Shown here: positions 1 to 54,410 of the stretch, one piece after another
Layout of the letters: each line of letters begins with the position of its first letter
How positions within the stretch are numbered: the stretch's first letter is position 1
NCBI GenBank assembly: GCA_027622665.1
Contig: JAQBYT010000028.1
Location: 1-54,410 of the forward strand
DNA length: 54,410 nt
Reading direction: 5' to 3'
DNA from: Verrucomicrobiota bacterium
GTDB taxonomy: Bacteria > Verrucomicrobiota > Verrucomicrobiia > Opitutales > Seribacteraceae
Made by a program: the position numbers and the translations under genes
Notes under the pieces: model-generated
Database searches by the model: none
Told to the model about the DNA's origin: nothing
The model's input: the letters and a program-made list of their open reading frames with translations, nothing else

Positions 1-284
1 TTCGCGCCATAAACAAAGGAACATCCACATACTGAAAGCAAAGGAAACCTTAAACATTACGAAATGACCTCTTTCCTGCCTTTCGCAAGTCACGTGTTCG
101 AAAATACTTCCTGCAAGTCTTCCCCCCATGGGCGAGATTAAGTTGCCAGGGTGCTTTTCTACCTTTTTTCGGGCCGTCTTTCTTGGGGAAAGAGATCTTC
201 ATGGAAGCGTTCGAATCATTCTCAGTGCAGTTTTTCGCGAAATACTGGGGGTGAAATGAACGTCAAGGTCATCGGGGAGGTAAC

Positions 285-308
285 AAAAAAAGGGTCCCCT
301 ACCCCTCT
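285..308 (-). terminator. Possible intrinsic terminator downstream of tRNA-Val
   Basis: Minus strand reads AGAGGGGT-AGGGG-ACCCTTTTTTT: short G-C/G-U stem followed by a U tract, about 40 nt past the tRNA CCA end. Confidence 0.35.
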
Positions 309-347
309 ACACCCCTTAACTACTGGGGCTTTCCGCTATTTTAGCGA

Positions 348-424
348 TGGTGGGCCGTGGCGGACTCGAACCGCCGACCTCATGCGTGTGAAGCATGCGC
401 TCTAACCAACTGAGCTAACGGCCC
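348..424 (-). tRNA. tRNA-Val (anticodon CAC)
   Basis: Reverse complement GGGCCGTTAGCTCAGTTGGTTAGAGCGCATGCTTCACACGCATGAGGTCGGCGGTTCGAGTCCGCCACGGCCCACCA folds as a cloverleaf: acceptor GGGCCGT/ACGGCCC, D arm GCTC/GAGC, anticodon stem CATGC/GCATG with loop TTCACAC, T loop TTCGAGT, encoded CCA. Confidence 0.97.
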
Positions 425-601
425 TAAAGTGTTAAGGATTGATTACTTGGGCAAGTTTTTCGGACTGTAAGAGTCGCTTTTATGTGAAATTGCTGTTCTA
501 CGGAAATGACTGATATGTACTGGAATTGCGGGCATTACGCGGTAGGATTTTGAAAATTATAGGTACCAAGTGGGTACCAACATAATTTATCAAACAATTA
601 A

Positions 602-946
602 TCCTTAACTTTCAAAAAACTAGATTTCATTCATAAGCTAGACGCTCAGTCTTGCAATCTGATTCACTTAAGGCGAAAACCATATACATTTGAAGATTGG
701 TCAAGGCTGCGGGCTAACGACTGGCACCCGTTAAGGCACAGGATTTATGACCACCTGCAATGGGCATCCAATGGCGATATTATATGTAGGTTAACTGCAC
801 CGTTTCCTATTATTCATATCAAGTTAGGTACGGAATTCACCAGATGCCATCCAATGAATTACACCAAAGAGAAAAGAATTCTGTATTTCCATGACCATTG
901 GAGTGCCTTTGGCACAAACCTTGACGAAGGCCAGCAAAAGGAATAG
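602..946 (+). pseudogene. Start-less open frame, probable gene remnant
   Basis: No stop from TAA(599-601) to TAG(944-946), 114 sense codons; first ATG only at 854; not in the supplied ORF track. Confidence 0.35.
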
Positions 947-1186
947 GTGAAGAATATGGTTTGGGTGTTATTAGTTATTTTACTCTTTGTTTTTTTCCGT
1001 ATATTCCGTCTTGCTTTTGCTTCTATTGTTATCAGCATTTTGGGATTCGGCTTTATTCTTGGTTCGTCCTCCGTTGATGGCAAATACTCCACTATGCTGA
1101 CTATAATAGGAGTTGTATTGGTCGGTGCTTCATTCTATTTCAAGGGTAGAGTCAAAGAGCAAGAATGCAAAAAAGGCAAAAAATGA
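947..1186 (+). CDS. Small hypothetical membrane protein (79 aa)
   Basis: GTG start with AAGGA 4 nt upstream; two to three hydrophobic segments and a Lys-rich tail. Confidence 0.55.
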   Translation: MKNMVWVLLVILLFVFFRIFRLAFASIVISILGFGFILGSSSVDGKYSTMLTIIGVVLVGASFYFKGRVKEQECKKGKK

Positions 1187-1217
1187 TAAAACTAGTTTTA
1201 CTTATATTGGTGGCGAA

Positions 1218-1505
1218 ATGAAAATTTGCTGACTAGTCCCTTTGTTTTTGGGATTAGCTTTTATGTGGTCTATTACTTCAGCAATTCTTGGCGATATTGG
1301 AAGTACATTAGAGGGGTTACCCCAATACATTGGCTTTTGTTTTGGCAACGGCATCCCAAGGTTTGCGATATATATTTTTTGCATCGGGTTCATTCTGTAT
1401 AATTACAATGATATAGTCGTAGGCGATGACGATGCGTTTTCTTGGTGTGGGGGACTCTTTATTATCCTTAATTTTCTTATCAACCCCCTTGTCCGAAGCT
1501 TTTAA
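1218..1505 (+). pseudogene. Small membrane protein with in-frame TGA at codon 5
   Basis: ATG AAA ATT TGC TGA CTA GTC CCT TTG... is in frame with the 1242-1505 ORF; GGTGG lies just upstream of ATG 1218; three hydrophobic segments. Confidence 0.45.
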
Positions 1506-1664
1506 GGTCTCGAGTGTCTCTTCCATTCTGAAACGATTCAGTTCTTTGATCCACGAGACGAAGATTCTTGGTAACATGCTTGGTGGTCCCGTGCGAACCG
1601 CGATCACCTGGTGAACTTCCCTCTTTCCTACAAGGAAGGCCGCATTCTCATGGGCGAAAAATTA

Positions 1665-1694
1665 ATGTGCTCTAACCGGCTGAGCTAACGGCCC
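1665..1694 (-). repeat. tRNA-Val 5'-half fragment (att-like repeat)
   Basis: Minus strand GGGCCGTTAGCTCAGCCGGTTAGAGCACAT matches tRNA nt 1-30 with 3 differences. Confidence 0.85.
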
Positions 1695-1800
1695 CAAAGC
1701 TGTTGAAAGTAAAGAGATTAAGATCGTTTTGTTCAATCTCAAACAGTTCGGGCTTTGCCTCGACTGGTGGACATCTATCGTTTAACCTGTTTTTTGCATT

Positions 1801-3645
1801 ATGAAAACTATGTCTTTGTCTCGCTTGTTTCTGTTAACGTTCGCGTCCTTTGCTTTGGTGAATTATTCTTTGGCTCAAAAGAAGAAGAGAGTTGATGCCT
1901 TGGCTATTCCCGAGGTTTCTCGGGACAAGGTCATTTGTTTTGCCCTCTACACGGTTAATGAGCATACGCTCAAGCTTACGGCGCAATTGTATCCACTCAA
2001 GGAAGGCGAAACTCGAATCGCAAGGCTTGAGGTAAATACAGGAGGCAAATGGAAGCAGGTAGCCGAAGCCAAAGTTATCGAGCGGGGATGGACGGCACCC
2101 TTTCGAGTGGAAGAATGGAACGACCAAGAGGACACGGCATATCGGGTTCGCCATGGAGAAAAAGCCAGCTACGAAGGCACGATAAGAAAGAATCCGGTGG
2201 ACAAGCGGGAGATCGTGGTAGTCGGTTTTACGGGCAACTCCATCAACGTCGGGCATGGAGGGAATATTCCAAAGGACGATCTCGTATCCAACATAAAGAA
2301 GCTAAATCCCGACCTCCTTTTCTTTTCCGGGGACCAAGTGTACGACCATCGGCGCCACTACGCCGCCTGGTTGAAGTTCGGTCGCGACTTCGGGGAGGTG
2401 ATCAAGGACTATCCCACTGTTACAATCCCCGATGACCATGACGTCGGGCAGCCGAATCTGTGGGGGCATAATGGTAAGAAGTCTACCCTGCCGGGAGCTT
2501 CCGACGGCGGGTACATAATGCCCGTGGAATATGTCAAGGAGGTGGAGCGAGCCCAGACCAGTCATCTCCCCGACCCCTACGATCCCGCCCCCATCGGACG
2601 CGGAATCGGCACCTATTTCACTGAACTGAATTGGGGGCGCGTAAGTTTCGCCATAATCGAGGACCGCAAATTCAAGACCGGTCCCGCGGGGATGATTCCC
2701 AAGCAAGGACCACGCCCGGACCATATCCGGAATCCGGAGTACGACCCGAAATCCGTCGATGTTCCGGAAGCGATTCTTTTGGGCAAACGCCAGTTGAAGT
2801 TTCTCGACGCATGGGGCAAGGATTGGACGAATGCCGATTTCAAGGCAGCTCTTTCCCAGACTATCTTTTGTGGTGGCGCTCACATCCACGGAAGGATCGG
2901 CGGGCGACTTCATGGCGACCTCGATTCCAACGGTTGGCCTCAAACGGGACGCAACAAGGCGATAGACGCTCTGCGCAAGGCATTCGCCTTCCACTATGCA
3001 GGCGACCAGCATCTCGCCACCGTTTTTCATCACGGAATCGATGAGTGGCGCGACTCTATTTATTCCTTTTGCGTACCTTCCATCGCCAACTTGTATCTGC
3101 GCTGGTGGAAACCACTGGAACCAGGGAAGAACCGCCGAGTTGGTCAAGACCCTATTCTTGGCGACCACTTGGACGGATTCAACAACAAGGTGACTGCCAT
3201 CGCCGTGGCCAACCCCACGCCGGAAAAATCCGGGGATAAGCTAACCACCCGTGCTGCGGGCTTCGGAGTCGTCAGAATCGACAAGAAAACTCGGGACGTA
3301 ACTTTCATTTGCTGGCCGCGCAACGTCGATGTCTCGGATAAGAACGCCGAGCCTTATCCCGGTTGGCCTTTCACTTTCAACCAACTGGATAACTATTCCC
3401 GCAAGGCGTTAGCCTACCTTCCTGAGCTGAAGATCAATCAAGCCAACCAGGTCGTGCAGGTGGTGGAGGACAAAACCGGGGAGGTGGTCTATACGCTTCG
3501 TATGAACGGTAAGGACTTTCGCCCGAAGGTATTCGCCAAGGGCAAATACACGGTAAAAGTGGGCGAAGGAGCAAACCGCAAGGTGATCAAAAATGTGCTA
3601 GCCCTTCCTTTGGCTGAAAAGAAAACACTCAAGGTCGACCTTTAG
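1801..3645 (+). CDS. PhoD-like (alkaline phosphatase D family) metallophosphatase, exported
   Basis: Signal peptide; motifs FSGDQVYD, PDDHDVGQ, DLDSNGW, GDQH typical of the PhoD/purple acid phosphatase fold. Confidence 0.8.
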   Translation: MKTMSLSRLFLLTFASFALVNYSLAQKKKRVDALAIPEVSRDKVICFALYTVNEHTLKLTAQLYPLKEGETRIARLEVNTGGKWKQVAEAKVIERGWTAPFRVEEWNDQEDTAYRVRHGEKASYEGTIRKNPVDKREIVVVGFTGNSINVGHGGNIPKDDLVSNIKKLNPDLLFFSGDQVYDHRRHYAAWLKFGRDFGEVIKDYPTVTIPDDHDVGQPNLWGHNGKKSTLPGASDGGYIMPVEYVKEVERAQTSHLPDPYDPAPIGRGIGTYFTELNWGRVSFAIIEDRKFKTGPAGMIPKQGPRPDHIRNPEYDPKSVDVPEAILLGKRQLKFLDAWGKDWTNADFKAALSQTIFCGGAHIHGRIGGRLHGDLDSNGWPQTGRNKAIDALRKAFAFHYAGDQHLATVFHHGIDEWRDSIYSFCVPSIANLYLRWWKPLEPGKNRRVGQDPILGDHLDGFNNKVTAIAVANPTPEKSGDKLTTRAAGFGVVRIDKKTRDVTFICWPRNVDVSDKNAEPYPGWPFTFNQLDNYSRKALAYLPELKINQANQVVQVVEDKTGEVVYTLRMNGKDFRPKVFAKGKYTVKVGEGANRKVIKNVLALPLAEKKTLKVDL

Positions 3646-3680
3646 GCTTGTGGTAATGCGGTAGGATTTTACGGCGTCTG

Positions 3681-5462
3681 TTGAAGCGACTTCTCCCATA
3701 TTTTAAGTTTCTACGTCCGCATTGGTTGCCTTTTGTAGGGGCCTTGCTGTGTGGGATTACCTATGGAGCGGCTAGTGGTTTCGGGTTGCCCTTCATGATC
3801 GATCAGGTTTTTCCCAAGATTTTTCCGCGCAGCGGCGAAATCGCAGGAGTCGAATTATGGACTTTGGTCATGTACGTCGCGTGGTTTCCCGCCGTCTTTG
3901 CCATGCGGGGCGTCAGTGGCTACTTCAACGTCTACCTGATCAATTATTGCGGGGTTAAGGTCTTGGAAAAGATTCGCTTGCAAGTTTTCGACAAACTACA
4001 GCGACTCCCCTTGGCTTTTCACCATAGGAATCGCGAGGGAGATCTCCTTAGCCGAGTTATGGGCGACACTGCTCAACTCCAAGCAATTGTGCTTCAGGTA
4101 GGGAACGAGATAGTCAAGCAACCCGTGACCTTTGTCGGTGCTATGTCTGCCCTCGTCTTCATGGCCCTGAAAGACGAGAATCTCGCCTTTGTTCTCCTTT
4201 CTTTGGTGGTCATTCCTCTTTGCGTCTTTCCCGTTCGGAGGATTGGAAACATGCTCATGACACGCGCTCTTCGCATGCAGGAACAGGCAGGAAGCATGAC
4301 CGCAGTTCTCAGCGAAAACCTGTCTGCCGCTCGCGAGGTAAGGGCATTCAATTTGGAAGACCGTGAGAGCACTCGATTTAGAGAGTCCTCGGAAGACTTT
4401 TTTGCGGCCCGAATGAAGGTCGTCAAATACGCTAACTTGCTTACTCCGCTCATCGAGGTCATCACTGTCGTGGGTGTTTCTGCGGCAATCTTTCAGGCTT
4501 CCCGAAAAGGTGTTCAGTTGGATATGGTGATCCCCGTAATCGTTGCTCTCTACATGTCTTACGAGCCAGTCAAAAAGCTAGGTGGCATTCATAATCAGAT
4601 CAAGCAGGCCTTGGCTTCGCTGGATCGCTTGGACGATATCCTTGATTCACCCGAGACGGTTGCTTCGCCCTCCGTCCCCAAGGAAATGGGAGAGGTACGA
4701 GGTGAGATCACTTTCGAGGGGGTTTCTTATTCTTATGAAAATGGTGATGGCAATCCAGAAGACATCCCTGCGATCGCTAACCTGAATCTTTCCCTGAAAG
4801 CGGGTGAGACGGTAGCTCTGGTAGGTCCTAGTGGAGCAGGAAAGAGCACGCTTGCCGGGTTGCTGCCGAGGTTTTTCGACCCCTCCGAGGGGAAAGTGCT
4901 GCTGGATGGAGTCGACTTATGTGAATTCAGCTTAAAAGACTTGCGAGACTCGGTAGCCCTTGTCCCTCAGCGACCTTTCCTTTTTGACGCCACGGTTCGC
5001 GAGAATGTCTTTCTGGGGCAAACCGAGCACACTGACTCGGAAGTGGAAAAAGTGTGCGAGCTGGCTTATGCCGATGAATTCGTAAAGGAGTTTCGGCATG
5101 GCTATGAGGAACACTTGGGAGAGGATGGTAGTCGTCTGTCGGGTGGCCAGCTTCAACGAATCGCCCTTGCTCGAGCTTTTTTGAAAAACGCCCCTATTCT
5201 TGTATTGGACGAAGCGACTTCTGCTCTCGATGCTGAAAACGAGGACAAGATCCAAGCCGCCATGGCCAAGCTGGTCGAGGGGAAGACCACTTTGCTTATC
5301 GCCCACCGCTTCAGTTCGCTGAAGTTGGCCCACCGAATTCTGGTCATGGACGAGGGGCGCATCATCGCGGATGGTTCCCACGAGGAACTTCATCGCGAAT
5401 GTGATTTGTACAGGAAACTTTACGACAGCCAGTTTGGGGCTGACCCTGAGGACGAGGGTTAG
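3681..5462 (+). CDS. MsbA-like ABC exporter (fused TMD + NBD)
   Basis: N-terminal membrane domain; Walker A GPSGAGKS, signature LSGGQ, Walker B LVLDEATSALD, H-loop IAHR. TTG start. Confidence 0.88.
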   Translation: MKRLLPYFKFLRPHWLPFVGALLCGITYGAASGFGLPFMIDQVFPKIFPRSGEIAGVELWTLVMYVAWFPAVFAMRGVSGYFNVYLINYCGVKVLEKIRLQVFDKLQRLPLAFHHRNREGDLLSRVMGDTAQLQAIVLQVGNEIVKQPVTFVGAMSALVFMALKDENLAFVLLSLVVIPLCVFPVRRIGNMLMTRALRMQEQAGSMTAVLSENLSAAREVRAFNLEDRESTRFRESSEDFFAARMKVVKYANLLTPLIEVITVVGVSAAIFQASRKGVQLDMVIPVIVALYMSYEPVKKLGGIHNQIKQALASLDRLDDILDSPETVASPSVPKEMGEVRGEITFEGVSYSYENGDGNPEDIPAIANLNLSLKAGETVALVGPSGAGKSTLAGLLPRFFDPSEGKVLLDGVDLCEFSLKDLRDSVALVPQRPFLFDATVRENVFLGQTEHTDSEVEKVCELAYADEFVKEFRHGYEEHLGEDGSRLSGGQLQRIALARAFLKNAPILVLDEATSALDAENEDKIQAAMAKLVEGKTTLLIAHRFSSLKLAHRILVMDEGRIIADGSHEELHRECDLYRKLYDSQFGADPEDEG

Positions 5463-6028
5463 TCGCTTGTTCCTCTAAGGGTTTTCCAAAGATCTAGACC
5501 GTCGCTGAGTGGTCCATCGGGAAATTGTTCGGTTGGACGCAAAGTCACGGGAATCGCCGATCGAAGAAATACGATGCCGTTTGCACACAAAAATGCGGCC
5601 GCCGAAATACGCCACCAAATAGGATCCGTTGCAGATAGCGTTCCCAAAACCCCAAGCCCACAGGCCACACCGGATGCTATGGGACCGCCCAGAATGATTC
5701 CCGACAAAACCGTTTTACCTAGCCTTTCTCGTGGGTATCCTGTGAAACCCGTAAAGCTCGATCGGAAAGACAAAGCGAATCCAAAACGCCCTAGAACCTT
5801 CAAAGGTTTTGTAAATGACTCTCCGATCCTTACTTCTACTTCGGCTTTGGTAAAAGCCAAGGCGGGCAAGGCATGCCCCAGTTCGTGGATAATAGTGGCC
5901 ACCGGCCTTAACATCCATACCCCCACCCACAACGCCGCCAACCAAGGAAGAGTTTCGGCGCCTACAGGCAATTCCACAAATGACAATGTCGGGGTCATTG
6001 TATTAAGAAAAGGACTTGCCGAACTCAT
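5459..6028 (-). CDS. Membrane zinc metallopeptidase, M50-like
   Basis: HELGH in a hydrophobic segment, GGP motif, C-terminal SDG. Start may be ATG 5998. Confidence 0.65.
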   Translation of the reverse strand: MSSASPFLNTMTPTLSFVELPVGAETLPWLAALWVGVWMLRPVATIIHELGHALPALAFTKAEVEVRIGESFTKPLKVLGRFGFALSFRSSFTGFTGYPRERLGKTVLSGIILGGPIASGVACGLGVLGTLSATDPIWWRISAAAFLCANGIVFLRSAIPVTLRPTEQFPDGPLSDGLDLWKTLRGTSD

Positions 6029-6066
6029 GGCAACACCTACGATAGAGAGCAGTTTATGATTTTATT

Positions 6067-6516
6067 GTGTTTCAAGCGCTGAAAAACCTCATCTCGTCCA
6101 CACCAAAGGTCAGAGTTCCCCATGCACAAGGTCTTCCCTTGACGGACGAAAATAAATTTGGCGAAGACGCCGAGGAAAAACAATGGATTGGCGTCGATCT
6201 AGACGGCACCTTGGCCATGGCTGAACCGTGGCAAGGTTTCGAGCACATCGGCAAACCCGTGCCGAACATGGTAAAACGGCTTAACGTCTGGGTGGGCATG
6301 GGATATACGGTGAAGATCGTCACCGCCAGAGCAGCCGAACCCGAAGTGGCCATCCCGCCGATCAAGGCATGGCTGAAGAAGCACGGCTTGCCCGATCTCG
6401 AGGTCACCAATGCCAAGGATATGGACATGATCGAGTTGTGGGATGATCGTGCCGTGCAGGTTATTCCCAACACGGGGAATCCCGTTACCCCGATGCAGGT
6501 GAACGCTCGTCGCTAA
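6067..6516 (+). CDS. Small cap-less HAD-superfamily phosphatase (PNKP-phosphatase-like)
   Basis: Motif I DLDGTL, motif II IVTAR, Lys in TNAK, motif IV WDDR. Confidence 0.75.
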   Translation: MFQALKNLISSTPKVRVPHAQGLPLTDENKFGEDAEEKQWIGVDLDGTLAMAEPWQGFEHIGKPVPNMVKRLNVWVGMGYTVKIVTARAAEPEVAIPPIKAWLKKHGLPDLEVTNAKDMDMIELWDDRAVQVIPNTGNPVTPMQVNARR

Positions 6517-6584
6517 GCTTGTTCGATTTCCTTAACGCAAAGAACTTGCATTTTGCGGACAATCCCCTTTTTTAGGGTTGTCTT

Positions 6585-7034
6585 ATGATTAAAGCATTAT
6601 CTTGGGAACGTTTCGATCGCGCGGGCATGTTTGTGTCCTTTCTTTGTGCAGTTCATTGCATCGCACTTCCGATTCTCCTTCCGTTTCTGCCCTTGTTGGC
6701 AGGCTCATTCTTTTGGACGGAAGGTTTCGAGGAAACGGTGGTTGCCGCTTCCCTTTTAATTGCCGGCCCCAACTTGCTTCGCGGTTACCTGAAGCATCGT
6801 CGATTTTGGGTGCCTCTTGCTTTCGGCTTGGGATTGACCTTTCTGCTCCTTCGCCCCGATGCCCACGGACATGGTCATACCCATGCGGGCACGATCGAGG
6901 TCGCTCACTATTTCTTTGCCGCCTGCGCAGGCATCTCTCTTGCTACCGGACATTTCCTGAATCTCCGCTTTTGCAAGAGTTGCCCTGTTTGCAGTCACAA
7001 CGAAAAAGACGAACCCTGCTCCTCTCGGCATTAA
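6585..7034 (+). CDS. MerC domain membrane protein
   Basis: DRAGMFVSFLCAVHCIALP N-terminal signature, four TM segments, GYLKHR, GHFLN, His-rich loop. Confidence 0.8.
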   Translation: MIKALSWERFDRAGMFVSFLCAVHCIALPILLPFLPLLAGSFFWTEGFEETVVAASLLIAGPNLLRGYLKHRRFWVPLAFGLGLTFLLLRPDAHGHGHTHAGTIEVAHYFFAACAGISLATGHFLNLRFCKSCPVCSHNEKDEPCSSRH

Positions 7035-7094
7035 GCTGGTTATCGGGTCTCTACCCACTTGACGATAAAGCGACTTCGGGTTCATCCTAACGAG

Positions 7095-8555
7095 ATGCTT
7101 TCTCATAGGTTCATTCTCATCGTATTCGCGAGCCTGCTTGCCGGAACGCTTTTCGGAGCGGTTCGCGCTTCCAAGCCGAACATAGTTTTCTTTTTCATCG
7201 ACGATCTTGGTTGGACCGACCTCGGGTACATGGGATCGAAATACTACGAGAGCCCGCACGTCGACAAGCTGGCCAAGGACGGCATGGTCTTTATGAACGC
7301 CTATGCCAATGCTCCCAACTGCGCTCCAAGTCGGGCTTGTCTCATGTCCGGTAAGTATTCACCGAGGCACGGAGTCTACACGGTGGGGAATTCTGATCGT
7401 GGCTCTTCCAAGCACCGCAAGCTGATCCCCGTCAAGAACGCGACCGAACTTGCCGACGAGTTCGTTACTATCGCCGAGGCTCTCAAGCCGTCCGGTTACG
7501 TTACGGCGACCATGGGGAAATGGCACTTGGGGGATGACCCCACCACACAGGGGTTCGACGTAAACGTCGCAGGCAAGTCTTGGGGAAGCCCGAGCGGGGG
7601 CGGTTACCACAGTCCGTACAAGTATCCCAATCTTGAAAACAAGGAAAAGGGTGAATACTTGACCGACAGACTTGGCGTAGAGGCCTGCAAGTTCATCGAG
7701 ACCAACAAGGACAAGCCATTTTTCCTCTATCTCACTCATTATGCGGTCCATACTCCGATCCAGGCCAAGCCCAATCTCAATAAGAAGTACCAGGCAAAGA
7801 AATCGACCGAACGACACAATAACGCCGCCTATGCCGCCATGATTGAGAGCATGGACGACAGCGTTGGGACCGTGCTCACAACCTTGGATCGACTCGAACT
7901 CGCCGACGACACCCTTGTCATATTCTTCTCCGACAACGGCGGGCACGGCGGGGTTACTTCCAACGCCCCCCTGCGGGGATCCAAGGGCATGCTCTACGAG
8001 GGCGGCATCCGCGAACCGATGATCGTGAAATGGCCGGGAGTAACCAAATCTGGCTCCATCTGTCGAGAAAACGTGATCGGCATCGATCTCTACCCCACCC
8101 TCCTCGAGGCTACGGGATCACCCGTTCCCAAGGGCTACGAATTGGATGGCGTAAGCATTGCCCCTCTCCTTCGCAACGCCGCGGCCAAACTCCCTCGCAA
8201 AGCTATTCACTGGCACTTTCCGGCATACCTGCAGGGCTACACCGCCCGCCATGGCCATTTCAGAACCACCCCCGCCGCCGCAACCCGCATGGGCGACTGG
8301 AAGCTCATCGAGTTTTTCGAGGACGGCGCACTCGAGCTCTACAACACCGTAGAAGATCTATCCGAGACTAAGAATCTAGCGAAGAAAAACCCGAAAAAGG
8401 CTGAGGAGCTTCACGCCGCTATGCTCGCTTGGCGAAAGACAGTAAACGCTCCCGTGCCCACCGAACTTAATCCTGAATACGCTTCAAACACCGAAGCCTC
8501 TGCTCCCAAGAAACCCAAGCTGAACAAAAAGAAGGACAGGAAGAAGAAGCCATGA
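7095..8555 (+). CDS. Formylglycine-dependent (S1) sulfatase, exported
   Basis: KPNIVFFFIDDLG, CAPSR (CxPxR), GKWHLG, HYAVH, SDNGG, KGMLYEGGIREP. ATG 7095 preferred over TTG 7059 because it gives a clean signal peptide. Confidence 0.92.
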   Translation: MLSHRFILIVFASLLAGTLFGAVRASKPNIVFFFIDDLGWTDLGYMGSKYYESPHVDKLAKDGMVFMNAYANAPNCAPSRACLMSGKYSPRHGVYTVGNSDRGSSKHRKLIPVKNATELADEFVTIAEALKPSGYVTATMGKWHLGDDPTTQGFDVNVAGKSWGSPSGGGYHSPYKYPNLENKEKGEYLTDRLGVEACKFIETNKDKPFFLYLTHYAVHTPIQAKPNLNKKYQAKKSTERHNNAAYAAMIESMDDSVGTVLTTLDRLELADDTLVIFFSDNGGHGGVTSNAPLRGSKGMLYEGGIREPMIVKWPGVTKSGSICRENVIGIDLYPTLLEATGSPVPKGYELDGVSIAPLLRNAAAKLPRKAIHWHFPAYLQGYTARHGHFRTTPAAATRMGDWKLIEFFEDGALELYNTVEDLSETKNLAKKNPKKAEELHAAMLAWRKTVNAPVPTELNPEYASNTEASAPKKPKLNKKKDRKKKP

Positions 8556-9313
8556 CCTGGTGGGGAAAGCTCATTGGTACGGGCGTGGGCATGTTCGGCG
8601 GGCCTATCGGGGCTTTGGTGGGAGCCGCCTTCGGCCATGCCTACGACAAGGACAACCCGGAAGTGACGGACGAGAAAAAAGCTCGCGTCCTGTACCTCGC
8701 CTACTTTTTTTCCTGTCTCGCCAAGGTAGCCAAGGCCGACGGGCGCGTGTCCGAGACCGAGATTGCCGTCGCCGAAAGCCTCATGGCCCGCCTTGGCCTC
8801 TCCGACAAGATGCGCGAGTTCTCCATCAACGTTTTCCGCAAGGCCAAGGACGGAAAGGTCCCGATCGACGATTATCTCGCCCAGACCGGAAAGCTAATCG
8901 GCTTCGACCCCACCGTCGCCCAATCCTTTCTCGGAGGTCTTTTCGAGATGGCTCGGGCCGAGGACGGCAAGATGAGCGAATTGCAAGCCCGCATCCTACT
9001 TCGCGGCGAGGAATGCTTTCGTCTGCCTCACGGCACTGTTCAATCTTGGGTCAAAGGGGGTTACGCCCCTCCTTCCGACGAACCCGACGGATCCGCCATA
9101 TCGCTCGATGAGTCCTACCATGCCCTCGATGTCTCCAAGACCGCTACCGATCCGGAAGTGAAAGCCGCCTACCGCAAGAAATGCGCTGGCTTCCATCCCG
9201 ACAAGATCCAGTCCAAGGGGCTCCCGCCCGAGTTTACCACCTTCGCCAACGACCAGCTAGCTCGCATTAACCAAGCACACGATCTAATCCGCAAGGCCCG
9301 TGGGCTTTCCTAG
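8552..9313 (+). CDS. djlA: Co-chaperone DjlA (TM + TerB-like + J domain)
   Basis: WWGKLIG...GGPIGA...GH N-terminus, AKADGRVSE TerB motif, J domain with HPD; ATGA overlap with the sulfatase stop. Confidence 0.88.
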   Translation: MTWWGKLIGTGVGMFGGPIGALVGAAFGHAYDKDNPEVTDEKKARVLYLAYFFSCLAKVAKADGRVSETEIAVAESLMARLGLSDKMREFSINVFRKAKDGKVPIDDYLAQTGKLIGFDPTVAQSFLGGLFEMARAEDGKMSELQARILLRGEECFRLPHGTVQSWVKGGYAPPSDEPDGSAISLDESYHALDVSKTATDPEVKAAYRKKCAGFHPDKIQSKGLPPEFTTFANDQLARINQAHDLIRKARGLS

Positions 9314-9489
9314 TCGAACGAAGTTTTCGAGAGCCGTTTTCGAACTTTCCCGTTTATGCGAAAATGTCATCTGATCAGTCGGAGGCAACACAGTGCATTT
9401 TCTTAGCCTTGGTTATTTAATTGAAGGACTTGCTTTAAGTCTTAATCGGATACTTGACACTAGAATGTTTTTTTGCGTATCGGTTGTAT

Positions 9490-12400
9490 ATGCGTCTGCA
9501 TTCTTTGATCTTTTCCCTATTCTTCTTGTGCTTCGTTAATGTTCGTTTTGTCGAAGCAGAGCATGTGCCGAACGAGATCATCGTACGCTATCATGATGGC
9601 ACGAACCAATCGGAGAAGAATGCAACGGCGGTGAAGTTCAAACTCAACTTCAAGAAAGCCTTCAAGTTAACTAACGCAGTTCTCTATAATGTGGATGCCA
9701 AGGTATCCCTGAACGATCTCCAGGTCGAAATTGAGAAACTCAAATCCGTAAAGTACGTCAGTTTCAATCGAGTGTATAGAAAGCAATCTGTGGATCCCTT
9801 TTTCGCTACACAATGGTATCTGGATAACACCGGGCAATCGATTCGATGGTTTTCAGGCACTTCCGGAATCGACATAGGTTGGCTTGACGCCTTGGATCTA
9901 TACCAAAAGAAAGAAACTAGCTTTGTCGCTGTTTTTGACTCCGGTTTTGCGAAAGATCATTCGGAACTCATTGGACGCAATGCCTACCGTAATGGGGAAA
10001 GTGCGGGGATAGCTGGATTTGACGATGATAATAACGGATATATAGATGATATCAATGGTTGGGATTTCATCGACAACGACAACGACCCTTACGACTTCAA
10101 GGGACACGGCACGCAGGTTGCCGGTATTATTGCCGCGGTCAAAGATGGTAAAGGCATACAAGGCATAACTGATGATACTTTCATCTATCCCTTAAGAGTC
10201 TTGGATCGCGATGGAAGGGGAAATACTGCCGATATCGTCGAGGCGCTTGAATACGTCTACCAAAACCCTGGGGTCAGGATCATCAACATAAGTCTAGGTG
10301 GGGGTTCTTTTGATCCCTTGCTTGCGGAACAATTTAAAATGTTTGAAAAAGACGATAAAGTCTTAATCGTTGCTGCCGCAGGCAACGGTGGTCCTGATGG
10401 AAAGGGAGACAATAATGATTGGTTTCCTTATTATCCATCTACCTACAACTCTTCATCCATAATTTCGGTTGCCTCCATTGACCAGAAAGGAAATTTATCA
10501 AGTTTCTCAAACTATGGCTCTTCCACTGTCGACATTGCAGCTCCTGGTGAAAGTATTAGGGTAGCGACAGTTGAGAGGGAACTGAAGTTTACGCAGCAAG
10601 CAGATGGAAACGGTTGGATGGAGCAGTTTTTCTGGAGTCAATCTTCCAAGAGCTGGAAAAGAACCTATTATGGGATCACGCCTTGGATGGAAAGTCCTCG
10701 ATCTTACACTAACCATTCCACAGTTCAGCCAAGTTTTCTAGATCTCTCTAACATGAAAGATCCCAGATTGAAGCTGTCTTTGGACTTTTCACTTCTGAAC
10801 GGCGGTAAAACCTATTTGTCTGTCACAGCAAATCTGTCCGATTACAAGTATTTGAACACATTTTCTTATAGTAATACAGGAGGAACTGGAGTGTTCGAAT
10901 ATGACATTTCCGAATATGCGGGTGATGATTCAGTGTGGATTAAATTTTCTTTTTACCCGAATTCAACATCGGAACACTTTGATATAGGTCCCATCAAAGT
11001 TTATGATGTGGATACGAACTTCTGGGGTTCCGCTTATTATACATACAATGAAGGTACATCCTTCTCAGCTCCAATTGTCTCAGGAGTTGCGGCTTTAATA
11101 ATGTCTCATAGACCCGACCTGCTGGCTTCAGACATAAAGAAAATCCTGATGGATTCGGTAAAGCCTTTAACCAGTTTGAATGGCAAGGTGAAGTCGGGAG
11201 GCATGGTGAGGGCGGACAAAGCGTTGGAACTGGCCAATACCTACCTAACCAGATCCTCGATGACCTTTAACGCTGCTCCCGAAACGGAAATCACCGACAA
11301 TGGTGAAGTCAAGCAAATCGATCCAGCGGAATGGAATACTTCCGGTGAAAAACAAGTCATGGGCAGAATCACTGGTGCAGGTCATTACTTCGATGGAGAC
11401 AGAATCTCGATTGAGGCTATCCCGGAACAAGGTTTTCTATTCACGGGTTGGACGCAACCCGGCACGGATTGGACGAGTGATTCTGCCACCTACGCGTTTA
11501 CTTCCGGAGCAATAGACTATACCGTCACTGCAAACTTCGGTCCTGATCACAATGACACCGATGGCGACGGTTTAACTCACTACTGGGAAGCTTACTTCGG
11601 TACGGATCCAAATAATCCACATTCGGATAGCGACAGCCTTAACGATTTAGAGGAATGGCAAGTTTACTGGCAAGCGAAGCAATTGGAGCCAACCACTGAC
11701 GATTCGGTCAGGATTGCAAAACTTGAAGAGATTCTTGGTAAAAACTCTCACACATTAGGTCTTGCGGAAGGTAAGTCCTTGGTGACATCCAATCCGAGCA
11801 ACTACCAACTATTCACAGCGAGAGATTTAAACGCTTCCATAAAGCTGGCATCCGATACTGTTCACGCTGCGGCCTTGATCGAAGGAAAAGAAATAGGAAT
11901 TAATACCGTGAAGGCAAAGCCCTCGGATTTTGATTTGTTTACTTCCGAGGATTTAAATACCTCCGTTGAATCTGCAGTAACCGTGGCTCGGGGTTCCGCC
12001 CTCGAGGAGGGGAAATCCTTAGTGACGAAAAATCCCAGTGGCTTTGACTTATACACGACGAGCGATTTGAACGCTTCCATAAAGTTGGCATCCGATACGG
12101 TTCACGCTGCGGCCTTGATCGAAGGAAGGAACTCAGGAATTGAAACCGTGATGACAAAGCCCTCGGATTTTGATTTGTTCACCTTGGAAGATTTAAATGT
12201 CACTGTTGAATCTGCGGTAACCGAGGCTAGGAGTTCCGCTTTGAATGAAGGGAAGTCGTTGGTAAAAGCGAACCCCGGAAACTTTGGTCTATACTCAGCT
12301 TCTGATTTGAACGCCTCTTTACATCAAGCATCCGAAACTGCTCATGCTTCGGCCTTGATCGAAGGAAGGAACTCAGGAATTGAAACCGTGATGGCAACGC

Positions 12401-12876
12401 CCTCGGATTTTGATTTGTTTACCTCTGAAGATTTAAATGTCACTGTTGAATCTGCGGTAACCGAGGCTAGGAGTTTCGCTTTGGATGAAGGGAAGTCGTT
12501 GGTAAAAGCGAACCCCGGAAACTTTGGTCTATACTCAGCTTCTGATTTGAACGCCTCTTTAAATCAAGCATCCGAAACTGCTCATGCTTCGGCTTTGATC
12601 TTGGGAAAAGGCATAGGAATAGAGTTAGTTCTTTCGAACCCTGTATCTTTCGGATTAAAGCAAGTCTTGGGGGAAGTCGGTGCCACGCCGCATACCCTCA
12701 ACTGGTACTACCAACCCGATTGGGGCTGGCTCTGGACGAACAAACAAACCTTCCCTTATGTCTACCGCACCGGATCGGCAGGCAAAACTCCTGGCTGGCT
12801 CTACTTCAAGGAAGGCTCTTCGGATCCAATAGAGTACTACGAATACGGTTCGGAGAAGTGGGTGACGCTCGAGTAA
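9490..12876 (+). CDS. Large secreted S8 (subtilisin-like) serine peptidase, multidomain
   Basis: Signal peptide from ATG 9490, propeptide, catalytic VAVFDSG / HGTQVAG / GTSFSAP, oxyanion AAAGN, DDDNNGYIDDINGWDF loop; then an InlB-B-repeat-like domain, DTDGDGL motif, tandem repeats and an aromatic C-terminal domain. Confidence 0.92.
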   Translation: MRLHSLIFSLFFLCFVNVRFVEAEHVPNEIIVRYHDGTNQSEKNATAVKFKLNFKKAFKLTNAVLYNVDAKVSLNDLQVEIEKLKSVKYVSFNRVYRKQSVDPFFATQWYLDNTGQSIRWFSGTSGIDIGWLDALDLYQKKETSFVAVFDSGFAKDHSELIGRNAYRNGESAGIAGFDDDNNGYIDDINGWDFIDNDNDPYDFKGHGTQVAGIIAAVKDGKGIQGITDDTFIYPLRVLDRDGRGNTADIVEALEYVYQNPGVRIINISLGGGSFDPLLAEQFKMFEKDDKVLIVAAAGNGGPDGKGDNNDWFPYYPSTYNSSSIISVASIDQKGNLSSFSNYGSSTVDIAAPGESIRVATVERELKFTQQADGNGWMEQFFWSQSSKSWKRTYYGITPWMESPRSYTNHSTVQPSFLDLSNMKDPRLKLSLDFSLLNGGKTYLSVTANLSDYKYLNTFSYSNTGGTGVFEYDISEYAGDDSVWIKFSFYPNSTSEHFDIGPIKVYDVDTNFWGSAYYTYNEGTSFSAPIVSGVAALIMSHRPDLLASDIKKILMDSVKPLTSLNGKVKSGGMVRADKALELANTYLTRSSMTFNAAPETEITDNGEVKQIDPAEWNTSGEKQVMGRITGAGHYFDGDRISIEAIPEQGFLFTGWTQPGTDWTSDSATYAFTSGAIDYTVTANFGPDHNDTDGDGLTHYWEAYFGTDPNNPHSDSDSLNDLEEWQVYWQAKQLEPTTDDSVRIAKLEEILGKNSHTLGLAEGKSLVTSNPSNYQLFTARDLNASIKLASDTVHAAALIEGKEIGINTVKAKPSDFDLFTSEDLNTSVESAVTVARGSALEEGKSLVTKNPSGFDLYTTSDLNASIKLASDTVHAAALIEGRNSGIETVMTKPSDFDLFTLEDLNVTVESAVTEARSSALNEGKSLVKANPGNFGLYSASDLNASLHQASETAHASALIEGRNSGIETVMATPSDFDLFTSEDLNVTVESAVTEARSFALDEGKSLVKANPGNFGLYSASDLNASLNQASETAHASALILGKGIGIELVLSNPVSFGLKQVLGEVGATPHTLNWYYQPDWGWLWTNKQTFPYVYRTGSAGKTPGWLYFKEGSSDPIEYYEYGSEKWVTLE
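11761..12657 (+). repeat. In-frame 240-nt (80-aa) tandem repeat, about 3.7 copies
   Basis: Units start at 11761, 12001, 12241, 12481; 12121-12360 vs 12361-12600 differ at 9 of 240 nt by manual count. Confidence 0.95.
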
Positions 12877-12880
12877 GGCA

Positions 12881-13579
12881 TTACTCTTCCACGAATTTGC
12901 CGTCGAGCATGGGAAGGCGGCGATCGCAGCGTTTTGCGAGCTCGGGATTGTGGGTGACTAAGATGACGGCGGGGCCGTCCTCTCGGGCGAATTTGAGAAG
13001 GAGGTCAAATACGCGATCGGAATTGGCGGCGTCGAGGTTGCCAGTGGGTTCGTCGGCCAAGATGAGGTCGGGAGAGTTGGCGAGTGCTCGGGCGATGGCT
13101 ACCCGTTGTTGCTCGCCGCCGGAGAGCTTGTTGACGAAGCGGTCGGCCTTATCGGCGAGGCCAAGATGGTCAAGAAACTTGTCGGCTCGGGCGAGAGCTT
13201 CTACGGCCGGTTTGCCTGCCTTGCGGAGGGGCAAGGCGACGTTTTCTCGTGCGGTGAATTCCTTAATTAGGAAGTGAAACTGAAAGACGAAACCAATGCT
13301 TTCGTTGCGGAGGGCGGTACGGGTGGGATCGTCGGCTTTAGTCATGGGCTTGCCGCGGAGGTATATTTCACCTGAGTCGGGCTGGTCAAGCAAGCCTAGG
13401 AGGTAGAGCATGGTGCTCTTGCCGCAGCCGGAAGGACCGACGATGGCGGTTACCTCCCCTGCCCTTGCCTCAAAGGATACGCCCCGAAGGGCTAACACCC
13501 TACCCTCGCCTTCCCCGAAGGAATGGCTCAGGTTTTCCACGCGAAGAATCGGCGTGTCGCCATGGACTTTATCGTTCAC
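12881..13579 (-). CDS. ABC transporter ATP-binding protein, LolD/MacB-NBD type
   Basis: GPSGCGKS, GFVFQFHFL, LSGGEQQRVAIARAL, ADEPTGNLD, VTH. Confidence 0.9.
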   Translation of the reverse strand: MNDKVHGDTPILRVENLSHSFGEGEGRVLALRGVSFEARAGEVTAIVGPSGCGKSTMLYLLGLLDQPDSGEIYLRGKPMTKADDPTRTALRNESIGFVFQFHFLIKEFTARENVALPLRKAGKPAVEALARADKFLDHLGLADKADRFVNKLSGGEQQRVAIARALANSPDLILADEPTGNLDAANSDRVFDLLLKFAREDGPAVILVTHNPELAKRCDRRLPMLDGKFVEE

Positions 13580-14823
13580 AAGGTTTCGCGGATGATTTTG
13601 GCTGGTTCTATGCGGGCTGCTCGACGGGCTGGTATCCAGCTGGCTATCCCCACGACGACGATGGCGATGGCGACGGCCCAGAGATAATGGGATATGTCCC
13701 AGTTTACCACGAAGCTATCGGTGGAGAATACTCCTCGTATGCGTAGGGGTATGCGTGAGATACCGAAGGTGGCGGCAGCGGCGAGGAGGCAGCCCAGGAC
13801 TATGCCCAAAGCAAGCACGAGAGCTCCTTGCCAGAGGAATATGCGGGAGACGTCTCCTGGAGTGAAACCCATGGAACGCAGGATGGCCACGTCGCGTGTC
13901 TTCTCGATGACCATGATGGCGAAGACGTTGAACATGCCCAGACCGGACAAGAGGATAATGGTGGAAACGGTGATGGCGGAGGAGACTCGGAGGGCTTTGA
14001 ATACGTCGAGCCACACTTTTTCCCGTTCCTGCCAACTGACCACGCGGTGCGCGAAAGTCTCCTGCATCTGGGCGGCCACGGCAGGCGCGTCTTCGGGTTC
14101 GCGAATCCCCACTTGAAAGACTGAGCCTCCGTGCGGATTGCGTAGAAAGGAGCGGGCGGTGGATAGATCGAGGTAGATGCGACTTTTGTCGATTTGACTG
14201 ACGCCTGTTTCGAATATGCCCGCTACGCGAAGGTGGAGCGACTCGTGGGAACCGGCTAGAATGACGCGATCACCGGGTTCCAGCCGAAGGCGTTCGGCGA
14301 TGCGGTTGCCCACAAGGATGCCCAGCCGGTCGTCCCGGAAGTCCTTTATTCCGCCCTGAATGACCTGATCTTCCAAATCCGATACGGCGATATGGTCACT
14401 TGCCCTTATGCCGTGTATGCGAACGGAGTGAGAGCGTGAACCCGTGTCGAGGACGCCGGCTCCCTCGAGAATTTCCGAAACGCCAGTGACTCCAGTGAAC
14501 TCCGCTGTCGCCTTTCGGAGTTCTTCGGGGTACTCGATGCCCTCGACGTAGCGGGCGCCTTCACGAGAGCGGAAAACAAAGCGCACCCGACCATCGTCGG
14601 AGACCTTGGTCACAGTACCGTCTACGTCTTGAAAGCGATCGGATACTCGAATGGCGCCATTCGTACCGAGAATTGTGCGAATGAAGAAGGTCTCGAAACC
14701 GGAAGTCTGGGCTTGAGTAACGATGAAGAAAGCTATTCCGAACACGATACCGAGCAAGCTCATCCCCATAGCCCGTTTTCGGGCCATCACGTATCGCAGG
14801 GCGACTTGAAGCGACAGGATCAC
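13576..14823 (-). CDS. ABC transporter permease, LolC/E-FtsX-MacB type
   Basis: TM1, large periplasmic domain, then three TMs with EKTRDVAILRSMG and PARRAARIEP. Confidence 0.88.
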   Translation of the reverse strand: MILSLQVALRYVMARKRAMGMSLLGIVFGIAFFIVTQAQTSGFETFFIRTILGTNGAIRVSDRFQDVDGTVTKVSDDGRVRFVFRSREGARYVEGIEYPEELRKATAEFTGVTGVSEILEGAGVLDTGSRSHSVRIHGIRASDHIAVSDLEDQVIQGGIKDFRDDRLGILVGNRIAERLRLEPGDRVILAGSHESLHLRVAGIFETGVSQIDKSRIYLDLSTARSFLRNPHGGSVFQVGIREPEDAPAVAAQMQETFAHRVVSWQEREKVWLDVFKALRVSSAITVSTIILLSGLGMFNVFAIMVIEKTRDVAILRSMGFTPGDVSRIFLWQGALVLALGIVLGCLLAAAATFGISRIPLRIRGVFSTDSFVVNWDISHYLWAVAIAIVVVGIASWIPARRAARIEPAKIIRETL

Positions 14824-15941
14824 TTGCCACCGACGGGGACGGGTTTGACTTTCTGGCCGTCGCGAAAGAGGTGTGGGGTTTCCACGATTACCTGTTCACC
14901 TGCCTCCAGTCCATCGAGAATCTCGGCGGTGAGCAGGTTCCGAGCCCCTACCTTGACCTCACGTGCTTCGGCTACCCCGTTTATTACGACAAACACGGCG
15001 GAACCCATGAGTGCCTTGCGAGGTACGACGAGAGCATTTTTTCGTACGGACTTGATTATTTCGGCCCTCCCCGAACTTCCGGGTGTAAAACGTTCGTTTC
15101 CACTCTCGAGTTCGACGTATAACTTTCGACGTCCGGAGGCCGAGTCTACAGTGGGGGACAAGCGGGTGACGTTTCCCTCGAAGATTTGAGCTCCTTGGGA
15201 TAATAGCGTGACCGCGACTTCCTGTCCCTCTCGAACTCCGGCAAAGTCTTCTTCGTTTAAAGTCACCACAATCAGGCGATCGTTGGAGACTACTTGACCG
15301 AGATGGGCACTGGGGGAAATCATGTCGCCGGGTGCAACAAAAGAAAGGGTCATGAGTCCGGGAATGGGGCTTCGGATTTTCGTTTTTTTCAGGTTGGCCA
15401 GTAACCGTGCTTCCTGAATCCGAAAAGTTTTGGATTGTTCATCATTTGTAATCTTTTCTTGGGTCAACTGAGTTTCCAGCCGTTTGACCAGACTTTTCTT
15501 ATTCTCTAGGTCTGACAATGGCAATTTGCCTTGTTCTGCTAAGGCATTCCACGCTTGCATTTCGCGTTTTTCCGTTTCCAGTTGCATGGCGATTGCCGAA
15601 CCTGCTGCGATACGTTTCTCTTGGTGCTCACGGGCGACGTACAGTTGCTTCAATGATCGCTCGTCCTCGGTGGCGTCGAGGGTGAGCAAGGTTGAATTCT
15701 CTTCCACGGCAATGGGTTTCCCGTTGGGCAGCATGATTGTGTTGGTCACGATTCCCGAAACACTTGAACGCAGATCGTGGGTTCGTTCCGCAAGTACAAG
15801 CACATTTCCCGGAACGCCATCACGAACCGTTCCTATCACGACGGGCTTCACGATTACCTCGGGGATCGCACTTACGATCAACCACCAACAAAGAATAGAT
15901 AATGCCCCCAAGGGCAGAGCAACCTTAATCAATAGCTTCAT
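14820..15941 (-). CDS. Efflux periplasmic adaptor (MFP, MacA/HlyD-like)
   Basis: N-terminal TM, lipoyl halves flanking a coiled hairpin (IRSPIPG), ALVVPRKAL, GLEAGEQVI. ATG 15941 preferred. Confidence 0.85.
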   Translation of the reverse strand: MKLLIKVALPLGALSILCWWLIVSAIPEVIVKPVVIGTVRDGVPGNVLVLAERTHDLRSSVSGIVTNTIMLPNGKPIAVEENSTLLTLDATEDERSLKQLYVAREHQEKRIAAGSAIAMQLETEKREMQAWNALAEQGKLPLSDLENKKSLVKRLETQLTQEKITNDEQSKTFRIQEARLLANLKKTKIRSPIPGLMTLSFVAPGDMISPSAHLGQVVSNDRLIVVTLNEEDFAGVREGQEVAVTLLSQGAQIFEGNVTRLSPTVDSASGRRKLYVELESGNERFTPGSSGRAEIIKSVRKNALVVPRKALMGSAVFVVINGVAEAREVKVGARNLLTAEILDGLEAGEQVIVETPHLFRDGQKVKPVPVGGK

Positions 15942-16017
15942 GGAGTATGAACAGGGAACCAGTCCCGGAAAAAAGACCATTTAAGCCGCGATTCTTCAAT
16001 TTGTCAAAGACAGGTTA

Positions 16018-17358
16018 CTAATGAGTTTCTTCAATGTGCAGGTTGTACTGCGCTCGTACGTTTAGGTAGTCGACCACGGTTCGAATAAGTGAAAGGCGGC
16101 TTTGATCAAGAGAAAGTCGAGATGAGAAAAATGCATCCGGGGTGATCCTGTTTCGATCAAACTCAATGCGACTCTTTTCAAAGCGGTCCTCGGACGCACC
16201 TAACAGTTGGCGACTGGAATCGATTGTCTGGGCACGCGTTACCAGGTATTCGCGCAAACTCCGGGCTTCCAATTGGAGGTGCCTAGTTTCCCTTTCCAGT
16301 TGAATTTCGTATCGTCTCTTACGAGCCATCGCTGCTCGCTTTTCACCTCGACTTTGCGATGCATCGAAAAGGGCCCAGTTTGCTTCAAGACCGATAGTGA
16401 AATTGTTGCGATCCACTGAAGATCGACTATCAGCAAGGTCGATCTTGTCCTGATGAAAACCTCCAATCAAGTTCAGTTTTGGTCGCAAGGCGGACTTGGC
16501 TATGATAATTCGTTGGTTTTCGGCCTCTATGGCACTATCGATGTTTTTAAGTGCAGTCGAAGTTGTGTTGCTAGCGAGAATGGGAAGATTGAGGCCAAAT
16601 CGATGTGTTTGGGCAAAGTCGCGAAAATCGTCCGAAATAGTAAGGTCGAGGCCACCCACACTTCCCGAATCCTCCATGAAGATTCGGGTGTTTCGGGCAA
16701 GTTTTCGTTTCATTTCCGCAAAGTTTATTCTTTGTTGGAGCACAATAATTTTTGCCTCCGAAACAGATAATTCAGTAACGAGACCAAGGCGCATACGTTC
16801 TTTCATTCCATCGAGATTGGATTCAGCCAGTTCCATGCTTCTACGGGTCAACTCGATTTCGTAGGTGGATAGAACGAGTCCGAGGTAATCTACACGGATA
16901 CGATCTAGGAAGTTTCTTCTGAAATCTGAAAAAGAAGCAGAACTTGATGATTCGGACAATTCCGCCACTCTACTTCCCGCCTGCAAGGCTCCCCAGTGGT
17001 AGAGTGGTTTGCGAACGTATGCAGATGCCAAATAGCGATATTGCTGGTAGTAGTTGGCATTTGGACGATCCTCGTAAAGTGAATGACCATTTAAGCCAAC
17101 GGAGAGGCGGAATCCTCGCTTGGAGTCGGCTACCATACGATTGGCGGTAGCCTCGTTTACCTTTTCACGTTCCTGAAGCAGAATAGGGGCATTCGCTTCA
17201 ACGCTATTCAGGACGGCACTTAGAGAAGGAAAAAATGATTCAGCTGTTTCAGTATAAGATGTATGTGTGCCGTTTTTATCTTCTGCCTGTCCATGGGAGT
17301 CTAGAGACGATGACATCGAAACAACCGACCACGACAGGATGTAAAGGAAGCGGAACAT
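16018..17358 (-). CDS. TolC-family outer membrane efflux protein
   Basis: Signal peptide, two OEP-like halves (KPLYHWG; RPKLNL...WALFD), long amphipathic helices; directly upstream of the MFP gene. Confidence 0.8.
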   Translation of the reverse strand: MFRFLYILSWSVVSMSSSLDSHGQAEDKNGTHTSYTETAESFFPSLSAVLNSVEANAPILLQEREKVNEATANRMVADSKRGFRLSVGLNGHSLYEDRPNANYYQQYRYLASAYVRKPLYHWGALQAGSRVAELSESSSSASFSDFRRNFLDRIRVDYLGLVLSTYEIELTRRSMELAESNLDGMKERMRLGLVTELSVSEAKIIVLQQRINFAEMKRKLARNTRIFMEDSGSVGGLDLTISDDFRDFAQTHRFGLNLPILASNTTSTALKNIDSAIEAENQRIIIAKSALRPKLNLIGGFHQDKIDLADSRSSVDRNNFTIGLEANWALFDASQSRGEKRAAMARKRRYEIQLERETRHLQLEARSLREYLVTRAQTIDSSRQLLGASEDRFEKSRIEFDRNRITPDAFFSSRLSLDQSRLSLIRTVVDYLNVRAQYNLHIEETH

Positions 17359-17461
17359 TTCTAAAAAGTGTGAAGATTAAACCTCAAACACTCAACGATT
17401 AACGAACAGGCGATACTCTGCCTACCCCTCGCCTGACTAGGCACTGGCAAGAGTTAGTTGT

Positions 17462-18139
17462 TCAGTCGCCTTTAAAGGCGTCTTTGTACATGTCCTTCAA
17501 TTGGGCACCCGTCCACTGGTCTTTTTGCGCGGAGGCTTCATCTCGGAAGGTAGCGACCTGTTTCTCTGTGACCTCCGAAGCGTCGTGCCCCCAAGCCTTG
17601 CGGGCATAAGAGACTACGCTGGCGATCTCTCGATCATTCAAAGGTTGTGGCGGCATGTTAACCGTTGCCACAGTGCCATACTTTTTACCAAGGACTTCGA
17701 TTTCGCCTTTCAATCCCCTCAATACGATTTTTGTAATGATTCCGGGATCAGTCGTGGCCCACTTAGAACCGACGAGGGGGGGGAACAAGTCTTTGCCCAT
17801 TCCATCGGGGTTGTGGCATGAGGCGCATCGACTGTTAAATAATTTTTTGCCTCCGGCCAACTTACGCTTCATTCGTTTGGCTTCCTGTTCTTCGGGAGTC
17901 AATGAAATCTCCGGGGCGGGCGGATGAACCCGAAAGTGATTAGTGCTGTGAGCTAGTTGGATTGCGCAGAAAAAAACGAGACATCCGAAGAGAAAAACGA
18001 AAACAAGAGGTGCCTGCAGAAAGTGCTTTGTCGGAGGGTGTTTTTCTCGGCCGAGCTCGGCATGGACATTGACGAGTTCCTTATCACTCATCTCCGAGTT
18101 AGAGTCTTTTTTTACAACCTTTTTCTTCGGAGTGCTCAT
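17462..18139 (-). CDS. Membrane-anchored monoheme cytochrome c
   Basis: One TM, CASCH, FPPLVGS, distal NMPP; ATG 18139 overlaps the upstream stop (ATGA). Confidence 0.88.
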   Translation of the reverse strand: MSTPKKKVVKKDSNSEMSDKELVNVHAELGREKHPPTKHFLQAPLVFVFLFGCLVFFCAIQLAHSTNHFRVHPPAPEISLTPEEQEAKRMKRKLAGGKKLFNSRCASCHNPDGMGKDLFPPLVGSKWATTDPGIITKIVLRGLKGEIEVLGKKYGTVATVNMPPQPLNDREIASVVSYARKAWGHDASEVTEKQVATFRDEASAQKDQWTGAQLKDMYKDAFKGD

Positions 18140-19281
18140 TTGGAGTCTCCCTTCAATTCTGCGACCGTCCACATTTGCATCGGTGCCCTACCCGCGACAG
18201 TTGATCTAACCGTTGCTACTTCTGCTGAAGAAACTGACGATGCAGAGTTTCCCCAATCGTTGCGGACATAGGTCAACACATCCGCAATCTGTTGATCCGT
18301 AAGGGCCCCCGGGGGAATGCCGGGGGGAGGCATGGCTGAAGTGTATACCGTTCCCTTTACTTTTACCGGGCCCATTAAGCCGAACATGGCTATCTTGATT
18401 AAAGTTGGCTTGTCTCCCAATACCCATTCGGATCCCGCAAGCGGGGGGAACTGTCCGGGCAAGCCGAGACCTGTCGATTGGTGGCAGGTAAAGCACATAC
18501 CACCGCCAGGGGCAGCCTTCATGTAGATTTCCTTACCGGAAGCTATTTGGTCTGAGAGCCACTTCGGGAGTGCGGCGGCACTTGCGTTAACATCGGAATG
18601 GTATTCACCATGATCATCTTCCTTGACTTCGACAAATGCCATTTCAGGCAATTCGTAGTTTTGTCCGAGCGATTGCAGGTAAGAGACGATCTTTTGAGCC
18701 CGAAGAGTAGGAAATATATGCCGTGAGGTTTCACTCTCAAGATGACCGGAGTGATCGCTGTGATCATCATGGACTTCGATGGTACCGCTAGTTGCTTCAT
18801 CTTTAACTTCAAAGAGAAAAGGACTCGGCGGGCATATGGACCCGGGGACGGTTGCTTGCGGATCGAACAGATGACGATGAAGCCACTCGTCTGTAAACCC
18901 CCTAAGTCCGACATTGGCCAGATCAGGCCCGATACGAGTGTTTCCCAGGAGGACATTGTCCTGCAGGATGTAATCTCTAGCCACGGAAGGCCTTTTACCC
19001 CACTTTCGCTCGACGTCGAAGCCGGATTCGGTGAGGCGAACTTGCTGAGTATGGCAAGACATGCACCCGAGGGATATGTATTCCTCTGCACCCTGCTTGG
19101 CTATGCCGGGGAGATCCTTAGGAAACAAATCGGCACCAGCGGGTATGGAACCGTCTTCCTCGAGAACCTCTGCCGTCGGTTCGAGATCCCCGAATTGACT
19201 ACGGGCTCCAACAATGAACGCCAGCCAAGAGACGAACAATGTGAGAAGAGTTCCGAACGAGAAGGTGAAAAGGTTGTTCAT
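18136..19281 (-). CDS. CcoO/FixO-like cytochrome fused to a second cytochrome c domain (diheme)
   Basis: N-terminal TM, GCMSCHTQQVR, RIGPDLANVG, WLHRHLFDP (CcoO signature); His/acidic linker; second domain CFTCH...FPPLAGS...AMPP. Confidence 0.88.
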   Translation of the reverse strand: MNNLFTFSFGTLLTLFVSWLAFIVGARSQFGDLEPTAEVLEEDGSIPAGADLFPKDLPGIAKQGAEEYISLGCMSCHTQQVRLTESGFDVERKWGKRPSVARDYILQDNVLLGNTRIGPDLANVGLRGFTDEWLHRHLFDPQATVPGSICPPSPFLFEVKDEATSGTIEVHDDHSDHSGHLESETSRHIFPTLRAQKIVSYLQSLGQNYELPEMAFVEVKEDDHGEYHSDVNASAAALPKWLSDQIASGKEIYMKAAPGGGMCFTCHQSTGLGLPGQFPPLAGSEWVLGDKPTLIKIAMFGLMGPVKVKGTVYTSAMPPPGIPPGALTDQQIADVLTYVRNDWGNSASSVSSAEVATVRSTVAGRAPMQMWTVAELKGDSK

Positions 19282-20690
19282 GATTTGCCCTCCTTCACGG
19301 AATCACCGGAAGGTTTGCTGCAGCAGAAGTTGATCGGACCACAGATTGATCGCCAAACATTGACGACGAAGACCAGTTGGGAAACACCCAGAAGGATGAA
19401 GGCGAACTCGGATATCAGGAAGTAGGGTTTTACTGCAGTGACTACGCTTTCCGCCCACGCCAATGAGGGTTGCTGGGCGAGGACGCCGTGTGTAAGACCT
19501 CCGATAAGGTAGGCTAGCAAAAGGGCCATTACTCCAAAGGCCGAAGTCCAGAAGTGAAAGGATGCGGCTTTCTCGCTCGTTTTGTTTCCGGTGATCCGAG
19601 GAAGCATGTAGTAGACCACACCGAATATGATCATGCTGAAGAATCCGTATACACGCTGATTGAAGTGAAATTCGTTGATAATGGAGAACTGAGTGATCTT
19701 GGCTACGGCGGGGAGTGAGAAAATAATCCCGATATAACTGGAAATAGTATATGAGATCGTACCGAATATAACGAACCGCAGCGGAAGGTTGTTCCAAACT
19801 TTACCAATGTCCTTGAATGCAGTGGCGTGAAAATTCGTAGACGCGACGGCGATCGGAAACACCATGGCGATGCTCATTACTGTTCCAATGGCAGGTATCC
19901 ACATTGGGAATGGACCGCCCTCAAGATGATGAAGACCTGACCATGGAGCCAAGAAAGCGATGCACCAGAAGCCGAAAATGGCCAGATAGTACTTTTCTAT
20001 CGGTCGCCCAAGTATCTTGGGGATAAGGTAGTAGGCAGAGCCTAGAGCTATTGGTGTAATCCATAGCCAAATAACGTTTTGCGAGTACCACATCGATACT
20101 ACGCTTTGCACTGTTCCGCGACCGGGATTTAACTCCAAACCTTGCCACGCTACCAGAAAAAGAGCGGGGAACCAAAGAAACGAAGCCAATACGAACCATT
20201 GTGTGACATAGGTCTCCCGCTTAACGCGAGATCGATGCAAGACGAAGATCATGGCAGCGATTACGAAATAGGACACCAACAGCGCCGGCCAAACGACAAC
20301 GGGCATTTCCATCAAGTCGGAAGAGGTCATGTGCCCGGCAAAGATTCCACCGAGTCCGAGTGTAATAGCTATGTTCCAAACCGCTCCTGCTACGATGAGA
20401 TAAAAGCGCCCTCGCACTTCAGCTTGTCCTAGACGAGCCAGTAACCAAATGCTTACGGCAAAAACTGCATTGGATGCCCAACCGTAAACGAATGCGTTGG
20501 TTTGGGCTGCCTTTACTTTTCCATAAGTTAGAAATTCGCAAGAACCCAAGAAAGTCGGGTCGGTGGACTTGGCTGCAACGACATAGGCTAAGGCAGCAGC
20601 CACCAGAAGCCATAGTCCTGCGGAAGCAAGGAAGAAGGATACGACTAATCGGGCGGACTTATCAATCAAGCTTTCGTTCGACTCGCTCAT
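19278..20690 (-). CDS. CcoN/FixN-like heme-copper oxidase subunit I homologue with degenerate metal ligands
   Basis: About 12 TMs colinear with CcoN (LTYG..., YVTQWF, YYLIPK..GRP, HHL, LRF, YYMLPR, HFW) but several ligands substituted; see findings. Confidence 0.88.
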   Translation of the reverse strand: MSESNESLIDKSARLVVSFFLASAGLWLLVAAALAYVVAAKSTDPTFLGSCEFLTYGKVKAAQTNAFVYGWASNAVFAVSIWLLARLGQAEVRGRFYLIVAGAVWNIAITLGLGGIFAGHMTSSDLMEMPVVVWPALLVSYFVIAAMIFVLHRSRVKRETYVTQWFVLASFLWFPALFLVAWQGLELNPGRGTVQSVVSMWYSQNVIWLWITPIALGSAYYLIPKILGRPIEKYYLAIFGFWCIAFLAPWSGLHHLEGGPFPMWIPAIGTVMSIAMVFPIAVASTNFHATAFKDIGKVWNNLPLRFVIFGTISYTISSYIGIIFSLPAVAKITQFSIINEFHFNQRVYGFFSMIIFGVVYYMLPRITGNKTSEKAASFHFWTSAFGVMALLLAYLIGGLTHGVLAQQPSLAWAESVVTAVKPYFLISEFAFILLGVSQLVFVVNVWRSICGPINFCCSKPSGDSVKEGKS

Positions 20691-21025
20691 TTTTCGTCCC
20701 CTTCCGTTCCGGTTTCATTGGACTCATCCGAGTCGGATGCTTTGTCTGAGGAGTACTCGTTCACTGTGCCCTGCATCACGCTTTCCAAGCTTGAATTCAT
20801 TTCGGTATGGGCCCTGTCGATTAATTCTGTGAAATTACCTTCTTCAGATCGATAGGTAGCCACCTTCTTCATTCTTTCGTTGATAACTTTATTGTCAACG
20901 GGTGCCAGTTCCTCGGTGGGTAGGCACTGTCGTAAAATAAAGAAAGCAAAAACTAGAACAGTCGCGACTATCAGCGAGAAAAAGACGCTGCAGCCATCGG
21001 CGCGCTGAAGTGTCGAGTTACTCAT
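20687..21025 (-). CDS. Single-TM hypothetical protein between actF and the ccoN-like gene
   Basis: Overlaps both neighbours; one hydrophobic helix followed by a charged helical region. Confidence 0.75.
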   Translation of the reverse strand: MSNSTLQRADGCSVFFSLIVATVLVFAFFILRQCLPTEELAPVDNKVINERMKKVATYRSEEGNFTELIDRAHTEMNSSLESVMQGTVNEYSSDKASDSDESNETGTEGDEK

Positions 21026-22328
21026 GGTAGTTGATTGAAGCCTTTATACGTGGATCTCGAACCGGTATTATTTCAGCATCTGATTCGCGATAGCTTTTGA
21101 GAACCGCCCAAATGCATAGACCGCCGACGCCGACCAAGGCAAAGAGTCCCCATATGAGCTGAGTCCCTAAGACGAATCGAATGTCATAACCAACGGGAGA
21201 TTCAGGATTGGGAATACGACCGGGAATGATGTTCCAATAGAGATCGAGCAAGTGGAAGCAAAGAATCCAACCAACTATCTTTAGGGTCTTGTGGGGTTCC
21301 ACCTTGTTTTTATACCAGAGCAAAGCGAGGAAGGGAACGAGGAAGTGACCGAATATCAATCCCATGGAGACCCAGAACCAACCCGTTCGCTCACCGGTGT
21401 TCGGATTGATTTCTCGAATCACGTACCAAAAAGTTTCTTCTGGGATGTTGGCGTAATAAATAAGAAAGTACTGGGAAAAACTAATGTAGGCCCAAAATAC
21501 GGTGAATGCCAAGGATAGGCAGGCAAGATCGTATTGATGTGCCTTGAAATTATAAAAGCCCCTCAAGTCCGTCCGAGTTGCGAGGACGAAGCAAACGATT
21601 ATGGCAACGGCCAAACCTGCCCGAATGGATGCAGCAAAGAACCAGACGCCAAACATGGTAGAAAACCAGTGGTATTCGAGACTCATGAACCAGTCGAAAG
21701 CACCAAAGGTAAGGGCAATGGCACAAGCAGGTAACCCCGCGGCAGCAATGTTGTGACCCCATTGGGTCCATTTGGAATCCCCGTCACGGTCTTGGGTGAA
21801 AGATACCTTGCGCATCCAATACGCCAAAGAGCAGAATATGGCGAAATAGCCAATGGTTCGAACGCTGAAGGAGAACACGTTGAGGTAACCACTTTTTTTC
21901 AGAAGCAATACGTCGTGCCCGACTTTGTGTACTTCACCTGCGACAGGGACGTCGCTGGCGGGGTTGACCCAGTTCCATAATACTCCTGCTTGATCGCCGC
22001 CAAACCAAACTACGAGAAGAAGAGGAAGGAAGCAGACTCCTAACCAAGGAAACGCCGCCAAGCAGTGTTCCATCTGACGTCTTACGACGGGTGTCCACTG
22101 GGAGTTGAATACTCGAAAAAGCATGATCAGCATGAGCATACCAATGGCGATGCTAAGCCAGAAAGCAGTACCCCACAACCATCCTAGAAATGGGTTCTTG
22201 TCGCCATTTGCGAGACCCATGAAAAGACCGATTAATCCGCCTCCGAGTCCAATGGCGGCAGCACCAAGGCACTTGGTGGATAAATCAGTCTTTTGACCAA
22301 GTATTCCAGTTGCTTCGTCGGCACTCAT
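21018..22328 (-). CDS. actF: Alternative complex III subunit ActF
   Basis: Polytopic; FDWFMSLEYHWFSTMFG, FWAYISFSQYFLIYYANIPEETFWY, DLYW motifs; operon position. Confidence 0.9.
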   Translation of the reverse strand: MSADEATGILGQKTDLSTKCLGAAAIGLGGGLIGLFMGLANGDKNPFLGWLWGTAFWLSIAIGMLMLIMLFRVFNSQWTPVVRRQMEHCLAAFPWLGVCFLPLLLVVWFGGDQAGVLWNWVNPASDVPVAGEVHKVGHDVLLLKKSGYLNVFSFSVRTIGYFAIFCSLAYWMRKVSFTQDRDGDSKWTQWGHNIAAAGLPACAIALTFGAFDWFMSLEYHWFSTMFGVWFFAASIRAGLAVAIIVCFVLATRTDLRGFYNFKAHQYDLACLSLAFTVFWAYISFSQYFLIYYANIPEETFWYVIREINPNTGERTGWFWVSMGLIFGHFLVPFLALLWYKNKVEPHKTLKIVGWILCFHLLDLYWNIIPGRIPNPESPVGYDIRFVLGTQLIWGLFALVGVGGLCIWAVLKSYRESDAEIIPVRDPRIKASINYHE

Positions 22329-22984
22329 TCGACTACCTCCAGTTTGCGCGCATATCCAACATAGGATTGCAAAGCTCTAACATAGAGAACAATTGCCCAG
22401 CGCTCCCTGGGGTTCAGTTTATCGGCAAGTCCTAGCATGATTTTAGATGCGGAGCCTTTTGAGATCGCATTGAAAATTTGACCGTCGGGCCATGGTTGTA
22501 AAGCTTCCAGGTATGTGGCATTGACACTGGGGTCGGATAGGTTTTTTGGCAATAATCCGAATTGAGCAGTGACGCCTCGACCGTTTCCATATCGTCCATG
22601 GCAGTTGCTGCAATGAATGTCGTACCCCTCTTTACCTTGCCTAATCAAAGCCATGTCCATTCCGATTTGTGCGGGAATTCGCGCGGTGAAGTTGCCGTCG
22701 GAATCCTTGCCTGTTCGAAGAACCTCAGAGCCAATATCGATGTCAGAGGAAAATACGTTTTCTAGGTCGATTGCGTTCCCTCGTACAACGGAACCAACAG
22801 GTGGCAGTCGGTCGGATCGACGATCCGGAAAAAGATTGTTCTCTGATTGTTCCAAAAACTTCAGTTGCCGATCCATATCGGGAAACACTTCTATAGGAGG
22901 GTTCTTCGATGTGTCTCCGCGGAATCCCAGGATCGAGATAACGGTAATAATGGCCAAAGCATAAATCCAAAGGAAGTATCTCAT
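22325..22984 (-). CDS. actE: Alternative complex III monoheme cytochrome ActE
   Basis: PIEVFPDMDRQ, R..PVGSVVRG, CSNCHG, RWAIVLYVRALQ. ATG 22984 sits 1 nt after the actD stop. Confidence 0.88.
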   Translation of the reverse strand: MRYFLWIYALAIITVISILGFRGDTSKNPPIEVFPDMDRQLKFLEQSENNLFPDRRSDRLPPVGSVVRGNAIDLENVFSSDIDIGSEVLRTGKDSDGNFTARIPAQIGMDMALIRQGKEGYDIHCSNCHGRYGNGRGVTAQFGLLPKNLSDPSVNATYLEALQPWPDGQIFNAISKGSASKIMLGLADKLNPRERWAIVLYVRALQSYVGYARKLEVVE

Positions 22985-22985
22985 A

Positions 22986-23558
22986 TCAAAACTCCTCCGG
23001 TTCGCGTATGAGACCAACGGACTTACCGCCAATATCCTTCAGGAAATCTGCGGTTTCGTCATCCTCGAATTTTGGATCTTCCACCTCGATGACAATCATG
23101 AACTTGTCATCTCCGGTACGACCGAACTTTGGGTGCTCGAAAACGGGATGATTATGTCTTGGCAGTCGGTTAAGAAAAAACATGCCGAACAAGGTTCCGA
23201 ATGCGGCAAACAAAATAGTGAGCTCGTAAAAAACGGGAAAAGGGAAAACCGGACTAAAAAACGGTTTTCCGCTGGCGATGAGGGGGTAGTCAAACGCATT
23301 CATGTACCATACGATAAACATGCCAGTTAAAAAACCTGTGACTCCGCCCGCCAAAGTGAAGCGTGGAACCTTGGAGCGTACGGGAAAGCCCTTGTCATCC
23401 AAACCGTACATTTGTACGTCTAGCCCGTGTATGGGAATCGGTGTGTAACATTCCCAACTGGTATAGCCGGCATCCCGTACCTTAGCGGCCGCGATATAGA
23501 TCTCACTAGCGGAATTAAAAGCCGCAGTCAGCCCGTATTTTGTGCCGTTATTCGCCAT
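22986..23558 (-). CDS. actD: Alternative complex III subunit ActD (DUF3341)
   Basis: YTPIPIHGLD, DYPL..SGKP, ELTILFAA; two TMs; operon position. Confidence 0.9.
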   Translation of the reverse strand: MANNGTKYGLTAAFNSASEIYIAAAKVRDAGYTSWECYTPIPIHGLDVQMYGLDDKGFPVRSKVPRFTLAGGVTGFLTGMFIVWYMNAFDYPLIASGKPFFSPVFPFPVFYELTILFAAFGTLFGMFFLNRLPRHNHPVFEHPKFGRTGDDKFMIVIEVEDPKFEDDETADFLKDIGGKSVGLIREPEEF

Positions 23559-23586
23559 TTTTGCGTAAAAAGAGTGATTGACCAGA

Positions 23587-25008
23587 TCAATGTTTCCCCG
23601 CGTGTGGATCTGCCATGGGGGTTACGGACTTCACTTCAGCCAAGGGCATGAGTGGAAGAAAACGAAGGAACAGAAGGAATAGCACCGAGAAAAACCCGAA
23701 AGTACCAAAGAATGTAAACAAATCGACGACTGTGGGTGAATAGTAACCCCAACTGGAGGGAAGGAAATCACGAGACAAGGTGGTGTTGGCTATAACAAAG
23801 CGTTCGAACCACATTCCTACATTGACGAATATGGAAATGACCCAAACTAGAGGTGTGTTTTCTCGTATTGCCTTGAACCAGAACAATTGCGGGCAGATGA
23901 CGTTGCAAGAAACCATGATCCAATAGGCCCACCAGTAGTTGCCGAAAGCACGATTGATAAAGGCAAATCCTTCATAGGAGTTAGCGCCGTACCATGCGAT
24001 GAAGAACTCCATGGAATAGGCGTAACCGACCAAGCTACCCGTAGCCAAGGTAATCTTGCACATGTTGTCTATGTGCTTTTGGTTGATAAGGTCGTGGAGA
24101 CCAAATACGGCGCGGACGGGCAGGAGAAGTGTCATAACCATTCCGAAACCCGAGAATATAGCACCCGCAACGAAATAAGGCGGGAAAATGGTGGTGTGCC
24201 AACCAGGTAGGTTGGCTATGGCGAAGTCAAACGACACGATGGTATGAACCGAAAGTACGAGTGGTGTGGAAAGCCCTGCCAAGAGCAGGTAGGCCATCTC
24301 GAAGTTTCGCCAGTGGGTGTTTGAATTGTTCCAACCCATGGAAAGGAATCCATAGAAGTACTTTCGCCACGCCTTTTTGGCTCGATCCCGCAAAACAGCG
24401 AGATCGGGTATCATGCCCATGTACCAAAAAAGAACGGACACAGTAAAGTAGGTCGACACGGCAAAAACATCCCATTCCAAAGGGCTCTTGAATTGAGGCC
24501 AAATGTTGTTTGCGTTGGGAATGGGAAACAGCCACCATGCGAACCATACCCGACCGAGGTGAAACAGTGGGAAAATACCGGCGCACATAACGGCAAACAC
24601 GGTCATGGCTTCTGATCCGCGATTAATAGACGTTCTCCACTTTTGCTTGAGGAGGCACAGAATTGCTGAAATCAGCGTGCCGGCATGACCTATGCCGATC
24701 CAGAAAACAAAGTTTACAATAGCCCAACCCCAGTTGACAGGATTGTTGTTCCCCCATTCGCCTACTCCCGATGACACAAGAATGAGAAGCCCCATTCCGG
24801 TGAAACTGGCTATGCCCAGTGCAAAAATGAAGCACCACCACCACCAATTTGGCGTCTTCGCCTCAACTATTCCGCAGATCTTATCTGTAATCCAATGAAG
24901 ACTCCGCTTGTTCAGAACAAGTGGTTGTTCATCCAATTTGGCTGGATTGATTTTTTTAAGAATCTCTGATGATTGCTCAACCACATCTGTAGTTGCCGAA
25001 CTCATCAA
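23587..25008 (-). CDS. actC: Alternative complex III quinol-oxidising subunit ActC (NrfD/PsrC family)
   Basis: [76 protein letters not shown]. Confidence 0.95.
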
Positions 25009-28000
25009 TGGTGAGCACTCCCATTAGTCTCAGTAGGATTATCGCCATGATTGTCGTGACCATGATCTTCGTGAGAAGGGTGAGCCCGCTCATGATATTC
25101 GCGTGAGGAATAAGGTTTGTCGGTTGCATCCGGCATGTCCGGGTTCGGGTTTCGGATGCGAGCCATGAAGGTAGTGCGGGGTCGCGTATCGAGGTATCCC
25201 AGAACCGAGTAATCTCGCGGATTGGTTTTCAATTTTGAAACTTTGCTGTCGGGGTCGGAAATATCGCCGAATTCTATGGCGTCCGCCGGGCAAACCTGTT
25301 GGCAAGCGGTTTTAATTGTCCCGTCAGGAACCTTAAGTTTATCATGAATATCTAATTCCGCGCCATTTTTGCCCGTGGAAAACTTCTCACTTCGTTGAGC
25401 CTTAACTTTGGTACTAATTTTAGCTTCTTGAATTCGTTGTACGCAGTAAGTACATTTTTCCATTACGCCTCTCATCCTTACGGAGACGTCGGGATTTTTC
25501 ACAAGGGTCGGCAGCTTGGGGTTCTCATCTCCTAAAGGACCAAGATAGAGTTCATCCGTTTTTCTTTTATTCCAATCAAAGAAATTGAAGCGACGTACCT
25601 TGTATGGGCAGTTGTTGGCGCAATAACGGGTGCCAACGCAACGATTGTAGGCCATTACATTCAGTCCCTCTTCGTCATGAACCGTAGCAGCTACGGGACA
25701 GACCTGTTCGCAGGGAGCGTTTTCACAGTGCATGCATGCCACACCTTGGAAATTGACTTGCACGTCGGAAGGGATTTCGGCTCCTTCACGTTCGGTGGAA
25801 CTGAAGTAGCGGTCTAGGCGAATCCAGTGCATTTCACGACCGCGTAGCACTTGATCCTTACCTACGACGGGAATGTTGTTTTCGCTTTGACAGGCAACGA
25901 CACACGCATTGCAACCAGTGCAAAGGTTCAAGTCTATGGACATTCCCCATTGATGGAGTCCGGTGTGATCCGGGTGTTCGTAGGCTGAGTGTCCACGCGG
26001 TGTGGTTTGGGACTTGTGTTTAAGGCCCTCGTTGTCTTCCCTGCCATATGTGAGAGGGGAGTGCGATTCCACGCCCATTTCGGAGGCAAAATCCTCCTTG
26101 CCCGCGTACTCGTCGGCATTTGCCTCTCGAACGATCGCACGGCCTTCCATCGACCAGTGTTCTTGCACATTGGCGAGGGTTTGCCTACTTTTCGTAGTGG
26201 AAAGTGTTACTCCTGAAGCAATGCGGGAAGAATCAGAACCGAGAAGAGGGTATCCATCGTAGCCAGTGCCCTCACCTACTCTTCCGACTGTTCTTCTACC
26301 CATTCCGAGGGTGGCAATTAAGGTGTAGTCCGCCAATCCCGGTTGGACGTGAAGTGGTCCTTCGATGGAGGAACCGCCTGCCAAGGTAAGCTTCACCACG
26401 GGAGCATCTTGTTTACCAAGATCGAATACGGCGGTGTCGGGTGCGACCTCGCCATTTTTGTTCAGCATGGTCGGCTTGGGAAGTAGGTTAAGACCTTTGT
26501 GCTTCTTCTCTAATTCCGCAGCTAGAACCGGACTGACGAGGATCGCATTGTCCCAAGTCAGCTTGGATATCGGATCGGGGCATTCCTGCATCCAGCCATT
26601 GTTTGCGTAGCGTCCGTCCCATGCGTGAAAGTCAGGAACTAAAAGTACTTCAAGTGAATCGGCTGTGGGCGCTTTGGGTAGGTCGTCCTTGAGATCGGCC
26701 AGTTTATCAAAATCATACACTGGCGAGACAAAGGAAACTTTGCGAGGAAGTAGACCGATCCGAAGAAAGTCATCAAAAGAACTTCCATCAGACAGTTCGT
26801 TGAAGGTTTCCTGAACCAATGAATGCGAAGACTTTTCTTCACCCGCTACAATTGAAAGGACATCAAGTTCGGAAAAGGTTTCGAAGAGCGGTTCGATCAA
26901 TGGTTGCACTGGCAAGTGCGCGGAAAGATCCCAAGTCGTCCCGTCGCCCCAGCATTCCAAATAGTGGGATGCGCCAATATGCAAATTGGAGAATTCGGAA
27001 GTTTCATCGATGGACGAACCAAACCTGATGGTAAGATCGACCTTTTGGGCCAAGGCCGACCAATCTAACTTTGCCGGACTTGTAAAAGTAGGGTTGCCGC
27101 CTAAGAATATTAAGGTGCCGATTTCTCCCGCCTCGATGGCTTCGACTAAATCAGATATATTCGAAGAGTCGTTACTTGAAAGTTCTGCGTATTGAACAGT
27201 TTCCCCGTTAGCACCTAGCGCTTGATTGATCGCGTAAGTAAGTACATGCGCTTCCTCGGGCAAATGATTACCTGCGAGCACCAAGGATTGGCCTTTATGA
27301 GCGACTAAATCGATTGCAGTTTCTTTGCACCACGAGGAGTCCAAGCCTGCCTTGGCAGCGCGTTCTTTCAAAAGCTCTATCACGGAGTCACTCGATTTTT
27401 CCGTAAGTGAAAGAACTTCGGCAGCGACGGCACTGGCGAATGCAACCATTTGAGAAGAGGAAAGGCGCAGTCTGTGGTCGGCGGCGGCACCGGTGAGGGT
27501 GAGGTCGGACTCCACAGAGTAGAGGCGATTCATTTTCTTGGAGTCCGCGGCACTCAAGACCTTTCGACCTTTTGTGAACTCACGGGTGAGCCGGAGGTGG
27601 TCCGGTTCGCGCATTCCCAGAAAGTCGCAATCAATGGAGAGTATGCGTTTAGCCTTTTTCAATCTGGCCAAGGAACGCAAGGGACCTGTCGACAATGCAT
27701 TGCCCAAAGCTTTTGCTGCAGTCGATGAGTCGATGGGATCGTATTCGGACCAGATTACGCCCTTGTCGCGTAACTTCGCAGCAAGCTTTGCTCGAGCTGG
27801 GGAACTGGATGATTCCGCAAGAACGGCTACCTTGCCTTTGGCTAATCTGTCGGGAGAGAGAAAACTTTCAAGTGTCTTTACGGCATCACTCTTTAGGGTC
27901 TTTTCCCAAGCAAATGTTTTTTTGTCACCAGTGCCCGAAGTGCTGGACTCATAACTACCTTGGGCGCGGTCGGGATCATAGAGACCTAGTACGGTAGCTT

Positions 28001-28412
28001 GCGAATGGACGTCGGTACCACCACCCGCTGGCAAATAACTTGGGTTGCCCTCTATCTTTGTAGGTCTTGACTGGTGACTCTCGACAATCAGAGGGACATG
28101 TCCAAAGGAAGTGGGAAGCGAAGTGGAATAGTAGTTGGGGATTCCGGGAATGACTTCCTCTGGTGATTTGCCATAGGGCATAATTGCCTGCTCCGGCCGT
28201 CGACAGCCTGTCATTCCGAATCCGGCTAGGCCAAAAGAGGCGGCCATTACCTTCATGAAATTGCGTCGCTGGACACCATCAATCAGGGAAGCTCCTTCAG
28301 GGAATTCTCGTTCAACCCAAGTGCGGAACGCCGGAGTTTCAGCCAGATCGTCCAAGCTTTTCCAATAGCGAGAGCCTGAAGGTCCCTTTCCGTTCGGATT
28401 TTTCATAGTCAT
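25005..28412 (-). CDS. actB: Alternative complex III subunit ActB (molybdopterin-fold domain + Fe-S domain)
   Basis: YWKSL start, twin-arginine RRNFMK...GC signal, RPTKIEGNP; Cys groups CTGCNAC...C, CMHC..PC..VC, CVGTRYC...C, CTYC...CQQVC. ATG 28412 overlaps the actA stop. Confidence 0.95.
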
Positions 28413-29149
28413 CGATGGCATCCGCTGCAACTGACAGGAGGATGTATGCCCCACTTCTCCTTGAGATTTAACCCTGCGTGGGCTTGAATCGCGACGGGGT
28501 CTTCACTATCAGTGAGAGTGGGCAACCACGAAAGGTCAGTGACTTTGTCCAAGGGGCGAAGGGCATCTTCTGGGTTGCGATGGCAATCCAAGCAAAATGC
28601 CATGCTCAAATGCTTGGCGTGAGAAACTTCTTTCATCTGGTCGATCCTGCCGTGGCATGCTACGCAACTTACGCCACGATTTACATGTATGGCGTGATTG
28701 AAGTAAGCATAGTCTGGCACTTTATGAATACGAGTCCAAGGTACTGCAGGACCTTGGCTAAGTATGCCGTCGTTATTTGCGTCTTCTCCTTTGTTTAAGA
28801 TACCGTCCTTGTTTTTGTCTTCCCCGTAATAACTCGCTCGAATTGGCCCTAAGGCAGGTGAGTCAGCCTTGATCGTCTTGTGGCAACTCATGCAAATATT
28901 GGCTGCGGGAACACCTGCATGGGCAGACTTGTCGACGCCATGATGGCAATATCGACAATCCAGTCCCAGTTCGCCTACGTGGAAACTGTGATCGTATGAT
29001 ACGGGCTGGGTGGGTTGATAGCCAACCCGCGTATACTTTGGAGTGGCGTAATAATTTATGCCCGCAGATACGCCGACTCCAATTAGCCCTAAGCCGACAA
29101 TGACCTTTAAAGGTATTGTATTAGTCCAGCGAGGAAAGATGTTGCTCAT
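28409..29149 (-). CDS. actA: Alternative complex III pentaheme cytochrome ActA
   Basis: N-terminal TM, QPVSYDH..H, five CxxCH (CRYCH, CMSCH, CVACH, CLDCH, CSGCH), PDYAYFNH..H. Confidence 0.95.
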   Translation of the reverse strand: MSNIFPRWTNTIPLKVIVGLGLIGVGVSAGINYYATPKYTRVGYQPTQPVSYDHSFHVGELGLDCRYCHHGVDKSAHAGVPAANICMSCHKTIKADSPALGPIRASYYGEDKNKDGILNKGEDANNDGILSQGPAVPWTRIHKVPDYAYFNHAIHVNRGVSCVACHGRIDQMKEVSHAKHLSMAFCLDCHRNPEDALRPLDKVTDLSWLPTLTDSEDPVAIQAHAGLNLKEKWGIHPPVSCSGCHR

Positions 29150-29654
29150 GTCGCCTTAGGCCAAATAAGTCCTCGTATTCAAATATTACTCCGCGCGAAA
29201 ATCGGTGCGAATAATAAATGAAGAGTTCCAACTTGCAGGAATAAACCTGCTAGGAACAACACGAGCCGTGACGGTTATGTTCGGCGTAGCAAGCAAGCGA
29301 TGGGTAAGCATCGGGCGAAGCACAGCGGCGTTTTGGCAGGAACATTAAAAGTTAGGTCAATTAAAAAATAGTCGACAGGCAAATGATGGGACATCTGAAA
29401 ACAACCTTTTATAGGCAACGGTGTTATTTCTTACAATATCATTTCCCTCTCGGTCAAACTATAAATAAAGCTTAATTGTTACTATAAACTAAGGTTAATC
29501 CCCCAGCCTCTTGATGGTTAGTTGCCGGATGAGTGTTGCTTTGAGGGAATAGCCATTGATTGTTGCATATTTAAATTGACTGGGAGAAGTTTATTTCCCT
29601 TTTTTCTTTCCCCCAAAGATAATTACCATTTGCTCTTGGGATTCTTTTCTTAAG

Positions 29655-31883
29655 ATGAAATATCATTCCCAAAGATGCGACGTTGTTGTAGTGGGAGCAG
29701 GTTTGGCTGGAATCTGCGCAGCCGTTACTGCAGCGCGAACCGGAGCTCTCGTCTCGTTGGTTGAGGCTCGCTCGAGTCTTGGTGGTCGAATTGGCCGGGA
29801 AGTTCGCTTCCCGCTGGAGGATGGTTCGGTTCCAAACTTCGCCTATTTTCGGGAAACGGGCTTATTGGATGAAATTTTACTCATGGACTTGGCTTCTAAT
29901 TTGGATGGGACATACGAAGGTCGAGATCGAGTATTGAACGATTTCGTTCGTTCTCAAGAGCGATTACTTTATTTCAATGATCTACCTGTAATCGAAGCTG
30001 AGTTGAACGAGCGAAAGGATAAAATTCTTTCCGTTACCGGCATAGATGTATTAGGTCGTTCTCGTCGACGTTTCATGGCGCCAGTTTACATCGACAGTAC
30101 AGGCAACGGTTCGCTCGCCATACTTGCGGGAGCTCCTGGCGAATACGGTACTGAGCGTGAGGAATATACAAAGTTGTCCCCTTTGTTTGGCTCTGGGGTA
30201 ACGGCACCCGAAAGTCGTTTTGCCATTACAATGGAAATACGATCGGCAGAAAAGCCTATCCCTTTTGCCGCGCCTTCATGGGTTCGATTGCGTTGGGAAG
30301 ACAATGAACCGGCTGCCCAATTACCCTTTTCCGAGTCTTTCCTGTTTGCCCCGCAAGGGCTACATCTTGCGGAGTGGGCGGCAAAGCACAGGGGGGGATC
30401 TCCTCCCGAGGCTTCCGAAATTGCCTATGCCGCTTGGGATTATATCAAGAATCGTTCTCCATTCCTTCATCTTGCGGAAAAACTCTTGTTGTCATGGTAT
30501 TCATTGACCGTTTTACGCTCAGATGGCTTCCGGATAAAAGGTGAAGAATCACTAACCCCGGAGGAAATGGAAGCCAGTCGTCCAAGGGGAGATCATGTGG
30601 CCATGGCACGTGCGCCTCTTGATGGACCTGCTGCTCTACTTTCATCGCCTCTTGGGCGAATAGCCCTGCCGGGACAATATGGAATACCTCTATCTTGTCT
30701 TTATTCCAAAAAGGTTCGTAACTTGATGGTCGCCGGCGAGCACGCATCTGTCACACACAGGGTTTCGGCATGCCTTCGCCATCCGCCTGCTTCAGCTCAA
30801 CTCGGGGAGGCGGTTGGTTTAGTGGCCGCCAGAGCCGCCTTGGATCGCCGTCAGCCAAGAACCTTGGCCAAACCCAACTATGTCGAAGGCATTAGGCGGG
30901 ATTTGGCGCGATTGAATCACTCGTGCGGTCCGGATCCTGTTGAGGACATTGACGATCTTGGCCGAGTTGCAAAAATCATCGCTTCTACTACCCTTCCCTG
31001 TTGCTCTCTGGAGTATCCCGTGCTGCCTGTGACTGCTTCTCCGGATAATAGATTGCTTCAATTTCCTGTGATTACCGACTCGATCGAGGGGATTGATCTC
31101 TATATTGAGGTTCGAGAAGATTGCAGGCTAAAGGTGCGTTTGCTAGAGGGAGCGAGCAACGGTTCGACCATCCCCGGTGATTGCCTGGACACTGCATCAG
31201 TCGATTTATCAAAAAGCTCCGGTCAATGGGTTGAGTTGCCACTGCAATCTAAAATAAAATCAGCAGGTTGGCATTTTCTTGAAATAGAGGGAAATATGCA
31301 TGTGATTCCCTTTCTTCAGGACAACGCGCCCGTCGGAGTTCTCAGGCATTCGCCAATTCCTGATAATAAGGCCACTTTGAGGAATCCTTATTCAAGCTAT
31401 TGTCCGGTTCTTCCGGCACTACCAGGGCCCGGTTCGGGTTACTGCTTTCGCCTCTCTCCGAAGCAACCCGTCTATGGTGTTGAAAACATTGCCGATGGGC
31501 ATTCTAGGCCGGGTAGAATGCCGCATATTTGGATTTCGGAACCTACCGACTTCAAGTTTCCCGAATTTCTTGAGTTGCATTGGGAGAAACCCCAAACAAT
31601 TTCTAGAGTCGATCTCGTTTTCGATGCTTGCCTGGAATATGCATTCCCCCCCCATCCCTCGGTTTTGCCACGGATGACTATCCCGACCATCCCTCGTTCT
31701 TATAGAATCTATAGATTAGGCGAGAGTGGTCATTGGCGTGAACTGCTTGCGGTAGAGGACAACTTGCTTGGGTTCCGTTCTCACCAGTTCGACCCCATAG
31801 AAACCAAGGCAATTGAAATAGAAATTCTGTCCACTCACGGTCATCATCGAGCCCAAATTTATCAAACTCGCATTTATCCTTAA
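29655..31883 (+). CDS. FAD-dependent oxidoreductase family protein (PF12831-like) with C-terminal beta-sandwich domains
   Basis: DVVVVGAGLAGICAA, LGG, IDSTGNG..A..AGA, YGIPL.CLYS...NLMVAG; discoidin-like tail (WIS...LEL.W...SRVDL.FD). Confidence 0.75.
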   Translation: MKYHSQRCDVVVVGAGLAGICAAVTAARTGALVSLVEARSSLGGRIGREVRFPLEDGSVPNFAYFRETGLLDEILLMDLASNLDGTYEGRDRVLNDFVRSQERLLYFNDLPVIEAELNERKDKILSVTGIDVLGRSRRRFMAPVYIDSTGNGSLAILAGAPGEYGTEREEYTKLSPLFGSGVTAPESRFAITMEIRSAEKPIPFAAPSWVRLRWEDNEPAAQLPFSESFLFAPQGLHLAEWAAKHRGGSPPEASEIAYAAWDYIKNRSPFLHLAEKLLLSWYSLTVLRSDGFRIKGEESLTPEEMEASRPRGDHVAMARAPLDGPAALLSSPLGRIALPGQYGIPLSCLYSKKVRNLMVAGEHASVTHRVSACLRHPPASAQLGEAVGLVAARAALDRRQPRTLAKPNYVEGIRRDLARLNHSCGPDPVEDIDDLGRVAKIIASTTLPCCSLEYPVLPVTASPDNRLLQFPVITDSIEGIDLYIEVREDCRLKVRLLEGASNGSTIPGDCLDTASVDLSKSSGQWVELPLQSKIKSAGWHFLEIEGNMHVIPFLQDNAPVGVLRHSPIPDNKATLRNPYSSYCPVLPALPGPGSGYCFRLSPKQPVYGVENIADGHSRPGRMPHIWISEPTDFKFPEFLELHWEKPQTISRVDLVFDACLEYAFPPHPSVLPRMTIPTIPRSYRIYRLGESGHWRELLAVEDNLLGFRSHQFDPIETKAIEIEILSTHGHHRAQIYQTRIYP

Positions 31884-32029
31884 ATTAACGAGAGTTTTCT
31901 AGTCGGTGCGTTCAAGTAGGATGGGCAAATGTTCTAAAGTAGATGTCGACCCATTATCTTTAGAAATAGAATGAGTTTGCAATTTTTCCAGTTGAAACTC
32001 TAGGTTATGTATAACAACCCTAATTGCCT

Positions 32030-33409
32030 ATGAATGCTGTCGCAGTTGTATTACGTCTTTTTAGTTTATTTGGTCTCGTAGGCCTCGCCCTTTTTTTATG
32101 GCTTGAGCACGAAAGCTACATCGCTCAAGACGAAGCTTTCCTCGAGGAACAAGTGGAGAATGGTTACGAGGTCTTGCAGTCCGGCAAGGAAACGAAGTGG
32201 AAAAAAGTTAAAGACAAGAAACAGTCGTTCATGGATGTGTTCGACGCAAACGAACCGGTTACCAGCGTAAACGACCTGAATCCATTGACAGAGGCAGCCA
32301 ATGAGCTAAAGGATGCTGAGGATGACGTATTGAAAGAGAAGGCATACACCTCGATGCTCGATGCAGTGACCAGAGAGTTTGGGCAAGGGTCCTTCATCTG
32401 GAATAGTAAGACCAAGTCATGGGATGTCACCGACCCCAAGAAAAGCGCTATTTTGAAGGCCGAGCCCGAGTCCATCGGCAATCTTCAGAATAATTTCGCC
32501 GATATCGATTTGTACAAAGAGAATCAAACGGATGAGAAAGGGAACTTCATCCCCGGCGTCTCCCACCACAACAGACTTCGCACGTTGCTTGGGAAATTCT
32601 ACAAAGCTCGAAAGGATACACTGTCCGAGCTTCACAGTTCACGGCAAATGACCGCAGACCGCGATCGTGCCCTACGTGAATCTCAGCGGTTTTATGACAA
32701 CATGAAGGAAGAGAAAGAAAAGTGGGAAGCTTCCTCAAGAGATTTCGAACTTAAATTCCAGAGTTCACAAGCTGATCTCGCGAATGTGAAGGAAGAACGC
32801 CAACAAGAAAAAGAGGCTTTTGAGACCGAAGTTAAGGGCTTGAAGGATCTGACCGCTCAACTGGAAAAGGAAAAACAGGATTTATATCAGCAAAGACTTG
32901 CCCAAATTGATGAACTGAAAGCACAGCACGGTGCCAAACTGAATGAACTTACCCGTGAAATCCAGATTGCCGAAAAACGCGGCTACCAGACTGGCATCGA
33001 CTACATGATGAAGCAGCAGACAGGCTCAAATGTCGCCGCAGATGCAAACAAAACCGATAATGTCTTTGCTGGAATAGGAGAAGGCATTAATGCCCCCCCT
33101 CCCCCTCGAGGTCCCACGGGTTCGGTCACGACACTTGAGGAAGTCAGTAAATACGGTCTTGCTACCAGCATAGCGCGTATTGATAAGAGTACGGGAATGC
33201 TTATGCTGCCTGTCGGTTTGGAAAAAGGAATTGGCCGGGGAGGGATTTGGACAATCTACAAGGCACAGGAAGCTATGGCTCGAATAAAAGTTCAAAGTGC
33301 TGACCAGAATTATTCCTTGGCATATATACTTCCAAAATTTGGAAATCCTTCACGTCTTCGTCCTGGCGATGTGATACAAGTTGTCCCGCATACCGGCAAA
33401 ACCTTATAA
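32030..33409 (+). CDS. Hypothetical membrane-anchored coiled-coil protein with C-terminal beta domain
   Basis: N-terminal TM, long E/K/Q-rich heptad region, PPPP linker, beta-rich end ...LRPGDVI. Confidence 0.8.
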   Translation: MNAVAVVLRLFSLFGLVGLALFLWLEHESYIAQDEAFLEEQVENGYEVLQSGKETKWKKVKDKKQSFMDVFDANEPVTSVNDLNPLTEAANELKDAEDDVLKEKAYTSMLDAVTREFGQGSFIWNSKTKSWDVTDPKKSAILKAEPESIGNLQNNFADIDLYKENQTDEKGNFIPGVSHHNRLRTLLGKFYKARKDTLSELHSSRQMTADRDRALRESQRFYDNMKEEKEKWEASSRDFELKFQSSQADLANVKEERQQEKEAFETEVKGLKDLTAQLEKEKQDLYQQRLAQIDELKAQHGAKLNELTREIQIAEKRGYQTGIDYMMKQQTGSNVAADANKTDNVFAGIGEGINAPPPPRGPTGSVTTLEEVSKYGLATSIARIDKSTGMLMLPVGLEKGIGRGGIWTIYKAQEAMARIKVQSADQNYSLAYILPKFGNPSRLRPGDVIQVVPHTGKTL

Positions 33410-33436
33410 TAATTTCTTGCTGGAAATTATCAGACA

Positions 33437-33601
33437 ATGAGAAAAAAAATTACGACTTTATTTGTTCTGTCAGGTGTGATTCTTGCCGCCACCGGTTGCT
33501 TTACGGCTACTCCGGACCAGTCTAGGCTGCCTCAGTCCCGCCCCGCCAATTGGGAATATAGTCTTCCAGGTGGTTTCGATAAAGGCGGATTTCGTCGCTA
33601 A
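33437..33601 (+). CDS. Small lipoprotein, 54 aa (below the ORF-track cutoff)
   Basis: MRKKITTLFVLSGVILAATGCFTATPDQSRLPQSRPANWEYSLPGGFDKGGFRR*: basic N-terminus, hydrophobic core, lipobox-like ATG-C; fills the intergenic gap. Confidence 0.8.
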   Translation: MRKKITTLFVLSGVILAATGCFTATPDQSRLPQSRPANWEYSLPGGFDKGGFRR

Positions 33602-33625
33602 GTCAACAAGCGCGCATTCTCCCTT

Positions 33626-34336
33626 GTGAATACCGAGGGTAAGGGTTTAGGCACTGGATTACTTTATCTAATTGCCACACCAATCGGCAATCTTAGCGAT
33701 CTTTCGCTTCGAGCAAAAGACACTCTGGCGTTATGTGACTTGATCGCGTGCGAGGATACCCGCGTGACAGCGAAACTGCTCGCTCATATTGGAGTCAAAG
33801 TTCCGATGACTTCCTACAGGGAGGAAAACGAACGTCGGAAAGCTCCCGAGTTAGCGGATCGTATCGAGTGTGGTGAAAAGATAGGTCTCGTGTCTGATGC
33901 TGGTTTCCCGGCAATTTCAGATCCTGGATTTCGTTTGGTGAGGGAGTGTCGCCGCCGCAAGTTCCCGGTTGTTCCCATCCCCGGTCCGAATGCGGCGATA
34001 ACCGCGCTTGCAGTATCCGGGTTGCCGACCGATAAGTTCCTTTATCTTGGTTTTCTTCCCAATAAAAGTGCCGGACGTTGCAAGGTTTTCGAGCAGTGGA
34101 AATGTTTCCCCGGGTCTCTTCTTATCTACGAATCCAAGTACAGAGTGGCAAAAACATTGGCCGATATGGAAAATGTTTTTGGACCGGACCGAAACATGTG
34201 TATTGCCAGGGAAATTACGAAAATTCATGAGACTTTTGTTATAGGAAAAATCTCAGACCTGAAGACTTCTTTTGCCGAGAAGAGCGGCAAAGGCGAATTC
34301 GTCTTGGTGGTAGGACCCGAAGGTTATGTCCTTTAA
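33626..34336 (+). CDS. rsmI: 16S rRNA (cytidine1402-2'-O)-methyltransferase
   Basis: LYLIATPIGNL.D, ACEDTR, LVSDAG.P.ISDPG, YES..R, REITK.HE, KGEFV. Confidence 0.95.
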   Translation: MNTEGKGLGTGLLYLIATPIGNLSDLSLRAKDTLALCDLIACEDTRVTAKLLAHIGVKVPMTSYREENERRKAPELADRIECGEKIGLVSDAGFPAISDPGFRLVRECRRRKFPVVPIPGPNAAITALAVSGLPTDKFLYLGFLPNKSAGRCKVFEQWKCFPGSLLIYESKYRVAKTLADMENVFGPDRNMCIAREITKIHETFVIGKISDLKTSFAEKSGKGEFVLVVGPEGYVL

Positions 34337-34377
34337 CCGACCGTTTGTAGCCTGCCGACAGTCTCTCCTATGACCAG

Positions 34378-35340
34378 ATGAAACGAGAAAGGTCGGCTGA
34401 ATCAGGAAAGCCAGTTGCTGTTGTTGACGTAGGGAGCAACACAATAAAGTTGCTGGTAGCTGAGTTGTCTTCGCTAGGCGATTTAAAAGTGCTGTACGAA
34501 AGGAGCGATTCCACTCGTATTGAGACTCAATATTCGACTGGCGGACATATTCTGACAGCGAACGGCATGGATGCCGGGCTGAAAGCAATAGAGAGATTAA
34601 TTCAAGAATCGCTCCCATGCGAACCTGTTCATTTACGAATCGTGGCGACAGGTCTCGTTCGTGACTCCGTTAACGGTAAGCTTTTTGCAGAAAAAGTTCT
34701 CGAGGTTACCGGTTATGAATTGGATATTATTTCAGGCGAGGAAGAAGCGACCGGCATTGCCTTGGGAGTTGGCACAGACAGTTCGTGGTCCAATCAGCCG
34801 AACTATCTTGTTTGTGATCTTTGGGGTGGGAGTTTGGAGCTCATTCGCGTCGAGAACCGAACCGTTCAAGCCACTGTTAGTCTTCCACTTGGTGCCGTAC
34901 GTCTGGCCAAACGATTCGTGAGTAATGCGGGTGCGGTTTCCGTTCTGTCTGAGATGGACGTTATTTCTGCTCACGTGCATCAAACTCTTACTTCCAGTGG
35001 TTTCCCATTTCCTCCTTCCCCGTTTTTCATGGTTGCGACCGGGGGTGCATTCGCAACCGCTAGAGCTGTTTTTGCCGAAGCTAAAAATATTTCTTTTGAT
35101 GAATGCGTAATTCTCTCTTCTTCAGACTTGTCCGACTTTTTAACCGAATCCGCATCGTTGACAATTGATCAGCGCGTTGAACGATTTCCTCAGATCCCCA
35201 TAGAGCGAGCGGATATTATGCCCACCGCCCTGCTCGTGATGCTAACTCTGCTTGAATATGCTAACGCTTCCGAGGTTCACCACTCTTTAAGAAATCTTCG
35301 CTTTGGGTTAGCTGCAAAATTACTTGATTGCGCCAACTAG
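34378..35340 (+). CDS. Ppx/GppA family exopolyphosphatase (short form)
   Basis: VDVGSNTIK, ISGEEEA, DLWGGSLE, SLPLGAVRL, TGG, RADI, LR.G. Confidence 0.85.
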   Translation: MKRERSAESGKPVAVVDVGSNTIKLLVAELSSLGDLKVLYERSDSTRIETQYSTGGHILTANGMDAGLKAIERLIQESLPCEPVHLRIVATGLVRDSVNGKLFAEKVLEVTGYELDIISGEEEATGIALGVGTDSSWSNQPNYLVCDLWGGSLELIRVENRTVQATVSLPLGAVRLAKRFVSNAGAVSVLSEMDVISAHVHQTLTSSGFPFPPSPFFMVATGGAFATARAVFAEAKNISFDECVILSSSDLSDFLTESASLTIDQRVERFPQIPIERADIMPTALLVMLTLLEYANASEVHHSLRNLRFGLAAKLLDCAN

Positions 35341-35363
35341 GTCGGTATCAATAAAAAGAGAGA

Positions 35364-36167
35364 TTAGTCTTCGAAGAGAGCCTTCATGCGTTCCAGTCCG
35401 GTTGTTATTACCGCTAAGGGATCTGCGGACCAGAGTTCCGCATTGAAGAGTTCGAGACTGACCGTGTGATCATAACCCATTTCACGAAGTACGGCAATTT
35501 CGGCCGCAAGGTCAATTTGACCTTCGCCAATCATCACCCGGTCAGGATCGGTTTGAGATTTTGCGGGTTTATCGGGATGAGCGTCGTCCAAGTGATAATG
35601 ACTAATTCGATCCGCGGGGATCGCTCTTAATTCATCGAGGGTGGACTCGCTGTTCCAGTTGTGGAAGGCATCGAGAATGAGCGTCGCGTCACGATCATCC
35701 GCTTGCTGCACGATTTCCCATGCCTTGCTGAGAGTGCGTACTGACTTAAAAAAACTGATGTACTCAAATGTAGGTCTAATGCCTTCTTCTCGACCGAGTT
35801 CCAGTAATTCGCGATATCGTTCCGGGAGGTGTTCAGTCTCGGTCGACTCCATTGGCGGAGTCGCCACGATAAAAGGAGCGCCAAGTCTAGCCCCAAGTGC
35901 AAATCTGCGTCTTGCTTCGTCCAAAACCAGTTGATGCTCCCATCCCCGGAAGTCCCCCCATTGCCGCATCGCAATAACGGAAGGAACAATTAGTCCGTGA
36001 TCCGAGATAGCTTTCTCCACATCGGAAACCTCTCCTCCGCGGGCTACATGTTCAAAAACATCGTTCAACCAGAGTTCTATGCCGTCATATCCTGCTTCGC
36101 CTGCGAGCCTGATTTTGTCGATCAAGGACTGCGGCTTGATCGTGCTTGTGTTGAGACAATAAAGCAT
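35364..36167 (-). CDS. Sugar phosphate isomerase/epimerase (xylose isomerase-like TIM barrel)
   Basis: AGYDGIELW, metal ligands FE, D.FH, H..D, R...G.G, SLELF. Confidence 0.85.
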   Translation of the reverse strand: MLYCLNTSTIKPQSLIDKIRLAGEAGYDGIELWLNDVFEHVARGGEVSDVEKAISDHGLIVPSVIAMRQWGDFRGWEHQLVLDEARRRFALGARLGAPFIVATPPMESTETEHLPERYRELLELGREEGIRPTFEYISFFKSVRTLSKAWEIVQQADDRDATLILDAFHNWNSESTLDELRAIPADRISHYHLDDAHPDKPAKSQTDPDRVMIGEGQIDLAAEIAVLREMGYDHTVSLELFNAELWSADPLAVITTGLERMKALFED

Positions 36168-36232
36168 GGCGGCGGCGAAAGGATTTCGTCGTATTCAGGG
36201 AGCGAGCATTGCTCTAACGGGAGATGGTACGC

Positions 36233-37003
36233 CTACGCTTCCAAATCTAGAGCGGCTTGTACGATTTCGCAAAAGGACTTGGGCGTAAGCGAAGCTCCCC
36301 CAATCAGCCCTCCATCCACATCAGGCTGATCTAACAATCCGGATGCGTTTTCAGCGTTCATGGAACCACCGTAAAGGATGCGGATAGTTTCCGCTGCGCT
36401 TTCGCCAAAAAGCTCAGCGAGGATTTTGCGGATAAAGGAATGAACCTCTTGGGCCATTTCGTCAGTGGCGGTCTTGCCTGTGCCAATCGCCCACACCGGT
36501 TCGTAGGCAATCACTAGATTCTCCACTTCTGAATCGGAGAAATTTTCAAGACCTTCCCGAATTTGGGTTCGGACAACGTCCAAAGTTTCGTTTCTCTCTC
36601 GTTGGTCAAGTGTTTCCCCTATGCAGTAGATGGGTTTTAAGTTCCCCGCAACAGTCGACAGGATCTTCTTGTTTACCGACTTGTTTGTTTCACTGAAATA
36701 CTGACGACGTTCGCTATGGCCTAAAATGACATAAGTTACATAAAGGTCTCTAAGCATTTCGGCGGAAACCTCACCCGTGTATGCACCTGATGCTTCCTGA
36801 TGCATATTCTGGGCTCCTAGAGCAATATGGGAACCGTCCAGCTCTTCCGAGACCTTCCCCATTGAGGTGAAAGGCGGACAAACGGCGACTTGTACAGTGC
36901 TTTGTGAACCAACGCTAGCGTGCACTTGCTGAACGAGTGCGGCGGCCTCTGAAGCCGTCTTGTTCATTTTCCAGTTTCCGGCGATAAGATACTTTCTAGA
37001 CAT
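36233..37003 (-). CDS. tpiA: Triosephosphate isomerase
   Basis: AGNWKMN, GHSERR, AYEPVWAIGTG, YGGS, GGASL. Confidence 0.99.
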   Translation of the reverse strand: MSRKYLIAGNWKMNKTASEAAALVQQVHASVGSQSTVQVAVCPPFTSMGKVSEELDGSHIALGAQNMHQEASGAYTGEVSAEMLRDLYVTYVILGHSERRQYFSETNKSVNKKILSTVAGNLKPIYCIGETLDQRERNETLDVVRTQIREGLENFSDSEVENLVIAYEPVWAIGTGKTATDEMAQEVHSFIRKILAELFGESAAETIRILYGGSMNAENASGLLDQPDVDGGLIGGASLTPKSFCEIVQAALDLEA

Positions 37004-37043
37004 TTCGATTTAGGATGTTGGGAAGATTCTTACTAGACTTGAT

Positions 37044-38243
37044 TCATTTGAGGTCGAGGGCCAAAACTCCGGGCAGATCTCGGCCTTCAAGAAATTCGAG
37101 TGAGGCCCCACCGCCAGTGCTCATGAATGAGACTTGATCGGCGTACCCGCTGTTGTTGATGGCAGTAACGGAATCGCCGCCGCCAATAATTGAAATAGCA
37201 TCACTTTCGGCAACGGCCTTGGCTATGGCGAAAGTGCCCTTGGAAGAATCTTCGATTTCGAATACTCCCATGGGTCCGTTCCAAAGGACTGTGCCTGCCC
37301 GAGAGACTTCTTCGGCGTATTGCTCTGTGGTCTGGGGCCCAATGTCGACTCCTTCCCAGCCGTCCGGGATATCACCTTCGACAACTTGTGTTTCGCCAAG
37401 TGTCTTCGCTTTGAAATCGAGCGAGTCGGTAATCAAAGTATCAATGGGAAGCAGAAACTTAACGCCTTTGTCGGCCGCTTTTTCTAGGGCGGCTTTGGCG
37501 ACTTCGATCTTATCGGGTTCACTTAGGCTGTCGCCCACAGTCTTGCCTTTGGCCAAGGCAAACGTATACGCCATGGCTCCACCGATTATCAATACGTCGG
37601 CTTTGTCAAGGAGCGCATCGATTACACTGATTTTGTCGCTTACCTTGGCTCCGCCTAGAATAACAATAAAAGGGCGGTTGGGACAGGCAGTTTTTTCACC
37701 AAGAAACTCAAGCTCCTTTTCGATGAGGTAACCTGACACCTTTGTCGGGAGCAACTTGGCTACCCCGAAAGTCGAGGCGTGCGCTCGGTGAGCAGTTCCA
37801 AAGGCATCGTTGACATAGGAGTCAGCCAATCGGGAGAGCTTGGTGGCGAACTCGGGTTCGTTTTGAGTTTCTCCCGAATGATAACGAAGGTTTTCCAATA
37901 GTGCCACTTGACCGTTCTCTAGAGTGTTTACCGCCGTCTCGACAGACTCCCCTATGCAATCATCCAGAAATAAAACAGGTAATCCCAGTTTTGCTGCGAG
38001 GATTGGAGCAACGGGGGCGAGACTCAATTCAGAAACGCGTTCACCTTTTGGTCTCCCCAGATGACTGGCGAGAATGACTTTAGCCCCGTCCTCGGAGAGT
38101 TTGCGAATAGTTGGCACGGCAGCCGTGATACGGGTGTCGTCGGTGACGTTGCAGTTACTGTCCAAGGGTACGTTGAAGTCCACGCGGACAAAAACTCTTT
38201 TTCCATACCATTCTACATCGTCGATTGTCTTTACTTTCCGCAT
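37044..38243 (-). CDS. pgk: Phosphoglycerate kinase
   Basis: RVDFNVP, SHLGRP, LENLRY, DAFGTAHRAH, GGAKVSDK, WNGPMGVFE, STGGGASLE. Confidence 0.99.
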   Translation of the reverse strand: MRKVKTIDDVEWYGKRVFVRVDFNVPLDSNCNVTDDTRITAAVPTIRKLSEDGAKVILASHLGRPKGERVSELSLAPVAPILAAKLGLPVLFLDDCIGESVETAVNTLENGQVALLENLRYHSGETQNEPEFATKLSRLADSYVNDAFGTAHRAHASTFGVAKLLPTKVSGYLIEKELEFLGEKTACPNRPFIVILGGAKVSDKISVIDALLDKADVLIIGGAMAYTFALAKGKTVGDSLSEPDKIEVAKAALEKAADKGVKFLLPIDTLITDSLDFKAKTLGETQVVEGDIPDGWEGVDIGPQTTEQYAEEVSRAGTVLWNGPMGVFEIEDSSKGTFAIAKAVAESDAISIIGGGDSVTAINNSGYADQVSFMSTGGGASLEFLEGRDLPGVLALDLK

Positions 38244-38270
38244 TGAATCTTTCCTTTAAGTCTAAAGGTG

Positions 38271-38304
38271 AAAAGGCGGGTCGCCTCTTAGACAACCGCG
38301 CCTC
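38271..38304 (-). terminator. Hairpin + U tract between gap and pgk
   Basis: Minus strand AGGCGCGGTTGTC-TAAGA-GGCGACCCGCCT-TTT: 12-bp imperfect stem (one bulge, two G-U) followed by Ts. Confidence 0.55.
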
Positions 38305-38325
38305 TTGACCAATTATCGAATGAAA

Positions 38326-39412
<1,087 letters not shown>

Positions 39413-39467
39413 AAAAGCCGGGAAGCCTCGAATTGGCAAGGCTATTGTTGTCGGGCACTAAGTTGTC

Positions 39468-40388
39468 TTAAGATACGGTATTCGATATTCTCTTGAGTAC
39501 CGCAAGGAAGGCTCGGAATTCCTTAAACGATTCCCGAGTCCTTGTCTTGATATCAGACACATCGTCTTCTTTGAGTCCCATCCGAGCTATGAGCATTTCC
39601 GGCGCTTTCCCGTGGGAGCGATGACCGCTGAAACCAAAATGCATAGCGTGGGCAGTCCAGTTCCCCAGTGATACGACGTCGATCAGACGGTGCAGGTCAA
39701 CGGTGCCAATTCCGATCCGTTTTTCGATTTCATGTTCATGGTGCCAATGAACAACAGACTCGACATCTTGATTCAACCCCCATTTCTTGCATACCAGATG
39801 GCCCAAAACATGATGGAGAGGAGAACCTTTTTTTTCCTCTATTTGATGGAGTGGTATTTCATCATACAATGCATCTCCGACATCTTGGCAAAAGGAATCC
39901 GAATCCAATCGCAGACGGGCAACTTTGCCAATATCGTGAATAAGTCCGCTCGTGTAAGCTCGTTGAGGAACACATAAACCTGTGAGTTCCGCAATAGTTG
40001 ACGATGCTACGGCAGTTCCTAAACTGTGTTGCCACAAGTCGGCAGGTTCGAACTTTAGGTCTTTGCTGGAAAAAGAGAAAGCTTCGAAAACTGCGGTCGT
40101 TAGGATTACCATGTGTATCTTGTCGAAACCAAGGGTGCCTATGGCTTCCTCCACATCCGTAACTCGAGAACGGGCGCCGCGATAATATACATTATTGGCA
40201 ACCCGCAAGATCTTCATCGTCATGCTAGGATCAGAGACCATCATTTCCCTAACTGATTGGGTTGAAGAGTTGCCGTCCTTCAGCATTGCGGACAACTCCT
40301 CCAAGACCGTAGGGATAGTAGGTAGATCTTGGCCGACCTGAATCAGTAAAGTTTGGTAATCAATCCTAGAATGAAGATCGGTATTCAT
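39468..40388 (-). CDS. HDOD domain protein (copy 2)
   Basis: LPTIP, DPSMTMKILRVAN, AI..LG, W.HS, GLIHDIGK, H..LG....WGL, WHH. Confidence 0.9.
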   Translation of the reverse strand: MNTDLHSRIDYQTLLIQVGQDLPTIPTVLEELSAMLKDGNSSTQSVREMMVSDPSMTMKILRVANNVYYRGARSRVTDVEEAIGTLGFDKIHMVILTTAVFEAFSFSSKDLKFEPADLWQHSLGTAVASSTIAELTGLCVPQRAYTSGLIHDIGKVARLRLDSDSFCQDVGDALYDEIPLHQIEEKKGSPLHHVLGHLVCKKWGLNQDVESVVHWHHEHEIEKRIGIGTVDLHRLIDVVSLGNWTAHAMHFGFSGHRSHGKAPEMLIARMGLKEDDVSDIKTRTRESFKEFRAFLAVLKRISNTVS

Positions 40389-40470
40389 GAAAAGTCAAAG
40401 ACTGACTAATAAAGAGAAATAAATACAGGTTTTCAAGCTTATTGCCTAGTCAACAGCTCGCCGTATCGAC

Positions 40471-41382
40471 TTAAGCGGAAGAGGATTCGAGCACTTTTAC
40501 GAAATCTTCAGTCGTATCTAGTTCCCGCTGTATCGACTCCATGAGGGTAGGTAATTGAGAACGGACTAATGTAAGTCTAGTCAACATAGCATCGGATGGT
40601 GCAGGCGTATAGTCTTGCCCGCTAAAACCAAAACCCGTCACATGAACCATCCAGTTGGCTAGCGTAACTATGTCAATTAATTCATGAGTTTCATCGGAAT
40701 GAACGTTCGCCCGATGCTCCGGGTTCGATTCGTGATGCCAGCGGACAACGGCTTCTACATGTCTGGACAATCCCCAACTCTTGCAAATTAGATAGCCAAG
40801 GTAATCGTGTCGAGGAGTCTGATTGGCAAGCTCCACTCTCAGGAAATCCATTTTCTTGTCTAGAGCATATTGGCAATCATTTACAAATTCTTCCTGATCC
40901 AGTTTATAGCGAGCAACCTTGCCGATGTCGTGGACCAGTCCGCAAGTATACGCTCGATCATGGTCTGCTCGACCCCACAACTTGGTTAGGGCACTTGAGG
41001 CTACGGCTACTCCAAGACTGTGTTTCCATAGCTCTTCCAGACTGAATCTCTTTTCCGCCGAAGGACCGGAGAACATTTCAAAGACAGATGAAGTGAGGAT
41101 GACGTTGCGAATCTTTTCAAAGCCAAGAGTGCTAATCGCCTCGTTGGCATCGGCCACTCGCTCTCTTGCCCCACGATAAAAAGCAGTATTTGCAACCCGT
41201 AGGATTTTCATCGTAATGCTTTGATCGGAAGTCATGATTTCCTCTACGGCAAACGTAGAGGAATCGGGATTATCGAGTATCGTAGTCAACTCGTTAACTA
41301 TAGTGGGAAGAGTGGGCAGATCCCTGCTGATTCTATCCAGTAGTTCTTGGTAATTTATCTGTTTGCCGGAAGAAACATCCAT
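40471..41382 (-). CDS. HDOD domain protein (copy 1)
   Basis: LPTLP, DQSITMKILRVAN, WKHS, GLVHDIGK, WGL, WHH. ATG 41382 preferred by alignment to the neighbour. Confidence 0.9.
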   Translation of the reverse strand: MDVSSGKQINYQELLDRISRDLPTLPTIVNELTTILDNPDSSTFAVEEIMTSDQSITMKILRVANTAFYRGARERVADANEAISTLGFEKIRNVILTSSVFEMFSGPSAEKRFSLEELWKHSLGVAVASSALTKLWGRADHDRAYTCGLVHDIGKVARYKLDQEEFVNDCQYALDKKMDFLRVELANQTPRHDYLGYLICKSWGLSRHVEAVVRWHHESNPEHRANVHSDETHELIDIVTLANWMVHVTGFGFSGQDYTPAPSDAMLTRLTLVRSQLPTLMESIQRELDTTEDFVKVLESSSA

Positions 41383-41456
41383 AGTAAAATTATCAATAGA
41401 GACAAAAGTTAATGGCAAGTTAAATGCACGAAAGCTTTTGAGCGAATCTTTGCAAG

Positions 41457-43082
41457 CTAATCCTTTGTCGTGCTTACGGAATGGTTTTTTGTTCCCTTAA
41501 TAAAACAGCCTATGGCGATGAACGGTAAGCAAAGGTAGACAAACCAGTTTTCGTGTTTCGAAAAAAAAGTTTTCTTGTTAATCTGAGAAGAGTTACGACT
41601 GACCGAAAAGGTTGCTGCTCCTTCGAAGTAGACACTTCCATTTTCGTCTCTCATGACTGAACGGCGAACTCCTTGCTCGTCGATCCAACCACTCCATCCG
41701 GCATTCCCGCAACGCAATACGGGACGGCGATTTTCAATGGCCCGCAATACCGAATGCGCAGCGTGTTGTTCAGCGCAACCCTCTTCTCCAAACCATGCGT
41801 TGTTTGTAGAGACGAAAAGAAAGTCCGCGCCTTGATTCGTCGTTTCTCTTGCAAGATCAGGAAAAATGTCCTCGTAGCAAACAAGCGGACCTACCCCCAA
41901 TGTGTTGCCAGTGGAATTGACATCTAACAATATCGTTCGAGCTTCACTTCCTGGCTCGAACCTTCCGGTTGGGCCCACGAGCTTGCCCAGATGGGGAATC
42001 CAGCCGAAACCTTTTGGGATGTATTCACCAAAGGGCACGAGTGCTCGTTTTGCATAATATTTAGGGATCAATCCATGTTGTGGCGTAATGGAACAAACTG
42101 AATTGTATGAGAGCGGAGGGTCGGCAGACTTAGTTATTGCACCTACTATCATTGGGAGTTGAGTTCGCCTTGAAATATCTTCAATCCAGGTCGGGTCCTC
42201 GTTTATTGCGTATGGCGTCGAAGCCTCGGGCCATAGGATGACGTCTGGTCTTGTTGTCGCTAAAATTCGCGAGTGTCGTCGAAGAGTATCTTTGTGACGC
42301 GCTGCTTTTCCCGCCTCCCATTTATCGAGAAGGTATGGTTGAACAAAACCAGCTCGAAGCATCGGCACTTCGTCATGATGGCTTGGAGGTGAGAAAAGAA
42401 TGGGAGATAACATCACCACAATGAAGGCCAATCCGACATAGAAATCGGGGCACATATTGCCCGCTATGCCTGTTCTGATGGTCTTCCGCCGACGAACTAG
42501 AAGATGGTGCAGGTATGAGGCTGTGCAAAGGTTGAAGAATACGAGAAAGAAAGAGATCGCCCATCCGCCAGTCCATTCGGATATCTGCAACACGGCGGGT
42601 CGCTGCCATTGGCTTACTGAAAGTGGGCACCAGGGAAAGCCCAAGGCAAATTGACTGCGCGCCCATTCAATCGCAGTCCATGCGGAGGCTAGCGAAAGCA
42701 TTACCAACATACGCGTGCCAAATCTACCCTCGAGACCATGAGGGATTAACCACCGTGCAAACAAAAACCAAATCGCGAGGTACCCCGAAAGGAGAAGCGA
42801 ACCCAAGGACAATCCGGAGAACGTGACGTGTCGCAACCACCAGAGGAGCGTGAGATAGTAAAGCCAACCAAAAAAGAGAAAGGCAAGTAAGACACTTTTA
42901 TAACTGGGTCGATACGACAGCCACCAAAGGGCGGGAATAAGAAAAAAATAGGCGGTCTCGGGAGTTTGCCTTGGCGGGAAAGCGCATAGCAGCAAACCAA
43001 AGGTCAGAGCACACGCAGTGAAAGGCGCCCATAGAATGCGGATCGATCGTTCGCCCGGTAGAAAAGGTATTTGCCGTTTCAT
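41457..43082 (-). CDS. lnt: Apolipoprotein N-acyltransferase
   Basis: Multi-TM N-half, GFPW, nitrilase triad WPEAS / YAKRALVPFGEY / VCYED, TNNAWFG, RAIENRR. Start uncertain (43082 preferred). Confidence 0.93.
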   Translation of the reverse strand: MKRQIPFLPGERSIRILWAPFTACALTFGLLLCAFPPRQTPETAYFFLIPALWWLSYRPSYKSVLLAFLFFGWLYYLTLLWWLRHVTFSGLSLGSLLLSGYLAIWFLFARWLIPHGLEGRFGTRMLVMLSLASAWTAIEWARSQFALGFPWCPLSVSQWQRPAVLQISEWTGGWAISFFLVFFNLCTASYLHHLLVRRRKTIRTGIAGNMCPDFYVGLAFIVVMLSPILFSPPSHHDEVPMLRAGFVQPYLLDKWEAGKAARHKDTLRRHSRILATTRPDVILWPEASTPYAINEDPTWIEDISRRTQLPMIVGAITKSADPPLSYNSVCSITPQHGLIPKYYAKRALVPFGEYIPKGFGWIPHLGKLVGPTGRFEPGSEARTILLDVNSTGNTLGVGPLVCYEDIFPDLARETTNQGADFLFVSTNNAWFGEEGCAEQHAAHSVLRAIENRRPVLRCGNAGWSGWIDEQGVRRSVMRDENGSVYFEGAATFSVSRNSSQINKKTFFSKHENWFVYLCLPFIAIGCFIKGTKNHSVSTTKD

Positions 43083-43174
43083 GATCTTGGGATACTCGAC
43101 AAAACCTATCCCGACCAAGCCAAGGCGATCTTGATGGGTCCGCAAACTTCATTTGGCAACTCGATGAACATGAC

Positions 43175-44293
43175 TCAGGAAGAAGTGAAATCGAATTCGG
43201 AACTACAGGAACTACTCGCCGATGAAAATGTTGACGATGGTACACTATTTACTACTGGCGGAACTTGGTCATGAAATGGGGTTTCTCCTCTGCCCCCTTC
43301 ACGCATGAATTCAGAGCATATTGAGAACAATTCATCTTTAGTTCGACTTCTACGCATTTGGTGCAGGAATTCGCCACGCACATCGACTCCCAATCCCACG
43401 AAATTCAGGAATTTTTTCATCCGAGCCACTTGCTTTGCCTCTGGGACTTGTGAGTCTGAAAACTCTTCGTAAAGTTCCTCCACGTAAATGTAAACATCTT
43501 CGAGTTTAGGCCGAAACACTTTTTCATTGGCTTGCATTTGTCTGATTTGCCTGAAAATCCAAGGATTTCTTATCGCCGCCCGGCCAATCATTGCGCCGTA
43601 CGCACCCGATCTCATGACCTCTTGATGGGCTACTGTGGCTGAAGAGATATTTCCGTTCAGCAAAACGGGACAAGGCAACCTGTCGACCGCACGTCTTGCA
43701 TGCTCATAACTGGGTTCGCTGCGATAACCTCCTTGAACTGTACGCACATGCAGACTGAGGAGATCTACCTTATGCTTTGCCAGCAATCTAAGAAGCGTAT
43801 CGAAGTGGCGATCATCTTCAAACCCGATTCTCATTTTAACAGTAAACAAGGTAGGACTTTCCTCTCTGAGGGTTCCCAAGATACCATCGACCGCTTCAGG
43901 ATCGCGTAAAAGCCCCCCACCTACGTTTTTTTTATAAACCCGCGGGGCGGGACAGCCCATATTGAGGTCGATGCCGGCTACCGGATATTCCCGGAGGTTT
44001 CTAACTGTACGCCGTAGATCGGTAAGGTTTTCTCCGATTAGTTGAGCAAAAACTGGCCGCCCGTCCGGATTCTCTGTGATGGATCGAAGAATTCGAGGAT
44101 CCAGACGCGAACTGCCGTGAACGCGGAAGTACTCGGTGAAATAATAATCAGGCGAACCACGCCTGGCAACAACTCGCATGTAAGGCAAGTTTGTCACGTC
44201 TTGCATGGGTGCTAATGCGGTTGGCCATTGCCCGGGCACAACAGTCTCAGGCAGCGACACTGCACTATTAATCGAGTTAGTCGTCTCTTGCAT
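43175..44293 (-). CDS. tRNA-dihydrouridine synthase family protein
   Basis: LAPM, IDLNMGCP, GGGLL, TVKMRIG, H.RT, NG.I, MIGR..IRNPWIF. Start uncertain (44293 or 44320). Confidence 0.92.
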   Translation of the reverse strand: MQETTNSINSAVSLPETVVPGQWPTALAPMQDVTNLPYMRVVARRGSPDYYFTEYFRVHGSSRLDPRILRSITENPDGRPVFAQLIGENLTDLRRTVRNLREYPVAGIDLNMGCPAPRVYKKNVGGGLLRDPEAVDGILGTLREESPTLFTVKMRIGFEDDRHFDTLLRLLAKHKVDLLSLHVRTVQGGYRSEPSYEHARRAVDRLPCPVLLNGNISSATVAHQEVMRSGAYGAMIGRAAIRNPWIFRQIRQMQANEKVFRPKLEDVYIYVEELYEEFSDSQVPEAKQVARMKKFLNFVGLGVDVRGEFLHQMRRSRTKDELFSICSEFMREGGRGETPFHDQVPPVVNSVPSSTFSSASSSCSSEFDFTSS

Positions 44294-44329
44294 TGTCACC
44301 TTTTGGCTCACTGATGCCAAAGGTGTGTG

Positions 44330-44773
44330 TCAATCTTGTTTTTTTAGGATGCGATCGAGAATTTCCGCCATATCCTCGACATTGTCGAGTACTCGTCGAG
44401 TCACATGGATGGGCTTGCCCATTTGGAGAGACAATACAATGGAGTCACTCGGGCGGGCATCGAGTTCTATGATTTTCTTTCCGAGTTCGTTTTCCATTTT
44501 CAAGATAATGCGGGCATAGAATGTCCCCTCGTCCACATCGTTAATTACCACTCGCTCTATAGATGTCTCTAATCCCTTAAGTATAAGGCCAATAAGATCG
44601 TGGGTTAGAGGCCTTTCCTTCTTGACCTGATTCAATGTCATTTTTATCGCATTTCCAATTGCGGGGTCTACGTAGATTACGAAGGTTTTTTCCTCGCACC
44701 CCAAGAAAACGGCACAACCATTGGATGTGGGCATTACGCCCTTTACATTGACTTCCGTTAAATCGTCCTGCAT
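44330..44773 (-). CDS. Bifunctional nuclease family protein (DUF151)
   Basis: RPLTHDL, GTFYARI, LDARPSDSI. Confidence 0.92.
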   Translation of the reverse strand: MQDDLTEVNVKGVMPTSNGCAVFLGCEEKTFVIYVDPAIGNAIKMTLNQVKKERPLTHDLIGLILKGLETSIERVVINDVDEGTFYARIILKMENELGKKIIELDARPSDSIVLSLQMGKPIHVTRRVLDNVEDMAEILDRILKKQD

Positions 44774-44833
44774 GGCTCAAAACATCTCGCAAAATGGTTC
44801 GAATCGCAAGATCTATTGCTTTTCCAAAACTAA

Positions 44834-45373
44834 ATGACTTCTCTCGAAAACATCTGTCCCGATAAACCCAACCTGTACTTGGTTGGTTTCATGGGTACGG
44901 GGAAAAGTGCCGTGGGGCGACGCGTGGCCGAGAAACTGGGGTTTCACTTCATAGACGTCGACCAGGCGATCGAGGATGAGGAGGGCCTCGCGATCACTCA
45001 ACTCTTTGCTCAAAGAGGGGAAGATGCTTTTCGCGAATTGGAAAGGAATTTCATCGAAAGCGGCCATCCTCATTCGAATTGCGTAGTCTCATGCGGGGGA
45101 GGACTTTCAGTGCCGGAGGGAATGCCCGAATTACTCAAGAAAAAAGGCGTAGCAGTTAGCCTTTGGGCCACTCCGGAGGTTATCTACGAAAGGACCAAGG
45201 GGAATTCGACGAGACCTCTTTTGAATGTAGCCGATCCGCTGTCGAACATTCGGAAACTCTTAGAACTACGAGAACCGCGTTATCGAGCAACGGGGAATCT
45301 CGTTTCAACTGTGGGTCGAGGTATTGCTGCAGTTACCGAAGCGGTGCTTCGCGTTTATCGGTCGCAAAGTTGA
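44834..45373 (+). CDS. aroK: Shikimate kinase
   Basis: GFMGTGKS, D.D, GE..FR..E, CGGG, RPLL, R.P.Y. Confidence 0.95.
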   Translation: MTSLENICPDKPNLYLVGFMGTGKSAVGRRVAEKLGFHFIDVDQAIEDEEGLAITQLFAQRGEDAFRELERNFIESGHPHSNCVVSCGGGLSVPEGMPELLKKKGVAVSLWATPEVIYERTKGNSTRPLLNVADPLSNIRKLLELREPRYRATGNLVSTVGRGIAAVTEAVLRVYRSQS

Positions 45374-45400
45374 GTATCCTTATCGGTTCTATTTAATGTA

Positions 45401-45802
45401 TCAACGAGACTGCAGGCGGAAATCCTGCAACTCGTTCGAGCGGCAAATGTCTATCAGACGGGTAACTTTTTTAAGCGGTACGTCTTCGTCTGCAACGATT
45501 AGCACTTTTGGCTTTTGAGGTAATTGGGATGCTCCTCGAAGTGCGACTCTCAACTTTTGTTCGGATAGTTCCGAGTCATTAAGATAGTAATGGCCCGCTC
45601 GATCAACCGACAAAACTATTTCGTTTTGCAACAAGTTCGAGCCAGCAGTCTCGATTTGCGGGAGGCGAACATTGATTGCCCGAAGGTTTCTGAACTGCAT
45701 GGTGACGAGGAAGAAGACAATGAGGACCATGAGAACGTCGACGAGCGGAACAATGTCGATCCGGGGAGACTTTCGACCTCGAGAAGTGTGGACTCTCCTC
45801 AT
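45401..45802 (-). CDS. exbD: ExbD/TolR biopolymer transport protein
   Basis: IDIVPLVDVLMVLIVFFLVT with the conserved Asp, V.LP, I.AD; ATG 45802 overlaps the exbB stop. Confidence 0.92.
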   Translation of the reverse strand: MRRVHTSRGRKSPRIDIVPLVDVLMVLIVFFLVTMQFRNLRAINVRLPQIETAGSNLLQNEIVLSVDRAGHYYLNDSELSEQKLRVALRGASQLPQKPKVLIVADEDVPLKKVTRLIDICRSNELQDFRLQSR

Positions 45803-46815
45803 GTGTTCTTGCTTGGATTCCTCGATTCGGAAAGGCGTTCGGCCAACCATTCCAATTGGGTTGCTCGGTTGTCAATAATTCGCGAAAGAAACGAATGCCC
45901 GACCAGTGAAGGGATTGCGATGGCCAGACCGATGATTGTTGTAAGCAACGCCATTGCGATACCCTCGGAAAAAGCACTGGCGTCCGGCGTTCCTGAATCC
46001 GCAGGCATGCCGGAAAAAACGCGCACCAAACCCGTTACGGTTCCCAGTAAGCCGATTAAAGGAGCAATGCCGACAATTATTTCGAGAAGAAATATACCTT
46101 TTTCCATAGCGCTTATCTCTAGGCGAGCATACGCTCGAAGGATATCAGGTGAAGGTTGGTCCCTCGCCGCAACACCCGCTAACCGCCCGGCGGCGGAACC
46201 ATCGCTCATGTCTCCATAAGTGATTCGACCAGAGTGCGGGGAATCCTCAATGTGCTTCGGAATAGTGCGGTTGCGACGTAAGGCAAAACATCGCTCCACA
46301 AAAATGAAAACGGCTATCGTTAGGCATATCCCCAAAGGGTAGAGAAACCACCCTGCTTGTCGTATGTCAACAGGCGGTCGAATGTCTCGAAAGACTTCCA
46401 GATGGTCGGGGTCAGGTCTCTGGTCGCAGCTCAGAACCAGATTCAAGTTTTCAAAACTATATTGAGTGGAATTGTTTTCTGATTTTGAGCCAGCTCTTTT
46501 CTCTCTCAATCGACGAATGGATTCAGGAGAAGAGAGGTCATATTCACCGAGGTCGTATTCAAAACCCTCGACTCGCAGCAGTAATTCACTCTTTCCCCCG
46601 ATTTCGTGAGTTGGAACAACGGGTTTAATTATCTCAGGGGTAAAGCCATTTTCGCGGAGAGCGTCCACGAAATCGGAGGTTTGGAGAGAGGGATGTGGGG
46701 CATCAGTACAACCAAGAAGCAAGGTCAGTCCCAAGATGCTCGCCCAACGGCAGAACGAAAACAACCAAATGGGAGTGCCGGTCGGGGGCATTTTTCCAAG
46801 CGTTGGCGGGATCAC
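45799..46815 (-). CDS. exbB: MotA/TolQ/ExbB proton channel protein with N-terminal extension
   Basis: GWFLYPL...ER, APLIGLLGTVTG, GIAMALLTT..GL.IAIP; about 150 extra N-terminal residues. Start 46815 or 46791. Confidence 0.85.
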   Translation of the reverse strand: MIPPTLGKMPPTGTPIWLFSFCRWASILGLTLLLGCTDAPHPSLQTSDFVDALRENGFTPEIIKPVVPTHEIGGKSELLLRVEGFEYDLGEYDLSSPESIRRLREKRAGSKSENNSTQYSFENLNLVLSCDQRPDPDHLEVFRDIRPPVDIRQAGWFLYPLGICLTIAVFIFVERCFALRRNRTIPKHIEDSPHSGRITYGDMSDGSAAGRLAGVAARDQPSPDILRAYARLEISAMEKGIFLLEIIVGIAPLIGLLGTVTGLVRVFSGMPADSGTPDASAFSEGIAMALLTTIIGLAIAIPSLVGHSFLSRIIDNRATQLEWLAERLSESRNPSKNT

Positions 46816-46838
46816 TGAATGCCGAAGGGGAAACTCGA

Positions 46839-47435
46839 CTAGGCGTAAGGCAAGCTACTTGCCGTCTTTTCGATTCCATTGGTGGCGGTCAACAACTCCT
46901 CCAGAGGGTCCCAACTTCCATTTAGCAAACTGTCGCGAGCACCAGGAGTGATTTCGCATGGCATCAATTCACTTCCGTATCGGACTTGTAGGTTTTCGAC
47001 GTCCACAACGACTTCCAAGTTTGGATCGGTTTCTAGTGCGGAGGATAGTTTCTCCAAGTTTTCTCTTGAAGTGGATGCGCATGGCATCCCAAGACTAGTG
47101 GCGTTGCCAAAGAAAATATCCGCGAAATTCCCTGCCACAATTGCCCTGAAGCCAGCACGATAAAGAGACTGAGGAGCGTGTTCGCGCGAACTACCGCAGC
47201 CGAAATTTGCTCCGGAAACCATAATCGATGCATCCCGGAAACATGGCAAGTTGAGGTTGTGGGACTTTTCGGAACCGTCTTCATCGAATCTGGTGTCGTA
47301 AAACAGGTATTCGCCTAGACCGTCAAAGGTAAGGCATTTCATGAATCGGGCCGGAATTATGCGATCGGTATCGATGTCATCGCCAAGAACTGGTATCGCT
47401 CGACCAACCACTTGCGCTATTTTTGGTAAACTCAT
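46839..47435 (-). CDS. leuD: 3-isopropylmalate dehydratase small subunit
   Basis: DIDTDRIIPARF, NFGCGSSREHAP, FADIFFGN. Confidence 0.97.
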   Translation of the reverse strand: MSLPKIAQVVGRAIPVLGDDIDTDRIIPARFMKCLTFDGLGEYLFYDTRFDEDGSEKSHNLNLPCFRDASIMVSGANFGCGSSREHAPQSLYRAGFRAIVAGNFADIFFGNATSLGMPCASTSRENLEKLSSALETDPNLEVVVDVENLQVRYGSELMPCEITPGARDSLLNGSWDPLEELLTATNGIEKTASSLPYA

Positions 47436-47453
47436 AAGTTTTGGGGTTGGCCT

Positions 47454-48860
47454 TTATCCAAATACGGTTCGGGCATCGCACACTTCCCCAGTGATGGCCG
47501 CAGCGGCAACCATGACCGGACTCATGAGCATGGTCCTCCCGGTTGGACTACCTTGTCGACCCTTGAAATTACGGTTGCTCGAACTGGCGCAAAGCTGATC
47601 GCCGACAAGTTTATCGGGGTTCATCGCCAAGCACATAGAGCAACCTGCGGCACGCCATTCGAAGCCGGCATCGATGAACACCTTGTCCAGTCCTTTTTCC
47701 ATAGCCAGCTTACTGACAAGTTGAGAACCGGGAACGACTATGGCCTTCAAGCCCTCTTTAACCTTGTGCCCGGGCAAACGCGATGCCACTTCCTCAAGAT
47801 CGGAAAGGCGACCGTTGGTGCATGAGCCAATAAAGGCAACGTCCACCTTTGTTCCTTGAATGGGTGCTCCGGCCGTAAGCTTCATGTGCTCAAGTGCTTC
47901 AATGACTCCCGCTTTTTCATGTTTGGCTACTTGGTCAGGATGTGGAATGTTTTCGCCGATGGAAACTGCTTGTCCGGGATTAATTCCCCAGGTGACGGTG
48001 GGAGCAATTTCGGATCCTTCAATGGTCACAACGTCGTCGTATGAGCAACCTTCATCGGATGAATAGCTCGACCAAACAGAAACTTGTTCATCCCATTTGT
48101 CGTCACTTGGAGAATATGGGCGTCCCTTGAGATATGCAAAAGTTTTGAGATCCGGGTTTACGTACCCTACCCTGGCACCACCTTCTATGGACATGTTGCA
48201 CGCTGTCATCCGTTCCTCGATCGAGAATTCGTTGAACACAGAACCTCCATATTCATACGCGAAACCAGTGCCACCGTTAACGCCGAGTAAGCGTATGATG
48301 TGCAGAATGACGTCCTTGGCGTAAATGCCTGTTCCCAAGTCCCCGTTTACGTTTATGCGTCTAACCTTGAGTGTGTTCATCGCCATCGTCTGGGTAGCCA
48401 GTAGATCCCTGACTTGGCTAGTGCCTACGCCGAAAGCAACGGCGCCAAAGGCTCCATGGGTGGAAGTGTGCGAGTCACCACAGGCAATTGTCATGCCGGG
48501 TTGGGTCAGCCCTTGTTCCGGTCCAACGACATGAACGATACCTTGCTTGCCCGAGTCGATGTCGAAAAAAGTTATGCCGGATTCAGTGCAGTTTTTGCGA
48601 AGTTCCTTGATCATCGCATCGGCAAGAATGTCTGAATACGGTTCACTCACTTCATCAGTAGGTACGATGTGATCCACGGTGGCAAAGGTGCGTTCGGGAT
48701 ACCTTATAGGTAATCCCTTCTCTCTGAGCATGCCAAATGCCTGTGGGCTTGTCACTTCATGTATGAGATGGCGACCAATGAACAACTGGGTCTGCCCGTT
48801 GGCGAGTTCACCAACGGTATGGTCATCCCAAACTTTCTCGAAAAGGTTTTTAGAATTCAT
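47454..48860 (-). CDS. leuC: 3-isopropylmalate dehydratase large subunit
   Basis: [52 protein letters not shown]. Confidence 0.98.
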
Positions 48861-48968
48861 TTTTAAGGACGATTCCCATTATCGATAAAATAAATTCGAG
48901 CAAGTGAATACGCTTGAAATTCATCTCGTCGTCAATTTAGCAAAAGGACATTAAGGCATGTCGAGAGT

Positions 48969-49373
48969 CTAAACATCAAACCTTTTGCCTCTGTTTTCAT
49001 TTTGGTTCAAATAAGCGGTGCGAATCTTACGAATACGTGAAGTCTGTTCAGGCGTTATTTCGCCGTCATTTCGTGGTTGCTGAGCAATGAGATTATTTAG
49101 GGTTTGCGAGTTGCGAGACTGGATTTTCAGAATTCGATCCAAGTTTACTCCGAGTTCAGGAATCTCACGTGGATCACGCATGAGAGATTCCCGTGCATTT
49201 AAAACAGACTCAAGAGCACGATCTTTTTCTTGGACTATCTGCTCCAGTTCGTCCAGTTCGATGGACACTATCGCCTGAGTTTCCGAATGTAGCAGCGTCT
49301 CATATTCATCAACTGCCTCGGAAAAAGCTTTTTCCTCTGGGCTCACGACCGAGGTGTTATCGTCGGATGACAG
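48969..49373 (-). CDS. Helical flagellar chaperone-like protein (FlgN/FliT-like)
   Basis: All-helical (LL..E..AI......L..I...K, Q.RN...L, terminal AY), directly after fliS. Start uncertain: CTG 49373 after GAGGGA, or GTG 49346; the track start 49457 overlaps fliS. Confidence 0.55.
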   Translation of the reverse strand: MSSDDNTSVVSPEEKAFSEAVDEYETLLHSETQAIVSIELDELEQIVQEKDRALESVLNARESLMRDPREIPELGVNLDRILKIQSRNSQTLNNLIAQQPRNDGEITPEQTSRIRKIRTAYLNQNENRGKRFDV

Positions 49374-49381
49374 TGGTCCCT

Positions 49382-49816
49382 CTAGGCTTGAAGAGAGAGA
49401 GACCCGGGTTCGCCACTGACTTCGTGTTCGGGGTTTTGCATCAGCATCTCGGCCCAAGCTTCGCGCAGTTCGTTTATCGTCTTTTCAGCTTCATCTATTG
49501 GAGCGGAATCCTTCTTTAGGTTTGCTTGCTGCAACTGATGAAGAACATAATCGTAGAGACGGTAAAGAGTGCCGGGAAGATCTCCGGGAACTGACATGTC
49601 GAGGGACGCTTGCAGTTCAGTAACGATATTCTGGGCACGAATCAAATTGTTGTTGATGTCTTCGTTCCTTTTCGTGAACTCTTCTTCCTTAAACGCTCGT
49701 TTGGCGGCAGACATGAAACGTAGAGCTCCGTCAAAAAGCATAAGGACTAGCTTCCCGGGGCTTGCCGTTTGAATGGACTGCGCCTTGTAGGATCGGGCTA
49801 TCTTTTCGTATTGCAT
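49382..49816 (-). CDS. fliS: Flagellar export chaperone FliS
   Basis: Y....IQTASPGKLVLMLFDGAL, AQNIVTELQASLD, L.RLYDY, ELREAW. Confidence 0.96.
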   Translation of the reverse strand: MQYEKIARSYKAQSIQTASPGKLVLMLFDGALRFMSAAKRAFKEEEFTKRNEDINNNLIRAQNIVTELQASLDMSVPGDLPGTLYRLYDYVLHQLQQANLKKDSAPIDEAEKTINELREAWAEMLMQNPEHEVSGEPGSLSLQA

Positions 49817-49846
49817 AAGTCGGGTAGATTGGCTGCGACTGCCAAA

Positions 49847-50134
49847 TCAGGCGTCGAATTCTTCGTTGTCGATTAATTTCTCCGCCAATCCTTCTAAAAT
49901 CGAGTCGGTGGGCCAGTTCGGGTCAGAGAGAAGTGCTTTACCACGTTCCACGACTTCGAGGCGAATGGAAACGGAACTGGATTCCACTCTTTCGGCTAGC
50001 TTTCCGATATCTGTCAATGCGTGCCCTTCGATTGATTGAATTTGCGCATTGGGGATAGGCGATGATGGCAATCGAGATAGTGCTCGCAACTTATTCGAGC
50101 CACTCGGATTTGCATCAACTGATATGGGATCCAT
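49847..50134 (-). CDS. FlgM-like anti-sigma28 factor (putative)
   Basis: 95 aa, low-structure N-half, C-terminal IRLEVVERGKALL...W......LAEKL resembling the FlgM R...V.....I....Y......IA pattern; flagellar context. Confidence 0.55.
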   Translation of the reverse strand: MDPISVDANPSGSNKLRALSRLPSSPIPNAQIQSIEGHALTDIGKLAERVESSSVSIRLEVVERGKALLSDPNWPTDSILEGLAEKLIDNEEFDA

Positions 50135-50220
50135 AATGAAAAATTACCTTAACGGTCGTTATTACTTATTTAATATGAACCAGATCATGAATGTCCGCAA
50201 CCCTTTTAAGGCAATTCTTT

Positions 50221-50874
50221 TTAGCGGATTGGAAGCGTTGAAAAAATCGAGTGTGCTACATACTTTGCGAAAGTTCGCGGCGATGCAGTCGTACTGCCGT
50301 TCGTTCGAGCAGATATATTATTTACTTGAACCAGTCTCTGGAATTGGTTTGCCGAAACAATCACACCTGGTTGACCTGCGTCGAACGTTTCGTCAATTGC
50401 CCATAGAAAGTCAGCGCTTTTGATCTCCACTAGTTTAGAACGTACGCTCAGGGCGAGAGGCTTGTAAGCTCGATAGGAGTCCAAGTCCACCAGCAGAACT
50501 CCATTTGCCCCCGTGGCTTTTTCGATGTCGGACAGAAAGGTTTCAGGCATTTCGCTAGAGGATGAAATTCTTCGTATTCCGAAGAGCGCTTTCATTTGTT
50601 CCGTTGAGATGCGAACGGTTTCAAAAAGTCGCTGCTTCGTTAATTCTTGATGGAATATCTCGTCGACATAGTCGAGAAGCGGTGAATCTTCGTCTGCAAA
50701 ATAGCAAGGCAGCATCGCAACCCTGGTAAAGTTAATGGGGAGTCTCTCCGTGGGATACAGGTTTTTTGGAAGAAACGGCTCGGCTTGTCGCACTACCTTT
50801 TCCTGCTCGAACCGGCGACAGGAGGAGAAGGCGAGAGTGGCGCACAGGAAAATTGTCAGGTATGGAGTTTTCAT
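50221..50874 (-). CDS. Hypothetical lipoprotein in the flagellar cluster
   Basis: Lipobox-like FSS-C; alpha/beta pattern (RVAMLP...GANGVL...LVE.....LW) reminiscent of CsgG/FlgO/TolB-N-like folds. Confidence 0.7.
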   Translation of the reverse strand: MKTPYLTIFLCATLAFSSCRRFEQEKVVRQAEPFLPKNLYPTERLPINFTRVAMLPCYFADEDSPLLDYVDEIFHQELTKQRLFETVRISTEQMKALFGIRRISSSSEMPETFLSDIEKATGANGVLLVDLDSYRAYKPLALSVRSKLVEIKSADFLWAIDETFDAGQPGVIVSANQFQRLVQVNNISARTNGSTTASPRTFAKYVAHSIFSTLPIR

Positions 50875-50911
50875 TTCTTCTGGCGATTGATCCGACTGGT
50901 TTGACCATTCA

Positions 50912-53900
50912 TCATTTCTTAGAATTAGAAGTAAAGGAGTTTGTCAGAGTTTGCATTTGGCTGCTGATTTTTGATTGCATCTCTTCCATCCGAATAAATC
51001 CTTGGGTCAAGGCCTTTTCTCGCTGTTCGAGATAGCGTTCCAAATCCTCTATACGCTGATCGATGCGCTTGTTTTGGGCGCGAATGCTGTCGGCATGGGC
51101 TTGATAGGTCCCCTTGTAACCGGAATCACTGTCGCCGGAAAGAAAATTGCCGAGAAAATCGTTCAAGTCAAAAGTAACGCCTTGGTATTGTCTATTCGTG
51201 GTCCCTGTGTTCTTGTCGTTGGCAGTCGCGGTGGCTTCGGCAAAGAGAGCTTTCACTTTGTCCGGATTATTCAACAGTTCCTCGGTAAGCTTGGAGGAAT
51301 CTTTCATTTCGAGACGATCGCTACCGGTGCCGAAATCAAGACCAATGTCCGCTAGGCGGAAAGAGCTGAACTGAGGAGAGTACGCTGCCCAAGCACCTCC
51401 GTTCCATTCGTAATAGGTAGTGTCGCCGATGGTGTGAGCCCCAACCGACTCATCCGCCTTTACCTTTACTTGATAGCCAGCATCAGTCCCTCCAAGTCCG
51501 AGATCGCTTTGAACACTAGTTAGCAGTGCGTAAGTGCTGACGGTCAGGTCCGTACCGTCTTGGGCTATCTTGCTTTCGGAGTGCACGTAACTGTCTCCAA
51601 ACACTATCTTGCGCAACTGGCTGCCTAGCCGACTAATCTCGATGTTGCTGGAAAACCTACCCGCTGTAACATTATCGCCGTCTTGATTCACCGCGACCAA
51701 GCTGCGAACGTAATCTTGAGCATCATTGAACTCTTCGACAAACTTCCCGATCGCGTTTCTCGCGGGGTTGGAATCCCGTTCAATCTTTACGGTGCCTTGG
51801 TCTCCGACTGCACCTCCGCCGACGTCAAAGGTTATTCCCTCGTATCCGTGCACCGTTTCATCAAAGGAGGCCGTATTATTATAGATGGTCTCTCCATCGT
51901 TTATCTTGATGGCGTAATTGTTGCCTAGTTCACTGTTCGCAGCTCGTCCTACGCCTCGTGCAACCTGTTCCCATTTTGAATTGGTTCTGTCGAGCGTTTG
52001 TCCAGAGGGAACATCATCCAGCGCTTGCCAGTACGTGGTGGTCGAGCCTATTGTTTGCTTTATGTACGTGCCCTTTGTATAAGTTGCCGAATTGTTGAAC
52101 GCAGTGTAATCGGTTTCGGTAGTGGGTGCGGCAAGACCCATTAATCCTAGTAAGTTTCCTGTGGCTTGGTTTGCGGTCAATGTGTCCCAGACACCATCCG
52201 GCTGGGCAGTGGAAGCTGCTTCCAGTGGTCGTTCGTGCAGGGTGATGCCGATGGCGCCGTCCGCATTGTTCTGAACCACGAACTTATCACCAACGGGGTC
52301 GTAATACATTGTGACGTTGGCTGCGGAATCGTTGACTCGTTGGATAAGGTCGGCCACGGTATCCTCGTTGACGTTGTAATCTATTCGCACGGCTCCGGTT
52401 CCGTCGCCGATATAAAAAACATCCCCTGTTGCATTGAAGTTCGCGCCGGCAAAGCCATCGAAGTTGGCGTCGGCGATCTTTTCGGTCAAACTAACTGAGC
52501 CAAGAGACTGACTGCTGCTGAGAACAGTTTCGGACAAAGTTTCCCAGTAATTTTCCCAACCGGCTGTCAGACCTGGGGTTAGCATGTCGTTTTGTTTCCA
52601 GAACTCTTGGTCGGTGTAAGTAAACCCATACGCCTGATCCTCGGTCATGGAGCTTGTGGGGCCCAATAATGCCCAGTCGTCGGCGTTTGCCGGAAGAGCC
52701 GGATCCTTGTTGGTCGTGCTCACGCGCGCCTTATAAAAATTTGAATCACTAGCTTGGAGAATGGTCCCGGGGCTGTAAACAGTCGCGCCAGCGTACGATG
52801 GGACGGCTTGTGTCGGTCGCAATGCAGCTTCACCAGTATCGTGATTGCCAAACGTTCCGTCATTCCCAGCCGAGGCTTGGACATTGCCGACTTGTTTCCA
52901 AATAGTGTGGTCCACGGCATTGGCAACTACCGCATTGTTGGCCACGCGCGTCATGCCGGGCTTTATTTGTTGCCAATAAAGAGGGTCGAACTCGCCTACT
53001 CCATCACCGTTTGCATGGGCGATCTCCGTCCACCAGTTCGTGAAGGCGGCATCGGCGGGACTCGTCAATTCGGTAGTAACCTCCCCCCACCAACTCGCAT
53101 TAGTTAGGTCATTGAGGGTGGCGGTCTTGTCCGTCCACCAAGCAGCATCTGATTTGTCCTTTAAAGTGGCGCTGGCATCCGTCCACCAATTGGTGTTCGT
53201 TAGATCCGTCAAAGTAGATGAGACTTCCTGCCAGTATCCGTCGTTGACGCCTGCTCCCAATGGTGTGGTGATAGCGATTTCGGGTACGTATTCCCAGAAG
53301 TCGTCCTGAATGGAACCACCGGTAAGCGTTCCGCCGCCGGGGAAGTTGACGATATCAGTAGTTACGTCTTCCCAGTAGTCGGTATCCGCAGCAGTGGTGT
53401 CTTGATCATTTAGGGTTACGGCGGAAGTGACTTCTGTCCAATAGGCGTTTTCGGCAAGCGCGGTGGCGTCAGTGTCCTGAGTCCAGTAAGTGTTGGTAGC
53501 GGTTGGTGCTTTTACGTCGGTGTCGACGTTTGCCCAATAGGCATTGTTGGCCAGTGTGGTGGCGTCAGTGTCCTGAGTCCAGTAAGTGTTGGTAGCGGTT
53601 GGCGTTTTTACGGCGGTGTCGACGTTTGCCCAATAGGCATTGCTGGCCAGCGTGGTGGCGTCAGTGTCCTGAGTCCAGTAAGCGTTGGTAGCGGTTGGTG
53701 TTTTTACGGCGGTGTCGACGTTTGCCCAATAGGCATTGTTGGCCAGTGTGGTGGCGTCAGTGTCCTGAGTCCAGTAAGCGTTGGTAGCGGTTGGTGCTTT
53801 TACGTCGGTGTCGACGTTTGCCCAATAGGCATTGTTGGCCAGCGTGGTGGCGGCGGTCTCTTCCGACCAATAGGCGTTGGTCGCCGTGGGCTTCGTTACG

Positions 53901-54409
53901 GCAGTTGTTTCATCGGTGACCATAGAGCCAACGACACTCGCCAAGGCGGTTTGTCCGCTATCGGTCCAGCTCGCGGGGTTGGAATCAGGGTCAGTCGTCA
54001 AGTTCCCACCGCTTGCATTTTGAAAGAACTTACCACTAACGTTCCCCTTGACCCAGGCTCCGTTTACAGCGGGATTGCCACCGTTGATCGTGTTGCTGGC
54101 GCCGGCATAAGTCGAACCACCGCTAACCTTATAATAACTCCCCGAATCCTCGATAAGGGTTCCAGAGGCATAGCTTGATCCTGCCGCAAAGGAAGCGGTT
54201 GCTCCGAGGCTGGAGAGCGCTGAATAAACTTTTCCTTGAGTTATATTGAGTACTCTATCGGCGTTCGCGATGCTTCCTAGGTTTGCGCCTGATATACCAC
54301 CACCCGAAGTGAAGGTGGCTTCCGCAAGTGCTTGTTGTGCTTGCCAGAACGACCCTCCGCCGGCCACGACTTCGTTAGTGTAGTTGGTTGTTGCCGCGTG
54401 ATTCTGTAT
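50912..54409 (-). CDS. fliD: Flagellar filament cap protein FliD, very large, 5' end outside the window
   Basis: FliD C-terminal features (GITF, FVEEFN, LADIGL, L...L..NPDKV..LF, I..LE..L...E..L...F..ME....K..SQ); Flagellin-IN-like DTVADLIQRVN; frame stays open to the window edge; fliS nearby. Confidence 0.9.
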   Translation of the reverse strand: MQNHAATTNYTNEVVAGGGSFWQAQQALAEATFTSGGGISGANLGSIANADRVLNITQGKVYSALSSLGATASFAAGSSYASGTLIEDSGSYYKVSGGSTYAGASNTINGGNPAVNGAWVKGNVSGKFFQNASGGNLTTDPDSNPASWTDSGQTALASVVGSMVTDETTAVTKPTATNAYWSEETAATTLANNAYWANVDTDVKAPTATNAYWTQDTDATTLANNAYWANVDTAVKTPTATNAYWTQDTDATTLASNAYWANVDTAVKTPTATNTYWTQDTDATTLANNAYWANVDTDVKAPTATNTYWTQDTDATALAENAYWTEVTSAVTLNDQDTTAADTDYWEDVTTDIVNFPGGGTLTGGSIQDDFWEYVPEIAITTPLGAGVNDGYWQEVSSTLTDLTNTNWWTDASATLKDKSDAAWWTDKTATLNDLTNASWWGEVTTELTSPADAAFTNWWTEIAHANGDGVGEFDPLYWQQIKPGMTRVANNAVVANAVDHTIWKQVGNVQASAGNDGTFGNHDTGEAALRPTQAVPSYAGATVYSPGTILQASDSNFYKARVSTTNKDPALPANADDWALLGPTSSMTEDQAYGFTYTDQEFWKQNDMLTPGLTAGWENYWETLSETVLSSSQSLGSVSLTEKIADANFDGFAGANFNATGDVFYIGDGTGAVRIDYNVNEDTVADLIQRVNDSAANVTMYYDPVGDKFVVQNNADGAIGITLHERPLEAASTAQPDGVWDTLTANQATGNLLGLMGLAAPTTETDYTAFNNSATYTKGTYIKQTIGSTTTYWQALDDVPSGQTLDRTNSKWEQVARGVGRAANSELGNNYAIKINDGETIYNNTASFDETVHGYEGITFDVGGGAVGDQGTVKIERDSNPARNAIGKFVEEFNDAQDYVRSLVAVNQDGDNVTAGRFSSNIEISRLGSQLRKIVFGDSYVHSESKIAQDGTDLTVSTYALLTSVQSDLGLGGTDAGYQVKVKADESVGAHTIGDTTYYEWNGGAWAAYSPQFSSFRLADIGLDFGTGSDRLEMKDSSKLTEELLNNPDKVKALFAEATATANDKNTGTTNRQYQGVTFDLNDFLGNFLSGDSDSGYKGTYQAHADSIRAQNKRIDQRIEDLERYLEQREKALTQGFIRMEEMQSKISSQMQTLTNSFTSNSKK
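53438..53905 (-). repeat. In-frame 96-nt (32-aa) tandem repeat in fliD: four near-identical units plus one diverged partial unit
   Basis: CCAATAGGC recurs at 53438, 53534, 53630, 53726, 53822; unit NAYWANVDT[AD]VK[TA]PTATN[AT]YWTQDTDATTLA[NS]. Confidence 0.97.
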
Positions 54410-54410
54410 G

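Follow-up and report, generated by a model that had tools for sequence, protein, structure and literature searches.

The question raised by this locus is what a cbb3-type oxidase subunit does beside alternative complex III (ACIII) when several ligands of its active site have been replaced. ACIII oxidises menaquinol and delivers the electrons through ActA and ActE to the periplasmic side. In the window, the whole 54,410-nucleotide contig C15 of a 4.5 Mb genome that is 93.5% complete, ten ORFs occupy 29149 to 17462 on the minus strand, all in one direction, with stops and starts that overlap or abut. All ten tightly packed act and cco-like genes listed in the initial annotation are found again, in the order actA to actF, a 112-aa membrane protein, a CcoN homologue, a CcoO-cytochrome c fusion and a membrane cytochrome c. 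Promoter and terminator scans return about as many hits as chance (16 versus 13.9 and 23 versus 21.1). RNA runs from four studies yield contigs that cover the operon, and the ccoN-ccoO junction is bridged by two of these contigs. These contigs show that the operon is present in RNA libraries, and speak to neither a single transcript nor a level; since all four runs consist of contigs, their depth was left out of the gene ranking.

The upstream genes, all on the minus strand, correspond to a complete ACIII. Pfam and NCBIfam identify actA (28409..29149) as the pentahaem cytochrome c, with five CxxCH motifs in 30/30 family copies. The molybdopterin-fold and Fe-S subunit ActB (25005..28412; TIGR04519) carries a Tat signal and matches the solved ACIII chains 6f0k_B and 8k9e_B (E 1e-214), and actC (23587..25005; PF03916) encodes the NrfD-family quinol-site membrane subunit, with a dN/dS of 0.007. 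They are followed by actD (22986..23558; PF11821, 194 bits), by actE (22325..22984; Pfam), a monohaem cytochrome c that retains its His and Met (Met in 45/45), and by actF (21018..22328; E 2e-47 to 6f0k_F). The 112-aa single-TM protein (20687..21025) occupies the usual actG position and evolves fast (dN/dS 0.25); it has no Pfam match, and similar proteins come only from unnamed Verrucomicrobiota clusters. Likely true starts are ATG codons at 28412 (actB), 25005 (actC), 22984 (actE) and 18139 (the membrane cytochrome c). With ActA-F, a pentahaem ActA, an Fe-S ActB and a monohaem ActE all present, the ACIII gene set, as read from the genes, is intact, and its predicted role is that of a quinol:cytochrome c oxidoreductase.

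The CcoN homologue (19278..20690, minus strand; 470 aa) is classed as a pseudoenzyme from its alignment to solved CcoN and from fold comparison. It reaches 129 bits on TIGR00780, whose cut-off is 583, and its model (pLDDT 92; TM 0.89 to 3mk7_A) has the haem-copper subunit I fold. Four of the seven active-site residues are replaced in 128/128 clade sequences: in Pseudomonas stutzeri numbering H60Q, H207Q, Y251A and H347N, equivalent to Q63, Q204, A248 and N344 here. H257, H258 and H345 are retained as H254, H255 and H342. We take H60 and H347 to be the low-spin haem b ligands, H345 the high-spin haem b3 ligand, H207, H257 and H258 the CuB ligands, and Y251 the catalytic, cross-linked tyrosine of helix VII. 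On these assignments the low-spin haem b pair is gone (Q63 and N344 in 128/128), the CuB triad is broken by the change of H207 to Gln with two of its three His retained, and the cross-linked Tyr is Ala in 128/128. His342, at the b3 position, is kept in 128/128, with haem binding there predicted only, and H254N in two sequences is the sole exception to the clade pattern; this uniformity stands against a background in which 217/470 CcoN columns (46%) are equally invariant. The protein does not fit a nitric oxide reductase either, being without the low-spin His and having Gln at H207. The loss of the low-spin haem pair, one CuB ligand and the Tyr means that it cannot be a conventional O2 reductase, and the CcoN-like module is, from its ligand positions, almost certainly not an O2 reductase, which bears out the initial annotation's view that this is no normal oxidase.

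The partner subunit has changed as well. In the CcoO homologue fused to a class I cytochrome c (18136..19281, minus strand; alignment and motif counts), CxxCH is kept and Cys150 stands at the Met of the SKMP motif of solved CcoO. Cys occupies this distal position in 49/49 sequences, where its ligation is predicted, and CxxCH is retained in 106/106 CcoO sequences. The C-terminal class I domain, gained by fusion in the window's clade, contributes a second CxxCH and the ligands His267/Met317. A membrane-anchored, c552-like class I cytochrome c (His/Met) at the ccoP position ends the operon (17462..18139, minus strand; Pfam and motif counts). The class I domains resemble Thermus c552, and their distal His/Met ligands are conserved in 48/49 and 48/51 sequences. 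As modelled by AlphaFold (pLDDT 80), the CcoO fusion contains no haem, and the model is therefore no test of Cys ligation. The Met-to-Cys change occurs only with dead CcoN (0/31 with intact copies); outside the window's family, CcoO keeps its Met in 15/19 dead modules. The coordinated changes in N and O subunits that had been proposed thus hold within this family and fail outside it. His/Cys haems have potentials several hundred mV below +198 mV according to excerpts of PMC9562282.

A search of the rest of the genome, as had been advised, reveals a separate oxidase and no canonical ccoN. The only other haem-copper subunit I is A-type, encoded on contig C60 in a canonical caa3 operon (ctaB-coxB-coxA-coxC-coxD-ctaG) with His, Tyr, CuA and CxxCH motifs present; no other ccoN was found anywhere in the 93.5% complete genome. 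Contig C55 encodes a Rieske protein and a cytochrome b-dihaem c pair. Across 39 family genomes, each at least 85% complete, the weak-scoring gene is the sole ccoN in 39/39, the ccoN cut-off is passed in 0/39 and a bd oxidase is found in 0/39. A-type coxA, whole or in pieces, is present in 38/39 and over the cut-off in 31. A bc-type cytochrome b occurs in 13/15 family genomes tested, this one included, and so could supply caa3 without ACIII. The missing ccoG is uninformative on activity: ccoG was also not found in 4/4 tested genomes whose sole haem-copper oxidase is an intact ACIII-linked ccoN.

The pattern extends beyond one assembly. Relatives of about 70% identity are marine Opitutales, including Ca. 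Seribacter sulfatis and Ca. Chordibacter forsetii (Ca. Seribacteraceae), and the family is one that we take to be GTDB MB11C04. The same ccoN-like gene with the same substitutions appears in 56/56 named family loci; misassembly, by which a canonical ccoNO might have been dropped here, is thereby excluded. Across Verrucomicrobiae the locus position is constant: actF, small membrane protein, ccoN, ccoO, cytochrome c. Among 108 distinct ccoN sequences, 31 have all seven residues (intact), 55 belong to the window's clade and 22 are dead otherwise; two further dead copies found later bring the other dead copies to 24, with unrelated substitutions. A survey of act operons for both kinds, as suggested earlier, thus finds both, and intact and dead orthologues at this one position are all whole ORFs. 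The ACIII-linked copies form a single branch separate from 12 other ccoN sequences. Shared operon position and this single branch point to an inactivated orthologue and to no spare copy, so the window's CcoN is, by position and sequence, the orthologue of intact ccoN in 31 other Verrucomicrobiae. The earlier suggestion of a degenerate second ccoN beside a canonical one is contradicted by this orthology and by the sole copy in every family genome.

Loss of the active site has recurred. At least four changes between dead and intact states fall on the CcoN tree (a subset, with 14 clade rows of 81), and at least ten on the 61-row ActBCDF tree, which leaves out 13 short or redundant rows. A single origin for many dead Opitutales copies was considered and rejected: the CcoN tree groups them (87-91 SH-aLRT) on long branches, this grouping is weakly supported, and one placement was AU-tested. 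In that test, on 29 rows, a dead copy joining its intact ACIII-tree sister is not rejected (p 0.059). Given the weak grouping and this result, the number of losses is stated as a range, 4-10 or more. The order was sampled with 38 genomes; ActD marks ACIII in 36 of them, and a ccoN-like gene is present in 36/36 of these. Of the 136 sequences that could be scored in the top 150 representatives at 50% identity, 132 are dead, a share inflated by their faster divergence. The act genes of G078, a class-level genome, and of four other operons are followed by cox genes, with the module absent, so ACIII does not universally need it. In one genus the N-O-c protein is fused and eroded, and 0/5 of its genomes contained a haem-copper oxidase scoring above the cut-off.

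Selection has not relaxed on the altered gene. Pairwise dN/dS, from 26 non-independent pairs among 49 sequences, is 0.039 for ccoN, 0.038 for actF and 0.039 for actD. The dead CcoN is kept under strong purifying selection, and the check for neutral evolution called for in the initial annotation excludes it. One change stands out in the proton path, whose K-type channel residues we presume to be T215, Y223, S240 and Y317. P. stutzeri S240 is A237 in the window's CcoN, and T212, Y220 and Y314 (T215, Y223 and Y317) are retained. Ser occupies the S240 position in 31/31 intact genomic copies (Ala 0/31), and Ala in 128/128 clade copies, 21/24 other dead copies and 107/132 dead cluster representatives. 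This single-base change is the strongest shared shift in the alignment and also accompanies losses nested among intact relatives. Among the four intact cluster representatives, one has Ala at S240. The substitution may seal an idle proton channel, and shared ancestry may explain part of the pattern. With its recurrence, the Ser-to-Ala change lets evolution be used to ask which residue gates the proton channel of C-family enzymes.

Why keep a dead subunit under such constraint? We favour, with a probability of roughly 0.6, the reading that the dead CcoN has been retained as a scaffold and relay for c-type cytochromes. An ancestral Verrucomicrobiae operon would have had its own cbb3-type oxidase (CcoN, CcoO and cytochrome c) attached to ACIII. 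In the window's lineage CcoN lost catalysis, as its replaced ligands show, and CcoN would have stayed as a 12-helix membrane scaffold for CcoO and c-type cytochromes beside ACIII, its proton channel presumably sealed by the Ser-to-Ala change. Electrons would leave through the His/Met haems of the CcoO C-terminal domain and the membrane cytochrome c, and their target would be the caa3 oxidase encoded elsewhere in the genome, at its CuA/haem c subunit. The His/Cys haem of CcoO would probably be low-potential, and structural or insulating.

The existence of that caa3 oxidase is compatible with the scaffold or electron-wire option raised earlier. With A-type oxidases scored as PF00115 above 420 bits, they occur in 23/23 genomes with other dead copies and 22/31 with intact ones; the naive Fisher p of 0.007 is an overstatement given kinship, and the link loses significance once phylogeny is taken into account (sign test on 8 independent pairs, median p 1; underpowered). 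Five basal genomes, three with dead and two with intact copies (G170, G149, G119, G161 and G212), carry coxA immediately downstream of the module within one operon; in G044 it is also downstream, after coxB. The cytochrome b of a bc complex is not seen in 13 of the 23 genomes that carry other dead copies. Modelling of the N-O complex gives a score of 0.88 (best control 0.00), with 97% contact agreement and partner pLDDT of at least 83; 116/157 solved and 2/215 mismatched pairs reach the mark applied. Because solved cbb3 complexes exist, the model gives likeness only and may reflect memory of them; a CcoN-CcoO interface like that of cbb3 is predicted in this sense. Conservation at the predicted interface does not clearly exceed that elsewhere (0.86 versus 0.86 in the clade; 0.52 versus 0.47 in dead representatives, p 0.06). 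Against the scaffold-and-relay reading count the bc complex available in this genome, the survival of the N-O-c fusion in the genus where no haem-copper oxidase was found, and the direct feeding of A-type oxidases by ACIII of Flavobacterium johnsoniae and Rhodothermus marinus (excerpts of PMC8552683 and PMC5928083).

Other explanations give the retained residues more weight, or less. The window's clade alone keeps His257, His258 and His345, so a residual gas-binding haem site is conceivable: haem b3 on His342, perhaps a metal on His254/His255, electron input cut off, and O2, NO or CO binding, sensing or new chemistry with the His/Cys haem. We regard this as possible but unlikely. Of 128 clade sequences, 126-128 keep each of these three His, which are individually retained in just 8-9% of 131 other dead representatives, and no other dead cluster has all three. 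Both Ca-site acids stay, as do the three remaining channel residues and the CcoO Cys, and the bulky, invariant G208W, G346R, G431F and M324F, which we assign to one pocket, suggest that it has been filled. However, the background invariance of 46% makes the retention suggestive of a b3 site and no proof; 21/61 catalysis-specific positions are retained, which puts the rough chance of keeping all three His at 0.04; 12/131 representatives retain as much overall. A sister genus has lost all three, two sequences carry H254N, and a signalling domain is absent. A fuller version is equally doubtful: a re-tooled oxidase whose low-spin pocket is filled, channel sealed and CcoO haem His/Cys-ligated could leave b3 and a two-His metal site as a gas-binding centre insulated from electrons, sensing or buffering O2 or NO on the ACIII-caa3 chain. 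If true, this would be the first haem-copper pseudoenzyme with a new cofactor job. The related proposal of a catalyst for a new substrate is unlikely across the dead-copy family, since ligand positions drift freely in other dead lineages, and is possible for the window's clade.

An entrenched passenger, needed only for assembly or stability of ACIII or its cytochromes and carrying little electron flux, would explain why the protein persists where no haem-copper oxidase is found. His/Cys haems too low in potential for a good relay step (excerpts of PMC9562282) and the presence of a bc complex also fit. We nevertheless judge it improbable, given the conserved distal ligands of both class I domains, the cytochrome domain gained by fusion and the many dead-copy genomes that show no bc cytochrome b. 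That ligands have merely relocated in an active O2 or NO reductase is very improbable. Fold and half of the site are retained, and several haem-copper families tolerate ligand changes (excerpts of PMC11214002), but both low-spin His and the Tyr are gone. The NOR families in these excerpts have a low-spin haem with one or more His ligands, and the table there gives C=0 and NOR=0 for four MB11C04 rows among those listed. Neutral decay or assembly error has a negligible probability: dead copies do sit on long branches, and against this stand the low dN/dS, whole ORFs, identical substitutions in 128 sequences and the operon's recovery in RNA-run contigs of four studies. The scaffold-and-relay reading is the one we carry forward.

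Published accounts, in the excerpts consulted, treat ACIII beside cbb3 in Verrucomicrobia as a working oxidase (PMC8498564; PMC6688271; bioRxiv 2024.01.15.574570). Among the rows listed in the PMC11214002 table, the four from MB11C04 have A=1 and C=0; Methylacidiphilum fumariolicum, to which reviews, in the parts seen, ascribe cbb3, also has C=0. These entries fit a filtering of dead copies, which that paper's excerpts do not describe. No description of a ligand-less, ACIII-linked CcoN was found in the openly readable literature, and excerpts of PMC13274419, PMC13608581, PMC6431628, PMC8361435, PMC10205796, PMC10556555, PMC4742706 and PMC8407424 say nothing on dead copies. On present sequences, the module is a pseudoenzyme form of cbb3 that is attached to ACIII and has evolved repeatedly, and for which we found no printed account. 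Databases label these proteins cbb3 subunit I, and cbb3 genes are usually read as markers of microaerobic respiration, a reading that looks wrong for this marine family: with neither a canonical ccoN nor bd in 39 genomes, the low-oxygen enzyme that annotations suggest is absent. Dead copies occur widely in Verrucomicrobiae, so the cbb3 genes next to ACIII in cultured members should be examined again. Matched live and dead pairs offer a natural experiment on ACIII electron hand-off.

Several known systems share features with the module. With TsdA-like His/Cys cytochromes it shares a Cys at the distal c-haem ligand position, with ligation predicted (excerpts of PMC9562282); unlike TsdA, the scaffold here is CcoO, and no thiosulfate pocket or sulfur pathway link is seen. 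With the cbb3 CcoNOP of P. stutzeri (3MK7) it has in common the 12-helix CcoN fold at the TM score given above, a CcoO-type haem domain and a predicted N-O interface; it differs in the replacement of H60, H207, Y251, H347 and S240, the Cys in place of the CcoO Met, the fusion of CcoO to a second cytochrome and a monohaem class I cytochrome instead of CcoP. The ACIII-caa3 of R. marinus and ACIII-aa3 of F. johnsoniae show the same ActA-F core and A-type endpoint; there ActE or an additional haem domain of ActA makes the link, with no intervening dead oxidase in the excerpts of PMC5928083 and PMC8552683. The ACIII-cbb3 clusters of Opitutaceae and verrucomicrobial methanotrophs have the same synteny, act genes lying beside cbb3-annotated genes (excerpts of PMC8498564 and PMC6688271). 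Those papers describe a working high-affinity oxidase, whereas the window's family has a dead gene, as do 22 sampled copies outside it.

In three genomes that carry an intact ccoN linked to alternative complex III (ACIII), G034, G060 and G221 (loci L058, L070 and L086), this gene is the only haem-copper oxidase found. Searches of these genomes for bd oxidase and for ccoG recovered neither, and because ccoG was not found in them, the intact ACIII-linked ccoN subtype seems to mature without CcoG.

Within the operon, the 112-aa membrane protein (window 20687-21025) carries a conserved RA[DE]GC motif directly N-terminal to its helix. The motif is present in 40 small ORFs of the family loci, the 56 loci that share the window's gene and its substitutions, and is absent from the three non-family counterparts examined. 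In genome G170 (L166:11479-18046), actF is separated from the gene for the small membrane protein by an insertion of about eight additional genes.

Downstream of the operon, separated from it by 103 bp, family-profile matches identify an outer-membrane factor, an HlyD adaptor, a MacB/FtsX permease and an ABC ATPase on the minus strand (window 12881-17358), each present in 43-47 of the 56 family loci. Some genes of this set also occur near the act operons of another family. On the plus strand, divergent from actA, lies a gene for a 742-aa FAD-dependent oxidoreductase (window 29655-31883), present in 29/56 family loci. The window further contains two tandem HDOD-domain genes (39468-41418) and, at 50912-54367, a gene whose 1151-aa product has two FliD C-terminal domains.

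Elsewhere in the window's genome, contig C55 (76035-78337) encodes a Rieske protein and a 582-aa fusion of cytochrome b with a dihaem cytochrome c; such a pair and ACIII are often both present in the window's family.

A divergent act cluster in genus g51 terminates in a fused, eroded CcoN-CcoO-cytochrome c (L237:9209-11947 in G102, hhalign 72.5%, E 3e-5; also L243, L244 and L246), in which the CcoO ligand position is occupied by Cys. This fusion was matched in 9 of 31 genomes, in 2 of them along its full length.

The CcoN of an intact ccoN-ccoO-cytochrome c set on a betaproteobacterial megaplasmid (L252:6815-9631) shares 33% identity with the window's CcoN, above the roughly 26% of standard CcoN; the set may represent a sister subtype.

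Follow-up and report, generated by a model that had tools for sequence, protein, structure and literature searches.

In the window, a stretch of 54,410 nucleotides from a marine member of Opitutales (contig JAQBYT010000028.1, assembly GCA_027622665.1), a full-length CcoN homologue (CcoN*) lies beside an alternative complex III (ACIII) gene cluster. It is probably a catalytically dead oxidase, or pseudo-oxidase, kept as a membrane scaffold for c-type cytochromes next to ACIII. CcoN* has lost the ligands of heme b, one of the CuB ligands, the catalytic Tyr, and the K-channel Ser, and its fold, gene position, and purifying selection remain. To our knowledge, the His ligands are assumed to be present in every heme-copper subunit I protein, and our literature search found no description of a ligand-less ACIII-linked CcoN. 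This finding matters in practice because high-affinity, microaerobic respiration is usually recognized by ccoN, and counting ccoN* as a low-oxygen respiratory enzyme is probably wrong. If true, a class-wide, selected, and repeatedly derived pseudo-oxidase would represent structure outlasting catalysis in a respiratory complex.

Ligand substitutions and fold of CcoN*

The ccoN* gene (19278..20690, minus strand) encodes a 470-aa, ligand-stripped protein with a COX1 fold (PF00115, 158.9 bits), and its reading frame has no internal stop. The ligands were mapped by aligning residues 16-449 of CcoN* to P. stutzeri CcoN (3MK7_A) with phmmer (E 7e-28). In that protein, we take H60 and H347 to bind low-spin heme b, H207, H257, and H258 to bind CuB, H345 to bind heme b3, and Y251 to be the cross-linked Tyr on helix VII. 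The first-pass annotation had aligned the two proteins by hand with a -3 offset, and the computed alignment reproduced both the offset and the substitutions. H60 is replaced by Q63 (20502..20504), H207 by Q204, Y251 by A248, and H347 by N344, and further changes are S240 (the K-channel Ser) to A237, H243 to G240, and E323 to I320. H257, H258, and H345 are kept as H254, H255, and H342. Q204 and W208 are encoded at 20067..20081, A248 with the retained H254/H255 at 19926..19949, and F341-H342-F343-N344-Q345-R346, in which the heme b3 ligand is retained and the heme b ligand is gone, at 19653..19670 (all minus strand). The computed alignment restored no ligand at a neighbouring position, and no His lies near the lost ones; the eight His of CcoN* are at 120, 152, 254, 255, 288, 342, 379, and 401. 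With both heme b His, one CuB His, and the Tyr missing, the sequence argues for the earlier proposal that CcoN* has no heme b ligation and no normal binuclear centre.

Two of the changes, H243 to G240 and E323 to I320, were rejected as signs of degeneration because intact ACIII-linked CcoN proteins show the same states. Position 240 is Gly in 39/39 intact copies, and at position 320 the three commonest residues are Q in 21, I in 7, and L in 3 of them. The pocket residues differ from the intact state. W208 is Gly in all 39 intact copies, and the small residues that flank H345 there are Phe, Phe, and Arg in CcoN* (F341, F343, and R346). W208 also sits at the i+4 position of the cNOR Fe-ligand Glu (QNVIW in CcoN* vs HLWVE in NorB); in A-family oxidases, the Tyr occupies this same position relative to the CuB His. 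Read from alignments, not coordinates, the cofactor pockets may be empty or filled by side chains (W208, F341, F343, R346, and F431).

The AF2 model of CcoN* had a pLDDT of 95.1 and a pTM of 0.94, and its best structural match was CcoN (Foldseek TM 0.88-0.89). VIA-align gave Z 50.2 and an rmsd of 1.8 over 443 residues against CcoN, compared to Z 43.4 against NorB. The NCBIfam ccoN equivalog TIGR00780 scored 129.3 bits, below its cut-off of 583.15, a score that alone does not discriminate CcoN* from intact ACIII-linked copies. Thus, CcoN* has the fold, the sequence ancestry, and the heme b3 His of C-family O2 reductases and lacks their heme b His pair, full set of three CuB His, and cross-linked Tyr. 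It also does not fit the nitric oxide reductases, since the heme b ligands are absent and the Glu position is Trp.

Organization of the act-ccoN* locus

The locus is a coupled operon on the minus strand. It includes actA (28409..29149; pentaheme cytochrome c with five CxxCH and without an extra monoheme domain), actB (25005..28454; molybdopterin-like and Fe-S domains), actC (23587..25008; NrfD family, PF03916), actD (22986..23558; PF11821), actE (22325..23032; monoheme cytochrome c), and actF (21018..22328; named by position and size, without a Pfam match). The complete actABCDEF order, the pentaheme ActA, and the monoheme ActE identify an ACIII gene cluster. It is followed by a 112-aa ORF (20687..21025) in the actG position, with one hydrophobic stretch and a match to no known family, and then by ccoN*, ccoO*, and a cytochrome c gene. 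ccoO* (18136..19281) overlaps ccoN* by 4 nt. Its product combines a CxxCH-bearing FixO domain with an additional cytochrome c domain at the C terminus, which is c552-like and of the His/Met type. The last gene (17462..18139) encodes a membrane-anchored monoheme c552-like protein that keeps its axial Met and is not a true CcoP. In the 56 close loci, the order from act to the cytochrome c gene holds up to the limits of the available DNA. A search between the cytochrome c gene and tolC found no terminator-like site on the minus strand.

For the 112-aa ORF, the ESM Atlas returned only unnamed Verrucomicrobiota clusters, at a recognition score too low to be reliable. In four marine metatranscriptome runs, ccoN* and the act genes were covered by RNA-library contigs, which cannot rank genes and do not by themselves establish expression.

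Selection and conservation among close relatives

The dN/dS of ccoN* was 0.041 (27 pairs), the same as for actF and actD, which shows that the gene is not decaying. Full-length copies occur across the family, and Q63, Q204, A248, and N344 are invariant in 52/52 close relatives. These results agree with the earlier view of structural swaps instead of random decay.

The retained His showed a mixed pattern. H255 and H342 are kept in 52/52 close relatives and H254 in 51/52, with both His codons in use; the exception is H254N in one relative (P0077). Conservation of these residues, which the first-pass annotation had left to be checked, holds within the three closest genera and fails at family and class level, the outcome that the annotation had tied to a scaffold. 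In a sister genus of the same family, two genomes have 0/6 ligand His, yet W208, N344, A248, and the CcoO Cys described below are already present. Invariance is also widespread, covering 198/466 positions (42%), among them H288 and H379, which are not ligands. Within CcoN*, invariance is highest at residues 264-354 (0.90-1.00 per window of residues, 1.00 at 340-354); segment 333-354 is nearly invariant, E128 is invariant, and D/E125 is kept.

Class-wide survey of ACIII-linked CcoN

We surveyed 107 fetched ACIII-linked CcoN copies from Verrucomicrobia. Six ligand His were present in 39 copies, five in 2, and three or fewer in 66. A CxxCH-bearing CcoO lies downstream in 67/68 non-intact copies and the second cytochrome c in 66/68, with the misses at contig ends. 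At least 16 changes between the intact and degenerate states were counted on the ActF tree, five families contain both, and a single clade for all degenerate copies was rejected (p-AU 0.015). These results point to repeated loss of the ligand His. Most intact copies group together in the CcoN tree, and the mixed pattern may therefore stem in part from ancient paralogy or gene replacement. A quick CcoN tree showed long branches, and the window's CcoN* has no supported position in CcoN trees. Intact and degenerate orthologues within single families provide natural controls.

The conserved core of the degenerate copies is a Gly/Pro/Trp framework, and the released positions form the cofactor set R60, E125, H334, G208, G346, R427, and G431. 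Gly208 and Gly346, invariant in the 39 intact copies, are Trp and Arg in CcoN*. Neither H254 nor H342 is present in any of the 66 other degenerate copies. Two natural CcoN-CcoO fusions (P0182 and P0192) carry a ligand-less CcoN, and as metagenomic predictions they could be frame errors. No intact ccoN was found in the searched genomes of this marine family, and a ligand-less ccoN is the sole copy in four pmoA-bearing verrucomicrobial genomes.

The CcoO* heme and the second cytochrome c

Cys150 of CcoO* (18832..18834, minus strand) aligns with the axial Met138 of P. stutzeri CcoO (3MK7_B). CxxCH is present, and the His/Met heme c expected of a C-family CcoO partner is thus not retained. The axial Cys was found in 53/53 close relatives, with both Cys codons in use, and in 2/2 sister-genus genomes. 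Among 65 other degenerate modules, this position is Met in 52, Cys in 9 (three families), and another residue in 4, and Cys occurs in 0/39 intact modules. The CcoO loop LGTMRTG is present in 33/39 intact modules and in 2 among the rest. At least 5 Met to Cys changes were counted on the ActF tree. CcoN degeneration and CcoO Met loss are linked in one direction, and the link is not significant on independent pairs (median p 0.25).

The second cytochrome c is similar to Thermus c552 and to the domain tethered in copper nitrite reductase, and its CxxCH and Met are kept in 64/64 degenerate modules. The extra domain on CcoO* is a gain of this lineage.

Respiratory chain of the host genome

The genome, which is 93.5% complete, contains two COX1 proteins, CcoN* and an A-type caa3, and no match to bd oxidase or ccoG was found in it. 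The predicted caa3 is the only intact oxidase found. Its genes are not adjacent to the act-ccoN* locus, and across the survey A-type oxidase genes lie downstream within the fetched stretch in only 23/68 non-intact and 11/39 intact loci.

A heterodimer of CcoN* with an intact CcoN was rejected, because the genome has no second CcoN. Exactly two COX1 matches were found in 7/7 family genomes, and exactly one FixO in 49/50 family genomes having a FixO match, and the heterodimer was dropped on these counts as well; 10/11 intact-His tests also showed one FixO per genome. ACIII as the sole quinol oxidase was rejected, since a Rieske gene and a cytochrome b-c fusion are present on contig C55.

Proposed role of CcoN* and alternative explanations

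CcoN* would originate from an ACIII-linked C-family CcoN of Verrucomicrobia after the loss of O2 reduction. It probably serves now as the membrane-embedded part that keeps CcoO*, and likely also the second cytochrome c, beside ACIII; gene linkage and the fusions support this association. Electrons from quinol oxidation by ACIII would leave through the His/Met c552-like domains, namely the anchored cytochrome c and the extra CcoO* domain in this lineage, and reach the caa3 oxidase. The original CcoO heme would have no heme b left to feed, and its change of axial Met to Cys suggests that it has a low potential and probably lies off the electron path. As for the three remaining His, they most likely are leftovers that persist because this lineage evolves slowly. 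The invariance of residues 264-354 counts against this explanation, as it appears to exceed the obvious needs of a bare scaffold. According to the accessible text of PMC5928083, R. marinus ActE donates directly to caa3, so a relay via extra cytochromes is not required.

An unlikely but bolder possibility is that the dead oxidase was rebuilt in marine Opitutales. H254/H255/H342 and the newly fixed Q204, E340, and R346 would form a single-metal or single-heme site, with the CcoO* heme switched to thiolate (His/Cys) repeatedly across Verrucomicrobia, as a low-potential side branch of ACIII or a sensor.

We consider it rather unlikely that a residual site alone persists there, with H342 binding one heme, or H254/H255/H342 with Q204/E340 binding one metal, and gives ACIII a sensor of gas or redox state or a site where NO binds slowly. 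The first-pass annotation had proposed a one-heme plus two-His site of this kind, for which the data are at best weakly favourable. The near-complete retention of the three His with both codons, the almost invariant segment 333-354, E128, and D/E125 speak for it, and since H254 and H342 are missing from all other degenerate lineages examined, the retention is lineage-specific. However, non-ligand His are equally invariant on a background of 42% invariant positions, H254N occurs, the sister genus has none of the six His, Gly208/Gly346 became bulky Trp/Arg, and electron delivery by heme b is gone.

In another reading, which we judge improbable, CcoN* anchors a module kept for the CcoO* heme itself, with His/Cys ligation, either as a low-potential ACIII branch or as a TsdA/SoxA-type thiolate-heme site. 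The uniform Cys in this family, its recurrence elsewhere, and its absence from intact modules fit this reading, and ATG to TGY requires three base changes. The available part of PMC6879331 gives an Em of -185 mV for the TsdA His/Cys heme vs +172/+266 mV for His/Met. However, Met persists in most degenerate modules, relaxed selection fits too, the independent-pairs test was not significant, and a linked sulfur-oxidation gene is absent within the window.

There is a similarly slim chance that CcoN*-CcoO* is purely architectural, an assembly or stability subunit of the ACIII supercomplex whose hemes carry no flux. The coupled genes, selection equal to that on act genes, the several lineages whose CcoO lost its axial Met, and direct reduction of caa3 by ActE in R. 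marinus (PMC5928083, accessible text) are consistent with it, but the second cytochrome c keeps its heme motif and Met throughout, and a further His/Met domain was gained here. Finally, it is very improbable that CcoN* still reduces O2 or NO through unusual ligands, or that ccoN* is a decaying pseudogene: close homologues are named cbb3 subunit I in databases and gNOR tolerates one His replacement (PMC11214002, accessible text), but CcoN* has neither of the heme b ligands, lacks one CuB ligand and the Tyr, and does not have the NOR Glu, and the low dN/dS and full-length copies across the family exclude decay.

Comparison with known systems

The cbb3 core CcoN-CcoO (P. stutzeri 3MK7/5DJQ, P. 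aeruginosa 8SMR) shares with this module the 12-helix CcoN fold, about 22-23% identity, and an adjacent FixO-type cytochrome c with CxxCH. In contrast, CcoN* lacks three of six His, the Tyr, and the K-channel Ser, the axial Met of CcoO* is Cys, the third gene encodes a monoheme c552-like protein instead of diheme CcoP, and ccoG was not found in the genome.

cNOR NorB and the Tyr-less heme-copper families eNOR, sNOR, gNOR, and nNOR (Murali 2024, PMC11214002) resemble CcoN* in having the heme-copper fold without the cross-linked Tyr. As far as the accessible text goes, these families retain two heme sites plus a metal site, and gNOR is presented as the first in which even a single active-site His is replaced, whereas CcoN* lacks three His and has Trp at the NOR Glu position.

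In the ACIII-caa3 of Rhodothermus marinus and the ACIII-aa3 of Flavobacterium johnsoniae, the ActA-F core is coupled to an A-type oxidase via tethered c-type hemes, and the accessible text of PMC5928083 describes no CcoN-like subunit. The ActA of the window differs from these in carrying five hemes without an additional monoheme domain.

The direct orthologue of CcoN* is the intact ACIII-linked CcoN of Verrucomicrobia, with the same locus, gene order, and up to 40% identity; unlike CcoN*, it keeps six His and the Tyr (39/107 fetched). Refojo 2010, as cited in PMC8498564, reported this arrangement in Opitutaceae and in verrucomicrobial methanotrophs; the accessible text of PMC8498564 treats the ACIII-linked ccoN as a working high-affinity oxidase and does not mention ligand loss. 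Papers on verrucomicrobial methanotrophs, in their accessible parts, count a cbb3 oxidase beside ACIII and tie it to O2 affinity. The four pmoA-bearing genomes with only a ligand-less copy stand against this count, and because verrucomicrobial methanotrophs grow in culture, the claim is directly testable.

Operon and genome setting of ccoN*

The gene ccoN* (19278–20690, minus strand) encodes the ligand-stripped CcoN homologue of 470 aa. It lies in an overlapping minus-strand run in the order actA (encoding five CxxCH), actB, actC, actD, actE, actF, a 112-aa ORF, ccoN*, ccoO* (18136–19281) and a last gene for a membrane-anchored cytochrome c. The act genes encode alternative complex III (ACIII). 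Almost all loci found in GTDB genomes (56 of 57) were close relatives from Opitutales/Verrucomicrobia MAGs at 67–96% identity, and the act-to-cytochrome c order was common to all 56 within reach of their DNA. The 112-aa ORF (20687–21025, minus strand) carries a conserved ADGC motif before a hydrophobic stretch; a cytochrome c gene occupies its position in five loci (L126, L129, L213, L226 and L238). In L140 (genome G312), an inserted block of several genes, cytochrome c and ABC genes among them, separates actF from ccoN*; it presumably resembles the insertion of a nos cluster reported in strain IT6.

The window genome (93.5% complete) encodes two COX1 proteins, CcoN* and an A-type CoxA whose motifs are intact. 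The latter adjoins a CoxB that combines a CuA motif with a cytochrome c domain, and the pair is a caa3 oxidase. Neither a bd oxidase nor ccoG was found in this genome. Outside the window (contig C55, 76035–78560, minus strand), a Rieske gene precedes one for a cytochrome b that is fused to a domain with two CxxCH motifs, so a Rieske/cytochrome b complex exists alongside ACIII. TIGR00780 matched in all 52 family genomes searched with a top score of at most 129 bits, and FixO matched in 50, exactly once in 49 of these; thus, no intact cbb3 was found in them.

Other genes were also noted in the window. Behind the respiratory operon, the close loci carry TolC, HlyD-type, FtsX/MacB permease and ABC ATPase genes (12881–17358 of the window, minus strand). 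Several other Opitutales have the permease and ATPase genes upstream of actA instead. The remaining features were an 1140-aa S8 subtilase with InlB-type, TSP3 and several imperfect C-terminal repeats (9454–12876, plus strand), a tandem HDOD-domain gene pair upstream of gap-pgk-tpi (39468–41418, minus strand), and an unusually long FliD-like protein of 1151 aa upstream of fliS (50912–54367, minus strand).

Ligand loss under purifying selection

CcoN* aligned with P. stutzeri CcoN (3MK7_A) at E 7e-28. The substitutions listed in the first-pass annotation held (H60→Q63, H207→Q204, S240→A237, H243→G240, Y251→A248, E323→I320 and H347→N344), as did its three retained His (H257, H258 and H345 as H254, H255 and H342). 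No substitute His was found close to the lost ligand positions. Each residue of P. stutzeri CcoN was assigned its established role in cbb3 oxidases. The G240 and I320 changes are real but do not serve as signs of degeneration, because G240 and non-Glu residues at 320 also occur in intact copies, which keep all six His and the Tyr. An AF2 model built on a 78-sequence alignment (pLDDT 95.1) was closer to CcoN (TM 0.88–0.89) than to NorB or A/B-family subunits, with Z 50.2 for CcoN versus 43.4 for NorB. The available text of PMC11214002 states that the Tyr is required for O2 reduction and that gNOR is the first family with a replaced active-site His. As judged from its residues, CcoN* is without an O2- or NO-reducing site.

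Selection was analyzed in 52 close copies (the window and the 51 of 56 loci with at least 85% coverage of CcoN*). The median dN/dS of ccoN* was 0.041 (27 pairs, dS 0.1–1.2), the same as for actF and actD. Q63, Q204, A248 and N344 were invariant in all 52, and these values bear out the earlier view that the swaps are not random decay. RNA-library contigs cover ccoN*, although without a control this coverage does not amount to expression. CcoN* is a real pseudo-oxidase under selection, outside the O2 and NO reductases.

The three remaining His

All 52 close copies had H255 and H342, and 51 had H254. This retention weighs little because 198 of 466 positions are invariant, non-ligand H288 and H379 among them, and because the close loci were recruited with query peptides; a word-based set gave the same retention. 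Conservation of the remaining His held among close copies and failed beyond the lineage. H254 and H342 occurred in none of 66 other degenerate (ligand-losing) copies and H255 in nine, and two genomes of a sister genus within the window's family (100/99 support on ActF) had none of the six His while sharing W208, A248 and N344 with the window lineage. Both residues of the HH pair are deleted in 15 of the 66, e.g., in L200 (G662) and in several f133/f102-like loci, L212 and L218 among them. A residual heme or metal site is therefore unlikely, although a lineage-specific one is conceivable since residues 264–354 are the most invariant part of CcoN* within the window lineage.

Positions conserved in intact and degenerate copies alike were mostly Gly, Pro, Trp and helix-end residues. 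Those released in degenerate copies were the His, the Tyr, R60, E125, H334, S237, R427 and glycines 208, 346 and 431, which became Trp, Arg and Phe in the window lineage. There, a Phe stands on each side of H342, at positions that are G/A and A/S in intact copies. The cofactor pockets would thus be filled by side chains.

Ligand loss across the class

A profile of degenerate homologues matched 205 of 301 class genomes (E ≤ 1e-80). Because 120 regions were sampled from among the higher-scoring matches listed, the following proportions are not class frequencies: among the 119 CcoN-like ORFs that scored above 200 bits, 107 had actF directly upstream, and these ACIII-linked copies kept six His and the Tyr in 39 cases, five His in two, three in one, two in five, one in 32 and none in 28. 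Among 152 wider homologues, 76 had none of the six His and 14 had all of them. Downstream of the 68 non-intact copies, a CxxCH-bearing CcoO was present in 67 and a second cytochrome c in 66; all misses were at contig ends. In L183 and L185, the ACIII-linked CcoN has Arg in place of the first CuB ligand but keeps the other five His and the Tyr, which may be an early degeneration step.

The intact/degenerate state changed at least 16 times on the ActF tree (107 rows; one short ActF left out, the window added), and both states were present in five families. In a CcoN tree of 46 rows from which the ligand columns were removed, a single degenerate clade was rejected (p-AU 0.015). Intact copies mostly cluster together in that tree, so the number of losses is blurred by long-branch effects, paralogy or replacement.

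Partner cytochromes

In the alignment to 3MK7_B, CcoO* has Cys150 (18832–18834, minus strand) at the place of Met138, the axial heme ligand. All 53 close copies and both sister-genus genomes have Cys here. The position was Met in all 39 intact modules (ACIII-linked CcoN, CcoO and cytochrome c); in 65 degenerate modules elsewhere it was Met in 52, Cys in nine (three families) and other in four. Met-to-Cys was found in degenerate modules only, separately in three other verrucomicrobial families; this state changed at least five times on the ActF tree, and its association with degeneration was not significant on independent pairs. According to PMC6879331, the His/Cys heme of TsdA lies at −185 mV, versus +172 to +266 mV for His/Met; by this analogy, the CcoO* heme is probably too negative for the path to O2. 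New chemistry at this His/Cys heme is improbable.

None of 64 degenerate modules had lost the Met of the second cytochrome c. In the window lineage, CcoO* has an extra His/Met cytochrome c domain (18136–18600, minus strand), absent from the sister genus, with 35% identity to the domain of the next gene. The fusion of a ligand-less CcoN to CcoO in two proteins (P0182 and P0192) suggests a lasting physical tie, although frame errors are a possibility.

Proposed role and comparison with known systems

The probable role that we favor for CcoN* would be that of a membrane scaffold. It would hold the c-type cytochrome module in the membrane on ACIII, and the His/Met domains would relay electrons onward to caa3. 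This relay is the weakest step, since caa3 of R. marinus receives electrons directly from ActE (available text of PMC5928083). A purely architectural subunit, with its neighbors' His/Met domains retained as described, is improbable. That CcoN* is still an enzyme, or is decaying, is scarcely credible given its lost ligands and low dN/dS.

The accessible parts of earlier reports place the ACIII genes of Opitutaceae and verrucomicrobial methanotrophs beside those for a cbb3 oxidase (PMC8498564, citing Refojo 2010), tie this oxidase to high O2 affinity (PMC6688271), and count one high-affinity cbb3 in strain IT6, with no significant oxic versus anoxic transcript change (bioRxiv 10.1101/2024.01.15.574570). 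Four pmoA-bearing class genomes (G449, G312, G291 and G275) encode two A-type, one or two B-type and one NorB protein; their only CcoN-like gene (L138, L140 and L179–L181) is ACIII-linked and retains one of the six His, and an intact C-family copy was not found in any of the four. We infer that they correspond to the published organisms. No earlier description of a ligand-less ACIII-linked CcoN was found in the openly accessible literature searched.

Thermus c552 resembles both the second cytochrome c and the extra CcoO* domain, as does the donor domain tethered to copper nitrite reductase. The CcoN* arrangement departs from the known cbb3/ACIII arrangement as a variant of it.

Follow-up and report, generated by a model that had tools for sequence, protein, structure and literature searches.

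CcoO', a cytochrome c subunit encoded in a marine Opitutales genome, carries a cysteine (Cys150) at the position of the axial methionine of CcoO, and the comparisons given below indicate that this residue is a real, selected and convergent CcoO variant inside a pseudo-oxidase. The window, that is, the whole stretch of DNA analysed, comprises 54,410 nucleotides of contig JAQBYT010000028.1 (assembly GCA_027622665.1). The preferred reading, to which a probability of about 0.55 is given, is that the heme of CcoO' lies out of the electron path and is kept six-coordinate for fold and safety, probably as a His/Cys heme of low potential.

The CcoO' fusion protein

The ccoO'-cytochrome c fusion is a 381-aa open reading frame on the reverse strand (18136..19281). 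It is made up of an N-terminal helix, a CcoO/FixO domain, acidic His-rich linkers and a C-terminal class I cytochrome c domain, and Pfam places FixO at residues 62-163 and cytochrome c at 247-341. The PF02433 (FixO) score of 66.7 bits is over the cut-off of 29.6; that of TIGR00781 (NCBIfam), 68.3 bits, is under the cut-off of 200.65. The first heme motif, C73-x-x-C76-H77 (C73-M-S-C76-H77), goes with Cys150, and the second, C263-x-x-C266-H267, with Met317. The sole Met of the heme-1 domain (residues 52-213) is Met74, inside the CxxCH, the next being Met214, and a reading of this domain for a partner Cys found none.

The translation reads ...HLFDPQATVPGSICPPSPFLF, in which Cys150 is encoded by TGC at 18834-18832 (reverse strand, 18832..18834) in the codon context TCC ATA TGC CCG, S-x-M-P being turned into S-I-C-P. 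HMMER aligned VPGSICPPSPFLFE of CcoO' with VPESKMPSYPWLVE of P. stutzeri CcoO (3mk7_B) without a gap, and CcoO of P. aeruginosa (8smr_F) likewise aligned with the Cys150 region. The gapless alignment puts Cys150 in the column of the S-x-M-P methionine, which we take to be the axial heme ligand of CcoO, and bears out the sequence-only reading that Cys stands where this Met belongs. An AlphaFold model of residues 8-214 (pLDDT 73) found its best structural match, among 48,161 chains, in CcoO of R. capsulatus (6xkw_o; Z 10.7, rmsd 3.4, 144 residues aligned), the next-best chain having a Z of 7.3.

CcoO' thus shares with CcoO (FixO; 3MK7_B, 8SMR_F, 6XKW_o) the N-terminal helix, CxxCH, GPDL, the HLx[ND]P...SxXP loop in register, the fold and the position after ccoN. 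It differs in the axial Cys, in a partner CcoN without its sites, in a drifted Ca-site/interface motif and in the second cytochrome c fused to it in most of the family. Among the best 120 of 474 protein matches found, the CxxCH of heme 1 is intact in 120/120 and Met317 of the second heme is kept in 116/120, and conservation is similar in both heme domains (0.835 in domain 1 vs 0.872 in domain 2). The His-/Asp-rich linkers (residues 171-188 and 224-228; about 18580-18770 of the window, reverse strand) are poorly conserved, with a consensus identity of ~0.47, and model confidence is low there. Origin of the C-terminal heme domain as a copy of the next gene was considered and is not claimed, since the domain is only 34% identical to the cytochrome of that gene and 43-49% identical to four cytochrome domains elsewhere in the genome.

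The surrounding gene cluster

The co-oriented cluster runs in the order actA-B-C-D-E-F, a 112-aa membrane protein, ccoN', ccoO' and a membrane-anchored monoheme cytochrome c, on the reverse strand throughout. Judged by domain content and gene order, an alternative complex III (ACIII) gene set actA-F is present in the window (21018..29149), consisting of the pentaheme actA (28409-29149), the Fe-S actB (25005-28454), the NrfD-like actC (23587-25008), actD (22986-23558), the monoheme actE (22325-23032) and actF (21018-22328), the last by position and length only, with no Pfam match. Apart from ActD, the subunit names lean on domain content and on the usual act gene order. The 112-aa single-helix protein between actF and ccoN' (20687..21025) belongs to no Pfam/NCBIfam family, and similar proteins in the ESM Atlas fall into unnamed Verrucomicrobiota clusters. 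Pseudo-ccoN lies at 19278..20690 and encodes 470 aa. The monoheme cytochrome c in the CcoP-like position (17462..18139) has a CxxCH and a distal Met-Pro, a motif type present in 65/72 cytochromes downstream of ccoO', and is likely the carrier to the A-family oxidase.

The present cluster resembles those of Opitutaceae and verrucomicrobial methanotrophs, in which, as set out in PMC8498564 and PMC6688271 (both citing Refojo et al. 2010), the act genes are followed directly by ccoN, ccoO and a cytochrome c. Both papers regard the cbb3 of such clusters as a functional oxidase of high affinity; unlike that published picture, CcoN is ligand-less here and in 64/112 scorable loci, and the CcoO ligand is changeable.

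Beyond the cytochrome c gene, a TolC-like efflux protein, an HlyD adaptor, an FtsX/MacB permease and an ABC ATPase are encoded on the reverse strand (12881-17358), and a TolC neighbour was seen again in the five loci of the family type that were checked. The window also encodes a 1140-aa subtilase whose C-terminal part contains a long run of imperfect repeats (9454-12876, forward strand), two tandem HDOD proteins (39468-41418, reverse strand) and an 1151-aa FliD-like protein (50912-54367, reverse strand).

The partner pseudo-CcoN

When scored against P. aeruginosa CcoN and intact relatives, CcoN' has both heme b ligands replaced (Q63 and N344, both His lost) and is without one CuB His (Q204) and the cross-link Tyr (A248), H254, H255 and H342 being kept. 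Three of the six ligand His are lost, plus the Tyr, and CcoN' does not show the six His and Tyr of a cbb3 oxidase. Its dN/dS of about 0.06 to two genus relatives points to purifying selection.

In the marine clade with the fused CcoO', H255 and H342 are kept in 45/45 and H254 in 44/45; special conservation of these His was rejected as a candidate, their retention being unexceptional where 47.5% of all CcoN' columns are invariant. They may leave room for a residual metal site in this clade. At the positions that we take to be those of the proton channel and the Ca site, T212, Y220 and Y314 are kept, and Ser is changed to A237, Glu to D125 and the CcoO Thr to N114. Over the loci compared, decayed CcoN varies at the Ca and proton-channel positions, those of the proton channel being mostly lost in pseudo-CcoN, and the CcoO columns T114, M115, T117 and Y75 are fixed beside intact CcoN and variable beside decayed CcoN. 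CxxCH is present in every CcoO row of this comparison. CcoN' and CcoO' would be expected to bind each other, as judged from gene order and the known structure of cbb3.

Other oxidases and carriers

The genome, which is 93.5% complete, encodes a single further heme-copper oxidase, the intact caa3 of contig C60; a search of it for bd oxidase found none. Besides pseudo-CcoN, a strong full-length COX1 match is present in 15/16 genomes of the family, the other having split pieces, and a strong separate COX1 match was recorded in 5/5 non-family Cys genomes tested. An electron route from ACIII to caa3 is suggested by gene order and by analogy with the known cbb3 structure. Elsewhere in the genome (G000:C55:76038-77783, reverse strand), a 582-aa cytochrome b is fused to a two-CxxCH domain and is a possible second quinol oxidoreductase. 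In the Chthoniobacteraceae Cys lineage (locus L127, 1130-2920), ccoO' is followed by a diheme cytochrome, a monoheme cytochrome and an A-family oxidase, an arrangement that, by its gene content, is a parallel gain of His/Met-type carriers.

Authenticity and selection of Cys150

Cys is present in all of the best 120 of 474 CcoO' protein matches (120/120) and in 32/32 other genomes of the family in which the locus was fetched (36 genomes scored). Of 17 loci in the order's other families, 16 carry Met and 1 carries Ala. The axial Cys is encoded by TGT and TGC in equal numbers (37:37) among the 74 CcoO-like loci recovered with a Cys-specific DNA pattern. The Cys150 codon is unchanged in contigs of 4/4 sequencing runs compared (2 DNA and 2 RNA, from seawater); these contigs show no indel in ccoO', and all differences lie outside the codon. 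The contigs of the two metatranscriptome runs are taken as confirmation of the codon sequence and not as evidence of transcription. To a genus relative, dN/dS is about 0.05 for both heme domains, from which ccoO' is judged to be under strong purifying selection.

The sequence-only reading had cautioned that TGC might reflect a compensating pair of indels, and had proposed a check of reads and orthologues for SICP; that check turned out in favour of Cys throughout, and the family-wide Cys, the use of both codons and the four indel-free runs dispose of the caution. An artefact of this type does exist elsewhere, namely in the metagenome contig L209 (740-2600), where a proteobacterial-type canonical ccoNO with many indels is locally frame-shifted into a false S-T-C-P. 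For Cys150, the probability of a sequence or assembly artefact, or of neutral decay of a dying gene, is close to negligible, given its fixation across the family, the two codons, the agreement of four independent runs and the strong purifying selection.

Axial residue and state of CcoN

A set of 117 loci was assembled from 61 relatives and a 301-genome sample of the phylum, of which 112 had a scorable CcoN and 5 did not. Where CcoN is intact (six His and Tyr), the axial residue is Met in 48/48 loci, 2 of which belong to a different cbb3 type used as outgroup. The 64 loci with a degenerate CcoN have Cys in 30 (29 from the family, including the window, and 1 from another order), Met in 29, His in 2, and Lys, Ala and Arg in 1 each. 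The same column in the best 150 of 2918 FixO cluster representatives reads Met 132, Cys 6, Ala 4, Lys 3, His 2 and gap 3. CcoN-like genes with one or none of the six His were seen in L116, L117 and L118 (family f32 of the same class) and in L147 (Candidatus Methylacidiphilales).

The Cys-specific DNA pattern, run over 185,579 species genomes, gave 76 matches, of which 74 are CcoO-like and 2 are not CcoO; these loci overlap the 117-locus set and the counts are not added together. A six-His CcoN accompanies 0/62 of the pattern loci with a full CcoN, the number of remaining His being three in 44, two in 1, one in 6 and none in 11. Beyond marine Opitutales, the pattern taxa are Chthoniobacteraceae/Spartobacteria, Chthoniobacterales and records labelled Methylacidiphilales; two records titled Aliarcobacter and Akkermansia muciniphila have a Methylacidiphilales-type sequence, and Candidatus Chordibacter forsetii and Candidatus Seribacter sulfatis are among the records sharing the motif. 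The gene order at these loci is ccoN'-ccoO'-cytochrome c, often followed by an A-family oxidase or with actF upstream. A second pattern run over metagenomes gave 16 matches, comprising 13 of the Chthoniobacteraceae type, 1 further Cys locus with degenerate CcoN, the indel artefact L209 and one chance match that is not CcoO. Both patterns are biased by fixed spacing and fixed flanks, so that proteobacterial and Bacteroidota canonical CcoO with Cys are only partly surveyed by them.

The sequence-only reading had matched the Cys heme to the altered CcoN. This stands insofar as Cys occurs only with a CcoN devoid of its O2 site. The link is, by these counts, one-way, since Met persists in 29/64 degenerate loci and the number of His left beside Cys ranges from 0 to 3; decay of CcoN permits the Met swap but does not require it. 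In two loci (L048 and L110) and four representatives (P0134, P0139, P0173 and P0246) with axial Ala or Arg, a His or Lys lies three to five residues off and may supply a shifted sixth ligand.

Origins of Cys and replacement bias

On trees of CcoN + CcoO with the trait columns removed, parsimony gives 5 changes to Cys. A single origin, with one Cys clade, was rejected by the AU test (p-AU 0.0006), one clade of the eight non-Opitutales Cys rows was not rejected (AU p=0.10), and in a mixture-model tree two Cys groups sit at an open fork; hence, two origins are the tested minimum and four to five are a reading of the tree. Genus g2 of the family, sister to the fused clade, has Cys, an unfused CcoO and a CcoN with zero His, which places the Cys before the fusion and makes it independent of the remaining CcoN His.

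A single base change turns the ATG codon into one for Leu, Ile, Val, Thr, Lys or Arg; a codon for Cys or His takes three. As a control, seven other columns that are Met in intact enzymes were followed after decay, and these turned into L/I/V/T/F in 131/194 events and into C/H/K in 3/194. The axial column of loci gathered independently of the Cys pattern changed to Cys 2, His 1, Lys 1, Ala 1 and Arg 1, so that ligand-type replacements make up 4/6 vs 3/194 control events (p=8e-6) and L/I/V/T/F 0/6 vs 131/194 (p=0.0015), p-values that overstate the difference since the events are rough clade counts and the control events, taken as uniform clades on a FastTree tree, are not independent. With the pattern loci added, ligand-type replacements are 7/9 and L/I/V/T/F 0/9. 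The column thus takes Cys, His and Lys, with no Leu, Ile, Val, Thr or Phe seen, and this replacement pattern is the main argument that Cys150 is a ligand. The substitutions look like those of an axial site that has to remain closed but whose potential may drop freely.

Covariation at +3/+4 was also considered as support and was dropped. In the first set, 15/15 Cys rows had no aromatic residue at +3 and had Pro at +4, against 191/209 and 58/209 Met rows, respectively. Fresh data broke both rules, with Tyr at +3 in 5/74 pattern loci and Arg or Lys at +4 in some metagenome matches.

Comparison with known His/Cys hemes

Besides SoxA and TsdA, His/Cys c-hemes occur in DsrJ, PsbV2 and NaxLS. According to PMC9562282, the potentials of His/Cys c-hemes lie between -180 and -470 mV, as compared to +200 to +380 mV for His/Met hemes, and Cys ligation in type-2 thiolate hemes is labile; PMC6879331 gives -186 and -181 mV for heme 1 of TsdA. 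CcoO' resembles TsdA and SoxA in its predicted ligand set and low potential, the fused form having one putative His/Cys and one His/Met heme. It differs from them in its CcoO fold, its membrane anchor, the apparent lack of a conserved Arg pocket, the putative respiratory-scaffold context free of sox genes and the repeated origin from a His/Met site. CcoO' is not a member of the SoxA/TsdA family.

SoxZ was found in 0/76 genomes of the family (26 of them at least 90% complete), an absence that bears on SoxA only, as TsdA needs no Sox genes. The SoxA/TsdA families PF21342 and TIGR04484, searched in the 93.5% complete genome, gave no match, and PF21342 is absent from the Pfam matches of CcoO'. Arg119 is described as invariant in TsdA/SoxA in PMC4423706; the CcoO column table, which compares columns and not pocket geometry, has no Arg conserved only in Cys lineages. 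The proposal of a catalytic or sulfur-chemistry role for the Cys150 heme, made from the sequence alone, is not supported by these findings and the fold, nor by the soil and freshwater lineages that made the same swap and the others that took His or Lys. In the literature consulted, largely open-access texts, no report of a Cys-ligated CcoO or of a ligand-less verrucomicrobial CcoN was found.

Proposed role of the CcoO' heme

The thiolate is a stronger ligand for ferric iron than Met. In cbb3, electrons pass from cytochrome c to the CcoO heme, heme b and b3-CuB, as outlined in PMC7876108, and the ancestor of the present system would have run from ACIII to cytochrome c and then along this order. 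CcoO' would be the CcoO subunit of a cbb3 oxidase that was once linked to ACIII and has been retained as a membrane scaffold without catalytic function. On loss of heme b from CcoN, the CcoO heme would become a dead end, and it is proposed that, with no heme b to feed, it no longer needs a high potential. The heme would still be required for the folding of the domain, which would explain why the CxxCH is never lost, and a closed heme would be safer, as an open site would bind O2, NO or peroxide. The thiolate of Cys150 would bind the iron to give a low-spin ferric heme with His/Cys ligation and a potential of roughly -200 to -450 mV, and would lock it in an oxidised, stable and unreactive state, parked off the electron path. 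The scaffold would hold cytochromes between ACIII and the A-family oxidase, electrons passing from ACIII through His/Met cytochromes (the fused C-terminal domain and the product of the next gene) to the separately encoded caa3. His/Cys ligation and a low potential are suggested by the alignment and the substitution pattern. Such parking is not required, since 29/64 degenerate loci keep Met, and the occurrence of Ala and Arg at the axial site counts against the parked-ligand reading, as does the reported ability of uphill hemes to pass electrons on (PMC4807273).

It is possible, though unlikely, that the dead cbb3 was instead rebuilt several times into a regulatory or catalytic module of the ACIII chain, either as a His/Cys redox/NO switch on the coupling of ACIII to caa3 or, in the abundant marine fused clade, as a feed to a remodelled b3/two-His site for non-O2 chemistry. 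A redox or gas switch, in which a type-2 heme-thiolate Cys leaves on reduction or on binding of NO or CO and alters the coupling of ACIII to the oxidase through the scaffold, is by itself doubtful. The labile Cys would agree with the behaviour described for type-2 thiolate hemes (PMC9562282), and Cys is the commonest replacement (5/9 clades; 6/15 non-Met residues among the best 150 of 2918 representatives) and is fixed family-wide; however, there is no output domain, His, Lys and Met serve the same site elsewhere, the proton-channel positions of pseudo-CcoN are mostly lost, and three of the five Cys clades came from the Cys-specific pattern. Rather doubtful, too, is a heme that still passes electrons from ACIII to cytochromes on the soluble side, whether by an uphill step or with its potential raised by the pocket. 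ACIII chains do contain low-potential hemes, domain 1 is as conserved as domain 2 at a dN/dS of about 0.05, and Met persists in 29 degenerate loci. Such a relay is hard to square with repeated moves to potential-lowering ligands, with ligand swaps never being found where a heme b acceptor exists (Met 48/48) and with the other His/Met carriers at hand.

A Cys150 that is not bound to iron, but fills the pocket or forms a disulfide or adduct while the heme is open or has another ligand, is improbable. Ala and Arg variants imply that a non-ligand is tolerated in this column, the Cys side chain is shorter than that of Met, and the accommodating changes proposed at +3/+4 failed in some lineages; against this, the domain has no partner Cys, no L/I/V/T/F replacements were seen, a His or Lys lies only a few residues away in several of the Ala/Arg variants, and three-base changes to Cys were made repeatedly. 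Quite improbable is a new enzyme acting on sulfur compounds, NO or peroxide, whether with a catalytic His/Cys heme as in TsdA/SoxA or with a low-potential donor to a remodelled heme b3/two-His site. The fused marine clade does have a TsdA-like heme content (one His/Cys, one His/Met), and the b3 His and two Cu His of its CcoN are almost invariant. This is opposed by the absence of SoxZ from 76/76 family genomes and of SoxA and the SoxA/TsdA domain from the genome searched, by a fold that is that of CcoO (Z 10.7) and not of SoxA/TsdA, and by the lack, in the column table, of an Arg specific to Cys lineages. Heme b, the bridge to b3, is without both ligands. In the sister genus g2, Cys goes together with an unfused CcoO and a CcoN of zero His, and the swap was also made in soil and freshwater lineages whose CcoN retains at most one His.

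Significance

The loci constitute a repeated natural ligand-swap on one heme site, with Met where the oxidase works and Cys, His or Lys only after its death. At the level of sequence, they are evidence that the verrucomicrobial pseudo-cbb3 can do without its CcoO heme as a high-potential relay, and this limits what the module may do. They also offer a small expressible domain on which a new class of His/Cys c-heme, unconnected with sulfur or anammox metabolism, could be tested. As this genome has caa3 and no bd was found in it, 'cbb3 oxidase' calls in this common marine Opitutales family are not to be equated with low-oxygen respiration. In marine Opitutales, and likewise in several other Verrucomicrobia, what was once an electron relay has probably become a structural heme of low potential.
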